From: Candidatus Amesbacteria bacterium RIFCSPLOWO2_01_FULL_49_25
Lineage (GTDB): Bacteria > Patescibacteriota > Microgenomatia > CAZETR01 > Amesbacteraceae
Direction of reading: 5' to 3'
DNA length: 52,245 bases
NCBI GenBank assembly: GCA_001773725.1
Contig: MEXP01000001.1
Coordinates: 1-52,245 of the forward strand
Part shown: one piece after another, positions 1-52,245 of the stretch
Numbering within the stretch: the first letter of the stretch is position 1
How the letters are laid out: each line of letters starts with the position of its first letter
Program-made: the position numbers and the translations under genes
The notes under the pieces: generated by a model
Told to the model about the DNA's origin: nothing
Databases searched by the model: none
What the model saw: the letters and a program-made list of their open reading frames with translations, nothing else

Positions 1-120
1 TCCATAGGGTCTTTTTGTCCTAGTAGAGTTAGGCCGCATCTTCACAGCCATTTCAATTTCGCCGGGTGACAGTTCAAGACAGTTACTCTGTCGTTAAGCC
101 ATTCGTGCGGGTCGGAACTT

Positions 121-818
121 CATCGATAAATCCATTGTCGCCAATGGGATAGACTATACCTTTATCGCAAAATACTTAAAAGTTTTTGTGTGTTGTATTT
201 TCTTTTTCCAGAAGTATTCATCTTCACAGCCAGATTAATAATCTCTCTAATACTCGGTTTTCCTGCAATCTTTCGACATATATTCGAAAAAAGCAAAAAG
301 TCTTTATACTTAGAAGATTTTAATGGATACTTTTCAAAGAAAGGTATCACTTTTTCGTTAATCTCGCCCAAACTCCGAACTTCAAACTTTAAGGTCTTAT
401 CGCTCCTATCAGGCCTAATAGTTCCACAGTCCAAAGTTTTCTGAAATAACTCCAGAACCTCAGACCGATCGCTATTTTGACTGACAGAAAAACTTGGCCT
501 TACCTCAAGTTTGGTCTTCAATTTACTTCTGGGAGAAAAACTGACACAAAAGCTGCCTTCTCCGTCGGCGTAACCCGACAGGTACCAACAAACATCTTGA
601 AATACTGACGTCTTAGGCATATATGCCTCCAAAGTCTACGTGGACTTTGAGTCGTTACGGGGTCAATCCCGCTTAGCGGGACGACTTCCCTCGGTACTAC
701 CATCTTAATCCGAATAAAATACAAAGATCAAGAGGCTCCACCGATATGAGTCAGTGTTTACGGTGCACGATACACCGCGAGGCGTCCAGCCTCGAGGTCG
801 GGCTTGCTTCCGCCGCTT
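121..818 (-). mobile_element. Group I intron in 23S at E. coli position 1951 (L1951), carrying a homing endonuclease
   Basis: Splits UGUCGGGU|AAGUUCCGAC. The 5' exon ends in U, the intron ends in G (pos 121), IGS GCCCGAC pairs with exon GUCGGGU, and P7 is the canonical GACU/AGUC. Confidence 0.93.
162..632 (-). CDS. Single-motif LAGLIDADG homing endonuclease
   Basis: YLSGYADGEGSF motif and F-x-V-S-Q, I-CreI-like size (156 aa), located between the intron's P7 strands. Confidence 0.93.
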   Translation of the reverse strand: MEAYMPKTSVFQDVCWYLSGYADGEGSFCVSFSPRSKLKTKLEVRPSFSVSQNSDRSEVLELFQKTLDCGTIRPDRSDKTLKFEVRSLGEINEKVIPFFEKYPLKSSKYKDFLLFSNICRKIAGKPSIREIINLAVKMNTSGKRKYNTQKLLSILR

Positions 819-838
819 ACCCGACAAGGAATTTCGCT

Positions 839-1107
839 TGCTTTATCTTTACTGCATGTCGCCATGCAGACGCCACTATCTCTTTACCCCGATTTAATCG
901 GGGATGTCTGACGTATAGTGTGTGAGGATTTCCTTCGATTTCTCTCAGGATCTTTCCTGCTGATTAACTCCACCGTTCAGATTTTTACCATTTCTGGTAC
1001 TGTCGGATACTGAGTCTTTCCAGCATATAGTCAGATTTTTGTCTCCCTCTGCGGCAAACAGAATAAAAGACAGAGGTCTCTCGCCTCACTATGGCAGCGC
1101 ACATTCC
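839..1107 (-). mobile_element. ORF-less group I intron in 23S at E. coli position 1931 (L1931), with terminal A and a C:G pair at the G-site
   Basis: Splits CUAUGGU|AGCGAAAUU. Elements seen: P1 (GCCAUAG/CUAUGGU), P10 (CGCU/AGCG), P (AUAUGCUGGAAA), Q (AAUCAGCAGG), P3 (CUGAC/GUCAG), P7 (CACUA/UAGUG), P8 and P9 hairpins. Confidence 0.92.
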
Positions 1108-2585
1108 ACCATAGGATCCTTATAGTTAAGACCGCCATTCACTCGAGCTTAAGTTCAAGCCTCTCCCGAATAAATCGGGGTCAGCCATCCCCATGACTTA
1201 CGAGCATTGGGCAGGCCTCAGCCTGTATACGTTCGCTTACGCGTTTGCACAGACCTGTGTTTTAGTTAAACAGTCGCAGAGTAATCTTTTGCTGCGTCCC
1301 GACTGAGTCGGGAAGGACATCTCACTAGATTACGTCCAGCTTTTTTGCCGAGTTCCTTGAACTGCCTTCTCCCGATCGCCTTGGTCTACTCGACCACCCC
1401 ACCAGTGTCGGTTTGCGGTACGGCAAGAAACATGTCTCACTGCGAATATTTTCTCGCAAACAAAAACTGTCCCAGTTATCTCCAGACATTTGCCAGAAGA
1501 TTCCCCATCCCGCTCGATTAAACGCCAGCCCGCATTTCGCGGGGCCAACTATCTTACGGTCTAAACGCGCATTCACTGCACACGCTAGGAAGTTCTTACT
1601 CGTTCAATCCCCAGTTAATAACGACACGTCCCCTGTAGCCGAATATAAACGGCTCGTCCATCAGCTACCCCCGATTTAATCGGGACTCACCTTAGGTGCC
1701 GACTTACCCTCCGTCAAACAATGTAGCGGAGGAACCCTTGGGGTTTCGGCGGTCCGAATTCTCATCGGACTTACGCTACTCATTCCGGCATTCTCACTTG
1801 AAATCGCTCCAACCAAGCTTACGCCTGACCTTCACTGCAATTTCAACGCTCCCCTACCAAATGTCCTCGACAAAGTCGGGACAAGTCTGTCTCTTCGGCA
1901 AACAGCTTGAGCCTCGATTCATTTTCCGCGCCAGACTTCAAAGTAGACCAGTGAGCTGTTACGCTTTCTTTAAAGGATGGCTGCTTCTGAGCCAACCTCC
2001 TGGCTGTCTATGAAATTTGACATCGTTTCACACTTAGCTGTTATTTAGAGGCCTTAGAGGTCAATCTGGGTTGTTTCCCTTTAGAGCGGCCCGCTTAGCC
2101 GGGTCGTTCTGACTCCCTTTCCCAAAAACTTCCAATTCGGAGTTTGATTGAACAGTACAACTTGCGCTGCACAGCCCATCCAGTGCTCTACCTGAAAGTC
2201 CCGAAGGAAAGAGGCTATACCTATATATATTTCGGGGAGAGCCAGCTATCTCCTGGTTCGATTGGCATATTACCCCTAACCACAAGTCATCCCACAGATT
2301 TGTAACTCTGAAGGGTACGGGCCTCCCCCCGGTTTTCACCGGGGTTCACCCTGCTCATGGTTAGCTCACCAGGTTTCGGGTCTTCCATCCTGCACTAAAC
2401 GCGCTGTTAACACTCGATTTCTCTCCGCCTCCCCCCGACCTGCGGGGTTAGACTCGTGCAGAACGGAAACTCGCCGGATAATTCTTCAATAGGCACGCGA
2501 TCACCCTGAGCGGCTTTGCAGCCGAAGGGCTCTCACTGCTTGTTAGCAGACAATTTCAGGTTCTATTTCACTAGGTTTTCAACCC

Positions 2586-2625
<40 letters not shown>

Positions 2626-2842
2626 AAGCCACAAGTATTTAGCCTTGGAGTGTGGTCACCCCGGATTCCCACAAAGTCGTGTGCTTCATGGTACTTGGGA
2701 ATTCAGGTCTCAAGTGAATTTAGGTTTCGTCTACACGGCTTTCACAGTTCTCTGGCCCGCTATTCCAAGCGGTTTGACTACCCTCTTTCAATCCCTCGAC
2801 CCTCCCGCAACACCCTTCGAAGCTCCTTACGGAGCAAAGTAG

Positions 2843-2873
<31 letters not shown>

Positions 2874-3232
2874 TACTCACGGAATCTCTCACGGCAAAGC
2901 CGTGATAATTTCGATTTCTTTTCCAGCTTCTACTTAGATGTTTCAGTTCGAAGCGTTCCCTCCCAGCTTACGCTGAGTCTCCAAAAGGAGGGGTTTCCCC
3001 ATTCGGACACCGCCGGATCAAAGCTTCTTGGCAGCTCCCCGACGACTATCGTGGCCATATACGTCCTTCTTCGGCTCGTAGCTCCTAGGCATCCTTTGTC
3101 TGCTTTACGTAAAAAAGATACGGCTCTTATTACCTAACTTACTCTCTTCACTTTTCAAAGTACAAGCAAGCCTGGACTAAAAGGCTCGTCTCGGCCTCCC
3201 CGCAAAAGGGAAACCGGGACCAACCCTTCAGT

Positions 3233-3309
3233 TGGTGGACTCGGAGGGACTCGAACCCTCGACCCCGTCATTGCAAATGACGTGCTCTAGCCAGCTGAGC
3301 TACGAGCCC
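3233..3309 (-). tRNA. tRNA-Ala(TGC)
   Basis: Full cloverleaf, anticodon arm CGTCA-TTTGCAA-TGACG, G3:U70, encoded CCA. Confidence 0.96.
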
Positions 3310-3457
3310 AAACCGGCATCTGGGCCCAACTAAAAAAGCCCTCCCCTCGGAAGGCTGCCAGTCCCTTGCTATCCCCTATCAGGCAAAGCCTGTCAAGGAA
3401 AATTTTGGATTAAAAAGCAAAGTTCTCATGAATCGGCCACCTTCAAAAGGTATCCCG

Positions 3458-3486
3458 ATATTACCCCGTCGTGCAAGCTCTGTCAA
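3458..3486 (-). promoter_or_regulatory. Sigma70-type promoter for the tRNA-Ala/23S unit
   Basis: TTGACA-17 bp-TAATAT, with a boxA-like TGCTTTTTAA downstream at ~3410-3419. Confidence 0.65.
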
Positions 3487-3496
3487 GGTGGCTACC

Positions 3497-4696
3497 TCAC
3501 TCATACCTTAAGGCCTCTATAGGATCCAATCTGCTCGCCCGAACCGCCGGCGCCAGCCCCGATACTATCCCCACCCCGGCCGACACCCCAAAAGCCATCA
3601 TCACCGATCCCGCTGTCACTGCCGTTTCAATAAATTGTCGCAAGATGGCCGATATCCCCCACCCAATCCCAATCCCTACCCCACCCCCAACCACCGACAG
3701 CAATATCGATTCAATCAAAAACTGGAGCAAAATATCTCGATTTGTAGCCCCCAGTGCCTTGCGCAAACCAATTTCCCTGGTCCTCTCCGTTACAGACACC
3801 AGCATGATATTGGCAATCCCGATCCCCCCTACAACCAGTGATATCGCCGCAATGCCAGACAGGGCCCCCGTCACCACCCCCAAAAACGAGGTTATAGACT
3901 CCAATAGTTCCTTAGGTTCCAAAATAGTAAAATCGTCATCAGTCAAATTTTTCCGATAAAAGTAGTTCTTAATTTTCCTGCTCGCCGCCGCCGCACTATC
4001 GGCGTCCCTTATCCTCACCATCACGGCCGCCGGTTTTTTAATCCCTGTCACTTTCATGGCCGTAGTCACCGGCATCAACACAAACGAGTTCTCATCGCTG
4101 TTCCCCCCCAGTCCCCCTCCCTTTTCTTTTAGTTTCCCTATTACCTCCACCTTGGACCCCGTCACATCAATCTCTCTTCCCACCGGATTCCCGACCCCCC
4201 CAAACAACTCCTCATAGACCTTATGCCCAATCACCCCCACCATTTGACTTCGCTCCAGCATACTTCTGCTGAAAAACTTTCCCGCCTCTATCTCCACATT
4301 CCCAAACTCCAAATATTCTTCGCCCACTCCTGCCAAATTTCCAAAGTAAGTTTTAGATCGGTATTTCATTGTCGCCCCCTTGGATATCATTCCGCTAACC
4401 TTGACAATCGGGTCACCCAAATCCCCCATCTGTCTGACGTCACTAAAGTCAAATTTTGCTTCCACGTTTCTTGGCGGCCCGCCGGAAAAACTCACTTTAC
4501 CCGGAGAGATAAGCAGCACATTCGACCCGAGAGATTCAAACTCCTCCGTCACAAAAGCCTGCAGACCGTTTCCGATAGACACCAAAAGTATTACCGCCGC
4601 AACCCCGATAATAATCCCCAAAGTGGTCAAAGCCGACCTAGTTTTATTAGTCCTAATCGCTCTCGCCGCGCTCCTTACTAGTTCAACTGTGTCCAT
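3497..4696 (-). CDS. MacB/FtsX-family ABC transporter permease
   Basis: RSALTTLGIIIGV and GIANIMLVSVTERTREIGLRKALGA motifs. Confidence 0.93.
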   Translation of the reverse strand: MDTVELVRSAARAIRTNKTRSALTTLGIIIGVAAVILLVSIGNGLQAFVTEEFESLGSNVLLISPGKVSFSGGPPRNVEAKFDFSDVRQMGDLGDPIVKVSGMISKGATMKYRSKTYFGNLAGVGEEYLEFGNVEIEAGKFFSRSMLERSQMVGVIGHKVYEELFGGVGNPVGREIDVTGSKVEVIGKLKEKGGGLGGNSDENSFVLMPVTTAMKVTGIKKPAAVMVRIRDADSAAAASRKIKNYFYRKNLTDDDFTILEPKELLESITSFLGVVTGALSGIAAISLVVGGIGIANIMLVSVTERTREIGLRKALGATNRDILLQFLIESILLSVVGGGVGIGIGWGISAILRQFIETAVTAGSVMMAFGVSAGVGIVSGLAPAVRASRLDPIEALRYE

Positions 4697-5372
4697 TTGC
4701 TATCCTCCCGTCTTTTATAACTACCTGCCTTTTGGCCCGCCTGGCGATGTTGGGGTCATGTGACACCAATATTATAGTTACCCCACCCTCATGCAGGTCT
4801 TCAAATAATTTAATTATTTCCTCGCCGGTTTTCGAATCCAAGTTTCCCGTCGGCTCATCCGCCAATAAAAGCGACGGGTTAGTAACCAGAGCCCTAGCAA
4901 TCGCTACCCTCTGCTGTTGCCCTCCCGAAAGTTGAGATGGCCTGTTTTGCAGCCGATCCCCCAGACCCACCTTGATCAATTCATTTTTGGCTATTTCATG
5001 TCGCCCGGATGCAGAAATACCCCGATAAACCAGCGGCAGCTCCACATTAACAATTGCCGGTGTTGCCCGCAGTAAATTAAACTGCTGAAACACTAGCCCT
5101 ATTTTTTCATTTCGCAGTTTTGCCAATTTGTTGTCACTCAAATTTTTGGTGTTTATTCCATCCACAAATATCTCCCCCGCGCTTTGCCGATCCATTAGTC
5201 CAATCAGATGCAAAAGCGTCGACTTTCCCGATCCCGACGGCCCGGTAATAGCGACAAATTCTCCCTTAACGACTTCAAAAGACACCCTATCCAAGGCTTT
5301 CACCATGCTCTCACTGCTAGCCGGGTCCCCATACACTCGACTGACATTTTTAAATTCCACTACTGGTACCAT
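4683..5372 (-). CDS. ABC transporter ATP-binding protein (LolD/MacB-type)
   Basis: Walker A GPSGSGKST, LSGGQQQR, ADEPTGNLD. Confidence 0.95.
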   Translation of the reverse strand: MVPVVEFKNVSRVYGDPASSESMVKALDRVSFEVVKGEFVAITGPSGSGKSTLLHLIGLMDRQSAGEIFVDGINTKNLSDNKLAKLRNEKIGLVFQQFNLLRATPAIVNVELPLVYRGISASGRHEIAKNELIKVGLGDRLQNRPSQLSGGQQQRVAIARALVTNPSLLLADEPTGNLDSKTGEEIIKLFEDLHEGGVTIILVSHDPNIARRAKRQVVIKDGRIANGHS

Positions 5373-6355
5373 ACTTTTTGCCCCTCGACAACACCACTCT
5401 TTATTTCCACCTCTTCGTCTCCTTCCAATCCTATCTCCACTCTTTGCCGTTGCCCCCCCGGCAGCTCCACCTCCCCCTCCCCCACCGCCTCGATAGGCAG
5501 CACCAGCACCCCCTTCGCCTCCTCCACTGTTAGTGCCGCATCTCCATTCATCCCCACTCTTAATATCTTAATATCTTCTTCACTTAATATCTTAACTCTC
5601 ACCGAAAACACCGTCGCCCCCGCATCAGACTCGTGAGACGAAAAATCTATGCTGGTTATCTCCCCCTCCAGCTTTTCATCCGGATAAGCATCCAAGGTCA
5701 CCTCCATTGCCTTGCCCACACCTACCAAATTCAATTCCGTCTCATCCACTTCAGATTCAAAATACAAAGACTCGGGATCCACTATATCCACCCCATCTGC
5801 CACCCCCACTGTTTCCCCAGCTACAGTCACAGTTATATTTACCACCACTCCGTCAATCGGCGATATCAAGTTGGCGTTCTGCCTCGCCCTTACCGCCGTC
5901 TGCCAAGCGTCATAAGCCTTATCCCGTGCCGTCTGCGCCGTCACCCGATCGTTTTTCTGTGCAAACGTCTCATCCTTGTCATGGCCCTTCACCTGGTCCT
6001 CGATCTCCTTGGCATTCGCGTCCGCCGCAGCGTAACTATAATAAGCCGCCGTCTCCACCGCCGCCGCATCCCGGGCATCCAATCCCATCACCGCTTGTCC
6101 TTTCTTTATCCTGTCCCCCCCCGCCACTTTTACGTACCCCAACTTACCCACCCCACAAAATCGCAAACTAGCCTCCCTGCCCGCGACAATTTTTCCCGAC
6201 ATCACCAAAGTCTTTCGCACATCCTTCCTCTCCACCACCGCCACCTTCATATTTTTATCATTACTGCTTTCCCGACTATTTCGCCACCACCAAAATCCCG
6301 CCATCCCCAACCCTATCAGCAAAAAAATAACGGCCCTCCGCCTCAAAAATTTCAT
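5360..6355 (-). CDS. MacA-like periplasmic adaptor (membrane fusion protein)
   Basis: N-terminal TM, lipoyl-like SPIDGVV, VDETE...LDAYP; in an operon with the ABC genes. Confidence 0.88.
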   Translation of the reverse strand: MKFLRRRAVIFLLIGLGMAGFWWWRNSRESSNDKNMKVAVVERKDVRKTLVMSGKIVAGREASLRFCGVGKLGYVKVAGGDRIKKGQAVMGLDARDAAAVETAAYYSYAAADANAKEIEDQVKGHDKDETFAQKNDRVTAQTARDKAYDAWQTAVRARQNANLISPIDGVVVNITVTVAGETVGVADGVDIVDPESLYFESEVDETELNLVGVGKAMEVTLDAYPDEKLEGEITSIDFSSHESDAGATVFSVRVKILSEEDIKILRVGMNGDAALTVEEAKGVLVLPIEAVGEGEVELPGGQRQRVEIGLEGDEEVEIKSGVVEGQKVWYQ

Positions 6356-6395
6356 ACAAATTGCATTTTAGCACCAAGCATCCTACTATTAATAC

Positions 6396-6608
6396 ATCGT
6401 CAGATACCTTCTCATTATTCCCGCACTAATCTTCCTTGCCATCACCGGCACGCTTCTCTATGGCCTGATTATCACCCCTCGTCTCAACTCAAGGATGGTT
6501 TGCATTCAATCCCTCTCCCGCTCTTGCTTCTTGGGCACTCCCCTTTGCTTCGATTTCCCCAACCCCTGCTCCACCCCACCACTCTGGTACCCTCCAACCC
6601 GCTATTGA
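6396..6608 (+). CDS. Small membrane-anchored Cys-containing protein, apparent ATC start (not in the ORF track)
   Basis: 70-codon frame IVRYLLIIPALIFLAITGTLLYGLII...CIQ...C...CFDFPNPC...W. TTGCAT-17-TACTAT lies 6 nt upstream of ATC. Confidence 0.5.
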   Translation: MVRYLLIIPALIFLAITGTLLYGLIITPRLNSRMVCIQSLSRSCFLGTPLCFDFPNPCSTPPLWYPPTRY

Positions 6609-6645
6609 GATATAATCCACCAAAGAAAGCTTTCCTGATTTCTAT

Positions 6646-6868
6646 GGGCTGCTGGTTCAGCGGTAGAACGCGTTCCTGATAGCGTGCCGACCATTGGGCG
6701 GATAGTTCAATGGTAGAACGCATTCCTGATAAGAATGAGGCTCGTGGTCCGATTCCACGTCCGCCCACCATTCTGTCGGCACGATATATCAAAGCTTTTG
6801 GGGCAGGTGCCCCAAGTCGCTTTGTTATAAGAACGAAGTGCATGGTTCGACTCCATGGCAGCCCACCA
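6646..6868 (+). tRNA. Outer interrupted tRNA-Ile-like gene (5' half 6646-6680, 3' half 6829-6868) with a ~148-nt insert in the anticodon loop
   Basis: Acceptor GGGCTGC/GCAGCCC+ACCA, D arm GTTC/GAAC, anticodon stem CGTTC/GAACG, T arm CATGG-TTCGACT-CCATG. Confidence 0.8.
6696..6770 (+). tRNA. tRNA-Ile(GAT), nested inside the outer tRNA
   Basis: Complete cloverleaf GGGCGGA/TCCGCCC, CATTC-CTGATAA-GAATG, CCA. The T-loop TCCGATT is atypical. Confidence 0.9.
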
Positions 6869-7089
6869 TGACCAATCAATCAATCCGTCTTAGCCTCGTC
6901 GCCATTTCCCTCCTCACCCATTTCCAAACGCCCCTTCGTGAAGGCGCTCTTCCCCCACCCCCCGAATTCTGCTCCGGCCCAATCTGTGTTAGCATCATGG
7001 GCCAACATTTCCAACCCGACGCATCACTTTCGAAAGCCATTTTTGGCCCTATCCGACCATTCAAAGAACTCGACGCAATCCTTTCTTAA
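6868..7089 (+). CDS. Hypothetical small protein
   Basis: ATG overlaps the tRNA CCA; no recognisable motif. Confidence 0.35.
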   Translation: MTNQSIRLSLVAISLLTHFQTPLREGALPPPPEFCSGPICVSIMGQHFQPDASLSKAIFGPIRPFKELDAILS

Positions 7090-7282
7090 TCCCCGCTATC
7101 TCCCGCTCGATCCCCTCCACCATGTCCCTATACACCATATATTCGGTGTACCTCAGCTCGGATAAAGAATCTTCATGCCTCACCCCCCGAAACAGCCTCT
7201 TCTTCTCCTCATAAATCTTCTTATACTTTAGGAGTTGCTCCTCCAAATACCCAAGCCGTGCTCTACTGTCTGTTCTGCTCAT
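7061..7282 (-). CDS. Small coiled-coil hypothetical protein
   Basis: Charged helical 73-aa ORF with the typical minus-strand codon bias. Confidence 0.65.
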   Translation of the reverse strand: MSRTDSRARLGYLEEQLLKYKKIYEEKKRLFRGVRHEDSLSELRYTEYMVYRDMVEGIEREIAGIKKGLRRVL

Positions 7283-7532
7283 TTCCCCATTCTAACATCC
7301 ACGCCTCCCATTCCTTCCTTACCCAATTCTTTACCCCAATAGCCCTAAGCACAATGCCCAAATATACTGGATTAAGCCATACCGGCGGCGAATCCACCCA
7401 CTCAAAACGCCTTCCGCACTTTCCGCAATCTACATTTATCGGGGAATATCCCCGACTCTGCATCCTCAGCCTCTTGGCCGGACAATCCGCCTCTGCACAA
7501 ATCAGCGCCACAAGCTTATTGTACCCCACCAA
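7263..7532 (-). CDS. Small putative Zn-ribbon protein
   Basis: CxxxxC and CxxC motifs. Confidence 0.5.
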   Translation of the reverse strand: MVGYNKLVALICAEADCPAKRLRMQSRGYSPINVDCGKCGRRFEWVDSPPVWLNPVYLGIVLRAIGVKNWVRKEWEAWMLEWGNEQNRQ

Positions 7533-7558
7533 AAAACCCGCCTCCAGACGGGTTTTAT
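7531..7558 (-). terminator. Intrinsic terminator downstream of 16S
   Basis: AAAACCCG...CGGGTTTT hairpin with T/A tracts on both sides. Confidence 0.65.
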
Positions 7559-8740
7559 ATTCTCTCAGGTTCCAAAAAGTGGTGGGAAAAACAGCGCCGA
7601 GTCACTTTGACGTTTGTGACTTAGCCTGCCAATGTTGGTTGGTTTATTAAAGTGGCCGACCAAAAAGGACCACTGGGGTAAAAATACTCCTAGAAAGGAG
7701 GTGATCCATCCCCAGCTTCGGCTAGGGATACCTTGTTACAACTTAGCCCTCATCGCCGAGTTTACCCTCTTCCCGATTAAATCGGGACGTCAGGCACCCC
7801 CGACTTTGCTGGCTTGATGGGCGGTGTGTACAAAAGGCGAGAACGTATTCACCGCGGTCTGCTGATCCGCGATTACTACCAAGTCCATCTTCATGGGGGC
7901 GAGTTTCAGCCCCCAATCTGAACTGAGGGGTGTTTTGCTGGGATTAGCTCCGCCTTGCGGCTTGGCAACCCATTGTTCCACCCCATTGTAGGATGTGTGT
8001 GGCCCCAGATATAAGGATCATGCTGACTTGACGTCATCCCCTCCTTCCTCCCCGATAAATATCGGGGCAGTCTCCCATGAGTAATCAACATGGGATAGGG
8101 GTTGCGCTCGTTTCGGCACTTAAGCCGACACCCCACGGCACGAGCTGAAGACAGCCATGCAACACCTGTCCAGCACTTCACACTTTCGCGTGATTTTCCA
8201 TAGTTTCCTACAGAACATTAGGTACTGGATGTCAAATCTGGGTAAGGTCCATCGCTTCGTGTCGAATTGAACCACATGCTCCCCTGGTTGTGCGCCTTCC
8301 CGTCAATTCCTTTAAGTTTCAACCTTGCGGCCGTACTCCCCAGGCGGCCCGCTTCACGCGTTAGCTCCGACCCCTCCAAAAAAGGAAGGATCAAGCGGGC
8401 ATGGTTTACAGCTAGGACTACAGGGGTCTCTAATCCCTTTCGCTCCCCTAGCTTTCGTTCCTCAGCGTCAGTGCGGCCCCAGGTACCTGCCTTCGCCCTC
8501 GGTGTTCCTGACAATATCAACGCATTTCACTGCTACACTGTCAGTTCCAGTACCCCCTAACCGACTCAATCACGTAAGTTTTTCGTCCGGATCCGAGGTT
8601 GGGCCTCGGGCTTTCAAACGAAACTTTACGTGACGCCTACGAACTCTTTACGCCCAGTAAATCCGGATAACGCTCGCACCCCACGTATTACCGCGGCTGC
8701 TGGCACGTGGTTAGCAGGTGCTTATTCTACAGGTACCGTC

Positions 8741-9052
8741 CCCCTCACCTTTTTGCCAACAAACCGACACTTCTTTTTAACCTAATTTTTAACATTTGCA
8801 TTCCTTTGCCGTGATTTTTCAATTTTCTTTCACGATCTAGTGCATCTAAGTGTGATTTGTATCCCTCACAGTAAACTAATTCCCATGGGATATATGGTTT
8901 GGTAGCAAAACTTTGACCTTTATTGTGTTCTTCTAATCTTTTTTTTAAATTATCAGAATAACCAACATACCATTGGTCAAAATCCTTACTCCAAAGCATA
9001 TACACCCAATACATCAAATCTAGTTTACTAAATTTGGCAAAAAGGTGAGGGG
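8741..9052 (-). mobile_element. Intervening sequence in 16S helix 17 region (V3), bounded by a perfect 19-bp inverted repeat
   Basis: CCCCTCACCTTTTTGCCAA (8741-8759) and TTGGCAAAAAGGTGAGGGG (9034-9052) enclose an AT-rich ORF; no group I core seen. Confidence 0.85.
8745..9017 (-). CDS. Small GIY-YIG endonuclease
   Basis: YWVYML...WYVGYS..LKKRLEEHN...ALDRERKLK. Confidence 0.9.
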   Translation of the reverse strand: MMYWVYMLWSKDFDQWYVGYSDNLKKRLEEHNKGQSFATKPYIPWELVYCEGYKSHLDALDRERKLKNHGKGMQMLKIRLKRSVGLLAKR

Positions 9053-9458
9053 CTTCCCTGTCAAAAGGAGTTTACAACCCGAAGGCCTTCATCCTCCACG
9101 CGGCGTCGCTGCGTCAGACTTTCGTCCATTGCGCAATATTCCTAGTTGCTGCCATCCGTAGATGTACTGCCCGTATCTCAGTGCAGTTGTGGCTGACCGA
9201 CCTCTCAGTCCAGCTACCCGTCATCGCCTTGGTAGGCTATTACCCCACCAACTAGCTGATAGGAATTAGGCTCCTCCATCGGCGGCCAGTTACGGCCTTT
9301 TCCTACAAAGCTTTACGCAAAGTAGGATTATGCGGTATTAATTGGCCTTTCGGCCAGCTATTCCCCACCATAGGGTAGATTCCTAATCATTACTCACCCG
9401 TCTGCGACTGTCCGGTAGCCTCTTGCGAGATCACCGAACCGTTCCACTTGCATGCCTA

Positions 9459-9501
<43 letters not shown>

Positions 9502-9633
9502 AAAAAAATTCCCACCACTTCTTGAAATCCAAGAAATGGCTTACCTTACTCATAAAAACACTGTCTTTGTCAACGAGCTAGACTCTCCAGAAAACGAAGC
9601 CAATTTTAACTCATATCCACATCCCTGTAAAGC

Positions 9634-10074
9634 TCAAACATCAATATCAGGAGTCATGTTGTCCGGGCCCACCAAACTTTCCAAGCTCACCCACCCTCCC
9701 ACCATGCCCAACGCAGCAAATTTCAGCTCGTCACTCCAAGTTATCGTCTTTCTTTCCCTCTGCAGGTATAGTTTCACCAAATCCGGCCTGACTTTTCTTC
9801 GCATCAAGCACCCATAACCCAAAAAGGCGTAAATTCTGCAATTACGCGGCTGTTCCAGTGTTCCGTGAACCGAGCACCTACCCCCTTGCAAATTAGGACA
9901 AGGGCCCACCAGTTCATACATCCCATCCTTTCGTTTATCCCGCAAAACCGCTCCTTTAGCCTTCAGTCTTTCATACTCGTCAGGTCTCAATTGAAGTTCG
10001 ATATCCTGACAGCACGCGGCGTGGCAAATATTTATGCAATCCACCTTCATAAAGGCCAGATTATATCCCTTCAA
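9634..10074 (-). CDS. YkgJ-like cysteine-cluster (CxxxCxxxCC) protein
   Basis: CINICHAACC, CPNL...C.VH...P..CR.Y. Confidence 0.75.
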   Translation of the reverse strand: MKGYNLAFMKVDCINICHAACCQDIELQLRPDEYERLKAKGAVLRDKRKDGMYELVGPCPNLQGGRCSVHGTLEQPRNCRIYAFLGYGCLMRRKVRPDLVKLYLQRERKTITWSDELKFAALGMVGGWVSLESLVGPDNMTPDIDV

Positions 10075-10121
10075 GGAGCTTATATGTCACCACTGCCGCG
10101 GCCACATGCACATTCAGCGAT

Positions 10122-10346
10122 TTACCCAAAATCAAATCGTCTATTTTTCCCCCGCTCAACACCCGGGCCCGACACCAAAGACAAGTCATCTCCTATTTCT
10201 ACCTGCCCGTTAGCCACCATTCCCCACATCCTCCTCCTTACTTCTGCCGATCTAACATTTAGCTCATCCGCCAATTCTCTAAACATTCCCCCCACATCAC
10301 TCACCGGGATGCGTTTAAGAATCTCGTTCTCAATCAGCAACTCCAT
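10122..10346 (-). CDS. Hypothetical protein
   Basis: ORF in strand context only. Confidence 0.5.
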   Translation of the reverse strand: MELLIENEILKRIPVSDVGGMFRELADELNVRSAEVRRRMWGMVANGQVEIGDDLSLVSGPGVERGKNRRFDFG

Positions 10347-10355
10347 GCCAAAATA

Positions 10356-10895
10356 CTACATCCCCTCCAAAATTTTGTAAACCACAACCGCTGCGGCCAC
10401 ATGCACATTCAAACTTTTATTTACCCCGTACATGGGAATTTCCACAATCACATCCGCCATGTCCAAAACCTCCTTAGAAATCCCCTCGGTTTCATGCCCA
10501 AGCACTAGAGCCACCGGCTGTAAATTTGAAATTTGAAGTTTAAAACTTAAAATTTTCGTCGACCTCGGATCCTGCTCTATGGCAATCACACATAATTCAT
10601 GACTCACTCTTCTTAATTCAACTATCGCCTCCCTAGCAGTATCAAAGTACCGCCAAGGCACCCATTCTTCCGTCCCAACAGCAGCCTTATGAATCCGCGA
10701 GCTGGGTGGCCTCTCTGTCCCCCCGCACAGTATTACTTCTCTGGCCGCTACCGCATCCGCCAAGCGAAAAATCGATCCGATATTATACGTATCCAGCACA
10801 TTATCCAAAACCAAATAAATCGGCTTTCGCTCAATCTTCTCCAGCTCACTTTCCGTCGGCTTCGTCACCCTCAACTGTTTGGCATTCATTCTCAT
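10356..10895 (-). CDS. TrmH/SpoU-family RNA methyltransferase
   Basis: VLDNV.D.YNIGSIFRLADA, LVLGHETEG, IPMYG...SLNV. Confidence 0.92.
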   Translation of the reverse strand: MRMNAKQLRVTKPTESELEKIERKPIYLVLDNVLDTYNIGSIFRLADAVAAREVILCGGTERPPSSRIHKAAVGTEEWVPWRYFDTAREAIVELRRVSHELCVIAIEQDPRSTKILSFKLQISNLQPVALVLGHETEGISKEVLDMADVIVEIPMYGVNKSLNVHVAAAVVVYKILEGM

Positions 10896-10932
10896 TATTT
10901 CATTCTACACTAACCCATAGTAAAATGCCCCT

Positions 10933-11226
10933 GTGACAGAAAATGACAATGTTCAAAAAGCTGCCAATTGTGCCGAACAGGGCCTTTTTTTAACACTCGT
11001 TCCAGTGGGCATCGTCGAAGCGCCTGCAGAAACTGTTCTGTTATTCGCCGGCCAAGTCGTACTACATATAATCAGGCCAGATATGTTTCCAGAACCTACC
11101 TTCACTACCTTTCACGCCGCATACCTATTTACCATGACCTGTCGAAACATGTACGTTGCCCGCTATTTGCCACATCTTATCATCAACAAAATCCTCAGTC
11201 ACTCTATCTTCCAACCCCCTGCTTAG
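10933..11226 (+). CDS. Hypothetical protein
   Basis: ORF preceded by TAAAAT 6 nt upstream of GTG. Confidence 0.4.
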   Translation: MTENDNVQKAANCAEQGLFLTLVPVGIVEAPAETVLLFAGQVVLHIIRPDMFPEPTFTTFHAAYLFTMTCRNMYVARYLPHLIINKILSHSIFQPPA

Positions 11227-11401
11227 ACAGCATGCTGTTTTCCAGCCAATCTTGCACTCTCAACATTGCCTGCGCAAATATCACCCCGGCTCTATTCCAC
11301 CAACTAGCTTCCCCCTCCTCCACCCACCGCTTATCGCCCTCATCCTTTATAGCCACAATCCGCTTCCCCCTCAACTCATACCTGACGTTAGTCCACTCCA
11401 T
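11204..11401 (-). CDS. Small hypothetical protein
   Basis: Directly follows the DsbA-like gene with the same codon bias. Confidence 0.5.
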   Translation of the reverse strand: MEWTNVRYELRGKRIVAIKDEGDKRWVEEGEASWWNRAGVIFAQAMLRVQDWLENSMLSKQGVGR

Positions 11402-11404
11402 ATC

Positions 11405-12223
11405 TCAGCTTTGCGCGACATTCGCCCAAGAATTTTGATCCTCAAACAATTTGTCATGAAACTCCCAGAACTTTCCCTGATCCTTCGCACACTCTGCCGC
11501 CTCAGCCGCTTTTTGGGCATTTGGATGAATCGAAGACAGTGGGAAATGTTTATAAGCAAATAGCACCTTACTCCCGTAGTCTTTCAGCACCTGCTGGATT
11601 GTGGGAAACGCTCTCGAGCAAAACGGGCACTGAAAGTCCGAGTATTCCAACACCGTAATTTTGGCTCCGGTTGTCCCCCTGGTCGAAGCATTTCCCACAC
11701 TTACACTCGCCCTGGTTACCGTGGAAGCGGCTTTGCCCGATAACTCTTCGTCAATTATTTTCTTAAACTCATCATACGGATACGCTCCCGCTAGTAGTCG
11801 GCCATTTATAAAAAATGCCGGTGTCCCCTGCACCCCCAGTTTCCCCCCCTCATCCAAATCGGCCTGAACCGCATTCTTTTTCTCACCATTATTCATACAG
11901 CTCACCAGCTTATTTCCGTCAATACCCACCTGTTTGGCATAATCCTTCATCGCCTCGGCCAAATTTTTATATTTCGAAGGTGCTGGAGCCGCATTGCCCG
12001 CCTGTCCCGCCGAAACCCCGCTGGGTGCAGAGGGGGACTTTGCCTGTCCTCCCTGCTCCAAATACTTCACCTTAGTCCACAATGACCCCAATGCAAAAGC
12101 CGCTGCCACCAACAAAATTCCCATCACTGGTGCGCCCCTTTCCAACCAACTCTTCTTAAGTTCCATAGGTACGACTGAACCCTCGTGCTCTTCCACTGCT
12201 ACACTCTTTACTCTTCCTGCCAT
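11405..12223 (-). CDS. Membrane-anchored DsbA-family oxidoreductase, circularly permuted
   Basis: EYSDFQCPFC active site and GVQGTPAFFING cis-Pro loop, in reversed order. Confidence 0.88.
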   Translation of the reverse strand: MAGRVKSVAVEEHEGSVVPMELKKSWLERGAPVMGILLVAAAFALGSLWTKVKYLEQGGQAKSPSAPSGVSAGQAGNAAPAPSKYKNLAEAMKDYAKQVGIDGNKLVSCMNNGEKKNAVQADLDEGGKLGVQGTPAFFINGRLLAGAYPYDEFKKIIDEELSGKAASTVTRASVSVGNASTRGTTGAKITVLEYSDFQCPFCSRAFPTIQQVLKDYGSKVLFAYKHFPLSSIHPNAQKAAEAAECAKDQGKFWEFHDKLFEDQNSWANVAQS

Positions 12224-12256
12224 GCCGTCTCTTATACCACAAACGATAAATAACAA

Positions 12257-13165
12257 TCAATGACCTTCCTCCTCCAGCCACCTCTCACAGTCCAACGCCG
12301 CCTCGCATCCATAACCCGCAGCCGTAACTGCCTGACGATAGATGTAATCATGCACGTCCCCGGACACAAACACTCCCGGCACATTGCTCATCGTCCTAAA
12401 ATTATCCCCTTCCCTTTGGGCATAACCCCTTTCCCCCATATTTACCTTGCCTTCAAAAATCTTGGTCGCCGGGCTATGCCCAATCGCCACAAACAATCCC
12501 TCAGTCTGCAAAGTCTCTCCACTAGACAACACCACTCCCTCCACTTTATTTTCCCCCAGCACGTCTTTTACCTCGGCATTCCAGATTACTTTTATCTTCG
12601 GGTTAGCAAACACCCTGTCCTGCATAATTTTGCTCGCCCGGAAACTGTCTCTTCTGTGCACCATAACAATCTCCGTCGCATGCCGGGACAAAACCAAGGC
12701 CTCCTCCATCGCCGCATCTCCCCCCCCCACCACCACTACTTTCTTACCCTTAAAAAACGCCGCGTCGCATGTAGCACACGACGATACTCCTCTTCCAATC
12801 AATTTTTGCTCATTAGGCAGGTTCAGCCACTTAAACTCCGCCCCCGTGGCAATTATTACTGATCGCCCTGAGTAATTATTAACTCTAAAAGGTTTCACCC
12901 CAAAATCCACTTCCGTTGCGTTCTCCTCTTTAAACTCCACCCCAAATCTCTCCACTTGCTTTCGCATGTTAGCCATCAAATCCGGCCCTTGTATTCCCTC
13001 AGCAAAACCAGAAAAGTTTTCCACCAAAGTGGTAAGCATCAATTGCCCCCCCCACTTCTCCCCCGCAATCATCAGCGTCTTCAGCTTCGCCCGGGACGTA
13101 TAAATCCCCGCCGTCATCCCCGCCGGCCCGCTCCCAATAATGATAACGTCGTAAATATCACTCAT
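12257..13165 (-). CDS. trxB: Thioredoxin reductase
   Basis: GSGPAG, CATCD, GGGDAAMEEA. Confidence 0.96.
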   Translation of the reverse strand: MSDIYDVIIIGSGPAGMTAGIYTSRAKLKTLMIAGEKWGGQLMLTTLVENFSGFAEGIQGPDLMANMRKQVERFGVEFKEENATEVDFGVKPFRVNNYSGRSVIIATGAEFKWLNLPNEQKLIGRGVSSCATCDAAFFKGKKVVVVGGGDAAMEEALVLSRHATEIVMVHRRDSFRASKIMQDRVFANPKIKVIWNAEVKDVLGENKVEGVVLSSGETLQTEGLFVAIGHSPATKIFEGKVNMGERGYAQREGDNFRTMSNVPGVFVSGDVHDYIYRQAVTAAGYGCEAALDCERWLEEEGH

Positions 13166-13166
13166 C

Positions 13167-13511
13167 CTAAACCACGCCAGCCTTTGCAAGCAAACTCACA
13201 TACCCCGCTTTACCCGCAAACCCGATCTGCCGCGATACCTCCTGACCGTCCCTAAATAAAATTACCGTAGGGATACTCATTACCCCATATTTCGAAGCCA
13301 GCTCGGTCTCCGAGTCGACGTCCACTTTTGAAATTACGACCCTTCCCGCGTACTCATCAGACATCTGCTCCAGTACCGGCCCAGACATCTTGCACGGCCC
13401 GCACCATTCGGCCCAAAAATCCACCATCACCAATCTAGCCTTCGTCTTTTCATCAAAATCGGACCTTGTCAGGTTAATCGTCGCCACGCTCACCAATATA
13501 TCACCCTTCAA
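13167..13511 (-). CDS. trxA: Thioredoxin
   Basis: DFWAEWCGPC and SIPT motifs. Confidence 0.96.
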   Translation of the reverse strand: MKGDILVSVATINLTRSDFDEKTKARLVMVDFWAEWCGPCKMSGPVLEQMSDEYAGRVVISKVDVDSETELASKYGVMSIPTVILFRDGQEVSRQIGFAGKAGYVSLLAKAGVV

Positions 13512-14256
13512 GGGCCCGTATCAATCCCCAGACTATCAAAAGCCCAGCCCCAAAACACATCACTTGGACCACCATACTCCATTTATCAATCCTATGGTCA
13601 TGGTGCATCTCCGGAATCAAATCTGAACAGGCCAAATACACAAAACTCCCCCCGGAAAAAGCCAGCAGTTGGGGCAGCCACGGCTCAATCCAATCCCTCT
13701 GCCAATAAACCAAGAGAGCTCCAATCACAGACACTGCCGCCGATGCCACATTCACCAAAATAGTCTTCTTCGGACTCCATCCCCGGCCAAGTAACATCCC
13801 GAAATCTGCCATCTCATGGGGAATTTCATGCACCGCTACCGCTACACTAGTCACCACACCCATGCCAGGAGACACCAAAAAAGACCCCGCCATCACAATT
13901 CCATCAACAAAGTTGTGAATTGTATCCCCCGCAGTCAAAAGCCACGGCACCGTTTTACCATGCTCTGCATGTTCCTCGTGATGATGGTGATACCAAATCA
14001 AGGATTTCTCCAGCAAAAACAGCCACACAATTCCACCCACCACCCATCCCCAAACAGAAGCTGGATTCCCAGCCAACTCCACCGCCTCCGCCAATAGATC
14101 AAAAAACGCCGTAGACAAAATTACTCCTGCCGCAAACGACGTCAAAAGCAATACCTGATGATGCGTAAATTTCTGCTTCCTTACCGCCAGAATTATTCCA
14201 CCGGCCAGCGAGGCCACGCTTCCCACAAACGACCAAAACAATATCCGCCCCAGCAT
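13501..14256 (-). CDS. ZIP-family metal transporter
   Basis: His-rich loop, HNFVDG, HEIPHE. Confidence 0.92.
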   Translation of the reverse strand: MLGRILFWSFVGSVASLAGGIILAVRKQKFTHHQVLLLTSFAAGVILSTAFFDLLAEAVELAGNPASVWGWVVGGIVWLFLLEKSLIWYHHHHEEHAEHGKTVPWLLTAGDTIHNFVDGIVMAGSFLVSPGMGVVTSVAVAVHEIPHEMADFGMLLGRGWSPKKTILVNVASAAVSVIGALLVYWQRDWIEPWLPQLLAFSGGSFVYLACSDLIPEMHHDHRIDKWSMVVQVMCFGAGLLIVWGLIRALEG

Positions 14257-14258
14257 GA

Positions 14259-14828
14259 CTAACGTACCAAGCCAATAATCTGAACTCCCAAGAGCACCCC
14301 CCACACCGCCATCACTACTTGATGCTCCCGTCGGCTAAATTCCCGAGCAAATATCCAATACCACCTCATATAATTCTTTTCAATCACCGCACCGATAAAC
14401 ATCCTCGTTGTCACTCCTAAGACCGCCCCCATAGCCAGTGGGCTCCCGGACGAGCTCACCACCCACACCCCGGCCACAGCCACCGCCAAACCCGTCAAAA
14501 TGTTATGCACCGGCAAATTTTTCCTCTCCCCTCGAGTCGCGACCAATAGATCCCACGCCCTTCTCACATCCCCCCCGGCCAAAAGCGTCTTTGCCTGATT
14601 CCCGATCTTGTCTCCCGGATCCGATATATACACATAAAATAGGTCATCAATATCCGGCAGGAAGTAGCCTATCACCCATCCCAAAAGCAGCAATCCGTTT
14701 CCTGCCCATGCTACATTTCTCCATTCATCCCACTCCTTCAGTTTAACTATCTCTCTCACCAGCCGCCAACCGACAATTCCCACAATCAGACTGCTCCTGA
14801 TCGCAAACTTCTCCCCCACTCTCCTCAT
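14259..14828 (-). CDS. Hypothetical membrane protein (LPDID motif)
   Basis: Several TM segments; operonic. Confidence 0.7.
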   Translation of the reverse strand: MRRVGEKFAIRSSLIVGIVGWRLVREIVKLKEWDEWRNVAWAGNGLLLLGWVIGYFLPDIDDLFYVYISDPGDKIGNQAKTLLAGGDVRRAWDLLVATRGERKNLPVHNILTGLAVAVAGVWVVSSSGSPLAMGAVLGVTTRMFIGAVIEKNYMRWYWIFAREFSRREHQVVMAVWGVLLGVQIIGLVR

Positions 14829-14860
14829 ATCTCAAAGTATTCCACAAAACCCACTCTCAA

Positions 14861-15130
14861 TCAATAACCCCCAGACTTCTTCCGCAGTTCCTTAACTTTC
14901 CACATAAACAGCGCCCCCCTGTTATCGGCATTCGCATCTATCACAAATCTTTTTGCCTGCTCCAACAATGTCCGGTCTTCGTTTTTAGCCATTTTTATAT
15001 ACAAAGACTTGTGCGCCTCGTCGTCCAACTCCTTCGCCAGCCTATAACCATAGTCCTGCCACTCCCGCGTCACATATTTGTTCGTCTCGGGCTTAGCCCG
15101 CTCGTCGAAAATTTGCTTCAATGATTTCAT
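14861..15130 (-). CDS. Conserved hypothetical protein
   Basis: Operonic with pth; helical 89 aa. Confidence 0.7.
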   Translation of the reverse strand: MKSLKQIFDERAKPETNKYVTREWQDYGYRLAKELDDEAHKSLYIKMAKNEDRTLLEQAKRFVIDANADNRGALFMWKVKELRKKSGGY

Positions 15131-15593
15131 TTAAAACCCCCTCCAAGACTACTCTCTCCTCCGGCAAAAACTTTTGCAAAACATATGTCTCTCCATCCAC
15201 TGACACTGTCCGGTTATCAATCCCTATCCGTATTCTCCAAAAATCTTTGGTTTTCAAAGCATTTTCCACCGATTCTAACCCGTTATGTTCCATTGGCCCC
15301 CGCCCTTTCTGAATCTTATACTCCCCCAGTTTTATATCCAGATCGTCATGTGCCACCCACAGTTCACCCTCCGGCAATCCCTGCAATAACTTTCCCGATT
15401 CATTCATAAACACGCTTTTTGTTTTCACCAACCACAAATCTTCAGTCTTAAATACCAAGGCATCATAATGCTTCCTCCACCCATAATCACTATTTAGCCT
15501 CTGCGCCAACTTATCCACCAGCATCACCCCAGCGTTATGCCTTGTCGCAACATATTCCGCCCCCGGATTTCCAAGCCCAATAACCGCCCTCAT
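15093..15593 (-). CDS. pth: Peptidyl-tRNA hydrolase
   Basis: GLGNPG..Y..TRHNAG, FMNESG, HDDLD, HNGL. Confidence 0.95.
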   Translation of the reverse strand: MRAVIGLGNPGAEYVATRHNAGVMLVDKLAQRLNSDYGWRKHYDALVFKTEDLWLVKTKSVFMNESGKLLQGLPEGELWVAHDDLDIKLGEYKIQKGRGPMEHNGLESVENALKTKDFWRIRIGIDNRTVSVDGETYVLQKFLPEERVVLEGVLNEIIEANFRRAG

Positions 15594-15602
15594 AACCTCA
15601 TT

Positions 15603-16217
15603 CTACACGAGCGGTACGAACACATAGTACTCAAACCCCTCCCACTTCATCCCCTTGCCCCCCTTAACTCCTCTCATCAATCTCTCTCTCACTGGGACAA
15701 CAATTCGTCCTCCCGCCGCCAGTTGCTCAATAAGAGCCTCCGGTATCTCTTCCGCATCAGCCGCCACGATTATCCCGTCATATGGTGCATATTCCTTCCA
15801 CCCCTTCTTCCCGTCCCCAACACGTAATTCATAATTCATAATTCCCAATTCCTCCAAACTCCTCTTCGCCATTTCTATCAAGTCAGGCACGATGTCAATT
15901 GAATAAACCCTGTCAAATAACTTCGCCAAAATCGCCGTCTGGTACCCGCTCCCCGTCCCAATCTCCAATATTTTCAAATTTCGAATTTCAAATTTCAAAT
16001 TTTGCGTCAGAAGCTCGCACATCCGTGCAACTGTATACGGCTGGCTTATTGTCTGCCCATGTCCAATTGCTAGCGGCCGATCCTCATATGCCGCCCACCT
16101 CCATTCATTCGGCACAAATTCCGCCCGGTCAATTTCACCCATCGCCGCCAACACCCGCTGATCCTTCACTCCGTACATCCGGAGCGTCCCCAGCATTTCC
16201 TCCCAGGTTATCCCCAT
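15603..16217 (-). CDS. pcm: Protein-L-isoaspartate O-methyltransferase
   Basis: GQTISQP, LEIGTGSGYQ, APYDGI. Confidence 0.95.
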   Translation of the reverse strand: MGITWEEMLGTLRMYGVKDQRVLAAMGEIDRAEFVPNEWRWAAYEDRPLAIGHGQTISQPYTVARMCELLTQNLKFEIRNLKILEIGTGSGYQTAILAKLFDRVYSIDIVPDLIEMAKRSLEELGIMNYELRVGDGKKGWKEYAPYDGIIVAADAEEIPEALIEQLAAGGRIVVPVRERLMRGVKGGKGMKWEGFEYYVFVPLV

Positions 16218-16221
16218 ACTC

Positions 16222-16560
16222 TCACTTCCCGACTTTAAGCAATATTTTGTCGGTCCATTGGGCCAAAACCGGCAACTTGATTGTCTCTCCTTGGTACGCC
16301 TTCACAGTCAATACCAACTGCAGTATAAACCCCGCAATCCAAATGAGCGGAACCAAAAACACCAAAATTACCGTCGCCCCAAAGACAATCGCCCCTACCC
16401 ATACTACCGCCGTCAGCAACAGAGCCTGAACCGCGTTCCATCGCACGGCCGAATTCTTCTCGACAATCAAAAAGACGATAGACGCTACCCAGCCCAAAAA
16501 CGGCGCATAGCATAGAGCCGAAGCCAAATTGGGAGATAGATTAGTTGTTTTTTCTGCCAT
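16222..16560 (-). CDS. DUF4870-like membrane protein
   Basis: ALCY...VRWNAVQA...KAYQGE..KLP pattern. Confidence 0.75.
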   Translation of the reverse strand: MAEKTTNLSPNLASALCYAPFLGWVASIVFLIVEKNSAVRWNAVQALLLTAVVWVGAIVFGATVILVFLVPLIWIAGFILQLVLTVKAYQGETIKLPVLAQWTDKILLKVGK

Positions 16561-16566
16561 TATCTA

Positions 16567-18243
16567 TCACCGCCCTTCATAAGATAAAGTATACAACCTT
16601 TTTATTTCCGATATATCCGTAGCCTCCTCCGGCTTCTTCTCCCTCCAGCCCTCGAATCTGGGAAATCTCAACGCGTACCCGGAGGTGTGCATAGGGGATT
16701 TCGTAATCTCATCCGCCCGTATTTCCGCTACCAACCGAGGCTCCACCCAAAAATCACACTCCATCTGCTTACTCACCGCGTAGTTATCCGGTATGCTTTT
16801 GACCTTTAAGTTTTGACATTTAACTTTCAACTCCCTCCACTCCTCATCCGTCAGCCCTGTCCCCACCTTAGCCACAGTCAAATACTTATCGCTCTTATGA
16901 TCATACACACCGATCAAAAAATCTCCGATTCCAAATCCCGATCTCTTACCCTGTCCCACGTCATATCCCATCACTACCGCATCGATAGTATCCGCCAGAG
17001 TCGACTTATCGTAGCTCTTTTTATACTTAATCCAGTTAAAATTTCTCGCCCCGGCCGCGTAAATCCCATCCGATTTCTTGGCAATTATCCCCTCACACCC
17101 ATCCCCTATCGCCCTCCCAAAAAATTCCTCAATGTCTTTTGTTGATTCAGCTGTTTTTTTCGGCATTAATCTCACCGTCTTTCCAGGTATCACCAGCTCC
17201 TCCAGTCTTTTCCTCCTCTCGTCATACGTTTTATTGGTCACATCCATTTTCTCTGCCGCCAATACGTCAAATAAATAAATCGTCAGCGGAATTTTCCCCG
17301 CCATTTCAGTAATCTGGTACTTCCTCTTTCTCTGTACTGTCTCCTGAAAAGGCAAAAATCTTCCGTCTTTCCCCAAAGCAATCATCTCCCCCTCCACCAT
17401 GCAGTCATGCTTAATTTGTTTAGCCAACCCCTCCACCACGTCCGGATACATAGAAGTCACATTCTCCAACCCCCTGGAGAACAAACTAATCTTATTTCTC
17501 TGGACATGCGCCTGTATTCGCAGTCCATCAAGTTTGTACTCTAGTGCGCAACGACCATTTCTCTCCCAAATTTCTGCCGCGTCCTTTGCCCTTTCCGCCC
17601 GAGCCATGAGCACCGGCGTCCCGATTTCCGATCCCAGCTTTCTCGGTTTCTTATGCCTCACAATTTCGCTCGCGATCTCCCCCAAATCCGCTCGCACGTT
17701 ATACATCGACTCAATTTGTTGCCTCAAAGATTTATCTCCAGCAATCATCCAAGACAAACTGTCCAAAACCGTCATATCCGAAAACCCCGTCCGCAATTTC
17801 CCCAATATCATCTTCACCGCATACTTCGCCTCTTTCCCGCTCAAGTGATCAACCAATTCACCAATTAACTTCATCTTAAGTTCCTGACTCCCTCCCCCCC
17901 CCGCCTGGGCAATCTCAAGCAGCTTGTCATAAACCTCTTTTATCCCATGGTTCCTAATTCCTGATTCCTTATTCAGTTTCTCTGCCACCAATCCCAAATC
18001 CCCGAGTTTCTTAAAAAGTTCGTTTGCCCTCGGGCCTAGCGCTTTCAGCATCTGCTTGTCCGCGATGCCAAAATCGGGCGATTTATATGCCGGCCCCAAC
18101 CTTCCCTGGGTCATATAGGCCACCAATCTGGCATCTTCCAGGTTAGTTCTGGAAAACAATTCCGCCAAAATCCGCGTCATTTCCAGCCTACTCGCCGTCC
18201 CCTCCAATTTCTCAAGGTATTCCGCCAATTCCGCAAATCTCAT
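16567..18243 (-). CDS. lig: ATP-dependent DNA ligase (archaeal/eukaryote-like, with N-terminal DNA-binding domain)
   Basis: EYKLDG, EGE, FDVL, EGIIAK, WIKYK, LRFPRF. Confidence 0.95.
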   Translation of the reverse strand: MRFAELAEYLEKLEGTASRLEMTRILAELFSRTNLEDARLVAYMTQGRLGPAYKSPDFGIADKQMLKALGPRANELFKKLGDLGLVAEKLNKESGIRNHGIKEVYDKLLEIAQAGGGGSQELKMKLIGELVDHLSGKEAKYAVKMILGKLRTGFSDMTVLDSLSWMIAGDKSLRQQIESMYNVRADLGEIASEIVRHKKPRKLGSEIGTPVLMARAERAKDAAEIWERNGRCALEYKLDGLRIQAHVQRNKISLFSRGLENVTSMYPDVVEGLAKQIKHDCMVEGEMIALGKDGRFLPFQETVQRKRKYQITEMAGKIPLTIYLFDVLAAEKMDVTNKTYDERRKRLEELVIPGKTVRLMPKKTAESTKDIEEFFGRAIGDGCEGIIAKKSDGIYAAGARNFNWIKYKKSYDKSTLADTIDAVVMGYDVGQGKRSGFGIGDFLIGVYDHKSDKYLTVAKVGTGLTDEEWRELKVKCQNLKVKSIPDNYAVSKQMECDFWVEPRLVAEIRADEITKSPMHTSGYALRFPRFEGWREKKPEEATDISEIKRLYTLSYEGR

Positions 18244-18280
18244 GTGCCAATTCTATCCTATACTCTCACGCTCTTCTACT

Positions 18281-18463
18281 CTATTCTACGTACCCCGTCA
18301 TAAAAAAGTATCCAAACACCACCACCATCAAAAAAATGCACCCCAATCCGACACTTACCCAGCCGGATTCATATCGTGTCATTCTATAAATTCCCTCCCC
18401 CAAAAGCGACAAACCGAAAAACGTTGGCAAAATCAGCATCACATATAGTAGTTGAGCTTCCAT
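18281..18463 (-). CDS. Small 2-TM membrane protein
   Basis: Two hydrophobic helices; follows the fic gene. Confidence 0.6.
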   Translation of the reverse strand: MEAQLLYVMLILPTFFGLSLLGEGIYRMTRYESGWVSVGLGCIFLMVVVFGYFFMTGYVE

Positions 18464-18465
18464 AC

Positions 18466-19578
18466 TTACTTTTTAAGCGCATACTTAGCCGCTTTAGTTG
18501 ACCCTCTTTTGGTAATCACTCCTTTTTCAATAAGCGCCTTCAGCTCCCGCAAGATAGTGTCGTCGGACACCATAGGCAATATTTTCTTAGCCTCAGGCAT
18601 GCTCATTTCCCCATTGCTATGCAGATACTCCATCAGCTTCATCTGCCGCTCAGAAATTTGTACTTGCCTCCCCATCCTATGTTTAATTTTTATGTCAACG
18701 GACAACTCCCTTACCTTATCTTTAATCTTAGTTAATTCACTCGACAAAGCCCGGGTAAACACCGTTAGCCAAGGAGTCAAATCCCGCTCGGAAAGTACTG
18801 CAGATTGATTGGATACTTCCATCAGGCTTCCGAAATATTCCTCGGCATGTTTATCAAAATATTCTTCCAGAGCGAAAAATCTTCTAATATCATACCCTTC
18901 CAGATACAGCACCATCGTCGCAAATGCCCTAGCCGCCCGCCCGTTCCCTTCCACAAAAGGGTGCACAGCCGCCAGCACATAATGCGCTATCCCCGCTCTG
19001 ATCACCGGGTGCTCCTGCCGTCCTTTCCCACTGTTCAGCCATTCCAAAAAACTCGCCACCAACCCCGCCACTTCAGAAGACGCAGGCGGCCTAAAACCAA
19101 CTTCTCCCGTCACGGAATTTCTCAAGACCACTTGTACTTGTCGAAAGGCCCCCGCGTGCCCCACCTCCACACTCTTATCCACCACTAATTTGTGAATCGC
19201 CAGCAGCACTTCACTCGTATAATCCGCCAGCCCAGCTTCATTCTTTCCCGCCGGTTCCTGCATTGATTCTACATAATCCAGCACCTTCCGGTAATTTATT
19301 ACTTCCTGAACATCCCGCTCTCTGGCCACCACTCCCGCCTCACTCGCTTGATTTGGGTCATCCATCCCCCGATCCATAATCAGCTTCGCCTGCCCCAGCG
19401 TCAAATCATTCCCCTCCAATATCGTCCCGTAATGCACCGCCCTCAGCCTGGCTTCGTCACGAAATTTTGCTTCCCACGCCGGAACTATCGGGGCATTATT
19501 AATCACCTCCCGAGCCGCCTCCACCCACCCGATGTTCTTCAAAATCTCTGTCGTGATAGTATACTTAGGAACGTACAT
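18466..19578 (-). CDS. Fic-domain protein with C-terminal winged HTH
   Basis: HPFVEGNGRAAR Fic motif. Confidence 0.92.
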   Translation of the reverse strand: MYVPKYTITTEILKNIGWVEAAREVINNAPIVPAWEAKFRDEARLRAVHYGTILEGNDLTLGQAKLIMDRGMDDPNQASEAGVVARERDVQEVINYRKVLDYVESMQEPAGKNEAGLADYTSEVLLAIHKLVVDKSVEVGHAGAFRQVQVVLRNSVTGEVGFRPPASSEVAGLVASFLEWLNSGKGRQEHPVIRAGIAHYVLAAVHPFVEGNGRAARAFATMVLYLEGYDIRRFFALEEYFDKHAEEYFGSLMEVSNQSAVLSERDLTPWLTVFTRALSSELTKIKDKVRELSVDIKIKHRMGRQVQISERQMKLMEYLHSNGEMSMPEAKKILPMVSDDTILRELKALIEKGVITKRGSTKAAKYALKK

Positions 19579-19774
19579 GGAAAAAAAGCGCGCGGCCCGA
19601 GTGCTAAGCTGCGTTAATCACGCTCCTCGCGACTTGCGAAAGCGAAAGCATTTGAGCAACAAAGCGAGGTAAGGGATATACGCAACCTCGTTGCGGATAT
19701 TCTACGGTAAATTTACGGTAATTGCAACGCAAATACCGACCGACATATCTTCGATATGGCGGGCATAAAAAGCA

Positions 19775-20029
19775 ATGGCCAGCAAAAAATTCCATCTCGA
19801 GCTAGTCACCCAAATGCTCACTCTCTGCTCATCGGCATTTGGTTTAGTCGCCGCCCTGGCTTGGAATACCGTCGTTCAGACATTCATAAACGACTTTATC
19901 AAGCCCTTTTTACCCGCCGGCGGCTCACTCATCATTTCTCAGCTTATCTATGCAGCAGTCATCACCATCCTAGTCGTCACCATCACCCTCAGGCTCTCTC
20001 AAATCAAAGACAGTCTAGAATCCAAATAA
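19775..20029 (+). CDS. DUF5654-like small membrane protein
   Basis: SAFGLVAALAWN...YA..IT pattern. Confidence 0.8.
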   Translation: MASKKFHLELVTQMLTLCSSAFGLVAALAWNTVVQTFINDFIKPFLPAGGSLIISQLIYAAVITILVVTITLRLSQIKDSLESK

Positions 20030-20036
20030 CTTTGCT

Positions 20037-20597
20037 CTAGTACCCAGTTTTATCCAACCACTTTTTAAACTCCTTCAGCGCCTTAGACCTCATTGAATAT
20101 TTGTTTTTCTCCCCCATTGTCATCTCCCCAAAAGTCTTTTTGGAGCCCTTGGGTATGAAGATCGGATCCCAACCGAAACCCCCACCCCGAGGCTTCAGAG
20201 CAATGCTACCGATAGTTCTTCCTACAAACAAGTGATTATTCCCTTTTACATCCACATAAACGATCGTTGTCTGCGCGGTTGCATCCCTTTGCTCATCACT
20301 TTTCAACACCTCTAAAATTCCTTCATTTCCAAGCGCCTTCATGAATGCGTCTATGTATGTCCCCGGTAATCCATTAATCGAGTCAATAAAAAGTGCCACA
20401 TCTTCAACAAACAATGACTTTTTAAGGCTGGACCAGTAACTTCGGGCTTTCTTTGTCGCCACTTCTATCGGGTCCAGAGACTGTATTTCGTCTATTTCAA
20501 GTGGAATCCCCACCACCTCAACGCCCAAGATTGTGCTCGCTTCTTTTAACTTCCCCTGGTTTGTAGTTGCAAAGTACATAGTCTCCTTTATTATCAT
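20037..20597 (-). CDS. Non-canonical purine NTP pyrophosphatase (Ham1/RdgB/ITPase family)
   Basis: FATTNQGK..E, GLPG.Y, FGWDPIF, KN..S.R. Confidence 0.92.
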   Translation of the reverse strand: MIIKETMYFATTNQGKLKEASTILGVEVVGIPLEIDEIQSLDPIEVATKKARSYWSSLKKSLFVEDVALFIDSINGLPGTYIDAFMKALGNEGILEVLKSDEQRDATAQTTIVYVDVKGNNHLFVGRTIGSIALKPRGGGFGWDPIFIPKGSKKTFGEMTMGEKNKYSMRSKALKEFKKWLDKTGY

Positions 20598-20608
20598 ATA
20601 GTATCATC

Positions 20609-22129
20609 GTGACCACCAAACCCGAAACCAACAACTTAGAAAGCCTAAAGGCAGATTTTTTTAAACTTCTCGACCCTGAGCATGGAACCAGCCGCATCAC
20701 CAAACTCCTTGCCCAATCGGAAAAAAACGGGTCATATTTACAAAAATGGTACGCCTTCAGCAAAAAAGCCCAAGACGTCTATCCCAGCCAAGGACTTCTC
20801 CAAACCCCCCATGACTACCTCGACTACCAAATGAGCCAGATACTTCCACAGGACATTTTGATCGAAACGCTAAGAATCAGAAGGTATTTTCTAGAAATTT
20901 TCAATCACCCATACCGACTAAATTTTTTAAATAAGGTCAGCCAATCAAAATTCATCGCTCCCCCCAAAATCATCTGCCAACCCATCGAAACCGCCATTAA
21001 CAACGGTTTATCGCTGGCCATCGGCGATCTTGGGGCCACCCCGGCCGGATCCCAAAATCCCAGAATCAGCCGCAGAGAAAGATATGCCCAAGGGCCCTTC
21101 ATCAAACTAGGCAAACAAGCCAGAGCCTTATTCATAGGCTCTTCGTCCCCGGACATTTGGAATAGCTCCGCCGCTATAGCCACTATGGCCGCCTCTCACT
21201 GTCTCGCCGCAATCCCCAGAAACGGCCTCCTTTCCGACATCAAAAGACAGTCGGATGTAGCCAAGGAAGTTTTTCAGTGGCTTGATGAAACCCAACACGA
21301 ACTCCTTGCCGATAGAAACGATAGGAAAGATATTGCTAAGTATTGGAAAAACAATGTCATGGGCACCCTGGAAGCATCCGAGGAAGAAGCCCTCAAAAGA
21401 GCCGATTCGTTAATAAAAACCGGAGTGAGTGTCTTTAGAATTTATTCTCCCGAACCAGGCACTGGAACGATCGACACCGTAAAAAAGCTACGTAAATACT
21501 TTGGCCATAAAATTGAGGTCTTTACCAGTTTTATTGTCGACGTTAATCAGGCCAAAAAAGCCCAAGAAGCCGGAGCGGATGGGATATTTGTGGGCATCGG
21601 GGGGGGTGGTAGATGCACGACTGGTGTCCGTAGCGGGAGTGCGATCGACTGGCCGGAACTCGTACACAAGCTGCGGGGTGAAATCGAGATCCCCATAATC
21701 GTTGAGGGCGGGGCAACCGATCACGTCGCGGTGTCCCTTCTCCTGGGAGCAAGTGGTATAAGCGTATCTCGGGCGGTCGCGGGTGGAACCATCGAATCGC
21801 CCGGTGGTGCCATGTTTCTATCCGATGCAAAAGGCAGACTATTCAAGCCTTACGGAGGCGAAGCGTCAGCTAGAGCCAAATTCATCGAAAAAAAACTCTT
21901 AGCTTTCAATATCCCCTCTTTCATCGAGGGTGAAACCGGCAATGCCTACTTGAACTTTAGTAAGCACCTCTTTCCCACACTCACGCTAAACTTACATACC
22001 CTCACAGAAGACGCCACCCTAGCCATGGTATTCAAAGGAGTAGCTAACATCCACGAATTACATGCCATCAATCCTTCTCCCCTGAGGCAAATAACCACCT
22101 TCGGTGATTTTCAAAGAAACTCACACTAA
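20609..22129 (+). CDS. Divergent IMP dehydrogenase/GMP reductase-family protein
   Basis: AGADGIFVGIGGGGRCTT, PIIVEGG, TIESPG, KPYGGEAS, EG motifs; atypical N-terminus. Confidence 0.72.
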   Translation: MTTKPETNNLESLKADFFKLLDPEHGTSRITKLLAQSEKNGSYLQKWYAFSKKAQDVYPSQGLLQTPHDYLDYQMSQILPQDILIETLRIRRYFLEIFNHPYRLNFLNKVSQSKFIAPPKIICQPIETAINNGLSLAIGDLGATPAGSQNPRISRRERYAQGPFIKLGKQARALFIGSSSPDIWNSSAAIATMAASHCLAAIPRNGLLSDIKRQSDVAKEVFQWLDETQHELLADRNDRKDIAKYWKNNVMGTLEASEEEALKRADSLIKTGVSVFRIYSPEPGTGTIDTVKKLRKYFGHKIEVFTSFIVDVNQAKKAQEAGADGIFVGIGGGGRCTTGVRSGSAIDWPELVHKLRGEIEIPIIVEGGATDHVAVSLLLGASGISVSRAVAGGTIESPGGAMFLSDAKGRLFKPYGGEASARAKFIEKKLLAFNIPSFIEGETGNAYLNFSKHLFPTLTLNLHTLTEDATLAMVFKGVANIHELHAINPSPLRQITTFGDFQRNSH

Positions 22130-22954
22130 TTACGCACCGGCCTGAAATACCCCCTCGGCCAAATCATCCGCGTTATATCCATACCCCACTTTTTCATACA
22201 ACCTCTCTGCGGTTTTTTTAACCAAAAAAGCCCCGGCGGCAGCAGCCAATAAGGGTGGATTTTTAGCCGCCAAGCCCACAATTACTCCCGCCAGCACATC
22301 CCCCGTCCCCCCCTTAGTCAATCCGGCGTTTCCTCCAGTTATCTCATAAGTCGTCTCCCCGTCACTTACATACGCCACCGGGCCTTTATACACAATAACG
22401 CAGTTAAATTTTTCGGAAATTGTTTGTAAATTGCCGGCCCTGAGCGAAGTCGAAGGGGAAATTAAAAATTGTAAATTAAAAAGCATCTCATACTCCTTGC
22501 GGTTCGGAGTAAGTATCGCTCCCTTTGGAATCCACTCCTTATCCATCACCTGCAAACTGCCCCCGTCAATCACCCACCTCTTGTCAGGAAATTTTTTCAA
22601 TAAATTTTCTGTCACCTCTTTTGTTTCATCTCCTCCTCCATCTCCGATCTCCCTCCTATACCTCATCATTCCCGGTCCGATCAAAATAGCATCGGACTTA
22701 TTTATATACTCCCCAACTTCCTCCCACGGCACCCACACAAACGAATTCAACTTGGCCACTTTTTCCAAATCCCGTTCCGGACTGGCAAAAAATACCATAT
22801 CCACCAATCTCGAAGCCCCCTTGACCGCCAACATCGGTGCGCCATGAAATAGACTCGACCCCCCAATAATAGTCACCTGACCGTTATCCTCCCCATCCGA
22901 ATCCTCCCTCGGCCTCCACAATTTCTTCAAATCGTCGACAGCAAATGTTTTCAT
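22130..22954 (-). CDS. nnrD: NAD(P)H-hydrate dehydratase (YjeF C-terminal)
   Basis: G.V.IIGGS..FHGAP, IGPGM, LTPN..E, GGTGDVLAG. Confidence 0.9.
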   Translation of the reverse strand: MKTFAVDDLKKLWRPREDSDGEDNGQVTIIGGSSLFHGAPMLAVKGASRLVDMVFFASPERDLEKVAKLNSFVWVPWEEVGEYINKSDAILIGPGMMRYRREIGDGGGDETKEVTENLLKKFPDKRWVIDGGSLQVMDKEWIPKGAILTPNRKEYEMLFNLQFLISPSTSLRAGNLQTISEKFNCVIVYKGPVAYVSDGETTYEITGGNAGLTKGGTGDVLAGVIVGLAAKNPPLLAAAAGAFLVKKTAERLYEKVGYGYNADDLAEGVFQAGA

Positions 22955-23062
22955 ACAACGGAGCAGATGTGACCGCTAATTCGCGCGCAGCCGGACGCCG
23001 TCCCGAGCGAAGTCGAGGGGCAGGCAGTCGAACACGTATTTGCGCACATCGAACCGCGGCGA

Positions 23063-24082
23063 TTACATTCGAATTATAGTCCAATCTTTCTCAACTGGCA
23101 CTAAATGCTCGTCCGCACTCGTTATCACCACCTGCCCCGGGTATTTTTTCACAAACTCCACCACCTCCCCCCGATGTTTATGATCCAACTCTGAAAATAT
23201 ATCATCAAGTAACAACACTGGCTCACCACCAAGATATTTCATTTCGCATTGTTTCAGCCACCATACCGCCATTCTCTGCTCGCCCCGGCTCCCGTATTTG
23301 CTTACATCCCTCTTATACTCTCCCGCTCTCCCGCTCTTATACTCTAATATAAAGTCGTCTCTATGCGGCCCCACCAATGTCGCCCCCGCCGCCACTTCTT
23401 CCTGTTCATATTGCCCCAATCTCGACTCAGAAATAACACTTTTGTCATAGACAAACCCCGTCACCGCCAAAAACTCGCCTCTCTTTAAGCTCATATATTC
23501 GCCATTCTTAATCAGCAGCTTGTCCCAAAAATACAACTGGTTCCTGGTCGCCAAATTATCCCGGATCAAATCCAAAAGTTTATTTCTCTGTCTCACCCCT
23601 TTTTCATAGCTAATCAGGCTTCTCCTGTATTCCCTGTCCGCTTGGGAAATCACAAAGTCCAAATATCGTCGCCGGATAGATGGGCTTCCCGTCACCAATT
23701 CCATGTCCCCCGGCCCAAACATTACAGCTCTCATCAAACCCACAAAATCGACCTGTCTTCTCGGAACCCCGTTTATTTCAAATCTTTTCCGATCAGTTAC
23801 AGTAATTTGAGCATCATAAATTTCGGAACTATTTGCTCGTGGAGCGCGATCTATTGATCGAAATTGAAAATTGAGAATTGAAAATTCGGTGTCATTTCTA
23901 ATCATTTCAGCGTCTCTCTCGGCCCTAAAACTCTTCCCCGTCGCCAGTAGATATATAGCTTCGACAAGATTACTCTTCCCGCTCCCATTCTCCCCCAACA
24001 CCAACGTTCTTCCCCCCAACTGGAAATCCGCCTTCTCATAGCTTCTGAAATTTCGCAGGCTAATCTTATTTAAACTTGACAT
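23063..24082 (-). CDS. recF: DNA replication/repair protein RecF
   Basis: NFRSY, GENGSGKSN, GPHRDD, SRGEQR, LLLDDIFSELD. Confidence 0.95.
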   Translation of the reverse strand: MSSLNKISLRNFRSYEKADFQLGGRTLVLGENGSGKSNLVEAIYLLATGKSFRAERDAEMIRNDTEFSILNFQFRSIDRAPRANSSEIYDAQITVTDRKRFEINGVPRRQVDFVGLMRAVMFGPGDMELVTGSPSIRRRYLDFVISQADREYRRSLISYEKGVRQRNKLLDLIRDNLATRNQLYFWDKLLIKNGEYMSLKRGEFLAVTGFVYDKSVISESRLGQYEQEEVAAGATLVGPHRDDFILEYKSGRAGEYKRDVSKYGSRGEQRMAVWWLKQCEMKYLGGEPVLLLDDIFSELDHKHRGEVVEFVKKYPGQVVITSADEHLVPVEKDWTIIRM

Positions 24083-24918
24083 TTAGGGCAATAATACGTT
24101 CCCCTTCCCCCCAACTCAAACTTATGCACAATTCCCCCATCCCCCCGTTTACATTCTTCCCCTTCCCGCCCATAAGTTCTGAAATGCTCCTGGTAATGCC
24201 CTCCCAGTCCGTGCAAATCAATATATTTCGCGTCCGCCGCCGTCGCCCCTCCATACCTAATCCCTTCTTTAAGAACTTTAACAACTCCCTTATACAACTC
24301 CGAATATTGCTTTGAAGTCAGCGTATTGACTCCCCGCCGCGGATTGACCTTGGCCTCCCACAACGCATCGTTCGCATAAATGTTACCTATCCCCGAAATC
24401 ACACCTTGATCCATCAAAACCAGCTTAATTGGTCTTTTGGATTTTGACACCAATTCGGTAAACTTCTTCTCGTCAATCTCAAACGGCTCCGGTCCCAGCT
24501 TTTCCACAAATTTAGGATTTATCTCCACCCACCCGAACAAACGTTGGTCATTAAAATACAACGTCCCTTTATCAAAATAAAATATCACCCTCGTATGACT
24601 ACTGGGCATTTTATTCAAAAAATCTTCGGTGGGGTGTCCACCCACCACTCTCTTATACTCTCCTGCTCTTATACTCTCCTGCTCATAGATTAATTGTCCG
24701 GTCATTTTAAAGTGAAATCCAAGTAATAAATCCATTCCGAAATCTATTAGCAATACTTTTCCCATTCTCTTTACATCTTTTACACTTTTATGTACTACGC
24801 TTTCGAGCTTCCCGTTAATCACTTTATGACTTAATATCTTAATCTCTTTACAAACCTGTCCCACCAGAACTTTCTCAAGTTGCAACCTCACCGTCTCAAT
24901 CTCAGGCAACTCCGGCAT
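24070..24918 (-). CDS. mutM: Formamidopyrimidine-DNA glycosylase
   Basis: MPELPE, GIGNIYA, C-terminal Zn finger. Confidence 0.96.
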   Translation of the reverse strand: MPELPEIETVRLQLEKVLVGQVCKEIKILSHKVINGKLESVVHKSVKDVKRMGKVLLIDFGMDLLLGFHFKMTGQLIYEQESIRAGEYKRVVGGHPTEDFLNKMPSSHTRVIFYFDKGTLYFNDQRLFGWVEINPKFVEKLGPEPFEIDEKKFTELVSKSKRPIKLVLMDQGVISGIGNIYANDALWEAKVNPRRGVNTLTSKQYSELYKGVVKVLKEGIRYGGATAADAKYIDLHGLGGHYQEHFRTYGREGEECKRGDGGIVHKFELGGRGTYYCPKCQV

Positions 24919-24921
24919 AAT

Positions 24922-25371
24922 TCAAATATAACTCTCGTTAACTTTAATGACATAGCCTATCACCTTCACTAATAAATGCAAACCCAACCCCAAAAAAACC
25001 AGCGCCGCCACCTCCCATATCGTCCATCGAACCACGGGCCAGCTCATCACCATCGTTCCAACCACCCAGTCAATCTGATCCCAAGGAAACCATGACTTGC
25101 CTGGAGCTATTCCCATTCTTCGCTTACAAAAACTTTTTACCAAATCTCCCATCAATGCCCCAAATCCGGACAACGCTCCAAGACCTCCCCCAACGATCCC
25201 CGCTATACCCACCCCAAACACCAACCCCCTCCACGTCTTATGACTCCCAAACAATATCCCATTTATCGGCCAATCCCATTTAGGCCACAACTTAGCCGCA
25301 AACACCGGGGCCATGTTCGCCACCCCCGCTACTCCCAAAAACCACAACATTTTTACAATTTCACTTCGCAT
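24922..25371 (-). CDS. CDP-archaeol synthase (CarS/DUF46)-like cytidylyltransferase
   Basis: ANMAPV, G.HKTWRG, GDL.KSF.KRR, DQ.D. Start uncertain. Confidence 0.85.
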   Translation of the reverse strand: MRSEIVKMLWFLGVAGVANMAPVFAAKLWPKWDWPINGILFGSHKTWRGLVFGVGIAGIVGGGLGALSGFGALMGDLVKSFCKRRMGIAPGKSWFPWDQIDWVVGTMVMSWPVVRWTIWEVAALVFLGLGLHLLVKVIGYVIKVNESYI

Positions 25372-25915
25372 CCAGTCTCCTTTGTAAATCCAAATCCAAA
25401 ATAACCAAATTCGCCACAAAACCCAACAAATTCACCCCAAAAATAATTTTCAGCACCCAGTCAAACCCTATTCCATATCCCAAAAACAAGACAATCCGCT
25501 TAAACCCCGGGTCAAATCCAGTCTTATCTCGCAAGACAGTCATCAATAAAATTGCCACCATTGCCAAAGCCGCCCACCTCCACCGGGCAAATCCACCCAA
25601 AACCAGCGCCCCAAACCACAATCCCTCACTAAATCTGTCTAGTACAACTTCTAGCCATTCCCCCCTCCTCGACTCCAAACCAAAAGCCCTGGCCACCAAA
25701 CCATCCAACCCGTCTAATACCAATGACACCGCCAAAAATGTCAAAGCCAGCTCAACCATCCCAAACCACACCAACCCAGCTCCTGTTACCCCTACTCCAA
25801 ATGACATTAGTGATATCTGATTCGGGGTCAACCCCAAATTCTTATGCAAAAACTTCGCCGCCGGAAAAAAGATTTTCCCTACTTCGAAGTTGACCACAGG
25901 AGCAAATTTATACAT
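25361..25915 (-). CDS. CDP-alcohol phosphatidyltransferase
   Basis: TPNQIS, DGLDGLVAR...G..L...LDR. Confidence 0.9.
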   Translation of the reverse strand: MYKFAPVVNFEVGKIFFPAAKFLHKNLGLTPNQISLMSFGVGVTGAGLVWFGMVELALTFLAVSLVLDGLDGLVARAFGLESRRGEWLEVVLDRFSEGLWFGALVLGGFARWRWAALAMVAILLMTVLRDKTGFDPGFKRIVLFLGYGIGFDWVLKIIFGVNLLGFVANLVILDLDLQRRLDAK

Positions 25916-26316
25916 CCAAACATTGCAGCCACCACTATTTCCTTAAGCTTATCAGACCGACCCAACCAAATCCCCTTCGTGACAAAACCGCTAAACGGCC
26001 AAAACGGCCGCTTTTCATAGCTCACCAAATAATCCAAAGTCATATGAGCCACAAAAAAAACACTTGGAACTGCCGACCTCACAGCTATTGAAAACGGCAC
26101 CACCCACAACAAAGACACCGGCTCCTGCAAACTCGTTCGCCAGTTATAGTGTTTCTTTCTCTTCCATCCGATTCTATTAATATACGCTGGAACTTTTACA
26201 GCATGATCCAAGTCAACGGCCACCCCAAACACATACGCCCACATCGCATCCAGCCCCTCAAGCCCCAATAATTGGACTCCAGCGGCCACCACTAATATGT
26301 GCGTGACAAAAGTCAT
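25879..26316 (-). CDS. Membrane-bound metal-dependent hydrolase (YdjM-like)
   Basis: N-terminal H, DLDH, H..LD, P.WPFS. Confidence 0.7.
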   Translation of the reverse strand: MTFVTHILVVAAGVQLLGLEGLDAMWAYVFGVAVDLDHAVKVPAYINRIGWKRKKHYNWRTSLQEPVSLLWVVPFSIAVRSAVPSVFFVAHMTLDYLVSYEKRPFWPFSGFVTKGIWLGRSDKLKEIVVAAMFGCINLLLWSTSK

Positions 26317-27416
26317 TCCATACTCCTTTCCACCAACTGCAACATCTCTTTTTTAAATCTTTCCTCCGAAAACCTCCCCGCCCATTTTTTAATTTCTGTC
26401 TCATTCCACTTTAGTTTATTAAAGTCTTTCATCGCCTTTCCCAACCCTTCCACGGAATAATCGTCAAACAATAATCCAGTCTTTTTATTTACCACCGTCT
26501 CTCTGTACCCCCCGCCATCAAAAGCAATTACCGGCGTTCCGCACGTCATTGCCTCAACGGGAGTTATCCCAAAATCCTCATTTTTCGCAAGCGCCAAAAA
26601 GGCCTTCGCCCCCGCCATCAACCTATACTTTTCTTCCTCACTCACCCTCCCCAAAAACTCAATATTAGAATAATTAGAGTAATTAGAAATTAGAAATTTA
26701 TTAGAGTACCCTGCTCTCTCCCCCGCAATTTTAAGTTCAAAGCCATATTTTCCGGCCGCCTCAATCGCTAGTTCCAACCCTTTCCCCCCCACAATCCTCG
26801 ACACTATCAAATAGTAATCTTTTCTCTTATATCCTCCCGCTCTTACACTCTTACATTCTACCGGCGGGTATATCACCACACACTCCCTCCTATAAAACTT
26901 CCTTATCCTACTCGCCACATTTTTAGAATTGGCCACGAATATATCTACCTTTTGCGCTTGTTCAAAATCATGCATTCGCAAAAAATGTCCCACTATCAAC
27001 GCATACACTCTCACTGGCCAATATCTTTGCCAGTTAATCGACGTCTCATATCCATACAGCCACCTCGGCGGGGTATGGCAATAACAAATTTCTTTAACTC
27101 CAAACCTTTTACCTAATCCTTTAGTTACATACCAGCTGGCCGAAGTAATTATCAGGTCATAGCCAGAAAAATCAAGGCTTCCCCAGATCCATGGGATCAA
27201 AAATCTCAGCGGACTATACAGCCGCTCATAAAACGGCAAGAGCCCAAACCAGGAAGTAATAACTTTTCTACCCTCAAAGGCCTTAGTCGCGCTCGACCCT
27301 GGTACCGTAAATGCGGTGTAAATCGGCGCTTCCGGCCATATCTTGGACAGCGCCTCAAGCACTTTCTCCGCCCCCCCGTACTCATTCAAATAGTCGTGGA
27401 CTAAAGCAACTTTCAC
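26313..27416 (-). CDS. Glycosyltransferase family 4
   Basis: VHDYL..YGGAE, EDFGITPVEAM..G.PV. Confidence 0.92.
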   Translation of the reverse strand: MKVALVHDYLNEYGGAEKVLEALSKIWPEAPIYTAFTVPGSSATKAFEGRKVITSWFGLLPFYERLYSPLRFLIPWIWGSLDFSGYDLIITSASWYVTKGLGKRFGVKEICYCHTPPRWLYGYETSINWQRYWPVRVYALIVGHFLRMHDFEQAQKVDIFVANSKNVASRIRKFYRRECVVIYPPVECKSVRAGGYKRKDYYLIVSRIVGGKGLELAIEAAGKYGFELKIAGERAGYSNKFLISNYSNYSNIEFLGRVSEEEKYRLMAGAKAFLALAKNEDFGITPVEAMTCGTPVIAFDGGGYRETVVNKKTGLLFDDYSVEGLGKAMKDFNKLKWNETEIKKWAGRFSEERFKKEMLQLVERSME

Positions 27417-28315
27417 GATTCAATCCTTTCAAACAAACTCCCTTGATTATCCACTTTTATTTCCTCACCCGTCATCCTTTTAACTAACGATTTATAACCC
27501 AACTCTTTAAAAACTTCTGCAATTTTATCAACGCTTGGCACTTCGTACGCAGAAACATCCAAAGTTACCGGTGCGTCCGTCCTGATCGTCGCCAGCCTCT
27601 TAGACAGTTCTCCCCCCTCGTAACCAGCAACTAGTTTTCGTCTTACTGATTCTTTTATCTTACCTAGGTTTTTAAAAATATTAGAATAATTAGAATAATT
27701 AGAAATCAGGTCAATTGCAGTCTTTGGCCCTATTCCAGTTACTCCCGGATAATTGTCCGAAGAATCCCCCACCAGTGCCTTGTAATCCACCACTTGCTCC
27801 GGCCAAACTCCCAATTTTTCTCTAACTCTATCTCTGTCTATTATCTGTCCATCAGACAGCCCCTTTTGCGGCATATACAACTTCACTCGATCATTTACCA
27901 GCTGCATCAAATCCCGATCCCCAGTAATAATAATCACTTCTTTTTTACACTGTTTTGCTAACGTCCCAATCACGTCGTCAGCCTCAAAACTGGGTATTGC
28001 ATATACGGGCACCCCCATCTTTTCCAAAACAATTTTCAACTTGTCCACCTGCCCCCAAATATCTTCACTTATTTGTCTATCCTTTTCCCTATTAGTCTGA
28101 TAGCCCACATACATCGTGTGTCGAAAAGTTGGTTCCGGACAATCAAACACCACCGCCGCATGTGTCGGTTTCAATTCCTCAATAGCTTTCAAAAGCATAG
28201 ACAAAAACCCATACACTCCCGCCGTCGCCTCCCCGCTCCTATTCCGCCAATCCGGCAGAGCGTAATACGCCCGATGCAGCACCGAATTCCCGTCCAATAT
28301 CAGCAACTTACTCAT
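27413..28315 (-). CDS. Stand-alone 5'-3' exonuclease (PolA N-terminal domain)
   Basis: LDGNS..HRAYYA, EADDVIGTL, TGDRD, GDSSDNYPGV.GIG.KTA. Confidence 0.93.
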   Translation of the reverse strand: MSKLLILDGNSVLHRAYYALPDWRNRSGEATAGVYGFLSMLLKAIEELKPTHAAVVFDCPEPTFRHTMYVGYQTNREKDRQISEDIWGQVDKLKIVLEKMGVPVYAIPSFEADDVIGTLAKQCKKEVIIITGDRDLMQLVNDRVKLYMPQKGLSDGQIIDRDRVREKLGVWPEQVVDYKALVGDSSDNYPGVTGIGPKTAIDLISNYSNYSNIFKNLGKIKESVRRKLVAGYEGGELSKRLATIRTDAPVTLDVSAYEVPSVDKIAEVFKELGYKSLVKRMTGEEIKVDNQGSLFERIES

Positions 28316-28550
28316 CACTCTGATTTTACTCTCAGCGGAAAAAAATCTCTCCCTCCCCTGCCTATCCACATATCAGGGTCGTTTATCTCTGCCCTTAACC
28401 CACAAATTACCGGAGCCATCACACATCCATCACGTACACATCCATATGCCAACCCAGTCGCCAGGGCATACTCCAGCAACCCTGGGTCAATCAACAATCG
28501 ATCCAGCCAACTACGTCTGCCCGCCTGAAACAAGTATTACAATGCATAAT

Positions 28551-30434
28551 TTACGAATTCATTATCTTAATAAACTCTTCCCCATCCATATTTTCAATCT
28601 CCAACAGCCTAATAGATACTTCGTCCAGCTTCTTTCGATATTTTTTAAGTAATTTGACCGCTGTCTCATATCCCTCGTCCACAAATCTCTTTACCTCCGC
28701 GTCAATTTTGGCCTGCATGTCTTGGGACACTTGTGCCGGCTCATAAAACGCCTTTCCCCACTCCACCATATCCTGCCTCGGCCCATAGTTAACCGGCCCC
28801 AGCTCACTCATTCCGTACTCCACTACCATCCCGCGCGCCACTTCTGTCGCTTTGTCAATATCATTAGCCGCCCCGGTCGTCATCTCCGAGAAAACCAGTT
28901 CTTCCGCCGCCCGTCCCCCCAGCATCATGGCGATTTGGGAGATCAATCTCTTCTTCGTCTCATGCACCCTGTCGGCCGCCGGCGGGATCAAAGTGTGTCC
29001 CAAGGTCATCCCCCGCGACACTATAGAAATTCTGTGTACCGGATCCATCCCCGGCTGCGCCCAAGACACAATAGCATGTCCCATCTCGTGATACGCCGTC
29101 ATCTTCCGATCTTCTTCAGACTGCAATCTCTTTTTCTGCGGCCCCAACTTCACTTTGGTCGCCGCTTCTTCAATATCCTTCATTTCAATCAACCTCTTGT
29201 CCTCCCTGGCCGCCGTAATCGCCGCCTCATTAAGCATGTTTTCCAAGTCAGCGCCAGAAAAACCTACCGTCCTTTTGGCCACCGCCTCCCAATTTACTTC
29301 CGGGGTAAACGGCTTGTTCTTGGCATAAATACTCAAGATAGCCCTCCTGCCCTCAATATCTGGCATGTCCACGACCACCCGTCTGTCAAATCTACCCGGG
29401 CGCAGAAGTGCCGGATCCAGAAGGTCTCCGCGATTCGTGGCCGCCAAAACTACCACGTTGTCATTTGGCGTAAACCCATCCATCTCCACCAATATCTGGT
29501 TTAAAGTCTGTTCCCGCTCATCATGCCCGCCCATAATCCCATATCCTCTCTGCCGCCCAATAGCATCAATTTCATCAATAAAAATAATGGACGGCGCGGT
29601 TTTTTTAGCCGTGGCAAACAAATCCCTTACCCGAGCCGACCCTACCCCGACCAGCATCTCCATAAATTCAGACCCAGCCATAGAATAAAACGGCACATTG
29701 GCCTCCCCCGCCACGGCCTTTGCCAACAACGTTTTCCCCACTCCGGATGGTCCGACCAGCAATGCTCCCTTGGGTGTCCTGGCTCCCACCGCCTTATACT
29801 TAGCCGGGTTTTTCAAAAAGTCCACCACCTCTTCCAACTCTTTCTTCGCTTCGTCCACCCCGGCTACATCAACGAACTTTACAGATGGTTTCCCTTTATC
29901 AAACAATTTCGCCCGGCTCTGTCCAAAAGAAAACAACGAATCCTGGGCCCCCCTAGCTTGTCGAAACATATACAGCAAAACCAAAAGCACTACCCCCGTC
30001 CCGATTATTGACGGCAAGACAGCCGCCACCAGCTGTCCCAAGGTCTGATCCTTTATCTCGTACCCCACCATCGTGGGATCAATCTTTGCCCGATCCAATA
30101 TCTCAGTCAGACTCTCATTCCCTTCTTTTCGGGTCACCAGCTCCTGTCCATCTTTATAAATCAAAACCATTCTCTCCGAATAAACGTCAATCTTTTGCAC
30201 CTTGCCGTCCTTAACGTCCACCAGTGCTTGGGATAAAACAATCTCCTTGCCCGCGTTTTTCCCGCTGTACCACAGCTCCACCAGGGACAACATCATGAGT
30301 ATCACCACTCCCAGCCAAATCAATTTCTGGAAATCAAACTGCATCTGCACCATAATCCCTCGGATCGGACCTTTTTTTCCGTTTTTACCATTCTTATGAT
30401 TATTCGTTTTTAGAGGTTCCGGCAACTTCGCCAT
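28551..30434 (-). CDS. ftsH: ATP-dependent zinc metalloprotease FtsH
   Basis: Two TMs, AAA domain, HEMGH. Confidence 0.97.
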   Translation of the reverse strand: MAKLPEPLKTNNHKNGKNGKKGPIRGIMVQMQFDFQKLIWLGVVILMMLSLVELWYSGKNAGKEIVLSQALVDVKDGKVQKIDVYSERMVLIYKDGQELVTRKEGNESLTEILDRAKIDPTMVGYEIKDQTLGQLVAAVLPSIIGTGVVLLVLLYMFRQARGAQDSLFSFGQSRAKLFDKGKPSVKFVDVAGVDEAKKELEEVVDFLKNPAKYKAVGARTPKGALLVGPSGVGKTLLAKAVAGEANVPFYSMAGSEFMEMLVGVGSARVRDLFATAKKTAPSIIFIDEIDAIGRQRGYGIMGGHDEREQTLNQILVEMDGFTPNDNVVVLAATNRGDLLDPALLRPGRFDRRVVVDMPDIEGRRAILSIYAKNKPFTPEVNWEAVAKRTVGFSGADLENMLNEAAITAAREDKRLIEMKDIEEAATKVKLGPQKKRLQSEEDRKMTAYHEMGHAIVSWAQPGMDPVHRISIVSRGMTLGHTLIPPAADRVHETKKRLISQIAMMLGGRAAEELVFSEMTTGAANDIDKATEVARGMVVEYGMSELGPVNYGPRQDMVEWGKAFYEPAQVSQDMQAKIDAEVKRFVDEGYETAVKLLKKYRKKLDEVSIRLLEIENMDGEEFIKIMNS

Positions 30435-30446
30435 ATATTCCCAATT

Positions 30447-30767
30447 CTACCTTACTTTACTCCCAACTGCCACATCCTCCACCGGCACCAAAAAAATCGG
30501 TTTATCATCTCCCACTGCCAAAATCATCCCTTGCGACTCTTCGCCCATGATCTTTTTGTACTCCAGATTCATCACGAAAATAAACTTTTTATTCAAAAAA
30601 TATTCCGGACTATATCCAAACGGCCTCACCGCCGTAAAAATAGTCCTCAACTCACTGCCAATGTCAACAATTAACTTAATTAACTTAGTACTCCTCTCTA
30701 CTTCGCCCGCCTCCACCACCAACCCCACCCGCATCTCAATCTGCTTAAATTGATCGAGTGTAATCAT
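30447..30767 (-). CDS. tRNA-binding OB-fold protein (MetRS C-terminal/Trbp111/CsaA-like)
   Basis: F...EMRVG.V, NL..KKIMGEESQGMIL. Confidence 0.88.
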   Translation of the reverse strand: MITLDQFKQIEMRVGLVVEAGEVERSTKLIKLIVDIGSELRTIFTAVRPFGYSPEYFLNKKFIFVMNLEYKKIMGEESQGMILAVGDDKPIFLVPVEDVAVGSKVR

Positions 30768-31753
30768 TGCCTCACAAATCCCACTTTCTCGTAAACCTCC
30801 ATCAGTTTCTTGTGGGACAGTTCATATGATTTCTTCGCTCCATTTGCCAAAATCTTTTCCAGCCCCCCCGAACTCCTCAGTTCCTTGTACCTGGCCTGCA
30901 AAGGTTTCAATAAACCCACTACCGCATCAGCCGCCGCAGTTTTAAACTCACCGTATTGCCGGCCTTGAAACTCCACTTCAACTTCGGCCAGACTCTTACC
31001 CTTAACCAAGGAGTAAATCCCCATTAAATTTGCTACCCCAGGTTTCTTTTTTACATCATACCGTATTTCGGTCCCGCTATCAGTTGTAGCCAATTTAATC
31101 TTTTTAACCACCGCATCCGGTTCATCCAACAATCCCACCGCCCCCATCAAATCCGCATCGCTCTTACTCATCTTTTTCGTTGGGTCAACCAAACTCATCA
31201 CCCTCCCTCCGGACTTAGGTATAACCGGAACCGGCAGCACAAAAGTCTCACCAAACCTGGAATTAAACCTCTCCGCCACATTCCTCGTCAGTTCAACATG
31301 CTGTCTCTGGTCCTCCCCGACAGGCACTTCCGTCGTGTCATACAGCAAAATATCGGCAGCCATAAGGGCCGGATAATCAAACAACCCCACACTCACAAAA
31401 TCCTTCTTTTCGGACTTTTCCTTAAATTGCGTCATCCTGTTCATCTGCCCCATAGATAGAAAGCAATTCAATGCCCATCCCAAATTGGCGTGGTCGGGAT
31501 TATGCGACTGGATAAACAGCAATGATTTTTCCGGATCCACCCCCGCCGCCACAACCAACCCGGCCACCTCCAACGTTTTCTCCCGCAACACATTCGGGTC
31601 TTGCGGTACGGTGATAGCATGCATGTCAACAATACAAAATATATTTAGACCTGCTTGCTGGCCCGCCGCCCACTGCCTCATCGCCCCCAGATAATTACCA
31701 ATGTGCAAATTCCCACTCGGCTGTATCCCCGAAAACACAACTCTCCCAATCAT
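30764..31753 (-). CDS. trpS: Tryptophanyl-tRNA synthetase
   Basis: SGIQPSG.LHIGN, YPALMAADIL, VPVGEDQ, KMSKS. Confidence 0.97.
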   Translation of the reverse strand: MIGRVVFSGIQPSGNLHIGNYLGAMRQWAAGQQAGLNIFCIVDMHAITVPQDPNVLREKTLEVAGLVVAAGVDPEKSLLFIQSHNPDHANLGWALNCFLSMGQMNRMTQFKEKSEKKDFVSVGLFDYPALMAADILLYDTTEVPVGEDQRQHVELTRNVAERFNSRFGETFVLPVPVIPKSGGRVMSLVDPTKKMSKSDADLMGAVGLLDEPDAVVKKIKLATTDSGTEIRYDVKKKPGVANLMGIYSLVKGKSLAEVEVEFQGRQYGEFKTAAADAVVGLLKPLQARYKELRSSGGLEKILANGAKKSYELSHKKLMEVYEKVGFVRQ

Positions 31754-31761
31754 ATCTTCAA

Positions 31762-33150
31762 TTATAAAGCATCTCTAAGTTTAGTAAAAAAGACAGGCAA
31801 AGAACTTTTACCAACTCCTCCGATAATTTTATTTTCTTCGCCCTTATCCTCCTCAATTAACACCACCCCATTTCTACCAAGTACTCCCAAAGACAATAAG
31901 CTCGCCAATTGAGCGTATACTCTCTCTCGAGCAAACTCCCTACCAGGATCGGTATCCAAAATCTTCTTATTAGATTCATATCGATAATCAACTCTTGATT
32001 CCACCAATCCTTCCGATAAAGGTGAACGCCCGGACCGAAGTTGATCCAATTGATTTCTCCTTAAAGAATCGAACTTATTCAAAACCCCATTCTTGCTCAT
32101 AAACTCTCGCAAAAACTCGACTTCTGACCCATCCATTTGCTGAGATATTGCTAATTTATATCTAAATAGCGACTCCTGAGTTTCCAACAGATCCGCATCC
32201 GGAACAACTCCATCCCCTCCTCTAGGAAAATAATCAATTAAATCTTGATCTGATAATAATACCTTTAATCGAACTTTTATCCCCAGTTCCTCAAAAATTC
32301 TTCGGATGTCGGCCAAACGGTCGAACAATTGCACTTCACTAACCGGCCGATGCACACCTCCATCCTTAGTCGGCACCTCGACATTCCGTACATGATCAAC
32401 TAGTTGCAATCTATTACCAAAAGGATAGGTAAATCTCAAACATTTGATATGAACCAAATTCAAAGGCTCTTCACTCTTTATAGCTTCCAGCAAATTCTGT
32501 TTTAATGTCGTTTCATTAGTGGGTATAGACATTTGCAATTTTCTCATTTCATATCTTGCTCCAACAAAAGCAAACAGCTGTTCCCTATCCAAAGAGTTAT
32601 TAATTCCGTAAAACAAGTCCCTTGTCAAGGTTGAAATTTCTGAATTTAAATTTTTAGATCGAAAATAACCTTCATATTCCTCATTTCCCACGTCACTCCT
32701 CAACTTTCCCATCAGAATATTTTCCGCCTTATTAAAAACCACTGGAAAACTCGCCGGAAGACTTTCTGAAGAAAAAATCGCCCCTTTTCGCATTTCACTT
32801 GCAGCTTTCTTACACCTTAAATCGCCCTCCTTCTCCACAACTTGCAAAACCAACCCTCTGTACAACGACACTCCTGAACTGGTTTTAACCTTCTCCAGCT
32901 GACTCCGGCAATAATCGACCACTGCATTTTTGATATTTCCATCCACCTCAACTTCAATCGGGGTTGCCATTATTTTTTCCCTTAATTCGTCAAACCTAAT
33001 TCCTCCACCAACAGATTTATTCAATAAAAAATCCCTCAATAACTTCCTCTCATCTGATCTTTTAGAAGCTCTGACAAGTATCTCATCCAGCAAGTCCTGC
33101 CGGTGAATCGATTCTACGTTAACTATCGCTCCAAACAAATTCATAGTCAC
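31762..33150 (-). CDS. Unknown 462-aa protein in the T-box-controlled unit
   Basis: Long AT-rich ORF with strong SD (AGGAGG, 33160-33165); C-terminal alpha/beta domain. Confidence 0.85.
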   Translation of the reverse strand: MTMNLFGAIVNVESIHRQDLLDEILVRASKRSDERKLLRDFLLNKSVGGGIRFDELREKIMATPIEVEVDGNIKNAVVDYCRSQLEKVKTSSGVSLYRGLVLQVVEKEGDLRCKKAASEMRKGAIFSSESLPASFPVVFNKAENILMGKLRSDVGNEEYEGYFRSKNLNSEISTLTRDLFYGINNSLDREQLFAFVGARYEMRKLQMSIPTNETTLKQNLLEAIKSEEPLNLVHIKCLRFTYPFGNRLQLVDHVRNVEVPTKDGGVHRPVSEVQLFDRLADIRRIFEELGIKVRLKVLLSDQDLIDYFPRGGDGVVPDADLLETQESLFRYKLAISQQMDGSEVEFLREFMSKNGVLNKFDSLRRNQLDQLRSGRSPLSEGLVESRVDYRYESNKKILDTDPGREFARERVYAQLASLLSLGVLGRNGVVLIEEDKGEENKIIGGVGKSSLPVFFTKLRDAL

Positions 33151-33213
33151 ACCAAACCGCCTCCTTTCTAGGAGGCAAAACTAATCCTGAAAATGAAACC
33201 GTTCTTTCTTTCA

Positions 33214-33287
33214 TGGTGAGAATGGAGGGACTTGAACCCTCATTTCCCGTTTTGGAGACGGGCGCTCTACCCTTGAGCTACATTCCC
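33214..33287 (-). tRNA. Atypical tRNA with Trp anticodon CCA (A73, G1-C72, G2:U71)
   Basis: GGGAATG/CATTCTC-A-CCA, CCCGT-CTCCAAA-ACGGG, GAGGG-TTCAAGT-CCCTC. Confidence 0.9.
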
Positions 33288-33291
33288 ATAT

Positions 33292-33500
33292 AAAAGGCCC
33301 TTGCAAACACCCGAGTTCAAATAACTAAACTCAGAAATTTACAAGGGCCTACAAGTTAAGCGGTGCCACCTTGCGTTGTACTCTTCTTGACATGCTCCGC
33401 TACTGCGACACATGTTGCTGACTTTTACGGTTTCGCCTCCGTACGATACTTTTCGTCCCCTCCCCCGTTCCAACCTTCGGGATCAATGGGTTTGCAAATT
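33292..33500 (-). promoter_or_regulatory. T-box riboswitch, Trp (UGG) specifier, ultrashort Stem I, transcriptional terminator
   Basis: T-box AAGGTGGCACCGC (33360-33372); terminator AGGCCCTTG...CAAGGGCCTTTT; K-turn Stem I with loop AAGGTTGGAA. Confidence 0.85.
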
Positions 33501-33508
33501 GTAGGTTA

Positions 33509-33537
33509 ATTATAGCAAATATATCAAATTAAAACAA
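33509..33537 (-). promoter_or_regulatory. Promoter of the T-box leader
   Basis: TTGTTT-17-TATAAT with extended TGn. Confidence 0.7.
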
Positions 33538-33564
33538 GATTCTAATCCCCCGTCTAAGCTGATA

Positions 33565-33723
33565 CTACCTCACGCACGCCTCTACAATTTTCTGATCCGC
33601 TCTCTCCTGATACTTAACCCCGTACAAAAACCCAATGAGTGGCAAAGCCGCAAACAAAATCGCTGTAATAGTCCTCGAAAGCGGCGTCACCGTAGTCCAA
33701 TACTTGGGCAGTTTTTTACTCAC
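33565..33723 (-). CDS. Small membrane protein (52 aa, not in the ORF track)
   Basis: MSKKLPKYWTTVTPLSRTITAILFAALPLIGFLYGVKYQ..., single TM. Confidence 0.65.
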   Translation of the reverse strand: MSKKLPKYWTTVTPLSRTITAILFAALPLIGFLYGVKYQERADQKIVEACVR

Positions 33724-33842
33724 ATATTTATACTAATATATTCGTTTCTCCAAAATCAATAGCCTCTTTTCCACCTCATCCCTGCTCAATTCACAACGCT
33801 AGACCAAAATGGTAAAATGAGGCTGTCCTTTAAAAAAAGACG

Positions 33843-33912
33843 TGCGGGGTAGTGTAAAGCTGCACGGAAGGCTCATAATCTTCCAGTCTGGGTGCGATTC
33901 CCAGCCCCGCAA
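33843..33912 (+). tRNA. tRNA(CAT), Met-type; anchor of the cassette array
   Basis: TGCGGGG/CCCCGCA, GAAGG-CTCATAA-TCTTC, CTGGG-TGCGATT-CCCAG. Confidence 0.85.
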
Positions 33913-34028
33913 CAAGGAGCGCAGCGACGAAGTGGTGATCGAAGTCGAACCACACGTAAAATTTGGCTTCATAACTTGAGGTTAGGGAGTGGTAAAGTCA
34001 CACCTAAAATGAATGGTAAAATTAGGCA

Positions 34029-34808
34029 ATGGGAATGATAATGAGCTACGAAGAGTATCTGAAATTGGGCAGGCAACCAAACCCTTATTTGGTGTGGATA
34101 GCCAGTAAAGGCAAACAACTATATTTTTTGGGTTCTAGTCATTCTTTCAACCCAGCAGATTCTATCCACCAAGTGACGAAGCACTATTGGCATGATTTTT
34201 TGGGATCTGTCGGTAATAAAAAACCGGTAGTTTTAATTGAAGGAGGGAAAAGATCCATTAGTAACAGTGAGGATGAAGCCATTAGGAAGTTTGGGGAAGC
34301 AGGATTGGTGGCGTTTCTAGCTGCACAAAATGGTTGGGAGCATGAATCCCCTGAACCTAATTTGTTGACAGAAACATCTGAACTACGGAAGGAATTTTCC
34401 GAAGAGGAAATCTGGACTTATTACTTCACCCGAATGGCGGCTCAATGGAACAGACTGTTAAATAAGCCAGACATTTGGAGTTATGTGAGAAACTCATTAT
34501 TGAAAGATAATGAAGAATTGAAGTGGAATGCGGATAATCTTGGCCAAGAAAGTTTAGTTAACAATTTTGCAAAATTATCTGGACAAAAATTTGTTGAGTT
34601 CGACTACGAACTATTAAATGGATTGTGTGATCCAACAAAAACAAAAACAAAAATAAATCAGGTGTCCAGGAGAAGTGGACAAATAAGGGACGAGTATATT
34701 GTGCAAAAGATAACAGAACATTGGAAAAACGGAGAGAGTATTTTTGCTGTTTATGGCAGAAGCCATGTGGTTATGCAGGAACCGGCACTAAGACGGTTGT
34801 TAACCTAG
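34029..34808 (+). CDS. Hypothetical protein (cassette 1), weakly TraB/GumN-like
   Basis: 259 aa; LYFLGSSH, VLIEGG, RD..I, AVYG.SH. Confidence 0.8.
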   Translation: MGMIMSYEEYLKLGRQPNPYLVWIASKGKQLYFLGSSHSFNPADSIHQVTKHYWHDFLGSVGNKKPVVLIEGGKRSISNSEDEAIRKFGEAGLVAFLAAQNGWEHESPEPNLLTETSELRKEFSEEEIWTYYFTRMAAQWNRLLNKPDIWSYVRNSLLKDNEELKWNADNLGQESLVNNFAKLSGQKFVEFDYELLNGLCDPTKTKTKINQVSRRSGQIRDEYIVQKITEHWKNGESIFAVYGRSHVVMQEPALRRLLT

Positions 34809-34820
34809 CTATAAACCAGG

Positions 34821-34847
34821 TTCTGATTTCTTCCAACCCCCGCAACA
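34821..34847 (+). repeat. Cassette boundary site 1
   Basis: TTCTGATTTC-ttccaacc-CCCGCAACA. Confidence 0.85.
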
Positions 34848-34854
34848 CAGTAGG

Positions 34855-34884
34855 AATGGAGGCCCACAAAGCCTCCATTTTTTA
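34855..34884 (+). terminator. Intrinsic terminator at the start of cassette 2
   Basis: AATGGAGGC-ccacaaa-GCCTCCATT followed by a T tract. Confidence 0.75.
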
Positions 34885-34920
34885 TTGAACCATCACAAGT
34901 TCTCCTGTATCATTCATCTA

Positions 34921-35267
34921 ATGAGACAAAAATATTTATTATCCCTCTGGTAATTCTTGCAACATACTACCTGCTATCTTTCGGGATAGGATATTTGCTA
35001 ATTGTTTTAGGGTTACGTGCCGCTGGTGGATTCTTCTCTGGAGGAAATTTCTGGTCAAACTTTTTGTTTTTGGCAATACCATTGTCGAATTTTTTACTTC
35101 TAGGGATTGCTATTTGGCAACTTGTTGATCAGGCAAAGAGATTGAATGTTGATCATAAAACTAGGAATGTTGTCGTTATCATCTTTTTGGCCATTTACTT
35201 TCTCTACAGTAGTCCTTTACGAAATATCCCATTAAACCTGTGGCACTGGTTTATAAAAAGACAGTAG
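34921..35267 (+). CDS. Membrane protein (cassette 2), apparent 1-nt frameshift near the start
   Basis: Hydrophobic frame open from ~34929. ATG 34921 is out of frame by one base in an A5 run. Confidence 0.6.
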
Positions 35268-35268
35268 G

Positions 35269-35295
35269 TTCTGATTTCATGTATTCCCCGCAACA
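35269..35295 (+). repeat. Cassette boundary site 2
   Basis: TTCTGATTTC-atgtattc-CCCGCAACA. Confidence 0.85.
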
Positions 35296-35340
35296 AGGAG
35301 CGAAGCGACGCCGAAGGACAAAAACATTTACAATCATCTC

Positions 35341-35586
35341 GTGTACTTCGTTTATATACTTCTTTGTCAGGACGGCAGTTTTTACACCGGTAGCTCCAGT
35401 AATCCCCGACAACGTTTCCTCGACCACCAAAACGGCAAGGGTGGTGCCTACACTCGCTCCCACAAACCAATTAAAATAGTTTACACGGAAGAACTCCCAG
35501 ACAAATCCTCCGCTCTCAAACGCGAGTCACAAATCAAAGGCTGGAGTCGCCAAACGAAAATTAAAATTTTAAATTTACGATTCTGA
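35341..35586 (+). CDS. Small GIY-YIG nuclease (UPF0213-like; cassette 3)
   Basis: YFVYILLC.DGSFYTG, R...H..GKG..YTR, ALKRE.QIK.W.R. Confidence 0.92.
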   Translation: MYFVYILLCQDGSFYTGSSSNPRQRFLDHQNGKGGAYTRSHKPIKIVYTEELPDKSSALKRESQIKGWSRQTKIKILNLRF

Positions 35587-35607
35587 TTTCATCCAATTCC
35601 CGCAACA
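35581..35607 (+). repeat. Cassette boundary site 3
   Basis: TTCTGATTTC-atccaatt-CCCGCAACA. Confidence 0.85.
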
Positions 35608-35630
35608 CAACCTCTTGGGTATGCAAACTT

Positions 35631-35987
35631 CTAGAGATTTGAGGACAAACCGTATATCGGGGAAAGAATGCTTGTTAGCGAAGAGGCCAAGTAAGAACCA
35701 CCCAACACAAACATCACCGCCAAAGCGATTACTCCCAATTTAAACATTTTTTCGTTTGGTAATTTCCCAAAAACTAGCCTGGCCCCGATGTATACGACTC
35801 CGGCCAAAACCACAGCCGCAATTGCAGTCAGATACGGATATACTCTGGTCAGAAACGGCAATTGCGCCCCAAAATCTTGATACAGAGAACTTAACTTCGG
35901 ATAAATAAAAAATAGCATCACTATTTGCTGAACCAATCCCAGGCATCCAAAAATCAAATCCAGCCACCCCACTACTTTGTATTTCAT
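35631..35987 (-). CDS. Membrane protein (PilC/GspF-fragment-like)
   Basis: Three TMs, P.L..LY.DFGAQLP.LT, C-terminal PIY.L. Confidence 0.65.
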   Translation of the reverse strand: MKYKVVGWLDLIFGCLGLVQQIVMLFFIYPKLSSLYQDFGAQLPFLTRVYPYLTAIAAVVLAGVVYIGARLVFGKLPNEKMFKLGVIALAVMFVLGGSYLASSLTSILSPIYGLSSNL

Positions 35988-36080
35988 AGTCTAATGATAT
36001 ACCACTGTAGCAGAGCTTAAGAAACGTTGGTTGTGAGAAATACGAACCGGTGATACAATAAACCATAGATACCATTTTCC

Positions 36081-36758
36081 ATGGCAAAATCGTTCCTTAA
36101 AAACAAAGCGGTCAAGCTTCGAAAATCCGGCCAGAGCGTCAAGAACATAGCCAAATCACTAAGCGTCTCCAAAAGCACCGCCAGTTTATGGGTCAGAGAT
36201 GTAGTTCTTTCTCTTGAGCAAGAAGAATTTTTAAAACAAAGGTCTCTAAAAGGTGCAGAAAAAGGCCGCACTATTGGATCGCTTGTTCAAAAACAAAGAC
36301 GGCTTGAACTGCTGGAAGCAGAGAAAAAAATCGGTATAAAAGAAATGGGCCAATTCACCAAAGATAAGCTCAAAATCGCCGGCTTAGCTCTATACTGGGC
36401 TGAAGGGTCCAAAAAGAACCGTAGAGTCGAGCTTTGTAACTCAGATCCCATGATTATCAAGTTCTTTATTAATTGGCTCACTAAAACCTTCGACATAGCC
36501 ATAAGGGAACTCTCTTGTTACGTCGGTATTAATGAAGCTCACAAAGCCAGAGAAACTGAAGTGAAAAATTACTGGTCGCTCTTAACAAAAATCCCCCTCA
36601 CCAGTTTCACTAAAACAAGCTTCAAGAAGTATCCCCTCAAAAAAGAGTATCCGAATTTTAACGAACATTATGGCACGCTCTCAGTTCGCGTGCGGAAACC
36701 AGCACGAATTTACTATAAAATCCTAGGTGAAATCCACGGACTATCCATGGCTACGTAG
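36081..36758 (+). CDS. HTH plus LAGLIDADG-like protein overlapping a tRNA 5' end
   Basis: N-terminal HTH (LRKSG.S...IA..L.VSKST.S.W), GLALYWAEGSK, NSDP. Confidence 0.8.
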   Translation: MAKSFLKNKAVKLRKSGQSVKNIAKSLSVSKSTASLWVRDVVLSLEQEEFLKQRSLKGAEKGRTIGSLVQKQRRLELLEAEKKIGIKEMGQFTKDKLKIAGLALYWAEGSKKNRRVELCNSDPMIIKFFINWLTKTFDIAIRELSCYVGINEAHKARETEVKNYWSLLTKIPLTSFTKTSFKKYPLKKEYPNFNEHYGTLSVRVRKPARIYYKILGEIHGLSMAT

Positions 36759-36821
36759 CTTAGTGGTTAAAGCACTGGTATCATAAACCAGGAACCGCTG
36801 GTTCGAATCCAGCCGTAGCCA
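36749..36821 (+). tRNA. tRNA-Met(CAT), elongator-like
   Basis: GGCTACG/CGTAGCC-A, CTGGT-ATCATAA-ACCAG, GCTGG-TTCGAAT-CCAGC. Confidence 0.9.
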
Positions 36822-37003
36822 CCTGTGTCCAAAGACATTTTATTCCAAGCCCGCGCGCCTAGAAACTCAGGACCTACAACCTTTATCCATTCGGAACAAG
36901 GAATACGTGTCCCGTATTCCGAAATCAGAAAAAAATACAACTTAGACAATCAACCCCCAACCTTCGAACAACCCCCACCAAAACTGCCCTCCGAGAAAGT
37001 TGT

Positions 37004-37345
37004 CTAAATCCTCACATACAACTCCCACCACTTCCTCCAGTTTGCCTGGCGCCCCTCCGAAGTTTTAGCGGAAGGGAGCTCCGCCGGTGTAGGCAGGATG
37101 ACCACCACCTCCCCAGGTTTACCCAACCCCAGCTTCTCCCTCGCCTCACGCTCCACAAATTCGTCCGTTTGCACATACTCCAGCTGTTTCTTTAACTCAG
37201 CCTGTTCAACCAGGGCCTGCGCCAGCTCAGCCTCTGTTTCACCCACCCTGTCCCCCGCCTTATAAAGCCGCCACACATTACTCCCCAACCGGACTGTCAT
37301 CACTACTCCAAGTCCTATAATAATCCAGTCCCTGATCCGCCTCAC
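37004..37345 (-). CDS. Septum formation initiator (FtsB/DivIC family)
   Basis: TM, coiled coil, EREAREKLGL.KPGE. Confidence 0.88.
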   Translation of the reverse strand: MRRIRDWIIIGLGVVMTVRLGSNVWRLYKAGDRVGETEAELAQALVEQAELKKQLEYVQTDEFVEREAREKLGLGKPGEVVVILPTPAELPSAKTSEGRQANWRKWWELYVRI

Positions 37346-37400
37346 TCTTGCATCCTAGCACACTTTAGGCTACAATTCCTAAGTTAAGGAGTATCCTGTA

Positions 37401-38276
37401 GTGAACACTATACCAGATCCCATCAGTTTCGAATCTGCCCTAGAGAAGTTTATCGCCCATCTCAAAGACCACCGCCGGTCTGCCGCCACCACCATCGCCT
37501 ACCACGGCGATCTCCGCCAGTTGCACGAGTTTCTCAAAGAGCGCCGCATCACCCAGGCCACCACGGTTCAAACCGTCCATTTGGAAGAATTTATCACCAA
37601 TCTTTCCACCAAAGGCTACACCCCAAAAAGCATCAGCCGCAAGATCAACTCCCTCAAAACATTTTTCAAATTCCTGATCGACTCCGGCCTCCACTCCCAC
37701 AACCCCAGTTCTCCCCTCACCCACCCCAAGTACGACATCAAAGCCCCCCGCATCCTCTCCGAGACCGAACACAAAAGTTTAAGGGACGCCGCCCGACTGG
37801 ACATCAGAATTTCCGCCATCATCGAGCTCCTTCTCCAAACCGGTATCAGAATCGGCGAGCTGGCCAATATCCGTATGGAAGATACCAAAAAAAACGAGGT
37901 GCACATCCGCCCCGCCGAAAGTAACCCCGAAAGAATTATCCCCCTCAACAAGACCGCCTCAACCGCCCTGCAAAACTATCTCTCCATAAGACCTCAAGTC
38001 GAAAACGACCATCTTTTCGTCACCAAAACCGGCCATCCCCTCCTTGTCAGAAACATCCGCACCGCCATCGACCGTTATTTCAAAAAAGCCGGCATCAAAG
38101 ACGCCAAAGTCAACGACCTCCGCCACACCTTTGCCGCCCATCAGCTCAAAAGCGGTGTCCACCCCGATTTCCTAACCCAGATTCTGGGCCATAAGCGCAA
38201 ATCCTCGACCGAAAAATATCTCGATTACGTCAAAATCGAAGTTACCCAATTCTCCACCCGCCTCACCGAACTGTAA
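37401..38276 (+). CDS. XerC/XerD-like tyrosine recombinase
   Basis: SAM-like N-domain, TGIRIGEL, LRHTFA, LGH, T..Y. Confidence 0.93.
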   Translation: MNTIPDPISFESALEKFIAHLKDHRRSAATTIAYHGDLRQLHEFLKERRITQATTVQTVHLEEFITNLSTKGYTPKSISRKINSLKTFFKFLIDSGLHSHNPSSPLTHPKYDIKAPRILSETEHKSLRDAARLDIRISAIIELLLQTGIRIGELANIRMEDTKKNEVHIRPAESNPERIIPLNKTASTALQNYLSIRPQVENDHLFVTKTGHPLLVRNIRTAIDRYFKKAGIKDAKVNDLRHTFAAHQLKSGVHPDFLTQILGHKRKSSTEKYLDYVKIEVTQFSTRLTEL

Positions 38277-38282
38277 TAAATT

Positions 38283-38528
38283 ATGAAGCAACCAGACAAA
38301 ATCGAGCATAGCATGAATAACATTCTAAATATCTGGCTAGGTTTCAGGGCAATAGATCCCCTTCTAGCCAAACCCATGACTCTCCAAATTGCCGCCAGAC
38401 ACCTGCAAATCCACGGACCTGATTTTCTTCAAACCCTTAAAAATGAACCCCGGCTTGCACTGACCGAAGAAGACCTGAAAATCCTAGCCCAAGGCCTCCA
38501 GCCGGATCAGCCAGATCAACCACAATAA
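38283..38528 (+). CDS. Hypothetical protein
   Basis: Tightly packed between xer and the YbaK-like gene. Confidence 0.5.
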   Translation: MKQPDKIEHSMNNILNIWLGFRAIDPLLAKPMTLQIAARHLQIHGPDFLQTLKNEPRLALTEEDLKILAQGLQPDQPDQPQ

Positions 38529-39023
38529 ATGCCAGAAATCTTCACCCTCCTCAACTCCCTCGGCATTTCCTACACCCTCCACAAACATCCTCCCGTCTTC
38601 ACCTGCAGCGAGGCCGATAAATACTGGGCAAATACCACAGCGGCCCACACCAAAAACCTCTTCTTAAAAACTGAGAAATCTCCCCACAAATACTTCCTCT
38701 ATATTTTAGAATGCTCCCAGCGGGCAGATCTCAAATCCCTCGCCAAATCTCTCAATTTACCATCTCGCCTCACTTTTGCCAACAACACCGAGCTTAAAAA
38801 TAATTTAGGCCTCACTCCCGGCTCCGTCTCCCCCTTCGGCCTCATCAACGATCAAAATCATTTAGTCACCGTAGCTATCAGCTCACAGCTCCAAACCAAA
38901 AGCTATCTACTGTTCCACCCCAACACCAACACCGCAACTTTAGAAATCAGTTGGGAAAACTTCAAAAAATTTCTCTCCCACACCGGCCACAACTACAAAC
39001 TAATCACCACGAGTAAACCATAA
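38529..39023 (+). CDS. YbaK/ProX-family aminoacyl-tRNA deacylase
   Basis: HPPVFT, KNLFL, GSVSPFGL.ND, FHPN.NT. Confidence 0.92.
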   Translation: MPEIFTLLNSLGISYTLHKHPPVFTCSEADKYWANTTAAHTKNLFLKTEKSPHKYFLYILECSQRADLKSLAKSLNLPSRLTFANNTELKNNLGLTPGSVSPFGLINDQNHLVTVAISSQLQTKSYLLFHPNTNTATLEISWENFKKFLSHTGHNYKLITTSKP

Positions 39024-39264
39024 ATCCCCCACACATCGCCTCCTGGATTTTCAAAACCCTATCTTTGCTGGGAGCCATCAAAAACGGCAGGCATAAAACT
39101 ATCTCCCGACCCAATATCCCAGGTTGTATTTTTACCGCCCGCCGACCAGCCGCTTCTTCCAGAAACTCCTCTTTAAGCTCAGGGTGCAACCCGTCGTTAG
39201 TTTCGGAATATCTGCAAGACCCACTTTGATTACAAAAGTAACATGTCCGGAAAACCTCGGCCAT
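39004..39264 (-). CDS. Hypothetical Cys-containing protein
   Basis: CxxC near the N-terminus; directly downstream of a tRNA. Confidence 0.45.
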   Translation of the reverse strand: MAEVFRTCYFCNQSGSCRYSETNDGLHPELKEEFLEEAAGRRAVKIQPGILGREIVLCLPFLMAPSKDRVLKIQEAMCGGFMVYSW

Positions 39265-39271
39265 AGGTGGG

Positions 39272-39343
39272 TGGGCCCGGGAGGATTCGAACCTCCAACA
39301 TAATGTGTATAAGACATTCGCTCTACCGTTGAGCTACAGGCCC
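39272..39343 (-). tRNA. tRNA-Ile(TAT)
   Basis: GGGCCTG/CGGGCCC-A, AATGT-CTTATAC-ACATT, GGAGG-TTCGAAT-CCTCC. Confidence 0.9.
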
Positions 39344-39391
39344 AGCAGTCCAATTTTAACTTACACTCCTCTACTCTTCCACTCTCCTGCT

Positions 39392-41737
39392 CTAAAGTTT
39401 GCTCCTCGTCGCGATTTCACTCTCCACCAGCCGTATGTCCTTCCCGTATTTCAGTCGCGACAGCTGTTTTATAGCATCAGCCAGTTTTTGATTCCGCAAG
39501 GTTCTCTCCGTCACCACGTCCTTAGTCACGTCCATTGTAAATGGCGTCACTGGCTCGTTCCTTACGATAGTTTTAACAAACACATTAAACCTCTCGATGT
39601 TCAAAAGGTCCGACTCATTAAAAGTCGGCGTGTACTCATGCTGCAGGTAACTGGCATCTGCCACCCCCGTCCGGAAAGAAATCAAAGTACCCACGTTGCC
39701 AAACACCGCGTTTTTTACCTCGTCCTCCATTTGCGACGTAAATTGGTTGGCCACGGTCAGATTCAATTTATACTTACGTGCCTCAGACAAAATCGTGGCA
39801 AAATCCGGTGTGGCAAAGTTTTGAAACTCATCCACATACAGATAAAACGGCCGTCGCTCCTTCTCGGGTATATCCGCCCGGCTCATGGCCGCCGCCAGAA
39901 GCCGCGGCACCATCACCAGTCCCAGGAAATTAGAGTTCTCCTCCCCCAGCTTTCCTTTGGACAAATTCACAATCAAAATCTTCCCCTCGTCCATTACTTT
40001 TCTAAAATCAAACGCCGATTGCGACTGCCCGATAATATTCCTGATAGTTTTGTTGGTAATAAACCGCCCGAATTTAGACACGATGTAATCCAGCACTTCG
40101 GACTTGTGAAACTCGCTCGTCTGGGCAATCTGATCCGTCCAGTACCGCCGCACCAGCGGGTCCTTCACCCGCGGCAGCAGTTCCTGCACAAATTCCGGCC
40201 TCTGTAGTGTCTGTACCACCTCGATAAAAGTTCCCCCGGGCACCGCGTCCATCACCGTCAGCATGGCATTTCGAATCGCATGTTCAAATCTCGGCCCGAT
40301 AATCCCGGTCTTATGCGGATCATACAGCTTATACATCATCCCGATCACCGCATTAGTCGCCATATGCCTCTCCTGGTCAGACCGGGCTTCGATCAAATTC
40401 ATCCCCATCGGCCGCTCTTCGTCAGAAGGCTCAAAAAAGATCACATCCTCCGCCCGGCTGGGAGGAATATAACCCAGCAAATCTTCAGCCAAATCGTGCG
40501 GATCGATCACGCACACCCCTCTCCCCGCCTGGATATCTTGAAGAATCATGGTTTTCAAAAATTCCGTTTTTCCCGTTCCCGTCCGCCCGATGATATACAT
40601 ATGCCGCTCCCTATCAGACTCACCGATATACACCGGCCGGGTAGTTCCTCTAAACACCGACTTTCCCAAGTAAAGTCCTTCTGTAGCAATTTGCTGGGGC
40701 GCCGGCGCCCGCTTGGCATTCAACCAGAATATATGCGGCGTCTCCACCGTCTTGTTGGGAAAATGATAAATAGTCGCCAGCTCCTCACTGTTCAAAATCG
40801 TCCAGTTTCCCCACCACACTGCCGGCTGGTACCGGTAAATAAAGTCCATCATAAAATGTCCCCTCAATCGAATCTTTTTACCCTTAAGCCCGTTCAAATC
40901 ACCATTAAACTGTTCAAATGTCGCCCGAATATTGGCCATATGCGCCTTGGCCGAAGCACCATCGCCGGAACACACCACAATCCGAATTGTGGTCATAAAC
41001 CCGTTTTTAGACACTTTGTTGTCCACCGCCTCCAAAGTCTTCGCGTCCACTTTGTAGCTCGCTTTCTCCGGGTCCGCCTCAGATTTTTTAGTTTTGCCTA
41101 TCCACATTCTGCCCTTCTTTTTCCAAGCAGCCTCTGCTGGGGAAATCAATATCTGCAAATGCACTCCTTCCCCGTCTCCCATCTTGCCCATCGCCGAGGT
41201 CACCGCCGCCAGCGGGTCTACCGCCAGGTTTTTATACACCTGCAACGGATAGTGTGCCGAGTTGCGCAAAGCCAGCCACGAGAACTCCACTCTGCCTTCT
41301 TTGGTAAAAATGTTTGGCTCCTCCACCACCCTAATTTCCGCCCCCGGATAGCTTCCGTGAATTTGCTTCTCCACCAAATCTCGCAGTTTCTCAGGCAGAA
41401 CAATGCAAAACCGGATATCCTCCTTCCGACCCACTATCTCCAAAGATATATGCGGCTGGACCTGCAAAAAAGTCAGCCACCCGAAAGGTCCTTTTGGTCC
41501 CTTCTTAATCGAATACAAGCTGGCGATCACCTGTTCCATCGCGTCTATCTTTATCTCGTTGTCCCGCGGCACTGCAATCTGCAGGCACACCGTCTGCAGG
41601 CTCTGCTCTTCCCGATCTTTATGCCGGTACCAAATCACCAGCAAATACCCGGTCAAAACCATCACAAACACCAGTATCCCTAGTACCACCATCAAGCCAA
41701 CCAGCTGCAGCAATAAAACCATCAGTCCGGATTCCAT
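39392..41737 (-). CDS. VirD4/TraD-like (HerA-FtsK superfamily) membrane ATPase
   Basis: HMYIIGRTGTGKT, IDPH, LYVDEFQNF, SEARKY. Confidence 0.9.
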   Translation of the reverse strand: MESGLMVLLLQLVGLMVVLGILVFVMVLTGYLLVIWYRHKDREEQSLQTVCLQIAVPRDNEIKIDAMEQVIASLYSIKKGPKGPFGWLTFLQVQPHISLEIVGRKEDIRFCIVLPEKLRDLVEKQIHGSYPGAEIRVVEEPNIFTKEGRVEFSWLALRNSAHYPLQVYKNLAVDPLAAVTSAMGKMGDGEGVHLQILISPAEAAWKKKGRMWIGKTKKSEADPEKASYKVDAKTLEAVDNKVSKNGFMTTIRIVVCSGDGASAKAHMANIRATFEQFNGDLNGLKGKKIRLRGHFMMDFIYRYQPAVWWGNWTILNSEELATIYHFPNKTVETPHIFWLNAKRAPAPQQIATEGLYLGKSVFRGTTRPVYIGESDRERHMYIIGRTGTGKTEFLKTMILQDIQAGRGVCVIDPHDLAEDLLGYIPPSRAEDVIFFEPSDEERPMGMNLIEARSDQERHMATNAVIGMMYKLYDPHKTGIIGPRFEHAIRNAMLTVMDAVPGGTFIEVVQTLQRPEFVQELLPRVKDPLVRRYWTDQIAQTSEFHKSEVLDYIVSKFGRFITNKTIRNIIGQSQSAFDFRKVMDEGKILIVNLSKGKLGEENSNFLGLVMVPRLLAAAMSRADIPEKERRPFYLYVDEFQNFATPDFATILSEARKYKLNLTVANQFTSQMEDEVKNAVFGNVGTLISFRTGVADASYLQHEYTPTFNESDLLNIERFNVFVKTIVRNEPVTPFTMDVTKDVVTERTLRNQKLADAIKQLSRLKYGKDIRLVESEIATRSKL

Positions 41738-41746
41738 ATTTATAAT

Positions 41747-42253
41747 TTAGCGCTTGGTACCCAACATTTCTAACTGTCGTTTGCACCACCTCGCCAGCCA
41801 GGCAATCGCCTCCCACACCTTATGGTGCAATCCTTCCTCTATTTCCTCCGTAGTCAATGGCAAAGTCACCTTAACAGTCTGCGGCGCCGCCGGTTTCAAG
41901 AGTACTTGCTGTGTGTAGTCGTCCATCACCGGCCCGGCCAGTTCCACCTCCTTCTCCACCCTTTGCATGTACCCCTCTATCTCCTTCCCCACCTCGGGGG
42001 TAGTGGGGATCTCCACCATCTCTCCCGGCTTTTGTACCTCCCGTGGCTTCAATTTTTCTTTCGCAAACATATCTAGCCTCTCCTTAAAAGACCCTCCCGC
42101 GTTATACGCCGCCTGGAAATCCCGTCTCCTTTCCTCAAATTCCTCGACCACGTTGGCCAAACTATCCTCCTGAACCGGATTTTTGGTCAGTTCATCCAAG
42201 TCAGCCGCTGCCTTTTGACCCGGCGTCTGACCTGTGACTTGTACATCATCCAT
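41747..42253 (-). CDS. Conserved hypothetical protein
   Basis: C-terminal LPLT...GLH....A..WLA.WC. Confidence 0.75.
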   Translation of the reverse strand: MDDVQVTGQTPGQKAAADLDELTKNPVQEDSLANVVEEFEERRRDFQAAYNAGGSFKERLDMFAKEKLKPREVQKPGEMVEIPTTPEVGKEIEGYMQRVEKEVELAGPVMDDYTQQVLLKPAAPQTVKVTLPLTTEEIEEGLHHKVWEAIAWLARWCKRQLEMLGTKR

Positions 42254-42276
42254 ATCTCCATCTTACCAGACCTCTC

Positions 42277-42780
42277 CTACCCCCTCCATACCTCCTCTTC
42301 CCCGTCTTTTTTAAAGTTAACCCACCTGGCCATCACAAACAGTGCGTCTGACAACCGATTCATATACTTCAAAATATTTTGGTTAACCATATTACCATTT
42401 GTTACAGAAAGATTCACGATTTCACGCTCTGCCCTTCGGCAGACGGCCCTCACCACCTGCAGCTCCCCCACCGGGTAAATAAAATTCGAGAGCTTCGGCA
42501 GTTCACCGCTCAACTTATCAATAAGTTTTTCCAATCGCCTAATTTCTGAATAACTTAATTTCTTCCCCGACCCCGCCAACCCCGACGCAATGACAAACAA
42601 ATCTGTCTGAATTCTCTTCAATTCAGCTTCTAGTGGAGTTTTATATCGGCACATTCCCACCCAACTATTCAGCTCGTCAATACTCCCTATGGCCTTCGCC
42701 AACTGATCCGACTTTTGCATCCTCCCCCTCATCGTCCCCGTCATCCCCCCATCCCCAGTTTTTGTATATATTTTCATCAT
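42277..42780 (-). CDS. pduO: ATP:cob(I)alamin adenosyltransferase (PduO type)
   Basis: KIYTKTGD.G.T, G.IDELNS, R.VCRRAER, NRLSD.LF. Confidence 0.93.
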   Translation of the reverse strand: MMKIYTKTGDGGMTGTMRGRMQKSDQLAKAIGSIDELNSWVGMCRYKTPLEAELKRIQTDLFVIASGLAGSGKKLSYSEIRRLEKLIDKLSGELPKLSNFIYPVGELQVVRAVCRRAEREIVNLSVTNGNMVNQNILKYMNRLSDALFVMARWVNFKKDGEEEVWRG

Positions 42781-42841
42781 TAGTTTTTATACAGCAACCC
42801 AAACTTCACTATCTTCACAAACAGCAATCTTAATAGTCCCA

Positions 42842-43282
42842 TTATCCTCTACTATCACTCGCCCGCTCTAACTTCCCCAAAATCTCTTTTAAATAAACAT
42901 CCGCATCCTTCAATATTTTTAGCTCCTTCGGGCTAAACCATCCAAACCCCTCGTTTTCTTCTTTGTCCAACTTTACTTTCCCCCTCGCCCTGGCAACATA
43001 AGTCAGCCTCACCACATGCTTACCAGCAACCCGTAAAATATCCTGTGCCGCAACTAATCTTGGTTCCCCATTTATCTCTAACCCCGTCTCCTCCTTTACT
43101 TCTCTCCGCAAATTACTAATCAAAGACTCTCCCACAATTATTCTTCCCCCCACAATATCCCAGCTTCCCGATACATCTGGATATTTCTTCCTAGATCTTT
43201 TTACCAATAAATATTTCCCATCACTTCTCTTCAACAACACCTTCACCCCTACCTGCAACTCCATCCCCAGATTGTACATCAA
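42842..43282 (-). CDS. NUDIX hydrolase
   Basis: GG....GES....L.REVKEETGL. Confidence 0.92.
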   Translation of the reverse strand: MMYNLGMELQVGVKVLLKRSDGKYLLVKRSRKKYPDVSGSWDIVGGRIIVGESLISNLRREVKEETGLEINGEPRLVAAQDILRVAGKHVVRLTYVARARGKVKLDKEENEGFGWFSPKELKILKDADVYLKEILGKLERASDSRG

Positions 43283-43297
43283 AAACCACCCCCAAGG

Positions 43298-43849
43298 TTA
43301 TCTCTTTACCTGTCTCCCAAAAGTTAGCACAGAAAACTGGCTCAAATCTATACCTTTCAGTGAATAGACATCGTTAACCGAGCCAATCAATTTCTTTTTG
43401 GGATCTAAACTCAACCATTCAATCGCGCTCTCCAAATCCCCATGACTCGATGCTTCAATTTCCAAATACGATCCGATCAGTGGATATGTATCAATATCAA
43501 ATTCCACTCCGTTTAACTTGTATCTTTCTCTCTTGTTCTCCATATAGTAACTTTGTACAAATCCCAACTTTCCAAATAGTTCAGCTGCCCCGTCAAAATC
43601 ACTTACTTCCACCTCCACCTCCTCTATCTTTTTACCCGGCTCCAATTTTTTATAAGCCATCGTTACTCTATCTCCTTCATCTCGCAACCTGATCCATTGA
43701 TTGCTCTTATCAAATCTCAAATCCGGATAGTCAAAAAACATTTTCCTATACAAAATATCAAGCACTCTCTTACCACCCAGTCTGGTCAATTTCCTCCTGA
43801 CCTCATCTGGATCAATATCCACAAACTTGACCTCAATTTCTTCAGCCAT
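43298..43849 (-). CDS. CYTH-domain protein (CyaB-like)
   Basis: EIEVK, IRLR, YLEIE. Confidence 0.9.
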   Translation of the reverse strand: MAEEIEVKFVDIDPDEVRRKLTRLGGKRVLDILYRKMFFDYPDLRFDKSNQWIRLRDEGDRVTMAYKKLEPGKKIEEVEVEVSDFDGAAELFGKLGFVQSYYMENKRERYKLNGVEFDIDTYPLIGSYLEIEASSHGDLESAIEWLSLDPKKKLIGSVNDVYSLKGIDLSQFSVLTFGRQVKR

Positions 43850-43853
43850 CCTA

Positions 43854-44123
43854 TCATTTTACATAACTAAACCTCTTCACCCTCTTCCCCTCCACTTCCA
43901 CTTTAGCCATAAAATCTTTCAAAGTCCTCACCCACAAAATTCCCTTCCCATAAAGAGCTCTGTATCCCACACAAACTTCTTCAAAATTTTCCAAAACCCC
44001 CACAAACTCCACCACATAATATTTATCGGGGTGTTTGTAGTGGACATACAACTCTCCCACTTTCACTTTCCCCAAAGCGTTGCTGACTTCTTTTTGTAAC
44101 TCTTCTTGAGTCTTATGTTTCAT
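43854..44123 (-). CDS. DUF1653 protein
   Basis: Y.HYK...Y.V, V.YRALYG...WVR....F. Confidence 0.85.
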   Translation of the reverse strand: MKHKTQEELQKEVSNALGKVKVGELYVHYKHPDKYYVVEFVGVLENFEEVCVGYRALYGKGILWVRTLKDFMAKVEVEGKRVKRFSYVK

Positions 44124-44125
44124 GT

Positions 44126-46498
44126 TCAACACTCCGAGTATCCACACGAGTAACACTTCTTGCATCCCTCTTCAAAGGTCAACGTTCCTTCCCCACAGCT
44201 AGGGCAAATATCAGCCTTCTTTGCCAAAAAAAGCGGGGCCTGCCCATATCCATTCCCTCCCACTTTAACGGGAAGCGGCATCGCCATCTGCACCACCGAC
44301 CCATTTTCGTCCTTTCCCTCTACTTGGTAACTCACCATCCCCATATGTAGCATCAGCGCTTTCGCCACCGCATCCGGCAAACTCCTGATTTTATTTGGCC
44401 CAAATCCCACCGATCTCCCCCCGCCTATCCCCGACAACTGATCAATCAACATCTCCACTCTTTCTTTTCCGCCGACCCGTCCATCCAACTTCAGAAATTT
44501 AGACACGAGCCGTCCCAGTGCCTCCGCCATTCCCGTCAATTCCGAGCCGGCTTTGCCAATCACCACGAACACCTCAAACGGATTACCATCGGAATCGTGA
44601 TTCACGGTAATAAAGGCACTCCCCATCGGCGTCTCTATTCTATAAGTCGCTCCATTTACTCGCATCGGTCGGCGTCTCACTGTCTGCTCTGCCGCCTCAT
44701 CCGCCATCGGCTTGACCTCAGAAACTCGCCCGCTTTTGTCCGGCTTATATCCACACGTTACACATACCTGCTCTCCGTCCTTCATAAATAAGATTGCGTT
44801 ACAATTCGGGCATTTTTCCCTCGACACATCTTTGGCATCCATAACCTGTACCTGACGGCTACCATCCCGGTACACTGTAATACTCTTACACCCCGTCTCA
44901 TAAGCCATCCAGTAAGCTTTATCCACATCTTCCACCGTCGCGCTATTTGCCAAATTAACCGTCTTGGACACCGCATTATCAGTGTATTTTTGGAAAGCCG
45001 CTTGGTGTTTGACATGCCACTCCCAATCAATCTCCATCGCCGTTTTAAATAGCCGCTTCACGTCACTTGGCACGTCCAAATTTTGCACCGATCCTTCCTT
45101 CGCAATCCTCTCTACCATCTCCTCACTGTAAAAACCTCGTTTCTTGGCTATATCCTCGAATATCCAATGCAACCCCCGGAAAGACCCTACATACGTATTC
45201 TTCATCGTCACAATACCAAACACCGGCTCAATCCCCGACGAGCAACCGGCCAGCAAGCTAATAGATCCGGTAGGTGCAATCGACGTCAAGGTTGTATTTT
45301 TCCGCTTACCACCCCCCAACCGGCGCGACTCATCATTCGCGGCATCATTAATAAACTTCATCACTTTCTCTCCCAACTCAACGGCATCGCCTGAGTCATA
45401 AGGAATATTCAATAAAATTAGCATATCCGCCCATCCCATCACTCCCAGGCCAATGTTTTTAAACTTGCGGGTCCGCTCCTGGATTTTAGCCACAGGCCAA
45501 AACGCCGCGCTCACCGACCCGTCCAAAAACCGCACTCCCGTCCGGGTAACCTCCTCCAACCCTTTCCAGTCCACCTGACCATCCATCGCAAACCTGGATA
45601 AATCTATCGAGCCCAAGTTACAAGATACATATGGCGGCAGCATCTGTTCACCGCACGGATTACACGCCTCGATGGGCTCAGGGTAGCAATTGTTGCGATT
45701 CACGGTATCAATAAATATCACTCCTGGGTCGCCATTATGCCAAGCGTGCTGCACAATATACTCCCACAAATCCCGAGCCTTGATCGTCTTGTACACCTTC
45801 CCTTTAAACTGCAGATCCCAATCCCGGTTGTTTTTAACCGCTTCCATAAACCGATCCGTAACTGCCACTGAAATATTAAAAGTCCAGTAAGCCCCCTCTT
45901 TATCCTTACACTGAATAAACTCCATGATATTGGGATGATCACAGTTCAAAATGCCCATTTGGGCCGCATGCTTCTTCCCCGCTCTGTGTACTACCTCCAT
46001 CGCATTGTGATACAACCCCATAAACGATACCGGACCACTCGCCTCCCCCCCACTGGTGCTAATAACTTCTCCTTTCGGCCGAAGATGACTAAAGTTATAA
46101 CCCGTCCCTCCGCCATACTTCTGCACTTGGCAAGCGTCAGTCAAAGTTCCCATTATTCCCATCAGACTATCGTCCACCGGAAACACAAAGCAACTGGATG
46201 CAAACGGATAGGGAGTCCCCATATAAGCCATTCGGGATGGGAAAAACTTTCCCGAATAAACAGCTTCAAAAAATTCCCGCGTCCTGCCAGTCTTCCTCCC
46301 CGCGTGCCTGGCCACCCGCATCACCACATCATCCCACGTCTTCTCGTTATTCTGCAGATATCGCTTTGCCAGCAAATTCCGGCTAATCTCCGGACGAGCA
46401 ACATTCACAGTTTTCAAACGCCCATTTGTCACATGTCCATTACCTTTCTTTGGACTTCCCCTGGCTCTGGTTACTGTTTTTAATTGTAATTCAGGCAT
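44126..46498 (-). CDS. nrdJ: Class II (B12-dependent) ribonucleotide reductase with C-terminal TSCPD/Zn-ribbon domains
   Basis: SSCFV, GGGTG, NPCGE, SIAPTG, SKTVN, YRDGSR. Confidence 0.94.
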   Translation of the reverse strand: MPELQLKTVTRARGSPKKGNGHVTNGRLKTVNVARPEISRNLLAKRYLQNNEKTWDDVVMRVARHAGRKTGRTREFFEAVYSGKFFPSRMAYMGTPYPFASSCFVFPVDDSLMGIMGTLTDACQVQKYGGGTGYNFSHLRPKGEVISTSGGEASGPVSFMGLYHNAMEVVHRAGKKHAAQMGILNCDHPNIMEFIQCKDKEGAYWTFNISVAVTDRFMEAVKNNRDWDLQFKGKVYKTIKARDLWEYIVQHAWHNGDPGVIFIDTVNRNNCYPEPIEACNPCGEQMLPPYVSCNLGSIDLSRFAMDGQVDWKGLEEVTRTGVRFLDGSVSAAFWPVAKIQERTRKFKNIGLGVMGWADMLILLNIPYDSGDAVELGEKVMKFINDAANDESRRLGGGKRKNTTLTSIAPTGSISLLAGCSSGIEPVFGIVTMKNTYVGSFRGLHWIFEDIAKKRGFYSEEMVERIAKEGSVQNLDVPSDVKRLFKTAMEIDWEWHVKHQAAFQKYTDNAVSKTVNLANSATVEDVDKAYWMAYETGCKSITVYRDGSRQVQVMDAKDVSREKCPNCNAILFMKDGEQVCVTCGYKPDKSGRVSEVKPMADEAAEQTVRRRPMRVNGATYRIETPMGSAFITVNHDSDGNPFEVFVVIGKAGSELTGMAEALGRLVSKFLKLDGRVGGKERVEMLIDQLSGIGGGRSVGFGPNKIRSLPDAVAKALMLHMGMVSYQVEGKDENGSVVQMAMPLPVKVGGNGYGQAPLFLAKKADICPSCGEGTLTFEEGCKKCYSCGYSEC

Positions 46499-46944
46499 TA
46501 TGAAATTTTCTCAAATAACTTTTCAAACTCAGTTAAATCGGTCAGTTCAAAGTACACACTGGCAAATCTGATCCAGGCAACTTTGTCTATATTTTTCAAT
46601 CTTTTAAGGACCATCTTGCCAATTGCTTTGGATGATATCTCCGTGGCCTCCTTGCGCCGCACTTCCCGTTCGACCTCGTCCGCCAATTGGCGGATTTGGT
46701 CCACAGACACCGGCCGTTTGTCAAAAGATTTGATCACTCCTCTTACAATCTTTTCTCGATCAAATGCCTCCCGGCCTCCGTCGCGCTTGATGACAAAAAC
46801 AGTCGGTCCCTCCACCCGTTCCCATGTGGTAAACCGCTTCTGGCACTTTTGGCATTCCCGCCTCCGGCGTAAACTCTGTCCGTCTTCGGCCGCCCGCGAC
46901 TCCAATACCGAAGTTTCAGGATGTGCACAAAACGGACACCACAT
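46498..46944 (-). CDS. nrdR: Transcriptional repressor NrdR
   Basis: CPFC, RRRREC..C..RFTT, ATP-cone, IRFASVY. Confidence 0.96.
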   Translation of the reverse strand: MWCPFCAHPETSVLESRAAEDGQSLRRRRECQKCQKRFTTWERVEGPTVFVIKRDGGREAFDREKIVRGVIKSFDKRPVSVDQIRQLADEVEREVRRKEATEISSKAIGKMVLKRLKNIDKVAWIRFASVYFELTDLTEFEKLFEKIS

Positions 46945-46955
46945 AGATTTTCAAT

Positions 46956-47003
46956 CCACTATATTTAGTGGCGACAACTAGCCTATCCCACTAAATAACT
47001 ATC
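46956..47003. promoter_or_regulatory. NrdR box(es)
   Basis: Palindromic CCACTATATTTAGTGG (46956-46971) and a partial copy CCACTAAATA 32 bp away, upstream of nrdR-nrdJ. Confidence 0.7.
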
Positions 47004-47033
47004 GTCAACTATTAACTAGTACATCAAAAACTA

Positions 47034-47669
47034 TCACTCCAACTCCAACACCACTTGCCCCATCTTCTCATGTAGAGCCGATGTTAATGCTTCAGTGCCG
47101 ACCGCCATATCTTTATTTGCCCCTGCCGATCTGGTCACAATTTCCCCCATCAATTCTTCGTGTTTCCCCGCCGCTTTCTCCAATTGCAAAAGCAAGCTCT
47201 TCACATCCAACCCTTCTTTGTTCAACATAACTGCTCTGTTTACAGCCTGCTCCAAATATTTCTCTCCCTTAGTCGCTGTCACCACTGCCAACTCCCCCTT
47301 TCCTCCTTCCAAAAGCGCCATCGCCGCCCCTATCCGTTTATCCGCCAAAAAAAGTTCCTTCTCAGCCTTTTTCCCTCTATCCCAAGTCATCCACAGTCCA
47401 ATCTTATCCCTCACTGCCTTCAGCTTATACAGTGGACTGTCGGGCAGTAGTCCCGGATATGGCAAATAGTACTCCACTATAGCCGACTCCGACGCGACAT
47501 TTGCATCCTGATGCGGCGATACCGCCAGCGGGTTAACCGCCGACAATACCGATAGCGCCAAAACCACGACTCCCACAGCCAAAGCCGCAGACATGCCCAA
47601 AACCATGTTTCGCGCGCTTCCCCACACCTGCCTCATAAACGATCTTTCAACAGAATTGGCTTCGCTCAT
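47034..47669 (-). CDS. DUF5667-like protein
   Basis: TM, then Y.LPYPGLLPDSPLY.LK, L..ADKR. Confidence 0.8.
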   Translation of the reverse strand: MSEANSVERSFMRQVWGSARNMVLGMSAALAVGVVVLALSVLSAVNPLAVSPHQDANVASESAIVEYYLPYPGLLPDSPLYKLKAVRDKIGLWMTWDRGKKAEKELFLADKRIGAAMALLEGGKGELAVVTATKGEKYLEQAVNRAVMLNKEGLDVKSLLLQLEKAAGKHEELMGEIVTRSAGANKDMAVGTEALTSALHEKMGQVVLELE

Positions 47670-47789
47670 TCTTTCACTCCCAAATTTTTTCGGGGCACCT
47701 TTAAGTATGCCACACTCTGTCAACTCCAACAATGCCGCATCACCGGCCCGGCACCCTCTTATCTGTACACGAATATTACCCGAAAATGA

Positions 47790-48272
47790 CTAAGCCAGCC
47801 TGCAACCCCTTAGTGCCTGCTCCATCACTCCCCCCAATTCATCTATTAACCGAGAGGCCTGCCCCAGCGAAATAAACTGATGATGATCCGGAAAAAAATG
47901 GAATATTTGATTTCTGGCCTTCTTCCACACCCCCCACAAGGTCAATGGCAGATCCTCACTCCCGCAATAATCCACCAACTTTCCATACACCCACCCCGAT
48001 CTATACCGCTTTGGTAAATTTGGATTCAGAGCCCGCCCAATTCTAAAGTGCTCGCCAAAATATTGTTGTCTGCTAATCAACTTCAAATCCAAAAACAGCT
48101 TTTTCAAAAACCCCTCATACGCCTTGGCCATGGGAAATACCACAAATGAGTAGTCATGCCATCCATCCCGACTCCCCCTCTCCCGCTCCAAAAGTAAAAA
48201 GCTTTCCTTCACCAAATCCTGCATCGGCTCCTCCAAATACTTCCACCAGTTCGTCTCCCGATAACTTTCCAC
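47790..48272 (-). CDS. HEPN-domain protein (RNase LS-like)
   Basis: DYS..VFP..KAYEGFLK and an R-x4-H motif (RNQIFH). Confidence 0.65.
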   Translation of the reverse strand: MESYRETNWWKYLEEPMQDLVKESFLLLERERGSRDGWHDYSFVVFPMAKAYEGFLKKLFLDLKLISRQQYFGEHFRIGRALNPNLPKRYRSGWVYGKLVDYCGSEDLPLTLWGVWKKARNQIFHFFPDHHQFISLGQASRLIDELGGVMEQALRGCRLA

Positions 48273-48341
48273 CTCTCAAATATACACTATCTCATGTCTC
48301 CATACTGGACTATAGGATAGAAAGTGTGCTAAAATGCCCCC

Positions 48342-51053
48342 ATGTCAGCCGAAACTCCCCCTGTTCCCCAAAAATCCTATGGCCAATTGTACCGACTGAT
48401 CCACTCTGGTGAAACCAACCCCTTTGTAAAAGCCGACGCAGCCATACAGCTATCCAAACTCGGATTTACTGCCGCCACACTGGGCCTATATACACATGTT
48501 GTCCAAATCGTCGCCGAAGTCATTGATCCCTCGGCTCCCAACGACAACCTTACCAGAACCGAAACCGCTCAACAATTAAACACCCTCGCCAGAGGCCAAA
48601 ACAAAACCGGCGGCCTAACCGACAACCCACAACTTGCTGATTACGTCACCACAGAACTGCTAAGACTTGCAAACTCCCTCTTAGAACCACCCAAAAATGG
48701 CAGAAAGAGGAACGGAAATAACGGCAGCGGCATTCCCCCCGAAGACAACTTTACCGACCTTCAAGTCATGGTCCGTGAGTACCGTAAAACTCATACCCCC
48801 GCCTTCAACGACCACCAGGATCAGCTCGCGATCTTCCAAAACACCTCTGCCTGCGATGAAGATGTTCACGCCACTGCTTACCTCAACCTCTCGGCCTTAA
48901 AAGGCCTTACATCTTCGGCCCAAGAGTGGTTCTCCCACCACACCGGCCGCCTCAATGACTTCCTCAAAACCACCGCCGGCCAAAAACTCGCCGACAGGAT
49001 CAACGCCGACCTCAAAACCGCCACAACTGGCGGAAAAATCGGCCTCATCACCGGGTCCACTCTCATCAATCCCCTCCTTGGAGCCGGTATCGGTATGGGA
49101 TTCTACGGCTACGACGTCGCCCAGAAACTCCACCACGCCATCAAAGAAAAAGGCGCCACCAATACCACCGAGGCCTTAACCGCCCTAAAAGATGTGGCTG
49201 TAGAAAACTGGCGTTTTCTCTGGACCGGAGAATCCCAAAAAGATCGAGAAGCAAAGATACTGGGCATGATCGTTGGAATCAGTATGATCGCTGTTCCCAC
49301 ATTAATAGCCAAAGCCCTCCCGTCAGAAGAAATTCTGGGATCTTTAGGAGGCCAGACAGCTGAATCCGCCGCTAGAGCCCTCGCCACAACCGCCTTCACC
49401 AGACATATAGTCAAATCAGGAATAGAATATGCGCAAAAACAGGGCTACGAAAACCCCAAAAACTGGATCGACCAAGCCCTGAAAGCTGCTGCCATCGCGA
49501 CCGAAATCACCTCCGCCAGCCTCCTGGCCTACCACACCGGAGAATTGGCCACCGGTATTCTTAGCCATTTGCGGACAGCCGTCCAAGACACCCCCGACTC
49601 CTTCTCCAAATCAGTTTCCGACCACCGGGCCTCTCCTCAACTCGCCCAAGCTCCCGATATAGCCACTCCCCACCCCACTCCCACCGAAACTCCAACCGAA
49701 GCTTCTTCCCCCATATCCTCATCCCGCGATGTCCCGACACCCGCGTCACCTCCCACCAGAGAAACCAGTCCCACCCATACCCCATCCCCCACCCCCTCCC
49801 CCACCGAAATCCCCATCCCCACCCACACTCCCGATGCCGCAGCCGCCGCATCAGTCATCACCGACTCCCAAAACCCGCACGTCTACTACGACAGCCGCGA
49901 AGCCGCCGCTTCCGTCCCCGGTCATCCTCCGATTCCCGTCGCCCTGGATGTAGACCACAATGGAACAGTCGATCTCATCCGTCAAAGCCACGCCGCAAAT
50001 ACTGCCAGCGGTCACCAATTTGAATCCGGATGGATCGCCCTGTCTCACGATCCCGCCCGGGGACCTGACCACGATGTCCGCCTCACCAACCTCCACTATG
50101 ACTCCGGTTCCTCCTCCTGGAAATACGCCGCCATCACTTCTCCCGACGCCTCCCAGGAATTTACTTTGGATGATTCCGGCCACTGGAACGCCAAAACTCT
50201 CCCCTGGCAGCCAGGTCATGTTCCCACTCCCGCCCAAGTAGCCGATGGAGTTCAAACCGGCCAATATATCTCCGCAGGCCAAACCCGCTTCCTGGTCGAC
50301 CTGGATCACGACGGCCGGCCAGACGCCGTCACCGGGCCGGACAGTACTCTTCTCTTCCACACCACCACCGTCGGCGACCACAAGGTTTGGACCAATCCCA
50401 CCCAAGATTACGTCTTTACCGATTCCGACAACAATTTGCAAAACGGCTTTGATAAGGCCTATTCTCACGATGAATTCACCGCCCATCCAGACACCGCCCT
50501 TCCGGTTGCCGTAAATGTTGATTCAGACCCCGCTTGGGAAATGCAAAGATCCGGCAATCTTTGGTATGCCGATCTAAACAACGACGACACCATCGAGACC
50601 CCCGTCACCCTCACCCAGTCCGGACATTTCAATCACGTCACTACTTCAGACGGCACTTCTTACGTCCTCAATCCGGATACCGGCTCCTGGGAAATCGCCC
50701 CCTCCACCGAAAATCTCCTCGATCTTCTGGCCCAAAAAGATTCTCTCGGCCGCCCGGTTTATTACTTAAGCGAGAACGGCCCTCTCACTCTCGTTTATGG
50801 CTCTCAAGGCGGCCCCGTTGGCCTCACCCAACAGCTTTTCGCTCTCGGCCATCCCGGTTGGACCGGAAATGATGTTGGCCACGCCGGCTATCAATGGGGT
50901 ATTCGCCTGGTCGACCTTGTCCAACAACACGCCCATACCTCCCTCGTAGTTCGCCCGGGAGACTCCGTCGAGTCCCTTCTAACTAGATATAATGTTCCCA
51001 GCACTGAAACCGAAACTTTCCTTACCCAGCTTCACGCCGCCGCAGGCCATTAA
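48342..51053 (+). CDS. Large membrane/surface protein with Pro/Thr linker and DxDxDG-type loops
   Basis: 903 aa; hydrophobic segments, PT-rich linker, DVDHNG, DLDHDG, DLNNDD. Confidence 0.85.
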   Translation: MSAETPPVPQKSYGQLYRLIHSGETNPFVKADAAIQLSKLGFTAATLGLYTHVVQIVAEVIDPSAPNDNLTRTETAQQLNTLARGQNKTGGLTDNPQLADYVTTELLRLANSLLEPPKNGRKRNGNNGSGIPPEDNFTDLQVMVREYRKTHTPAFNDHQDQLAIFQNTSACDEDVHATAYLNLSALKGLTSSAQEWFSHHTGRLNDFLKTTAGQKLADRINADLKTATTGGKIGLITGSTLINPLLGAGIGMGFYGYDVAQKLHHAIKEKGATNTTEALTALKDVAVENWRFLWTGESQKDREAKILGMIVGISMIAVPTLIAKALPSEEILGSLGGQTAESAARALATTAFTRHIVKSGIEYAQKQGYENPKNWIDQALKAAAIATEITSASLLAYHTGELATGILSHLRTAVQDTPDSFSKSVSDHRASPQLAQAPDIATPHPTPTETPTEASSPISSSRDVPTPASPPTRETSPTHTPSPTPSPTEIPIPTHTPDAAAAASVITDSQNPHVYYDSREAAASVPGHPPIPVALDVDHNGTVDLIRQSHAANTASGHQFESGWIALSHDPARGPDHDVRLTNLHYDSGSSSWKYAAITSPDASQEFTLDDSGHWNAKTLPWQPGHVPTPAQVADGVQTGQYISAGQTRFLVDLDHDGRPDAVTGPDSTLLFHTTTVGDHKVWTNPTQDYVFTDSDNNLQNGFDKAYSHDEFTAHPDTALPVAVNVDSDPAWEMQRSGNLWYADLNNDDTIETPVTLTQSGHFNHVTTSDGTSYVLNPDTGSWEIAPSTENLLDLLAQKDSLGRPVYYLSENGPLTLVYGSQGGPVGLTQQLFALGHPGWTGNDVGHAGYQWGIRLVDLVQQHAHTSLVVRPGDSVESLLTRYNVPSTETETFLTQLHAAAGH

Positions 51054-51056
51054 AAT

Positions 51057-51386
51057 ATGGACCCGTCCTACACTGCCCAAATCCAAGCCGCCGCCCATCC
51101 CCTCGAGATAGCCGGCCTCACCCCCGACCAAGCTGCCCAACTCGTCCTCAGTTTATCTCCACTCATCGAGGTAGTTTTTGCGAATCGAGTCCGCAGCATA
51201 TTCACCGCAGACGAAATTAACAACCTCAATCAGCTTGGCCCTTCTCTTTCCCCCGCCGATTCCATCTCCCGTCTCGAAGACGAATATTACAAAAAAACCA
51301 ACCAGGGGTTTTTAGACCTCCACCGCCAGATAGTCGAAGAACTGGTTACTGCCCTCACTTCCAAATCCCAAACAGTCCCCCAATAG
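51057..51386 (+). CDS. Hypothetical helical protein
   Basis: Starts 3 bp after the large gene. Confidence 0.65.
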   Translation: MDPSYTAQIQAAAHPLEIAGLTPDQAAQLVLSLSPLIEVVFANRVRSIFTADEINNLNQLGPSLSPADSISRLEDEYYKKTNQGFLDLHRQIVEELVTALTSKSQTVPQ

Positions 51387-51603
51387 CCATTAGGACTCCC
51401 AAAGCCAGCCAGCCCAGCACAAAAAATACGATTATCTTCAATATCCAGTCCAGCACCTTCTCCTCTCCCGGATCCAGCTTATCTCCTTCAAGAGCATCTT
51501 TTTTTACCCCCATCGTATCCTGCACCACCGGCGTCACTCCCACCGGCTCCGGGCCAATCGGCGAAACTTTTCTTCTGACAGGCGCTTTTCTTCTGGCTGG
51601 CAT
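51355..51603 (-). CDS. Small protein with C-terminal TM
   Basis: MPARRK... start at 51603; basic N-terminus. Confidence 0.6.
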   Translation of the reverse strand: MPARRKAPVRRKVSPIGPEPVGVTPVVQDTMGVKKDALEGDKLDPGEEKVLDWILKIIVFFVLGWLALGVLMAIGGLFGIWK

Positions 51604-51649
51604 AACAAAACTCAATATACTACCCCAAAATGTATAATTCAAGACACTC

Positions 51650-52245
51650 ATGCCCAAAAAGAAAATATCAAGGCGTAAATCCCCAGCCGCAAAATCCAAG
51701 TTCCGAAAGTTGAAGCTTGGAAAACTGAGTCGTAGGCAAATCCACCGGAATTGGAAACTAATCTCCACAGCCCTTTCGCTCTGTTTCTTTATTGCTCTGT
51801 CTCTTTACTTCTTCTGGGATCTCCCCAACCCCAAAAATCTCACCAGCCGTCCCGCCCCAGCCTCCACCCGGCTCCTGGATCGCCATGGTGCTCTTATTTA
51901 TGAAATATTCGAAACCGAACGCCGCACCCCCGTCCGGCTCTCCACCCTTCCCAAACACCTCATCGACGCCACCCTTGCCGCCGAAGACAAAGATTTTTAT
52001 TCCCACTCCGGTTTCTCTCTTCGCGGCATCACCCGCGCTTTCCTCAATACTTTCTTCAAAAGAAACCTTCAGGGCGGCTCGACCATTACCCAACAGCTAG
52101 TCAAAAAAGCTCTCCTCTCAGACGAAAGAACCCTGCGCCGCAAAGTTCGCGAGTTCGCCCTCTCTAGTCTGGTGGAACTTCTCTATACCAAAGATGAGAT
52201 TTTAGAGCTCTATCTCAATCAGGTTCCCTACGGCGGCACTGCCTA
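51650..52245 (+). CDS. Class A penicillin-binding protein (transglycosylase), truncated by the window end
   Basis: AEDKDFYSH.G, QGGSTITQQLVK, RK.RE, K.EILELYLN..PYG. Confidence 0.93.
   Translation, partial: MPKKKISRRKSPAAKSKFRKLKLGKLSRRQIHRNWKLISTALSLCFFIALSLYFFWDLPNPKNLTSRPAPASTRLLDRHGALIYEIFETERRTPVRLSTLPKHLIDATLAAEDKDFYSHSGFSLRGITRAFLNTFFKRNLQGGSTITQQLVKKALLSDERTLRRKVREFALSSLVELLYTKDEILELYLNQVPYGGTA

Follow-up and report, generated by a model that had tools for sequence, protein, structure and literature searches.

A group I intron in the 23S rRNA genes of CPR bacteria pairs a transposed P7 base pair with a terminal adenosine and may splice with adenosine

The 23S rRNA gene of Candidatus Amesbacteria bacterium RIFCSPLOWO2_01_FULL_49_25, a tiny uncultured bacterium, is interrupted by a group I intron from which two near-universal features are absent, the G:C pair in P7 and the terminal G. 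In canonical group I introns, the major-groove edge of this G:C pair binds free guanosine, which attacks the 5' splice site, and then binds the last G of the intron itself for exon ligation. The resulting guanosine pocket is among the most conserved features of the class. In the intron described here, the pair is turned over to C:G and the last nucleotide is A, and both states recur together in relatives at the same rRNA position. We propose that the nucleoside pocket has been re-specified from guanine to adenine in a working self-splicing intron of the CPR 23S family, and we assign this reading a probability of roughly 0.6. The new point would be the match between the pocket and the terminal A, which may make this intron the first natural candidate of the adenosine-using kind.

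The window, by which we mean the whole stretch of 52,245 nucleotides that was analyzed (contig MEXP01000001.1), belongs to a genome of 958 kb in 30 contigs that is 97% complete. The 5' two-thirds of the 23S rRNA gene occupy the first 3.1 kb of the window on the minus strand, where the gene is interrupted by the contig end, and a 16S rRNA gene lies farther along the same window. Compared with the bacterial model, the 16S rRNA gene has 298 additional nt inserted near model position 455 (window about 8680-9060, minus strand). The features of the 23S rRNA locus on which our argument depends are as follows.

839 to 1107, minus strand: group I intron of 269 nt, ORF-less (RF00028, 64.4 bits; both ends set by the intron-less allele)
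1108 to 1114, minus strand: P1 5' strand, formed by the final 7 nt of the 5' exon (CUAUGGU), with U1108 in a U.G wobble (sequence; Rfam alignment)
1089 to 1099, minus strand: internal guide, consisting of CGCU (1099-1096, the P10 partner) and then GCCAUAG (1095-1089, the P1 3' strand) (pairing by eye)
1030 to 1035, minus strand: P3 5' strand UCUGAC, with its partner GUCAGA at 912-907 (RNAalifold consensus of alignment A1, with compensatory changes)
916 to 922, minus strand: P7 5' strand CACACUA, with C922 at '262', A921 as the bulge and C920 at the consensus ligand-binding G ('264') (Rfam alignment)
886 to 904, minus strand: P8 hairpin UCCCCGAUUAAAUCGGGGU (Rfam alignment; RNAalifold)
873 to 878, minus strand: P7 3' strand UAGUGG, with G874 at the consensus C ('311') and G873 pairing with C922 (Rfam alignment)
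852 to 869, minus strand: P9 hairpin, looped by GCGA, after which a tail of 13 nt (851-839) runs to the terminal A (Rfam alignment; RNAalifold)
839, minus strand: last nucleotide of the intron, A where G is usual (intron-less junction; DNA contigs)
819 to 838, minus strand: exon of 20 nt between two introns, its first four letters AGCG forming the P10 strand (sequence and intron-less allele)
121 to 818, minus strand: neighboring intron (L1951 site) of 698 nt, ending in G121 (extent from intron-less relatives)

The insertion point lies between the rRNA letters GGU and AGCG, which we take to be position 1931 of the E. coli 23S rRNA. This numbering agrees with the CPR insertion sites 1917, 1931 and 1952 that are listed in the available text of Tsurumaki et al. 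(2024; PMC11270868). The 5' exon closes with ...CCUAUGGU, its final letter being U1108, and the intron begins with G1107 and ends with G841, C840 and A839, after which the 3' exon AGCGAAAUU begins at 838 (A838 G837 C836 G835). A first-pass annotation of the window had called this junction unambiguous and had the intron end in A, and both claims are borne out by a genome of the same family (G003, locus L005), in which an intron-less allele joins ...GGATCCTATGGT directly to AGCGAAATTCC... with identical exon letters. Since no alternative cut restores that uninterrupted rRNA, the intron spans 1107-839, and its last base is therefore A839. We rejected an alternative placement from the cmscan rRNA alignment, a 270-nt insert in a slightly shifted position, because it would alter three conserved rRNA positions.

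The neighboring intron encodes a LAGLIDADG_1 protein at 162-620 (Pfam PF00961, 91 bits), ends in G121 and has a P7 that, read by eye, comprises GACU/AGUC with the usual G:C pair. A second RF00028 intron of the genome, on contig C10, likewise shows the canonical GAGACUA/AUAGUCC. The neighboring intron had been named as an internal control in the first-pass annotation, and both internal controls are canonical. An all-against-all BLAST comparison was used for the neighboring intron only, and it missed the intron at 839-1107 because the intervening 20-nt exon is too short. In some relatives (L041, L181 and others), a third intron lies 14 nt upstream, at the next site. With exons this short, the order in which the introns splice, and whether exons are skipped, comes into question.

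The intron retains the architecture of its class. The match to RF00028 spans 852-1117 and covers the full model (1-253), its 64.4 bits comparing with a gathering score of 50 (E 9e-15). P1 forms between CUAUGGU and GCCAUAG, with the wobble U1108.G1095 at the 5' splice site, and the 4-bp P10 forms between AGCG (838-835) and CGCU (1099-1096), which lies directly 5' of the P1 guide. In an alignment of ten ORF-less introns with the C:G pair (A1), the letters of the core are invariant, and RNAalifold recovered P3, P4, P5, P5a, P6, P6a, P8, P9 and P9.1. Within this alignment of ten sequences, 38 of the 55 predicted pairs stay paired through changes on both sides; P7, which is invariant in A1 and pseudoknotted, was left out of the covariation score. 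The sequence, the Rfam alignment and RNAalifold thus all agree with the annotated intactness of P1, P10, P3, P8 and P9. Based on the kept group I fold and these compensatory changes, which point to selection on the fold, we conclude from comparative sequence evidence that the ten ORF-less C:G introns are working ribozymes. The C:G introns are located in the sole rRNA operon seen and at a highly conserved rRNA position, which indicates that their precise removal is required. The P8 letters CCCGAUUAAAUCGGG (886-904) recur in the 23S exon at about 1665-1685; P8-like hairpins occur in other introns, and several perfect 21-nt BLAST matches from other genomes land on the P8 part.

These observations bear on the possibility that the introns do not self-splice through their own pocket, and are instead removed with protein assistance, from a maturase or host factor, or excised without ligation, which would leave a fragmented 23S rRNA. 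Endonuclease-type ORFs occupy a loop in many relatives, and several kinds of insertions crowd the rRNA genes of CPR bacteria, according to the available text of PMC11270868, both of which speak for such a route. The intron at 839-1107 is ORF-less, however, and compensatory changes have preserved P1, P10 and the entire catalytic core. Taking these points together with the behavior of the pocket and the end base, described below, we consider protein-aided removal or fragmentation improbable.

Within P7, the Rfam alignment sets the 5' strand ...UCACACACUA against a consensus with G at the ligand column, and the 3' strand AUAGUG against AUAGUC. The pairs are C922-G873, C920-G874 and ACUA (919-916) with UAGU (878-875), and A921 is bulged. 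The transposition of the pocket pair at 920 and 874, which the first-pass annotation had noticed from the letters, is accordingly what the RF00028 alignment gives, and every coordinate that it gave proved right. Three odd bases in one assembly could in principle be assembly or sequencing errors, or mark a dead copy of the rRNA gene. DNA contigs from run X1 (98-1014) and run X9 (466-881 and 855-1014) show zero differences from the window and cover 839, 874 and 920, so that all three bases stand unchanged at the level of the sequencing runs; the two runs come from different studies, one of which may be the source sample. The letters CACACUA recur in 11 further loci, and the identical three states are present in 29 other distinct sequences, from genomes as well as metagenomes. 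The exons are identical to those of the intron-less relative, and the 23S and 16S genes score as full bacterial rRNAs. Recurrence in relatives together with the agreement of the DNA runs refutes the reading as error, and we give it, along with that of a dead gene copy, practically no weight.

We surveyed the relation between the pocket pair and the last base in three sets of sequences. For an unbiased sample of the class, the intron was used as a BLAST query against 401 genomes, which gave matches in 94 and 93 contig regions for analysis, leaving aside about a dozen of the weakest matches (21-31 nt). The 3' exon motif was present in 67 copies, which divide into 32 intron-less and 35 intron-bearing copies at the site. 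A scripted reading of the 35 introns found a G:C pocket with terminal G in 23, a C:G pocket with terminal A in eight, G:C with A in two, A:U with G in one and G.U with A in one. The C:G introns come with two forms of P7: in one, which is that of the intron at 839-1107, C:G likewise makes up the neighboring pair and A or U is bulged, and in the other the neighboring pair is G:C and the helix is slightly different. One parse from this sample (L030) was faulty and was removed.

The second set came from a scan of 185,579 species genomes with a pattern that fixes C and G in the pocket and leaves the intron end free. All 11 loci recovered end in CA directly before AGCG, and six of the 11 are contigs already present in the class sample. 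The new loci are labeled WWE3, Collierbacteria and Saccharibacteria, in addition to bins labeled Pseudomonadales and Spirochaetia, and the 11 overall include lineages of the Microgenomates group. The Pseudomonadales- and Spirochaetia-labeled bins (L126, L127) contain an intron-rich, CPR-like 23S rRNA gene with the C:G intron and are probably mis-binned.

The third set was obtained from metagenomes with a pattern for the second P7 architecture in which both pocket letters were free (S:S), and comprises 80 loci (L131-L210) of at least 120 matches. Among the matches listed, 21 loci at the site have the C:G pocket, of which 19 end in A, one ends in U and one is truncated by the contig edge, and 17 loci at the site have the G:C pocket, of which 15 end in G and two in A. 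Counted as distinct sequences among the same matches, the C:G introns comprise 16 with A and one with U, and the G:C introns comprise 13 with G and two with A. The C:G pocket was confined to the site, as it occurs in 21 of 38 loci there versus 0 of 42 elsewhere among the 80 listed. All 42 introns with the same P7 architecture at other sites, five of them at the neighboring upstream site and 37 elsewhere, have G:C. The class sample agrees with this pattern: 104 of its 121 P7-like motif pairs retain G:C, and the lone C:G motif outside the site (L077) is a chance match in a coding region. Neither the class-sample motif pairs nor the 42 listed metagenome introns therefore include an intron at another site with a C:G pocket.

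Pooling the three sets, one unbiased and two pattern-selected, with the metagenome part drawn from the 80 of at least 120 matches, gave 77 entries, or 75 distinct introns at the site once L065 and L103, whose exon motifs had matched loosely at other places in 23S, were dropped. Among the matches listed, the 30 distinct C:G introns end in A (29) or U (1) and never in G, and the 43 distinct G:C introns end in G (39) or A (4); the other pockets are one A:U with terminal G and one G.U with terminal A. Fisher's test of C:G against G:C among these matches gives p = 6e-15, with relatedness ignored. This is the covariation of the '264':'311' pair with the terminal base that the first-pass annotation had suggested looking for, seen in 29 of 30 C:G introns and 39 of 43 G:C introns among the matches listed, and its interpretation of the intron is supported by this comparative test at the level of sequence. 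The bases ahead of the terminal A are free to vary in the C:G group, where the introns end in ATA (11), ACA (8), GCA (3), TCA, CGA and others. If the pocket and end base were unconstrained, as expected for removal by a protein or for excision without ligation, both should drift, yet both are fixed and adjacent bases vary.

Coupling between the pocket and the last base is not strict. Four of the 43 listed G:C introns (L028 in G001, L056 in G145, L167 and L170) have the canonical pocket with a terminal A, and the C:G intron on one metagenome contig (L177) ends in U, the sole exception among the 30 distinct C:G introns listed. Two further introns at the same rRNA site have U at '311', and of these L069 (G212) has A:U and ends in G and L097 (G314) has G.U and ends in A, which places both outside a simple rule linking pocket and end base. 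L056 and L167 share their form of P7 with the second C:G group, and the tree described below pairs them. The G:C introns with terminal A may represent an intermediate state.

The existence of same-family G:C introns ending in A, 4 of 43 among the matches listed, speaks for a reading in which guanosine is still the first-step cofactor, the terminal A is tolerated, and the swap to C:G is a single accident that a successful mobile lineage inherited together with the A. A pair unable to bind G would, however, be expected to disable an intron located in an essential rRNA; the C:G lineage has instead diversified, reached several CPR groups and maintained its fold under selection. All 42 introns listed from elsewhere that share the architecture also have G:C, as do 104 of 121 motif pairs of the class sample, and reversion to a terminal G was found in 0 of 30 distinct C:G introns among the matches listed. 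Retention of guanosine thus strikes us as unlikely, with about one chance in five, and as the most serious competitor to re-specification of the pocket.

An intron tree also bears on this question. The tree was built from 61 introns at the site with the pocket and end base masked, and only 4 of its 58 inner branches were well supported. The best tree requires eight pocket changes, but only one of them is demanded by branches with good support. A tree constrained to keep the 26 C:G rows in a single clade had a slightly higher likelihood and was not rejected by the AU test (p-AU 0.55), as retention of guanosine after a single accident would have it, and the tree contains too few supported pairs for an independent-pairs test. 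Because one clade of C:G rows is not rejected, the statistics on pocket and end base may count one historical event many times, and based on this result and the poor tree support we claim no number of independent origins. The statement that we regard as safe, judging from sequence comparison, is that a flipped pair and a terminal A were acquired by a lineage, possibly a single one, and have been kept together through wide divergence and dispersal over several CPR groups.

The chemistry of the pocket suggests what the transposed pair would bind. In the guanosine pocket, as described in the accessible text of PMC2588497, N1-H of the ligand donates a hydrogen bond to O6 of the G, N2-H donates to N7 of the G, and O6 of the ligand accepts from N4-H of the C. 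Along the edge of a G:C pair, the acceptor O6 would therefore be followed by the donor N4-H, whereas along that of C920:G874 the donor, N4-H of C, would come first and the acceptor, O6 of G, second. With the pair turned over, the N7 contact would be lost, and adenine would match, since its N1 accepts, its N6-H donates and its C2 carries no group to be bound. A clash with the C:G edge would be expected for guanine. From these hydrogen bonds we infer that the C:G pair fits adenine and not guanine. A839, having changed in step with the pocket, would then be the nucleotide docked there for the second step, and we regard recognition of the terminal A by the pocket as probable. One pocket serves both steps, such that an adenine pocket would imply an adenosine nucleophile; the first-step nucleophile would most likely be an adenosine nucleotide (ATP, ADP, AMP or adenosine), which would end up at the 5' end of the excised intron. 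On the basis of hydrogen-bond complementarity and the engineered precedent discussed below, we favor adenosine or ATP as the first-step cofactor, with less assurance than we attach to recognition of the terminal A. The wider proposal, that a natural mobile clade of group I introns switched from guanosine to adenosine and that 23S rRNA maturation in its hosts consumes ATP or adenosine and leaves an A on the excised intron, seems to us slightly better than an even bet. Transcript data are confined to the exons: six RNA runs held small shares of the stretch, runs X15 and X18 covered exon parts only and left 847-1081 uncovered, and RNA contigs that join exon to exon carry the letters of other organisms beyond the junction.

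That a group I pocket can be re-engineered to take adenosine has been known since 1989-1991. A Tetrahymena mutant with a changed P7 pair reportedly prefers adenosine or ATP and is said to require replacement of the terminal G by A for ligation; the pair in that mutant is reportedly a transition pair and not C:G. To our knowledge, adenosine-specific group I ribozymes have so far been engineered only. The intron at 839-1107 resembles the mutant, as reported, in its altered P7 pair, its terminal A and the proposed use of one pocket for both steps. In contrast to that laboratory mutant, it is natural and belongs to a diversified lineage within an essential rRNA gene. The existence of the mutant, which the first-pass annotation had mentioned, is supported by passages in later papers (PMC3245953, PMC9971707, PMC4691833) that cite Been and Perrotta (1991; Science 252:434) for an adenosine-transferring Tetrahymena mutant and for one shared binding site. 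According to a passage of the review by Breaker (2022; PMC9971707), a change to adenosine acceptance "is not observed in nature"; the review treats this absence as part of the puzzle of why natural ATP-sensing RNA is unknown. The full-text literature searched, with subscription journals and supplements outside its coverage, contains no report of a natural adenosine-type group I intron.

The closest known natural relatives are the canonical CPR introns at site 1931, or '23IS7' (Tsurumaki et al., 2024; PMC11270868, available text), which share the site, the fold and the core letters. These canonical introns have the G:C pocket and end in G, many of them with LAGLIDADG genes, and 39 distinct ones are among the matches listed. 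The main text of PMC11270868, in the form available, has zero occurrences of guanosine or adenosine.

Loss of the terminal G has precedents. Cbu.L1917 of Coxiella burnetii reportedly uses a guanosine cofactor. According to the title of Raghavan et al. (2007), this group I intron of a bacterial 23S rRNA gene 'lacks the canonical omegaG'. It reportedly adjoins a second intron across a short exon, and its insertion site differs from that of the intron at 839-1107. The hexacoral mitochondrial intron ND5-717 is without a terminal G, yet its exons are perfectly ligated in vivo (PMC6545197, accessible text), a precedent that retention of guanosine with a tolerated A can also invoke. ND5-717 differs from our intron in being organellar, giant and back-spliced, and the accessible text of PMC6545197 reports no change in the pocket. 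The G:C relatives with terminal A resemble the ND5-717 type, in which the terminal G is absent and ligation is retained. Since ligation with a terminal A is known from ND5-717 and indicated by the Coxiella title, a terminal A alone is uninformative about the cofactor, and the C:G pocket found with it is what sets the present introns apart.

The matches listed provide about 30 distinct natural candidates for adenosine-type splicing. If our reading is true, these introns would be the first natural self-splicing ribozymes that use ATP, would complement G-dependent introns by responding to another nucleotide, and would offer naturally evolved sequences for A-dependent splicing tools, among them RNA end-labeling and circular-RNA production. 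It would also mean that RNA active sites switch substrate in nature through a coordinated three-base change, and would raise the question of why the switch is seen at a single rRNA site only. For the bacteria that carry them, such introns could couple ribosome production to the adenylate pool.

What the first reader, a model, noticed from the sequence alone, without database searches (positions are those of the whole stretch)
6646..6868. A tRNA nested inside a tRNA: complete tRNA-Ile(GAT) in the anticodon loop of a second tRNA-Ile
Seen: the outer halves (6646-6680 and 6829-6868) pair perfectly in all four stems and end in ACCA. They differ from the inner tRNA by compensatory changes (acceptor GGGCTGC/GCAGCCC versus GGGCGGA/TCCGCCC), so the outer copy does not look like a decayed duplicate. 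The ~148-nt insert is structured. A 9-bp helix CGTGCCGAC/GTCGGCACG (6683-6691/6775-6783) clamps the inner tRNA, followed by a second arm ATATCAAAGC..TTGGGGC-AGGT-GCCCCAA..GCTTTGTTAT. TATCA (6787-6791) can alternatively pair with the 5' TGATA. Removing the insert can give loop CTGATAA (GAU) or CTTATAA (UAU), depending on cut sites. No group I/II core or canonical BHB is visible. Inference: an undescribed precursor in which RNase P and 3' processing release the inner tRNA, leaving a split or re-ligated outer tRNA or a tRNA-mimic regulatory RNA.
Basis: partly seen in the sequence, partly recalled or inferred. Interest (0 to 1): 0.88.

Follow-up and report, generated by a model that had tools for sequence, protein, structure and literature searches.

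The report
Mobile tRNA cassette nested inside tRNA gene
A 148-base DNA cassette that carries its own isoleucine tRNA gene has landed in the anticodon loop of the bacterium's resident isoleucine tRNA gene and taken over its job, and similar "Russian-doll" tRNA genes turn up in many ultra-small (CPR) bacteria, pointing to a seemingly undescribed way in which tRNA genes are replaced.

Summary
Bases 6646-6681 and 6827-6868 are two halves of a sound tRNA-Ile(GAU) gene, split in the anticodon loop by a 148-nt insert. The insert holds the genome's only intact tRNA-Ile(GAU) (6696-6770), clamped by a 9-bp helix.

It is not an assembly artefact. An independent metagenome contig carries it at 99.9% identity.

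- An insert-free allele, with the outer tRNA uninterrupted, occurs in a public run that also holds the filled allele.
- The genome lacks EndA and RtcB.
- In relatives the outer copies decay.

A fixed-pattern scan found 27 such loci, 25 of them titled as CPR lineages.
- Some are three layers deep.
- One cassette sits in different outer tRNAs.
- Different cassettes sit in identical outer tRNAs.
- The tRNA that is inner in one genome is outer in another.

Best reading (0.7): a small mobile cassette with no protein gene inserts into its cognate tRNA gene, uses that gene's promoter and replaces its function. The outer halves are a fresh relic. The enzyme that moves the cassette is unknown. Seven literature searches found no description.

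The parts
6611..6616 (+). TATAAT, a -10-like box upstream of the outer 5' half; probable promoter of the whole nested transcript
   Evidence: Read. The same box lies 10-25 nt upstream of 6 of 7 un-nested tRNA-Ile genes of the family. The consensus scan did not call it because no -35 matches, so promoter function is inferred.
6629..6639 (+). GCTTTCCTGAT: an 11-nt relic of an older tRNA-Ile anticodon stem and loop, preceded by AAGAAAG; a possible third, oldest layer
   Evidence: Read. It matches the anticodon-arm sequence of relatives' tRNA-Ile genes printed. The syntenic un-nested relative G017 lacks these about 19 nt. Interpretation inferred.
6646..6681 (+). Outer tRNA-Ile(GAU) 5' half (positions 1-37). 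The last three bases, ATA, are repeated at the other edge of the insert.
   Evidence: joined halves give ARAGORN tRNA-Ile gat; 72/75 identical to G014's intact gene.
6679..6826 (+). The 148-nt insert as delimited by the natural insert-free allele. The boundary is ambiguous by 3 nt (ATA), so 6682-6829 is equally valid.
   Evidence: table 5: a joint 6678->6827 'skips 148, both = 3'. It appears in a contig of run X11 (279 nt of flank and 30 nt of outer 3' half, 0 mismatches) and in a relative's contig in X13.
6682..6695 (+). Left arm of the cassette; clamp strand CGTGCCGAC at 6683-6691, then CATT
6696..6770 (+). Inner tRNA-Ile(GAU), the only intact one in the genome and presumably the working gene
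   Evidence: ARAGORN; Rfam tRNA 68.3 bits.
6771..6786 (+). Right arm; TTCT, then clamp strand GTCGGCACG at 6775-6783, then ATA
6787..6828 (+). Second palindromic module (hairpin 2, stem TTGGGGC/GCCCCAA at 6798-6815), homologous to the 3' hairpin of the type A element. A weak terminator-like match.
   Evidence: Alignment A1; 89% identity to G014; a second copy in this genome at C24:41030-41089; the terminator-like hit is not above the shuffle expectation.
6827..6868 (+). Outer tRNA-Ile(GAU) 3' half, ending ACCA

Best explanation
The nest is the product of a DNA insertion. A promoter-less cassette of about 148 bp landed in the anticodon loop of the lineage's resident tRNA-Ile(GAU) gene, between positions 34 and 37, with a 3-nt ATA repeat at its edges. 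The cassette consists of a complete tRNA-Ile(GAU) gene of a different type, flanked by inverted-repeat arms, plus a small hairpin module.

Shown: the insert is polymorphic in nature, the resident gene is intact apart from the insert, and related cassettes recur in many CPR genomes.

Inferred: transcription starts at the resident gene's promoter and runs through the outer 5' half. RNase P and 3' trimming release the inner tRNA, which now does the decoding. The arms pair and keep the near-identical inner and outer halves from mispairing. The outer halves are a recently killed gene that will decay.

Such cassettes behave as a mobile family. They hit only their cognate tRNA gene, because only then does the cell survive. 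The new inner gene is again a target, which yields Russian-doll nests. Recombination between the repeated halves later trims nests to 'half + arm + tRNA' forms.

The catalyst of insertion is unknown. The precise, repeatable boundaries with no duplication, or only 2-3 nt, argue for a site-specific enzyme acting in trans. I hold that sub-claim at roughly 0.4. The alternative is spread by uptake of DNA and recombination.
For: (1) Insert-free allele. A 325-nt contig in run X11 joins 6678 to 6827 with 0 mismatches over 279 + 30 nt, restoring the loop CTGATAA. The same run also holds the filled form (contig covering 6696-6856, 0 mismatches).
(2) Filled form in independent assemblies.
(3) The outer gene is the native type: 72/75 identical to G014's working gene, differing by a compensatory pair. 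The inner gene is another type: best match 65/73 to G012, and 59/75 to its own outer gene. The locus is syntenic across the family, HlyD-like gene - tRNA-Ile - 16S.
(4) Of 18 tRNA-Ile(GAU) loci from this genome and relatives, 11 have flanking half-copies. Eight reach an alignment score of 40 or more and three more are seen by inspection. Seven are plain.
(5) A whole-collection scan for 'tRNA-Ile 5' part, 28-58 nt, tRNA-Ile' gave 27 loci. 25 are titled as CPR lineages spanning at least 10 candidate phyla. They include layered nests (L069, L062, L049, L070).
(6) Same cassette in different hosts: L056 versus L059, cassette 94% identical, outer tRNA 82%. Same host gene with different cassettes: L044 versus L056, outer tRNAs identical over the 73 nt they share, homologous upstream flank, unrelated cassettes. 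The tRNA that is inner in L023 is outer in L051 (73/73), with homologous arms (32/45).
(7) In one arm family (X) the left arms are 24-27 of 27-28 identical across hosts titled Saccharibacteria, Paceibacterota, Liptonbacteria and Parcubacteria, while the enclosed tRNAs are only 55-68 of about 73-80 aligned positions identical. The insertion point is the same (after A35) in hosts with different anticodon stems.
(8) Arm pairing beats shuffles in 18 of 26 distinct nests (p<0.05; 12 at p<0.01), against 0 of 7 plain tRNA-Ile genes.
(9) A complete outer tRNA is predicted in only 12 of 27 scan loci. The others are truncated or further interrupted.
(10) This genome has similar relics at other tRNA genes: Gln nested in a D-loop with an 8-bp clamp, plus Arg, Pro and Tyr.
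Against: - No enzyme, autonomous partner element or circular or free form of any cassette was found. The neighbours are efflux genes. The genome's one HUH (REP-associated-like) transposase has its own unrelated palindromes. The X-arm motif was in 0 viral contigs and in 0 of 401 sampled genomes of the phylum.
- This exact cassette was found in only one genomic context, so its own mobility rests on the empty allele alone.
- That allele rests on one contig with a 30-nt side, just under the tool's 31-letter rule, plus one contig from a relative.
- The two alleles could belong to two co-occurring strains rather than to a recent event.
- No RNA data exist, so processing of the inner tRNA and silence of the outer are inferred.
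- About half of the outer copies are still perfectly paired, which could also mean selection.
- The scan pattern required a 5' half plus an inner gene, so it cannot give frequencies.
- Most sequences are metagenome-assembled genomes, where repeats can be mis-joined (for example L046).
- Arrangements such as 'tRNA + spacer + partial stem + insert + 3' half' (L006, L025) are not simply derived from a nest.
Confidence: 0.7

Rival explanations
1. Functional nested precursor. Both tRNAs are made: RNase P and 3' trimming release the inner tRNA. The outer halves, held together by the clamp, are then cut and ligated, or work as a split tRNA or a tRNA-mimic regulator.
For: The outer halves pair perfectly in all four stems and end in ACCA. 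The nested fold is very stable (z = -5.1). Arm helices keep their structure while their sequence differs between families. Further inserts in outer copies lie in the D-, anticodon- and T-loops rather than in stems, as in archaeal multi-intron tRNAs. The layout resembles the leader helices of archaeal split tRNAs (recalled).
Against: An insert-free allele exists, so the outer tRNA works without any such pathway and the insert is recent. There is no EndA and no RtcB in a 97%-complete genome. I saw no bulge-helix-bulge geometry at the junctions of any arm family (my reading). Outer copies are incomplete in 15 of 27 scan loci. The same outer gene carries unrelated cassettes in two genomes. G.T equals A.C among clamp mismatches, 12 versus 12, which is not the pattern of a selected RNA helix.
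Confidence: 0.08
2. A recombination scar rather than a dedicated mobile cassette. The nest arose from ordinary processes: integration and erosion of a larger integrase-borne element at the tRNA gene, single-crossover insertion of a small circle, or uptake of foreign tRNA-Ile DNA followed by illegitimate or homologous recombination. The arms are merely leftover flanks.
For: tRNA genes are classic integration sites, and such events leave tRNA fragments (Sugahara 2012, PMC3293823, abstract and discussion read; van der Gulik 2023, PMC9897764, abstract read). The genome has three tyrosine recombinases. Arrangements with one-sided partial copies (L006, L025, L009-L011, and the T-loop relics) fit single-crossover products. 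The 2-3-nt edge repeats could be microhomology. No transposase was found.
Against: No integrase or cargo lies next to this nest or within the held flanks of others. A standard integration duplicates one tRNA end, not both around a complete inner gene. Arms are conserved at 86-100% across distant hosts, with an identical insertion point. Arms always pair, which random flanks would not do (0 of 7 plain genes). Identical outer genes with different cassettes show no co-converted flank changes.
Confidence: 0.17
3. Assembly or binning artefact: two tRNA-Ile alleles of co-occurring strains were mis-joined.
For: The genome is metagenome-assembled. The tRNA halves are repeats shared with relatives in the same samples (loose ends).
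Against: An independent metagenome contig of 4576 nt spans the whole nest and 3 kb of flanks at 99.9% identity. 18 of 20 listed runs hold at least half of the sampled words of 6400-7100. Contigs with 0 mismatches cover 6696-6856 and 6712-7100. Shared words between inner and outer halves are about 10 nt, far below the 31-nt word size I recall for those contigs. The same architecture is present in 27 other records.
Confidence: 0.01

Closest known systems
Integrative elements (phages, plasmids, islands) that integrate into tRNA genes and carry a copy of the displaced tRNA segment. Model of tRNA gene disruption in Caldiarchaeum (Sugahara et al. 2012, PMC3293823; abstract and discussion read). tRNA gene fragments left by integration (van der Gulik et al. 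2023, PMC9897764; abstract read).
   Same: The target is a tRNA gene, often its anticodon or T loop. The incoming DNA restores tRNA function, and the displaced tRNA piece stays behind as a fragment. Heterogeneity occurs within a natural population.
   Different: Here there is no integrase and no cargo. The incoming DNA is 110-210 nt and consists of a whole tRNA gene plus paired arms. Both halves of the old gene remain, wrapped around the new one. There is no long identity block, only 0-3 nt at the edges. Nests are layered.
Archaeal tRNA introns and split or tri-split tRNAs, including introns that transposed among tRNAs (Fujishima et al. 2009, 2010; seen only as cited in PMC10714607, passages read; otherwise recalled).
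   Same: Inserts sit in tRNA loops, several per gene. A helix formed by the insert's ends extends the anticodon stem. The inserts appear mobile between tRNA genes.
   Different: This is a bacterium without EndA or RtcB, with no bulge-helix-bulge. The insert contains a complete cognate tRNA. Outer genes decay instead of being maintained.
Group I introns in bacterial tRNA anticodon loops (tRNA-Leu UAA, tRNA-fMet, tRNA-Ile CAU, tRNA-Arg CCU; recalled).
   Same: A bacterial tRNA gene is interrupted in the anticodon loop.
   Different: There is no group I core. Rfam finds none at 6550-6950 at E up to 10, although it does find the group I intron in this window's 23S gene. Without its tRNA, the insert is only about 73 nt.
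Miniature non-autonomous elements built of palindromes (MITEs, REP/REPIN doublets, IS200/IS605-derived palindromic elements; recalled).
   Same: Small, with no protein gene, made of inverted repeats or hairpins. They show presence/absence polymorphism, little or no target duplication, and a short preferred target motif (after GA or GAT in a loop).
   Different: This cassette carries a functional tRNA gene between the repeats. It occurs in one or two copies per genome rather than dozens. It targets only tRNA loops. No matching transposase was found.

Membership tests
Archaeal-type (BHB) tRNA intron / split tRNA | Bulge-helix-bulge motif (3-nt bulge, 4-bp helix, 3-nt bulge) at both exon-insert junctions | tested here: not met
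   Manual reading of the junctions, of the arm families and of the fold. The junctions show a 5-bp TGATA/TATCA helix or unequal bulges (for example 1 nt versus 4 nt), never the canonical geometry. No dedicated BHB program was available.
Archaeal-type (BHB) tRNA intron / split tRNA | tRNA splicing endonuclease (EndA) and RtcB-type ligase encoded in the genome | tested here: not met
   PF01974 gave 0 matches at E<=1 and PF01139 gave 0 matches at E<=1 in a 97.3%-complete, 30-contig genome. The control genomes gave matches.
Archaeal-type (BHB) tRNA intron / split tRNA | A joined mature outer tRNA exists as RNA | not testable with these tools
   No listed run that holds the stretch is on record as RNA.
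Group I intron in a tRNA anticodon loop | Group I catalytic core (Rfam RF00028) and a length of about 200 nt or more | tested here: not met
   No RF00028 match at 6550-6950 even at E<=10. The same library finds the 23S intron at 852-1117. The insert is 148 nt, of which 75 are the tRNA.
Integrase-borne island at a tRNA gene (att scar) | Integrase gene and cargo between an intact tRNA and a direct repeat of one tRNA end | tested here: not met
   The neighbours are HlyD-, ABC- and MacB-like genes. The nearest tyrosine recombinase is about 30 kb away at 37401-38276. Both halves are present around a complete inner gene.
MITE-like non-autonomous DNA element | Presence/absence polymorphism with precise boundaries | tested here: met
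   The joint 6678->6827 skips exactly 148 nt and restores a tRNA. This rests on one exact contig and one from a relative.
MITE-like non-autonomous DNA element | Terminal inverted repeats and a target-site duplication | tested here: inconclusive
   A 12-nt inverted repeat with 1 mismatch starts at the left edge, but its partner is internal (6775-6786) and is followed by a second palindromic module. The edge repeat is ATA or AT (2-3 nt) in this arm family and absent in families X, Y and Z.
MITE-like non-autonomous DNA element | Many copies per genome and a matching transposase | tested here: not met
   The cassette is single-copy in the genome. The hairpin module has one further copy. The REP-associated-like transposase (51.8 bits, below the cut-off of 80) is flanked by its own palindrome, with 5 copies all on contig C12.

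The most novel reading that the evidence does not exclude
CPR bacteria harbour a class of self-propagating tRNA genes that encode no protein. A tRNA flanked by pairing arms homes into the anticodon loop (or the D or T loop) of its cognate gene, hijacks that gene's promoter and replaces it, layer upon layer. This would be a natural tRNA 'gene drive'. Its leftover arms would be the raw material of intron-like inserts in bacterial tRNA genes. In the boldest version, young outer halves are still matured into a working tRNA by a bacterial cut-and-join pathway that needs neither EndA nor RtcB.
Probability: 0.1. Interest if true: 0.95.

Novelty: new variant of a known kind. Interest (0 to 1): 0.8.

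Why it matters
If the reading holds, tRNA genes in a large part of the bacterial tree are turned over by small cassettes that carry a replacement tRNA and insert into the gene they replace. Four consequences follow.

1. It would be a new kind of minimal selfish element, whose only 'gene' is an essential host function.
2. It gives a concrete, observable route from an intact tRNA gene to split halves, hairpin 'introns' and scattered tRNA fragments. That bears on the old debate about how tRNA genes came to be in pieces.
3. It matters for annotation. Standard tRNA finders report only the inner gene and miss the halves, or may call chimeras (L046).
4. The nested transcript is a natural test case for how RNase P chooses between two stacked tRNA folds.

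The layered nests also record a dated series of horizontal transfers between CPR lineages.

Tried and rejected
- ARAGORN with intron search (0-400 nt) did not recover the outer tRNA. On the whole genome it gave one implausible tRNA-Thr with a 200-nt intron, which I did not follow.
- Rfam found no family for the insert or for the type A element.
- EndA and RtcB are absent. Other RNA ligase families were not searched.
- Neighbouring genes are an efflux pump and a SpoU methylase, with no mobile-element enzyme.
- The ORF at 36081-36758 has only a weak helix-turn-helix likeness to transposases (IS630 model 16 bits against a cut-off of 100), so I rejected it as a transposase.
- The HUH transposase on C12 is a REP-associated-like protein with its own palindromes, which are unrelated to the cassettes.
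- Integron attC-like, Xer/dif-like and TA-duplicating (IS630-type) readings of the junctions were considered by eye and dropped. The core motifs or duplications do not fit all members: L023 and type A have AT, not TA, and families X, Y and Z have none.
- The viral-contig scan for the X arm gave 0 hits. The scan for the loose type A pattern gave more than 110 hits, which I took as chance matches in a huge collection and did not examine.
- The X-arm motif was found in 0 of 401 sampled phylum genomes.
- The strict pattern for an intact anticodon arm matched 13 of 27 family genomes. It is too strict (it misses G015 and G017) to say whether any genome has only an interrupted gene.
- No RNA holder was listed for the stretch. 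The two 'RNA?' runs hold a small share, and the one I laid covered only part of the inner tRNA from a relative. There is therefore no evidence either way on expression.
- The promoter scan did not call the TATAAT at 6611-6616, and its single terminator-like hit is at the chance level.
- Supplementary files of papers were not opened.
- Literature: seven searches (and the find) gave no paper describing a tRNA gene nested in a tRNA gene in CPR or other bacteria. Subscription journals are not covered.
Full report
**What is there.** The window is contig C1 of a 958-kb, 30-contig, 97%-complete genome. The titles of closely matching records place it among Amesbacteria-like CPR bacteria: one relative's contig is the same record as an Amesbacteria contig. 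On the minus strand lie the 23S gene (1-3119, with a group I intron at 852-1117), tRNA-Ala (3233-3309), three efflux-pump genes (3497-6355) and the 16S gene (7694-9507). On the plus strand, between the pump and the 16S gene, lies the finding.

ARAGORN and Rfam see one tRNA-Ile(GAU) at 6696-6770. It is the only tRNA-Ile(GAU) among the 44 tRNA genes of the genome. Around it, 6646-6681 and 6827-6868 are the two halves of a second tRNA-Ile(GAU). When the insert is removed inside a script, ARAGORN calls the joined halves a 75-nt tRNA-Ile(gat).

They form in the predicted fold (z = -5.1).

**It is not an artefact.** A metagenome contig from another assembly (L181, 4576 nt) carries the whole nest and its flanks at 99.9% identity over 3003 nt. 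Of 20 listed public runs, 18 hold at least half of the sampled words of 6400-7100. Error-free contigs from two runs cover 6696-6856 and 6712-7100.

**The key result: an empty site.** In run X11 a 325-nt contig matches 6400-6678 and then 6827-6856, both without a mismatch. It skips exactly 148 nt, with a 3-nt (ATA) ambiguity at the joint. A relative's contig in run X13 shows the same joint. The joined form has the normal loop CTGATAA.

So cells, or very close strains, exist in which the 'outer' gene is an ordinary uninterrupted tRNA-Ile(GAU), and X11 also holds a contig of the filled form. However, those 30 letters carry the anticodon-stem variant specific to this organism, and the other side is 279 nt of unique flank.

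**Which gene is native.** The locus is syntenic across the family. The outer tRNA is 72/75 identical to the working gene at the same locus in relative G014. It differs by one compensatory pair in the anticodon stem and one T-loop base. The inner tRNA is 59/75 identical to the outer, and its best match is 65/73 to the gene of relative G012. In relative G006 a 3' half identical to our inner gene's 3' half is itself an outer relic.

**Relatives.** I examined 18 tRNA-Ile(GAU) loci (this genome and 17 loci from relatives).
- 11 have half-copies beside or around the gene. Eight reach an alignment score of 40 or more (L001, L005, L006, L009, L010, L011, L023, L025). Three more are seen by inspection (L012, L013, L022).
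- 7 are plain.

A fixed pattern (tRNA-Ile 5' part, a 28-58-nt gap, then a tRNA-Ile D-to-anticodon arm) scanned over one genome per species gave 27 loci. 25 are titled as CPR lineages: Gottesman-, Niyogi-, Sacchari-, Nomura-, Lipton-, Woese-, Staskawicz-, Ames- and Yanofskybacteria, Paceibacterota and Parcubacteria. Two are titled Gammaproteobacteria and Spirochaetia, probably mis-binned. Two of the 27 are identical over the region shown (L060 and L063).

After in-silico removal of the insert, 12 of the 27 give a complete outer tRNA-Ile. The rest have truncated outer halves, outer halves with further hairpin inserts in the D, variable or T regions, or only the 5' half plus arm.

Several loci are layered.
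- L069 has three tRNA-Ile layers.
- L062 and L049 have an extra outer remnant.
- L067 has a tandem array of '5' half + arm'.

Our window too has an 11-nt anticodon-arm relic at 6629-6639, upstream of the outer gene.

**Cassettes behave as units.** The arms fall into families.
- In three families (X, Y, Z) the insert sits exactly after A35, with no repeated base at the edges.
- In the family of our window (W), and in the related tRNA-less 'type A' element, it sits one or two bases later, with an AT or ATA repeat at the edges.

Several comparisons show the cassettes moving as units.
- X left arms are 24-27 of 27-28 identical between hosts titled Saccharibacteria, Paceibacterota, Liptonbacteria and Parcubacteria and a relative of our class. 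The tRNAs they enclose are only 55-68 of about 73-80 aligned positions identical. The hosts' anticodon stems also differ.
- L056 and L059 share one cassette (94% identical) in different outer genes (82%).
- L044 and L056 have outer genes identical over the 73 nt they share and homologous upstream flanks, but unrelated cassettes.
- The tRNA that is inner in L023 is outer (73/73) in L051, with homologous arms (32/45).

These four patterns are what successive invasions predict. They are hard to get from vertical descent of a functional nested gene.

**Arms.**
- The left and right arms pair better than 95% of shuffles in 18 of 26 distinct nests, and better than 99% in 12. L046 and L068 were left out because no inner gene was called, and duplicate loci were dropped.
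- Six of the 8 failures simply lack a right arm.
- None of 7 plain tRNA-Ile genes has such leader-trailer pairing.
- In the 16 nests with an alignable inverted repeat, mismatches are G.T 12, A.C 12 and other 24, against 281 Watson-Crick positions. A selected RNA helix should tolerate G.U and purge A.C, so this parity weakly favours a DNA-level inverted repeat or no selection. The loci are not independent.

**The second module.** Bases 6787-6828 align with the 3' hairpin of type A. Type A is a 45-70-nt element with the layout CACGAR, hairpin, GRGATAGAR, hairpin, GATAT.

Its pattern occurs 11 times in 8 of 27 family genomes and 0 times in the reversed-pattern control.
- Nine copies lie in the anticodon loop or T loop of a partial tRNA copy that sits beside an intact gene of the same tRNA (Ile, Arg, Thr twice, Trp, and others).
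- Two copies are not near tRNAs and are probably chance.

One copy is in this genome, next to tRNA-Arg(TCG). In our window the inner tRNA sits where the first hairpin's loop would be.

This genome also has three further relic loci.
- A tRNA-Gln is nested in the D-loop of an older Gln copy with an 8-bp clamp.
- A 5' relic lies before tRNA-Pro.
- A 3' relic lies after tRNA-Tyr.

Replacement of tRNA genes by insertion is thus a habit of the lineage, not a peculiarity of tRNA-Ile.

**How it most likely works.**

Shown:
- A discrete 148-nt DNA insert, polymorphic in nature, splits the native gene and supplies another.
- Related cassettes are scattered through CPR, with precise and repeatable boundaries.

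Inferred:
- The cassette has no promoter. The family's TATAAT box lies upstream of the outermost 5' half here (6611-6616) and in nested relatives. One transcript therefore covers the outer half, arm, inner tRNA, arm and outer half.
- RNase P and 3' trimming free the inner tRNA.
- The arms hold the topology, so that near-identical inner and outer halves do not mispair.
- Only a cognate cassette can survive insertion into a single-copy essential gene. That explains why Ile sits in Ile and Gln in Gln.
- The new gene is again a target, which explains the layers.
- Recombination between repeated halves explains the '5' half + arm + tRNA' forms and their tandem arrays.

Not explained:
- What catalyses insertion. 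Precise boundaries, the same site in hosts with different stems, and unchanged flanks in L044 and L056 favour a site-specific enzyme acting in trans. The target lies after GA or GAT in a hairpin loop, with little or no duplication. I could not find such an enzyme.
- Forms such as L006 and L025 (intact gene, short spacer, partial anticodon stem, insert, 3' half). These fit a single-crossover insertion of a small circle better than a trimmed nest.

**Comparison with what is known.** The closest known things are four.
- Integrative elements that target tRNA genes and bring a replacement piece.
- Mobile archaeal tRNA introns and split tRNAs.
- Group I introns in bacterial tRNA loops.
- Palindromic miniature elements.

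The membership tests fail for the first three, on the absence of an integrase, EndA, RtcB, a bulge-helix-bulge and a group I core. They are inconclusive for the last.

Seven literature searches of the held library found no description of a tRNA gene nested in its cognate tRNA gene in CPR or other bacteria. The nearest concept is the Caldiarchaeum model of tRNA gene disruption by integrating elements (PMC3293823; abstract and discussion read). The library does not cover most subscription journals.

**Verdict.** The RNA-splicing or regulatory interpretation is not supported, although the nested transcript and RNase P release of the inner tRNA are likely. The best explanation (0.7) is a small mobile tRNA-replacement cassette. 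I rate it a new variant of tRNA-targeting mobile DNA and of high interest (0.8), with the mechanism of movement open.

Noticed in passing
G000 contig C24:41030-41089 (not in the window): A 60-nt type A element sits in the T loop of a diverged 3' fragment of tRNA-Arg(TCG), 36 nt downstream of the intact tRNA-Arg(TCG) gene. Its second hairpin is 86% identical to window 6792-6828.
   Followed up: yes
G000 contig C24, about 26590-26800, minus strand: tRNA-Gln(UUG) (c[26687,26758]) lies between a partial 5' copy and a diverged D-arm-to-3'-end copy of an older tRNA-Gln, with an 8-bp clamp (GTCAACTA/TAGTTGAC). This is a nest in the D loop with a decayed outer gene.
   Followed up: partly
G000 C24 near c[45456,45529] and C25 near 45037-45174: tRNA-Pro(UGG) is preceded by an 18-nt copy of its own 5' end plus a 27-nt arm. 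tRNA-Tyr is followed, after a hairpin, by a 14-16-nt copy of its own 3' end.
   Followed up: partly
window 7694-9507 (minus strand) and 852-1117 (minus strand): The 16S gene spans 1814 nt against a 1533-nt model, so it carries about 280 nt of insertion. The 23S gene carries a 266-nt group I intron without an ORF.
   Followed up: no
window 3233-9507: The rRNA operon is broken up. Three MacAB/HlyD-type efflux genes lie between 16S and tRNA-Ala/23S. tRNA-Ile is on the opposite strand, converging on the 3' end of the 16S gene. This layout is syntenic in the family.
   Followed up: partly
window 33214-41737: A cluster holds a second tRNA-Trp, two tRNA-Met(CAU), a Xer-like tyrosine recombinase (37401-38276), an aminoacyl-tRNA editing-domain protein (38529-39023), tRNA-Ile(UAU) (39268-39344, minus strand) and a VirD4/TraG-like coupling protein (39392-41737). 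It may be a remnant of an integrated conjugative element that brought tRNAs.
   Followed up: partly
whole genome G000: ARAGORN finds no tRNA-Asn(GUU) in the 97%-complete assembly. It finds only two CAU tRNAs plus a tRNA-Ile(UAU), so AUA may be read by UAU rather than by a lysidine-modified CAU tRNA.
   Followed up: no
window 6749-6755 and many loci (L011, L013, L015, L022, L027, L048, L061): The T loop reads TCCGAYT, with C at position 55 instead of the near-universal U (pseudouridine 55). This holds for the inner tRNA-Ile and for many CPR tRNA-Ile genes. The outer gene has the usual TTCGACT.
   Followed up: no
G000 contig C12:276-2790: A REP-associated-like tyrosine (HUH) transposase gene (320-985, minus strand; below the NCBIfam cut-off) is surrounded by all five copies in the genome of the palindrome AAGGTCNGACCTT.
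   Followed up: yes
G000 C25:46805-46844 and C23:13047-13088: Two 40-nt hairpins share their termini (CCTGCCCGC ... GCAGGCGGG) with the X-family arms and with the D-loop inserts seen in decayed outer tRNA-Ile copies of relatives (L012, L022).
   Followed up: partly
loci L060 and L063; L051; L066; L046: The same nest sequence is filed under MAGs titled Woesebacteria and Amesbacteria. Two nests lie in bins titled Gammaproteobacteria and Spirochaetia, which is probably mis-binning. In L046 an inner 5' half is fused to a 3' half that pairs only with the outer 5' half, which may be a recombinant or an assembly chimera.
   Followed up: no

Follow-up and report, generated by a model that had tools for sequence, protein, structure and literature searches.

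A tRNA-anchored array of small gene cassettes with an integron-like layout in a Microgenomates-type bacterium

The initiator tRNA gene and the array behind it

The host is an ultra-small groundwater bacterium of the Microgenomates-type CPR group. In the 52,245-nt stretch of its DNA that was analyzed (hereafter the window), an atypical 71-nt initiator-type tRNA-Met(CAT) gene (33843..33913, + strand; ARAGORN; Rfam tRNA, 51.7 bits) is followed by three short cassettes. The tRNA is marked as initiator-type by its 5' TGCGGGG, its 3' CCCCGCAAC and its T loop TGCGATT. Only two CAT tRNAs, this one among them, are present in the genome, and the initiator tRNA occurs as a single copy in 26 of 27 genomes of the family. 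It is the anchor of the array, in the manner of attB or attI: its 3' end, CCCCGCAACA (33905..33914, +), recurs at the close of every cassette site. As the initial annotation had it, the right arm of the sites, CCCGCAACA, equals positions 33906-33914 at the end of the tRNA, whereas the left arm, TTCTGATTTC, is absent from it. The tRNA-Gln of this genome has a canonical T arm followed by the end TCCCGCAGC.

Three exact matches to TTCTGATTTC-N8-CCCGCAACA were found in the window, all on the + strand, against 0.03 expected by chance, and none of 100 shuffles reached three; the sites first reported at 34821, 35269 and 35581 were thus confirmed. Site 1 (ATAAACCAGG-TTCTGATTTC-TTCCAACC-CCCGCAACA) spans 34811..34847 on the + strand (exact motif 34821-34847), site 2 (AAGACAGTAGG-TTCTGATTTC-ATGTATTC-CCCGCAACA) spans 35259..35295 on the same strand (exact motif 35269-35295), and site 3 (AATTTACGA-TTCTGATTTC-ATCCAATT-CCCGCAACA), the last of the array, spans 35571..35607, also on the + strand (exact motif 35581-35607). 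No further site was present in the window at up to three mismatches, and a search of the 958-kb genome at up to two mismatches returned these three only.

Cassette 1 (933 bp, 33914..34846, +) opens with the 5' leader AAGGAGCGCAGCGACG and holds an ORF of 259 aa (34029-34808). The ORF falls in a rare family that weakly resembles TraB/PrgY/GumN (sub-threshold Pfam match, E 8.5e-4); 23 relatives were found, and identity to the best of them other than itself is 47%. Cassette 2 (448 bp, 34847..35294, +) holds an ORF encoding a hydrophobic protein of 90 aa without a family match (34995-35267). It opens with a hairpin and U-run at about 34856-34884 (−18.7 kcal/mol, z −5.3), which a simple terminator scan missed and folding recovered, in agreement with the terminator proposed there. 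Cassette 3 (312 bp, 35295..35606, +), with the 5' leader AAGGAGCGAAGCGACG, encodes a small GIY-YIG nuclease-domain protein of 81 aa (35341-35586; Pfam GIY-YIG, 9e-21). The start AGGAGCG(C/A)AGCGACG, described as common to cassettes 1 and 3, is indeed present 3' of the tRNA (33915-33929) and 3' of site 2 (35297-35311). The stop codons lie 12 nt ahead of the arm in cassette 1, 1 nt ahead of it in cassette 2 and, as a TGA, within it in cassette 3, matching the earlier reading of stops just before, abutting or inside the left arm. None of the three cassette ORFs gave an integrase match.

Downstream of the last site, an elongator-type tRNA-Met (36749..36823, +) forms the conserved distal flank of the insertion point. 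The stretch between the two (35631..36758, no strand assigned) contains two ORFs without a closing site: a membrane-like ORF of 118 aa on the − strand (35631-35987) and, on the + strand, an ORF with an HTH N-terminus (36081-36758), homologues of which adjoin tRNA-Met in other genomes. This stretch shares the atypical GC skew of the array (approximately 0 to +0.33 over 33.75-36.75 kb vs. −0.3 to −0.5 in the flanks). The skew of cassette 1 is positive, so that the earlier remark that it lacks the surrounding skew holds. Since the locus shows no GC-skew switch, it is neither a terminus nor dif.

Anatomy and distribution of the docking site

The fetched loci yielded 118 distinct sites and 89 distinct cassettes. 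Conservation across the 118 sites spans −10 to +28, and the docking site amounts to approximately 36–40 bp: an A-rich AxAGG, TTCTGATTTC, a semi-conserved 8-mer and CCCGCAAC. Over its final ~17 nt it resembles the tRNA between the end of the T loop and the 3' terminus, and the final 9–10 nt of each site match the tRNA end exactly; each unit closes with a partial copy of the tRNA 3' part. The spacer between the arms had been described as a variable one of 8 bp. Its length was confirmed, but it is not freely variable, with a consensus over the 118 sites of roughly [T/C/A]T[C/G][C/G/T]A[A/G][T/C]C. Compared in register with the 3' strand of the T stem, it showed a mean best identity of 4.47 of 8, vs. 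3.08 ± 0.10 when the letters were shuffled. TTCTGATTTC and CCCGCAACA do not form inverted repeats, and no dif-like palindrome built from either arm was found in the genome. Because the 8-mer is semi-conserved and T-stem-like and the arms are not inverted repeats, the site is better read as a ~17-nt tRNA 3' fragment fused to a conserved non-tRNA arm; for the same reasons, the earlier argument that the arm-N8-arm layout fits a tyrosine recombinase did not stand. The possibility that the nearest site variants, of the form TGCGGATTTC..., are the tRNA itself was rejected.

The initial annotation had also judged the sites unlike attC, and this was borne out: sequence is conserved instead of structure. 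The three sites of the window folded no better than their shuffles (z 0.14, 0.41 and 0.79), and the 118 sites showed no long-range covariation, mutual information being limited to neighbour effects. No Rfam family was matched at the sites, either at gathering thresholds in 14 loci or at E ≤1 in window positions 30000-41000. A conserved site hairpin was tried and rejected, as the long hairpin, found in 19 sites, characterises a subfamily and is not general.

A search of related genomes for the motif, suggested at the outset, showed that it recurs. Among the 401 genomes surveyed of the class, here the Microgenomates-type CPR bacteria, the site was present at up to two mismatches in 58, compared to 12 for a reversed control, and 343 had no site. 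Exact matches numbered 54 in GTDB species genomes, 20 of them under Microgenomates or Patescibacteria names; at least seven more, under other labels, had the same site context, and the remainder was near the chance expectation of approximately 17.

Across the class, the site usually lies downstream of the same tRNA. The initiator tRNA was found upstream on the same strand in 27 of 76 distinct loci, 132–3052 nt before the first site, while in 38 of the 76 the available upstream sequence was shorter than 3 kb. No tRNA was seen upstream at first in the other 11; when nine of these were rechecked, two had the tRNA upstream on the same strand and two had it inverted (L019 and L025). In locus L011 the initiator tRNA lies 9 kb upstream, and in two genomes (G001 and G021) its sole copy is without its 3' part. 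The relatives are all metagenome assemblies, in which variable loci can be chimeric.

Cassette content and its variation among relatives

The 89 distinct cassettes measure 136–2377 bp (median 894 bp) and are compact, with recurrent 5' and 3' modules. A terminator-like hairpin stands at the start of 46 of 88 cassettes, compared to 5 of 86 mid-cassette controls. Their 126 ORFs matched 56 Pfam families, 25 of them listed. GIY-YIG was the commonest cargo (12/126 ORFs), in the form of proteins of 81–107 aa that comprise the catalytic domain alone, and further cargo included GNAT, NUDIX, Fic/DOC, a deaminase, a reverse transcriptase and toxin-antitoxin-like genes. Cargo of the GIY-YIG, Fic/DOC, NUDIX, deaminase, reverse transcriptase and toxin-antitoxin-like kinds suggests a role of the arrays as stores of conflict and defence functions. 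The cassettes had been described as lacking an integrase, and this extended to the whole population: tblastn with the five recombinases of this genome as queries detected a recombinase in 0 of 89 cassettes, no integrase was among the 25 Pfam families listed of the 56, and separate scans of single proteins likewise gave none.

One gene per cassette in a common orientation, as initially described, holds for the window and not elsewhere: 24 of 87 cassettes have ORFs on the minus strand only and 8 have ORFs on both strands. This bears on the reading of the repeat as mainly an RNA-level or regulatory module, with a processing signal like a tRNA end and a terminator set behind genes, in an array made by local duplication. 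In many units the site does lie between stop codon and terminator (24 of 63 cassettes have a stop no more than 15 nt away from the arm), and it resembles the 3' portion of a tRNA. However, the orientation of the sites follows the tRNA even where the cargo is on the opposite strand, which speaks for an element that acts in DNA and not in mRNA. The lack of a conserved fold and of an Rfam family at the sites points the same way, as does the confinement of this genome's sites to the one locus. The cargo genes are, moreover, mutually unrelated, and duplication therefore does not explain them. We consider an RNA-level origin very improbable.

Cassette content differs between genomes. In G011 and G002 the site is empty, the initiator tRNA being followed after 170 and 135 nt, respectively, by tRNA-Met, divIC and xer. 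The same cassette families occur either beside the tRNA or behind unrelated cassettes, and homology ends directly 3' of CCCGCAAC. One GIY-YIG cassette, for example, abuts the tRNA in G010, while in G004 it stands behind a site that is 9 kb away from the tRNA, with 81% nucleotide identity over its full 441–444 bp; its leader was found 3' of the tRNA in two loci and 3' of sites with six different 8-mers. Loci L132 and L188 match at 100% up to and including the site, and their sequences part directly 3' of CCCGCAAC. The fourth cassette of L011 and the third of L012 are 95% identical and have different neighbours. An order permutation between G004 and G014 was considered and rejected: the two have only that cassette genuinely in common, and the remaining similarity is limited to a 46-nt part of the site region. 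Taken with the sites and the junctions, the relatives bear out the initial reading of a cassette array with variable content at the tRNA 3' end.

This stretch of DNA is present in public groundwater and soil runs. In a contig assembled from a public run (X18, depth 2.8), a homologue of cassette 1 is joined directly to site 2, and therefore stands without cassette 2. In this contig and in the comparison of L011_5989 with L012_5299, the apparent crossover lies left of the 8-mer, so either the exchange point is not fixed or other recombination also acts. Terminal overlaps of 15–200 nt, as expected of circular cassettes, were found in 0 of 134 loci. The public-run comparison covered assembled contigs, and rare junctions, circles and depth are beyond such data; most of the loose ends at 33914, 34817 and 34846 belong to different organisms with the tRNA or the site in common.

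The array could alternatively have grown by accretion and decay, if integrase-carrying elements inserted repeatedly at the tRNA 3' end in the style of tDNA islands, tycheposons or ICEs and CIMEs, and deletions left cargo and an att scar as immobile relics. CIMEs are att-flanked units without an integrase that are mobilised in trans. The present locus and tRNA-gene islands (tycheposons, CIME/ICE accretion and the Dehalococcoides ssrA islands) both have insertions at the 3' end of a tRNA that duplicate part of it, and the in-register tRNA 3' fragment within the site is like that of attR scars. In G004 the tRNA is the site of a 9-kb insert that includes a Toprim+AAA_25 primase-helicase-like gene, and larger replicon-type elements therefore do use the locus. 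The available text of the tycheposon report describes tandem elements split by partial tRNA copies, with newer units stacked beside older ones (10.1101/2020.12.28.424599). However, those elements or their parents encode an integrase and are kilobases long, whereas 0 of 89 cassettes here had a recombinase or a detectable fragment of one, and at 0.14–2.4 kb they are compact and built with recurrent end modules. In contrast to the islands, the sites also have a non-tRNA arm common to the whole class: TTCTGATTTC is kept in 118 sites from several candidate phylum-level groups, and neutral scars would not keep it. Nor would relics account for the same cassettes in new contexts with exact junctions. 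Overall, accretion and decay seems an unlikely origin.

Proposed mechanism, candidate enzymes and known systems

With different units at the same spot in relatives and a common docking sequence, the locus looks like a gene-capture site, integron-like in its working yet not an integron. The three intervals are probably integrase-less mobile cassettes that a trans-acting enzyme put in successively, through site-specific recombination, at the 3' terminus of the single-copy initiator tRNA gene. A cassette consists of a short leader, in many cases containing an intrinsic-terminator hairpin where the upstream transcript may end, then a single cargo gene or a few of them in either orientation, and finally the ~36–40 bp docking site. 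A putative circular intermediate would recombine with the tRNA 3' end or with a resident site, presumably by a conservative site-specific exchange within or at the end of the shared CCCGCAAC. Such an exchange would leave the tRNA intact and stack cassettes in one orientation, and the predicted recombinase would act in trans. The initial annotation had likewise proposed insertion one by one by a recombinase in trans; the array and its variable content were borne out, its argument for a tyrosine-type enzyme was not.

A Xer-family tyrosine recombinase is nevertheless encoded nearby (37401..38276, +; Pfam), in synteny with tRNA-Met and divIC. Its NCBIfam matches are XerC/XerD/XerA-like, all below their cut-offs, its closest solved relatives in the PDB are XerA and XerD, and orthologues (42–66% identical) are present in 43 other fetched loci. 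A position 1.8 kb from the array had been offered as support for its role. The assignment to the family held; since the xer synteny is also kept in genomes without cassettes, where the site is empty, nearness alone says little. The genome encodes two more tyrosine recombinases and a large serine recombinase. The Xer-family protein is the first candidate for the trans-acting enzyme, although we think its involvement doubtful. The fuller proposal of a class-wide integron-like platform, with the initiator tRNA as insertion point, a 36–40 bp docking site and own terminator, and the housekeeping Xer as enzyme, seems to us rather unlikely as a whole.

A different chemistry could also have produced the array, either homing-type copying by GIY-YIG proteins after cutting of empty sites, or single-strand pasting 3' of CCCGCAAC by an IS200/IS605-like Y1/HUH enzyme. 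The prominence of GIY-YIG among the cargo, the junctions exactly 3' of a fixed 8-mer and the subfamily of sites that folds into a long hairpin are consistent with one or the other, and a Y1_Tnp-like gene is present in this genome and in 255 of the 401 of the class. Against copying by GIY-YIG proteins, most cassettes have no such gene and yet have the same ends, and the proteins consist of a catalytic domain alone. Against pasting, the hairpin is not general, the window sites having z values of 0.1 to 0.8 and the sites at large no long-range covariation, and three genomes with arrays (G004, G224 and G287) have no Y1_Tnp match. A Y1_Tnp match was found in 32 of 37 genomes with genuine-looking sites, hand-picked from the 58 after 21 had been dropped as chance-like (nearly all with single two-mismatch matches), vs. 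223 of 364 others; this weak association is confounded by kinship and, given the three array genomes without the gene, was set aside. Non-autonomous (PATE-like) elements of the IS200/IS605 type have subterminal hairpins at both ends; hairpins here stand at the 5' end of 46 of 88 cassettes and at the 3' end in a subfamily only. We regard the preferred reading as site-specific exchange and these other chemistries as quite improbable.

The likeness to integrons, including sedentary chromosomal integrons and CALINs, lies in promoter-poor cassettes, mostly of a single gene, that stand in one orientation on a fixed platform and each end in a recombination site whose short core recurs in the platform, and in unrelated accessory cargo (here GNAT, NUDIX, Fic/DOC and toxin-antitoxin-like genes) with content that varies between relatives. 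Unlike in integrons, there is no IntI here: the neighbouring recombinase reached 67 bits on TIGR02249 (integron integrase), where the cut-off is 265, and 25.9 bits on NF011946, where it is 435. Moreover, the sites are short and conserved in sequence instead of forming imperfect hairpins, an essential tRNA gene provides the platform with its 3' end, and the cassettes often carry their own terminator.

Xer sites have an 11-6/8-11 layout with partly palindromic arms. The sites described here do not have that layout, no palindromic version occurs in the genome, the locus is not a terminus or dif, and the sites are all direct repeats. Xer-dependent modules nevertheless resemble the cassettes in having no recombinase of their own and short bounding sites, and a Xer-family gene is syntenic here. 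The available text of two reports describes IMEX at dif and the pdif modules of Acinetobacter plasmids as small, without their own recombinase, bounded by short sites and dependent on the host Xer (PMC6449649, PMC13141974).

A literature search, with supplementary files outside its scope, found no published description of such arrays. CPR/Patescibacteria have tiny genomes with few recognised mobile elements, and their exchange of accessory and defence genes is poorly understood. If the proposed reading is true, these bacteria would have a compact, integrase-less cassette system on the initiator tRNA, conserved over the whole class. With its DNA site and insertion point defined and the candidate enzymes few, the locus makes the question directly testable. 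If the host Xer were responsible, Xer-exploiting mobility would extend from dif sites to tRNA genes.

Three sites downstream of the initiator tRNA gene

The motif TTCTGATTTC-N8-CCCGCAACA occurred in exactly three copies in the window, at 34821, 35269 and 35581 on the plus strand, with invariant arms as claimed in the initial annotation. No fourth copy was found in the window with three mismatches allowed, shuffled sequences held a mean of 0.03 copies and never reached three, and in the whole 958-kb assembly the site was present only at these three places. The sites lie downstream of a 71-nt tRNA(CAT) gene (33843-33913) whose last bases are CCCGCAACA, in line with the earlier equation of the right arm with the tRNA end. 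By elimination, this tRNA is the initiator, because only one further CAT tRNA occurs in the genome, and that one (36749-36823, plus strand) is elongator-like. Across the family, the initiator tRNA starts with T/CGCGGGG and ends in CCCCGCAAC; 26 of 27 genomes carry one copy.

Several features of the tRNA genes were observed in passing. The initiator-type tRNA is atypical, with a T loop TGCGATT instead of TTCRANY, a short D loop and a length of 71 nt, and this form is kept across the family (window 33843-33913; loci L086-L111). The gene is intron-free in the window; in 11 of 26 family genomes a group I intron follows GGCT in the anticodon loop (L013 3298-3507, L014 2331-2589, L019 3626-3837 and L023 2156-2356, also L087-L109), matched as Rfam RF00028 with 55-64 bits in four loci. 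A tRNA-Ile gene with anticodon TAT (39268-39344, minus strand) keeps its synteny in several relatives; as CAT tRNAs number only two in the genome, it is probably this tRNA that decodes AUA, rather than a CAT tRNA modified with lysidine. A weak T-box-leader-like match (33340-33495, minus strand; 28.3 bits, E 0.0038, well short of the gathering score) is located upstream of tRNA-Trp, a 462-aa ORF and trpS. Elsewhere in the genome, behind a tRNA-Gln gene (contig C24, ~26400-26760, minus strand), there is an incomplete tRNA-Gln-like copy that ends in CCCCGCAGC.

The three intervals delimited by the sites (33914-34846, 34847-35294 and 35295-35606) encode, respectively, a rare 259-aa protein with weak TraB/PrgY/GumN likeness (23 relatives, the best non-self match 47% identical), a hydrophobic 90-aa protein and an 81-aa GIY-YIG domain protein. 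The earlier account held for their ORFs and stop positions, for the leader AGGAGCG(C/A)AGCGACG, for the hairpin that opens the second interval and for the recombinase gene nearby. Between 33.75 and 36.75 kb, GC skew was without the strong negative values seen in both flanks. Within 30000-40000, the skew was -0.3 to -0.5 on either side of the array for any gene orientation, and strand asymmetry is therefore not tied to the coding strand. Downstream, a 225-aa ORF with an N-terminal HTH (36081-36758, plus strand) overlaps the first bases of tRNA-Met; outside the HTH it had no family match, and homologues adjoin tRNA-Met in L014, L021, L028, L091, L097, L107 (two copies) and L108. The genome holds two more small GIY-YIG genes, at 8805-9014 (minus strand) in the window and at 10851-11054 on contig C5, the latter ending ~80 nt ahead of a tRNA-Asp gene.

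Nature of the site and position of exchange

The sites had been modelled as two arms around a variable 8-bp spacer, and this model proved wrong. Aligned in register and with the same spacing, the tRNA reads CTGGGTGCGA, TTCCCAGC and the core CCCGCAAC, and site 1 reads TTCTGATTTC, TTCCAACC and again CCCGCAAC. Over 118 distinct sites with typical context, pooled from every fetched locus, the mean best identity of the 8-mer to the 3' strand of the tRNA T stem was 4.47 of 8, vs. 3.08 ± 0.10 in a shuffled-letter control (maximum 3.35 over 500 shuffles). The 8-mers fall into few classes, such as TTCCAACC, CTGTAACC and CTGGAGTC, and thus do not form a free spacer. A reading of the two arms as inverted repeats was rejected, as they are not such, and the genome holds no palindromic derivative. 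The most fitting description of the site is a tRNA 3' end of ~17 nt fused to a conserved non-tRNA arm.

Conservation over the 118 sites extended from about -10 to +28 and comprised an A-rich run, AGG, the ten-base arm, the 8-mer, the core and A.A. The sites are unlike attC, as had been stated: no folding was found for those of the window, nor any long-range covariation among the 118. A longer conserved upstream part with a long hairpin characterised a subfamily of 19 sites and was not general. Some families have a tRNA ending in CTCCGCAAC, yet their sites retain CCCCGCAAC, indicating that the site follows a consensus of its own instead of being recopied from each host tRNA.

The position of exchange was visible in pairs of loci. 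L132 and L188 were 100% identical over arm, 8-mer and core and diverged from the first base past CCCGCAAC, and L017 and L128 were 93% identical downstream of the core, with unrelated upstream cassettes and different 8-mers. In most informative pairs the boundary lay at the end of CCCGCAAC, the 8-mer going with the upstream cassette. In two exceptions it lay left of the 8-mer: L011_5989 and L012_5299 shared 95% identity as far as the arm, beyond which 6 of 8 positions of the 8-mer differed, and a contig from a public run (X18) carried the 8-mer of the downstream site. Exchange at varying points inside a ~17-nt segment of identity would account for both boundary patterns, as would, alternatively, occasional homologous recombination between arms. 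At the tRNA itself, events left of the 8-mer would spoil the T stem, and survivors there would be expected only from exchange in or after the core.

Distribution, cargo and probable mobility of the cassettes

A search of relatives for the site, proposed at the outset, yielded matches with up to two mismatches in 10 of the 61 nearest relatives and, across the class, in 58 of the 401 genomes sampled, compared to 12 of 401 for a reversed control pattern. An exact-match scan of all prokaryotes, with one genome per species, returned 54 stretches. Twenty carried names such as Candidatus Amesbacteria, Woesebacteria, Gottesmanbacteria, Levybacteria, Shapirobacteria or 'Patescibacteria group', and at least seven more had typical site context under other labels; the remainder came from unrelated phyla, without site context, and were near the ~17 chance matches expected by arithmetic. 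A metagenome scan found at least 116 stretches with the site, from which 80 loci were retrieved. Many arrays were positioned at contig ends, where variable regions commonly fall, which is only suggestive of movement.

With a cassette defined as the interval between consecutive sites or from the tRNA to the first site, 89 distinct cassettes of 136-2377 bp (median 894) were obtained; later counts use 88, one cassette (locus L078) being left out. ORFs of at least 60 aa were present in 87 cassettes, on the plus strand only in 55, on the minus strand only in 24 and mixed in 8, and the sites always had the orientation of the tRNA, whatever the cargo strand. A terminator-like hairpin with T-run was present at the start of 46 of 88 cassettes vs. 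5 of 86 mid-cassette controls. Among 126 cassette ORFs, 56 Pfam families were matched, and the 25 listed included GIY-YIG (12 ORFs), NUDIX (6), Fic/DOC (5), DUF433 (2) and, with a single ORF each, a vitamin-uptake transporter, EamA, GNAT, cytidine deaminase, histidine phosphatase and HAD. Further cargo recognised in scans of individual proteins comprised a reverse transcriptase and a protein with an endonuclease/exonuclease/phosphatase fold.

Cassette content at the tRNA was variable among relatives, as the initial annotation had anticipated. Two relatives (G011 and G002) have empty sites, with 170 and 135 nt, respectively, between the initiator tRNA and the succession of tRNA-Met, divIC and xer; the distance to tRNA-Met in the window is 2.8 kb. 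The same cassettes also recurred in different contexts. A GIY-YIG cassette abuts the tRNA in genome G010 and stands behind a site ~9 kb from it in G004, the copies being 81% identical over their full length, and its leader (TGAGGCTATTAA...) lies behind the tRNA in two loci and elsewhere behind sites with six different 8-mers. The fourth cassette of L011 and the third of L012 are 95% identical, and their neighbours differ on both sides. X18, a low-depth contig (2.8) from a run holding this stretch, joins a cassette-1 homologue (~89% identical) directly to site 2, and therefore without cassette 2.

Some loci were irregular and are not accounted for by the cassette model. L019 (G062) and L025 (G108) have array and tRNA in opposite orientations, the tRNA being encoded on the other strand 59-120 nt ahead of the first site. 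In G021 (L013 3278-3996) the tRNA 3' exon ends after CATAATCTTCC and is followed by an ORF and a site, behind which lies the native trailer that trails the tRNA in its congener G011; in G001 (L100, from position 1500 of the reverse-complemented copy) the tRNA is broken off in the T stem. These are the only copies in G021 and G001, and the missing 3' part is absent elsewhere in both assemblies. Such truncated or inverted initiator tRNAs may have arisen by aberrant recombination or through chimeric assembly.

Candidate recombinase and relation to known systems

The gene at 37401-38276 (plus strand) encodes a Xer-family tyrosine recombinase, which scored similarly on XerC, XerD and XerA models, all below cut-offs, and poorly on integron-integrase models; among solved structures, XerA and XerD are closest to it. 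Orthologues with 42-66% identity were present in 43 other fetched loci. Its location 1.8 kb away had been taken as support for a role in the array. However, the order tRNA-Met, divIC, xer is kept at empty sites too, so that this nearness reflects conserved synteny and is no mark of the array. No GC-skew switch was found at the locus, which is therefore not a dif region. We regard this syntenic Xer as a candidate for the acting recombinase, with a probability clearly below even. The genome encodes two further tyrosine recombinases, a large serine recombinase adjoining the tmRNA gene and a Y1-like protein, and none of the five matched any of the 89 cassettes. Y1_Tnp-like proteins of 200-250 aa were observed in 255 of 401 class genomes, often in multiple copies, one genome having at least ten identical-scoring copies.

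In G004 (contig C39, ~40450-49500; L011 and L228), a 9-kb insert separates the tRNA from the first recognisable site. It carries genes for Toprim+AAA_25 primase-helicase-like, DUF5659, tRNA_anti-like and cytidylyltransferase-like proteins, and no integrase was found in it. The insert at the initiator tRNA is thus of a larger, replicon type, and its primase-helicase-like gene without an integrase is compatible with a host-supplied enzyme.

Functionally, integrons are closest, sharing a platform, stacked promoter-poor cassettes, a common core and varied accessory cargo; however, the array came out negative on two defining tests, having neither IntI nor sites of attC type. The sites of IMEX and pdif modules have the Xer layout, unlike those described here. 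These modules resemble the cassettes in having no recombinase of their own (PMC6449649, PMC13141974). Tycheposons are tRNA-targeting integrative elements with tRNA 3' duplication and tandem arrays (10.1101/2020.12.28.424599); the duplication is common to such elements and to the present array, whose units are without an integrase. Among known concepts, CIMEs come closest to units that are flanked by att sites and lack an integrase, but they are larger and derived from known ICEs. A literature search, with supplementary files outside its scope, found no published description of such arrays. Of the initial annotation, the main claim of a cassette array served in trans stood and the site model did not, and we moderately favour site-specific gene cassettes at a tRNA gene as the class of mechanism.
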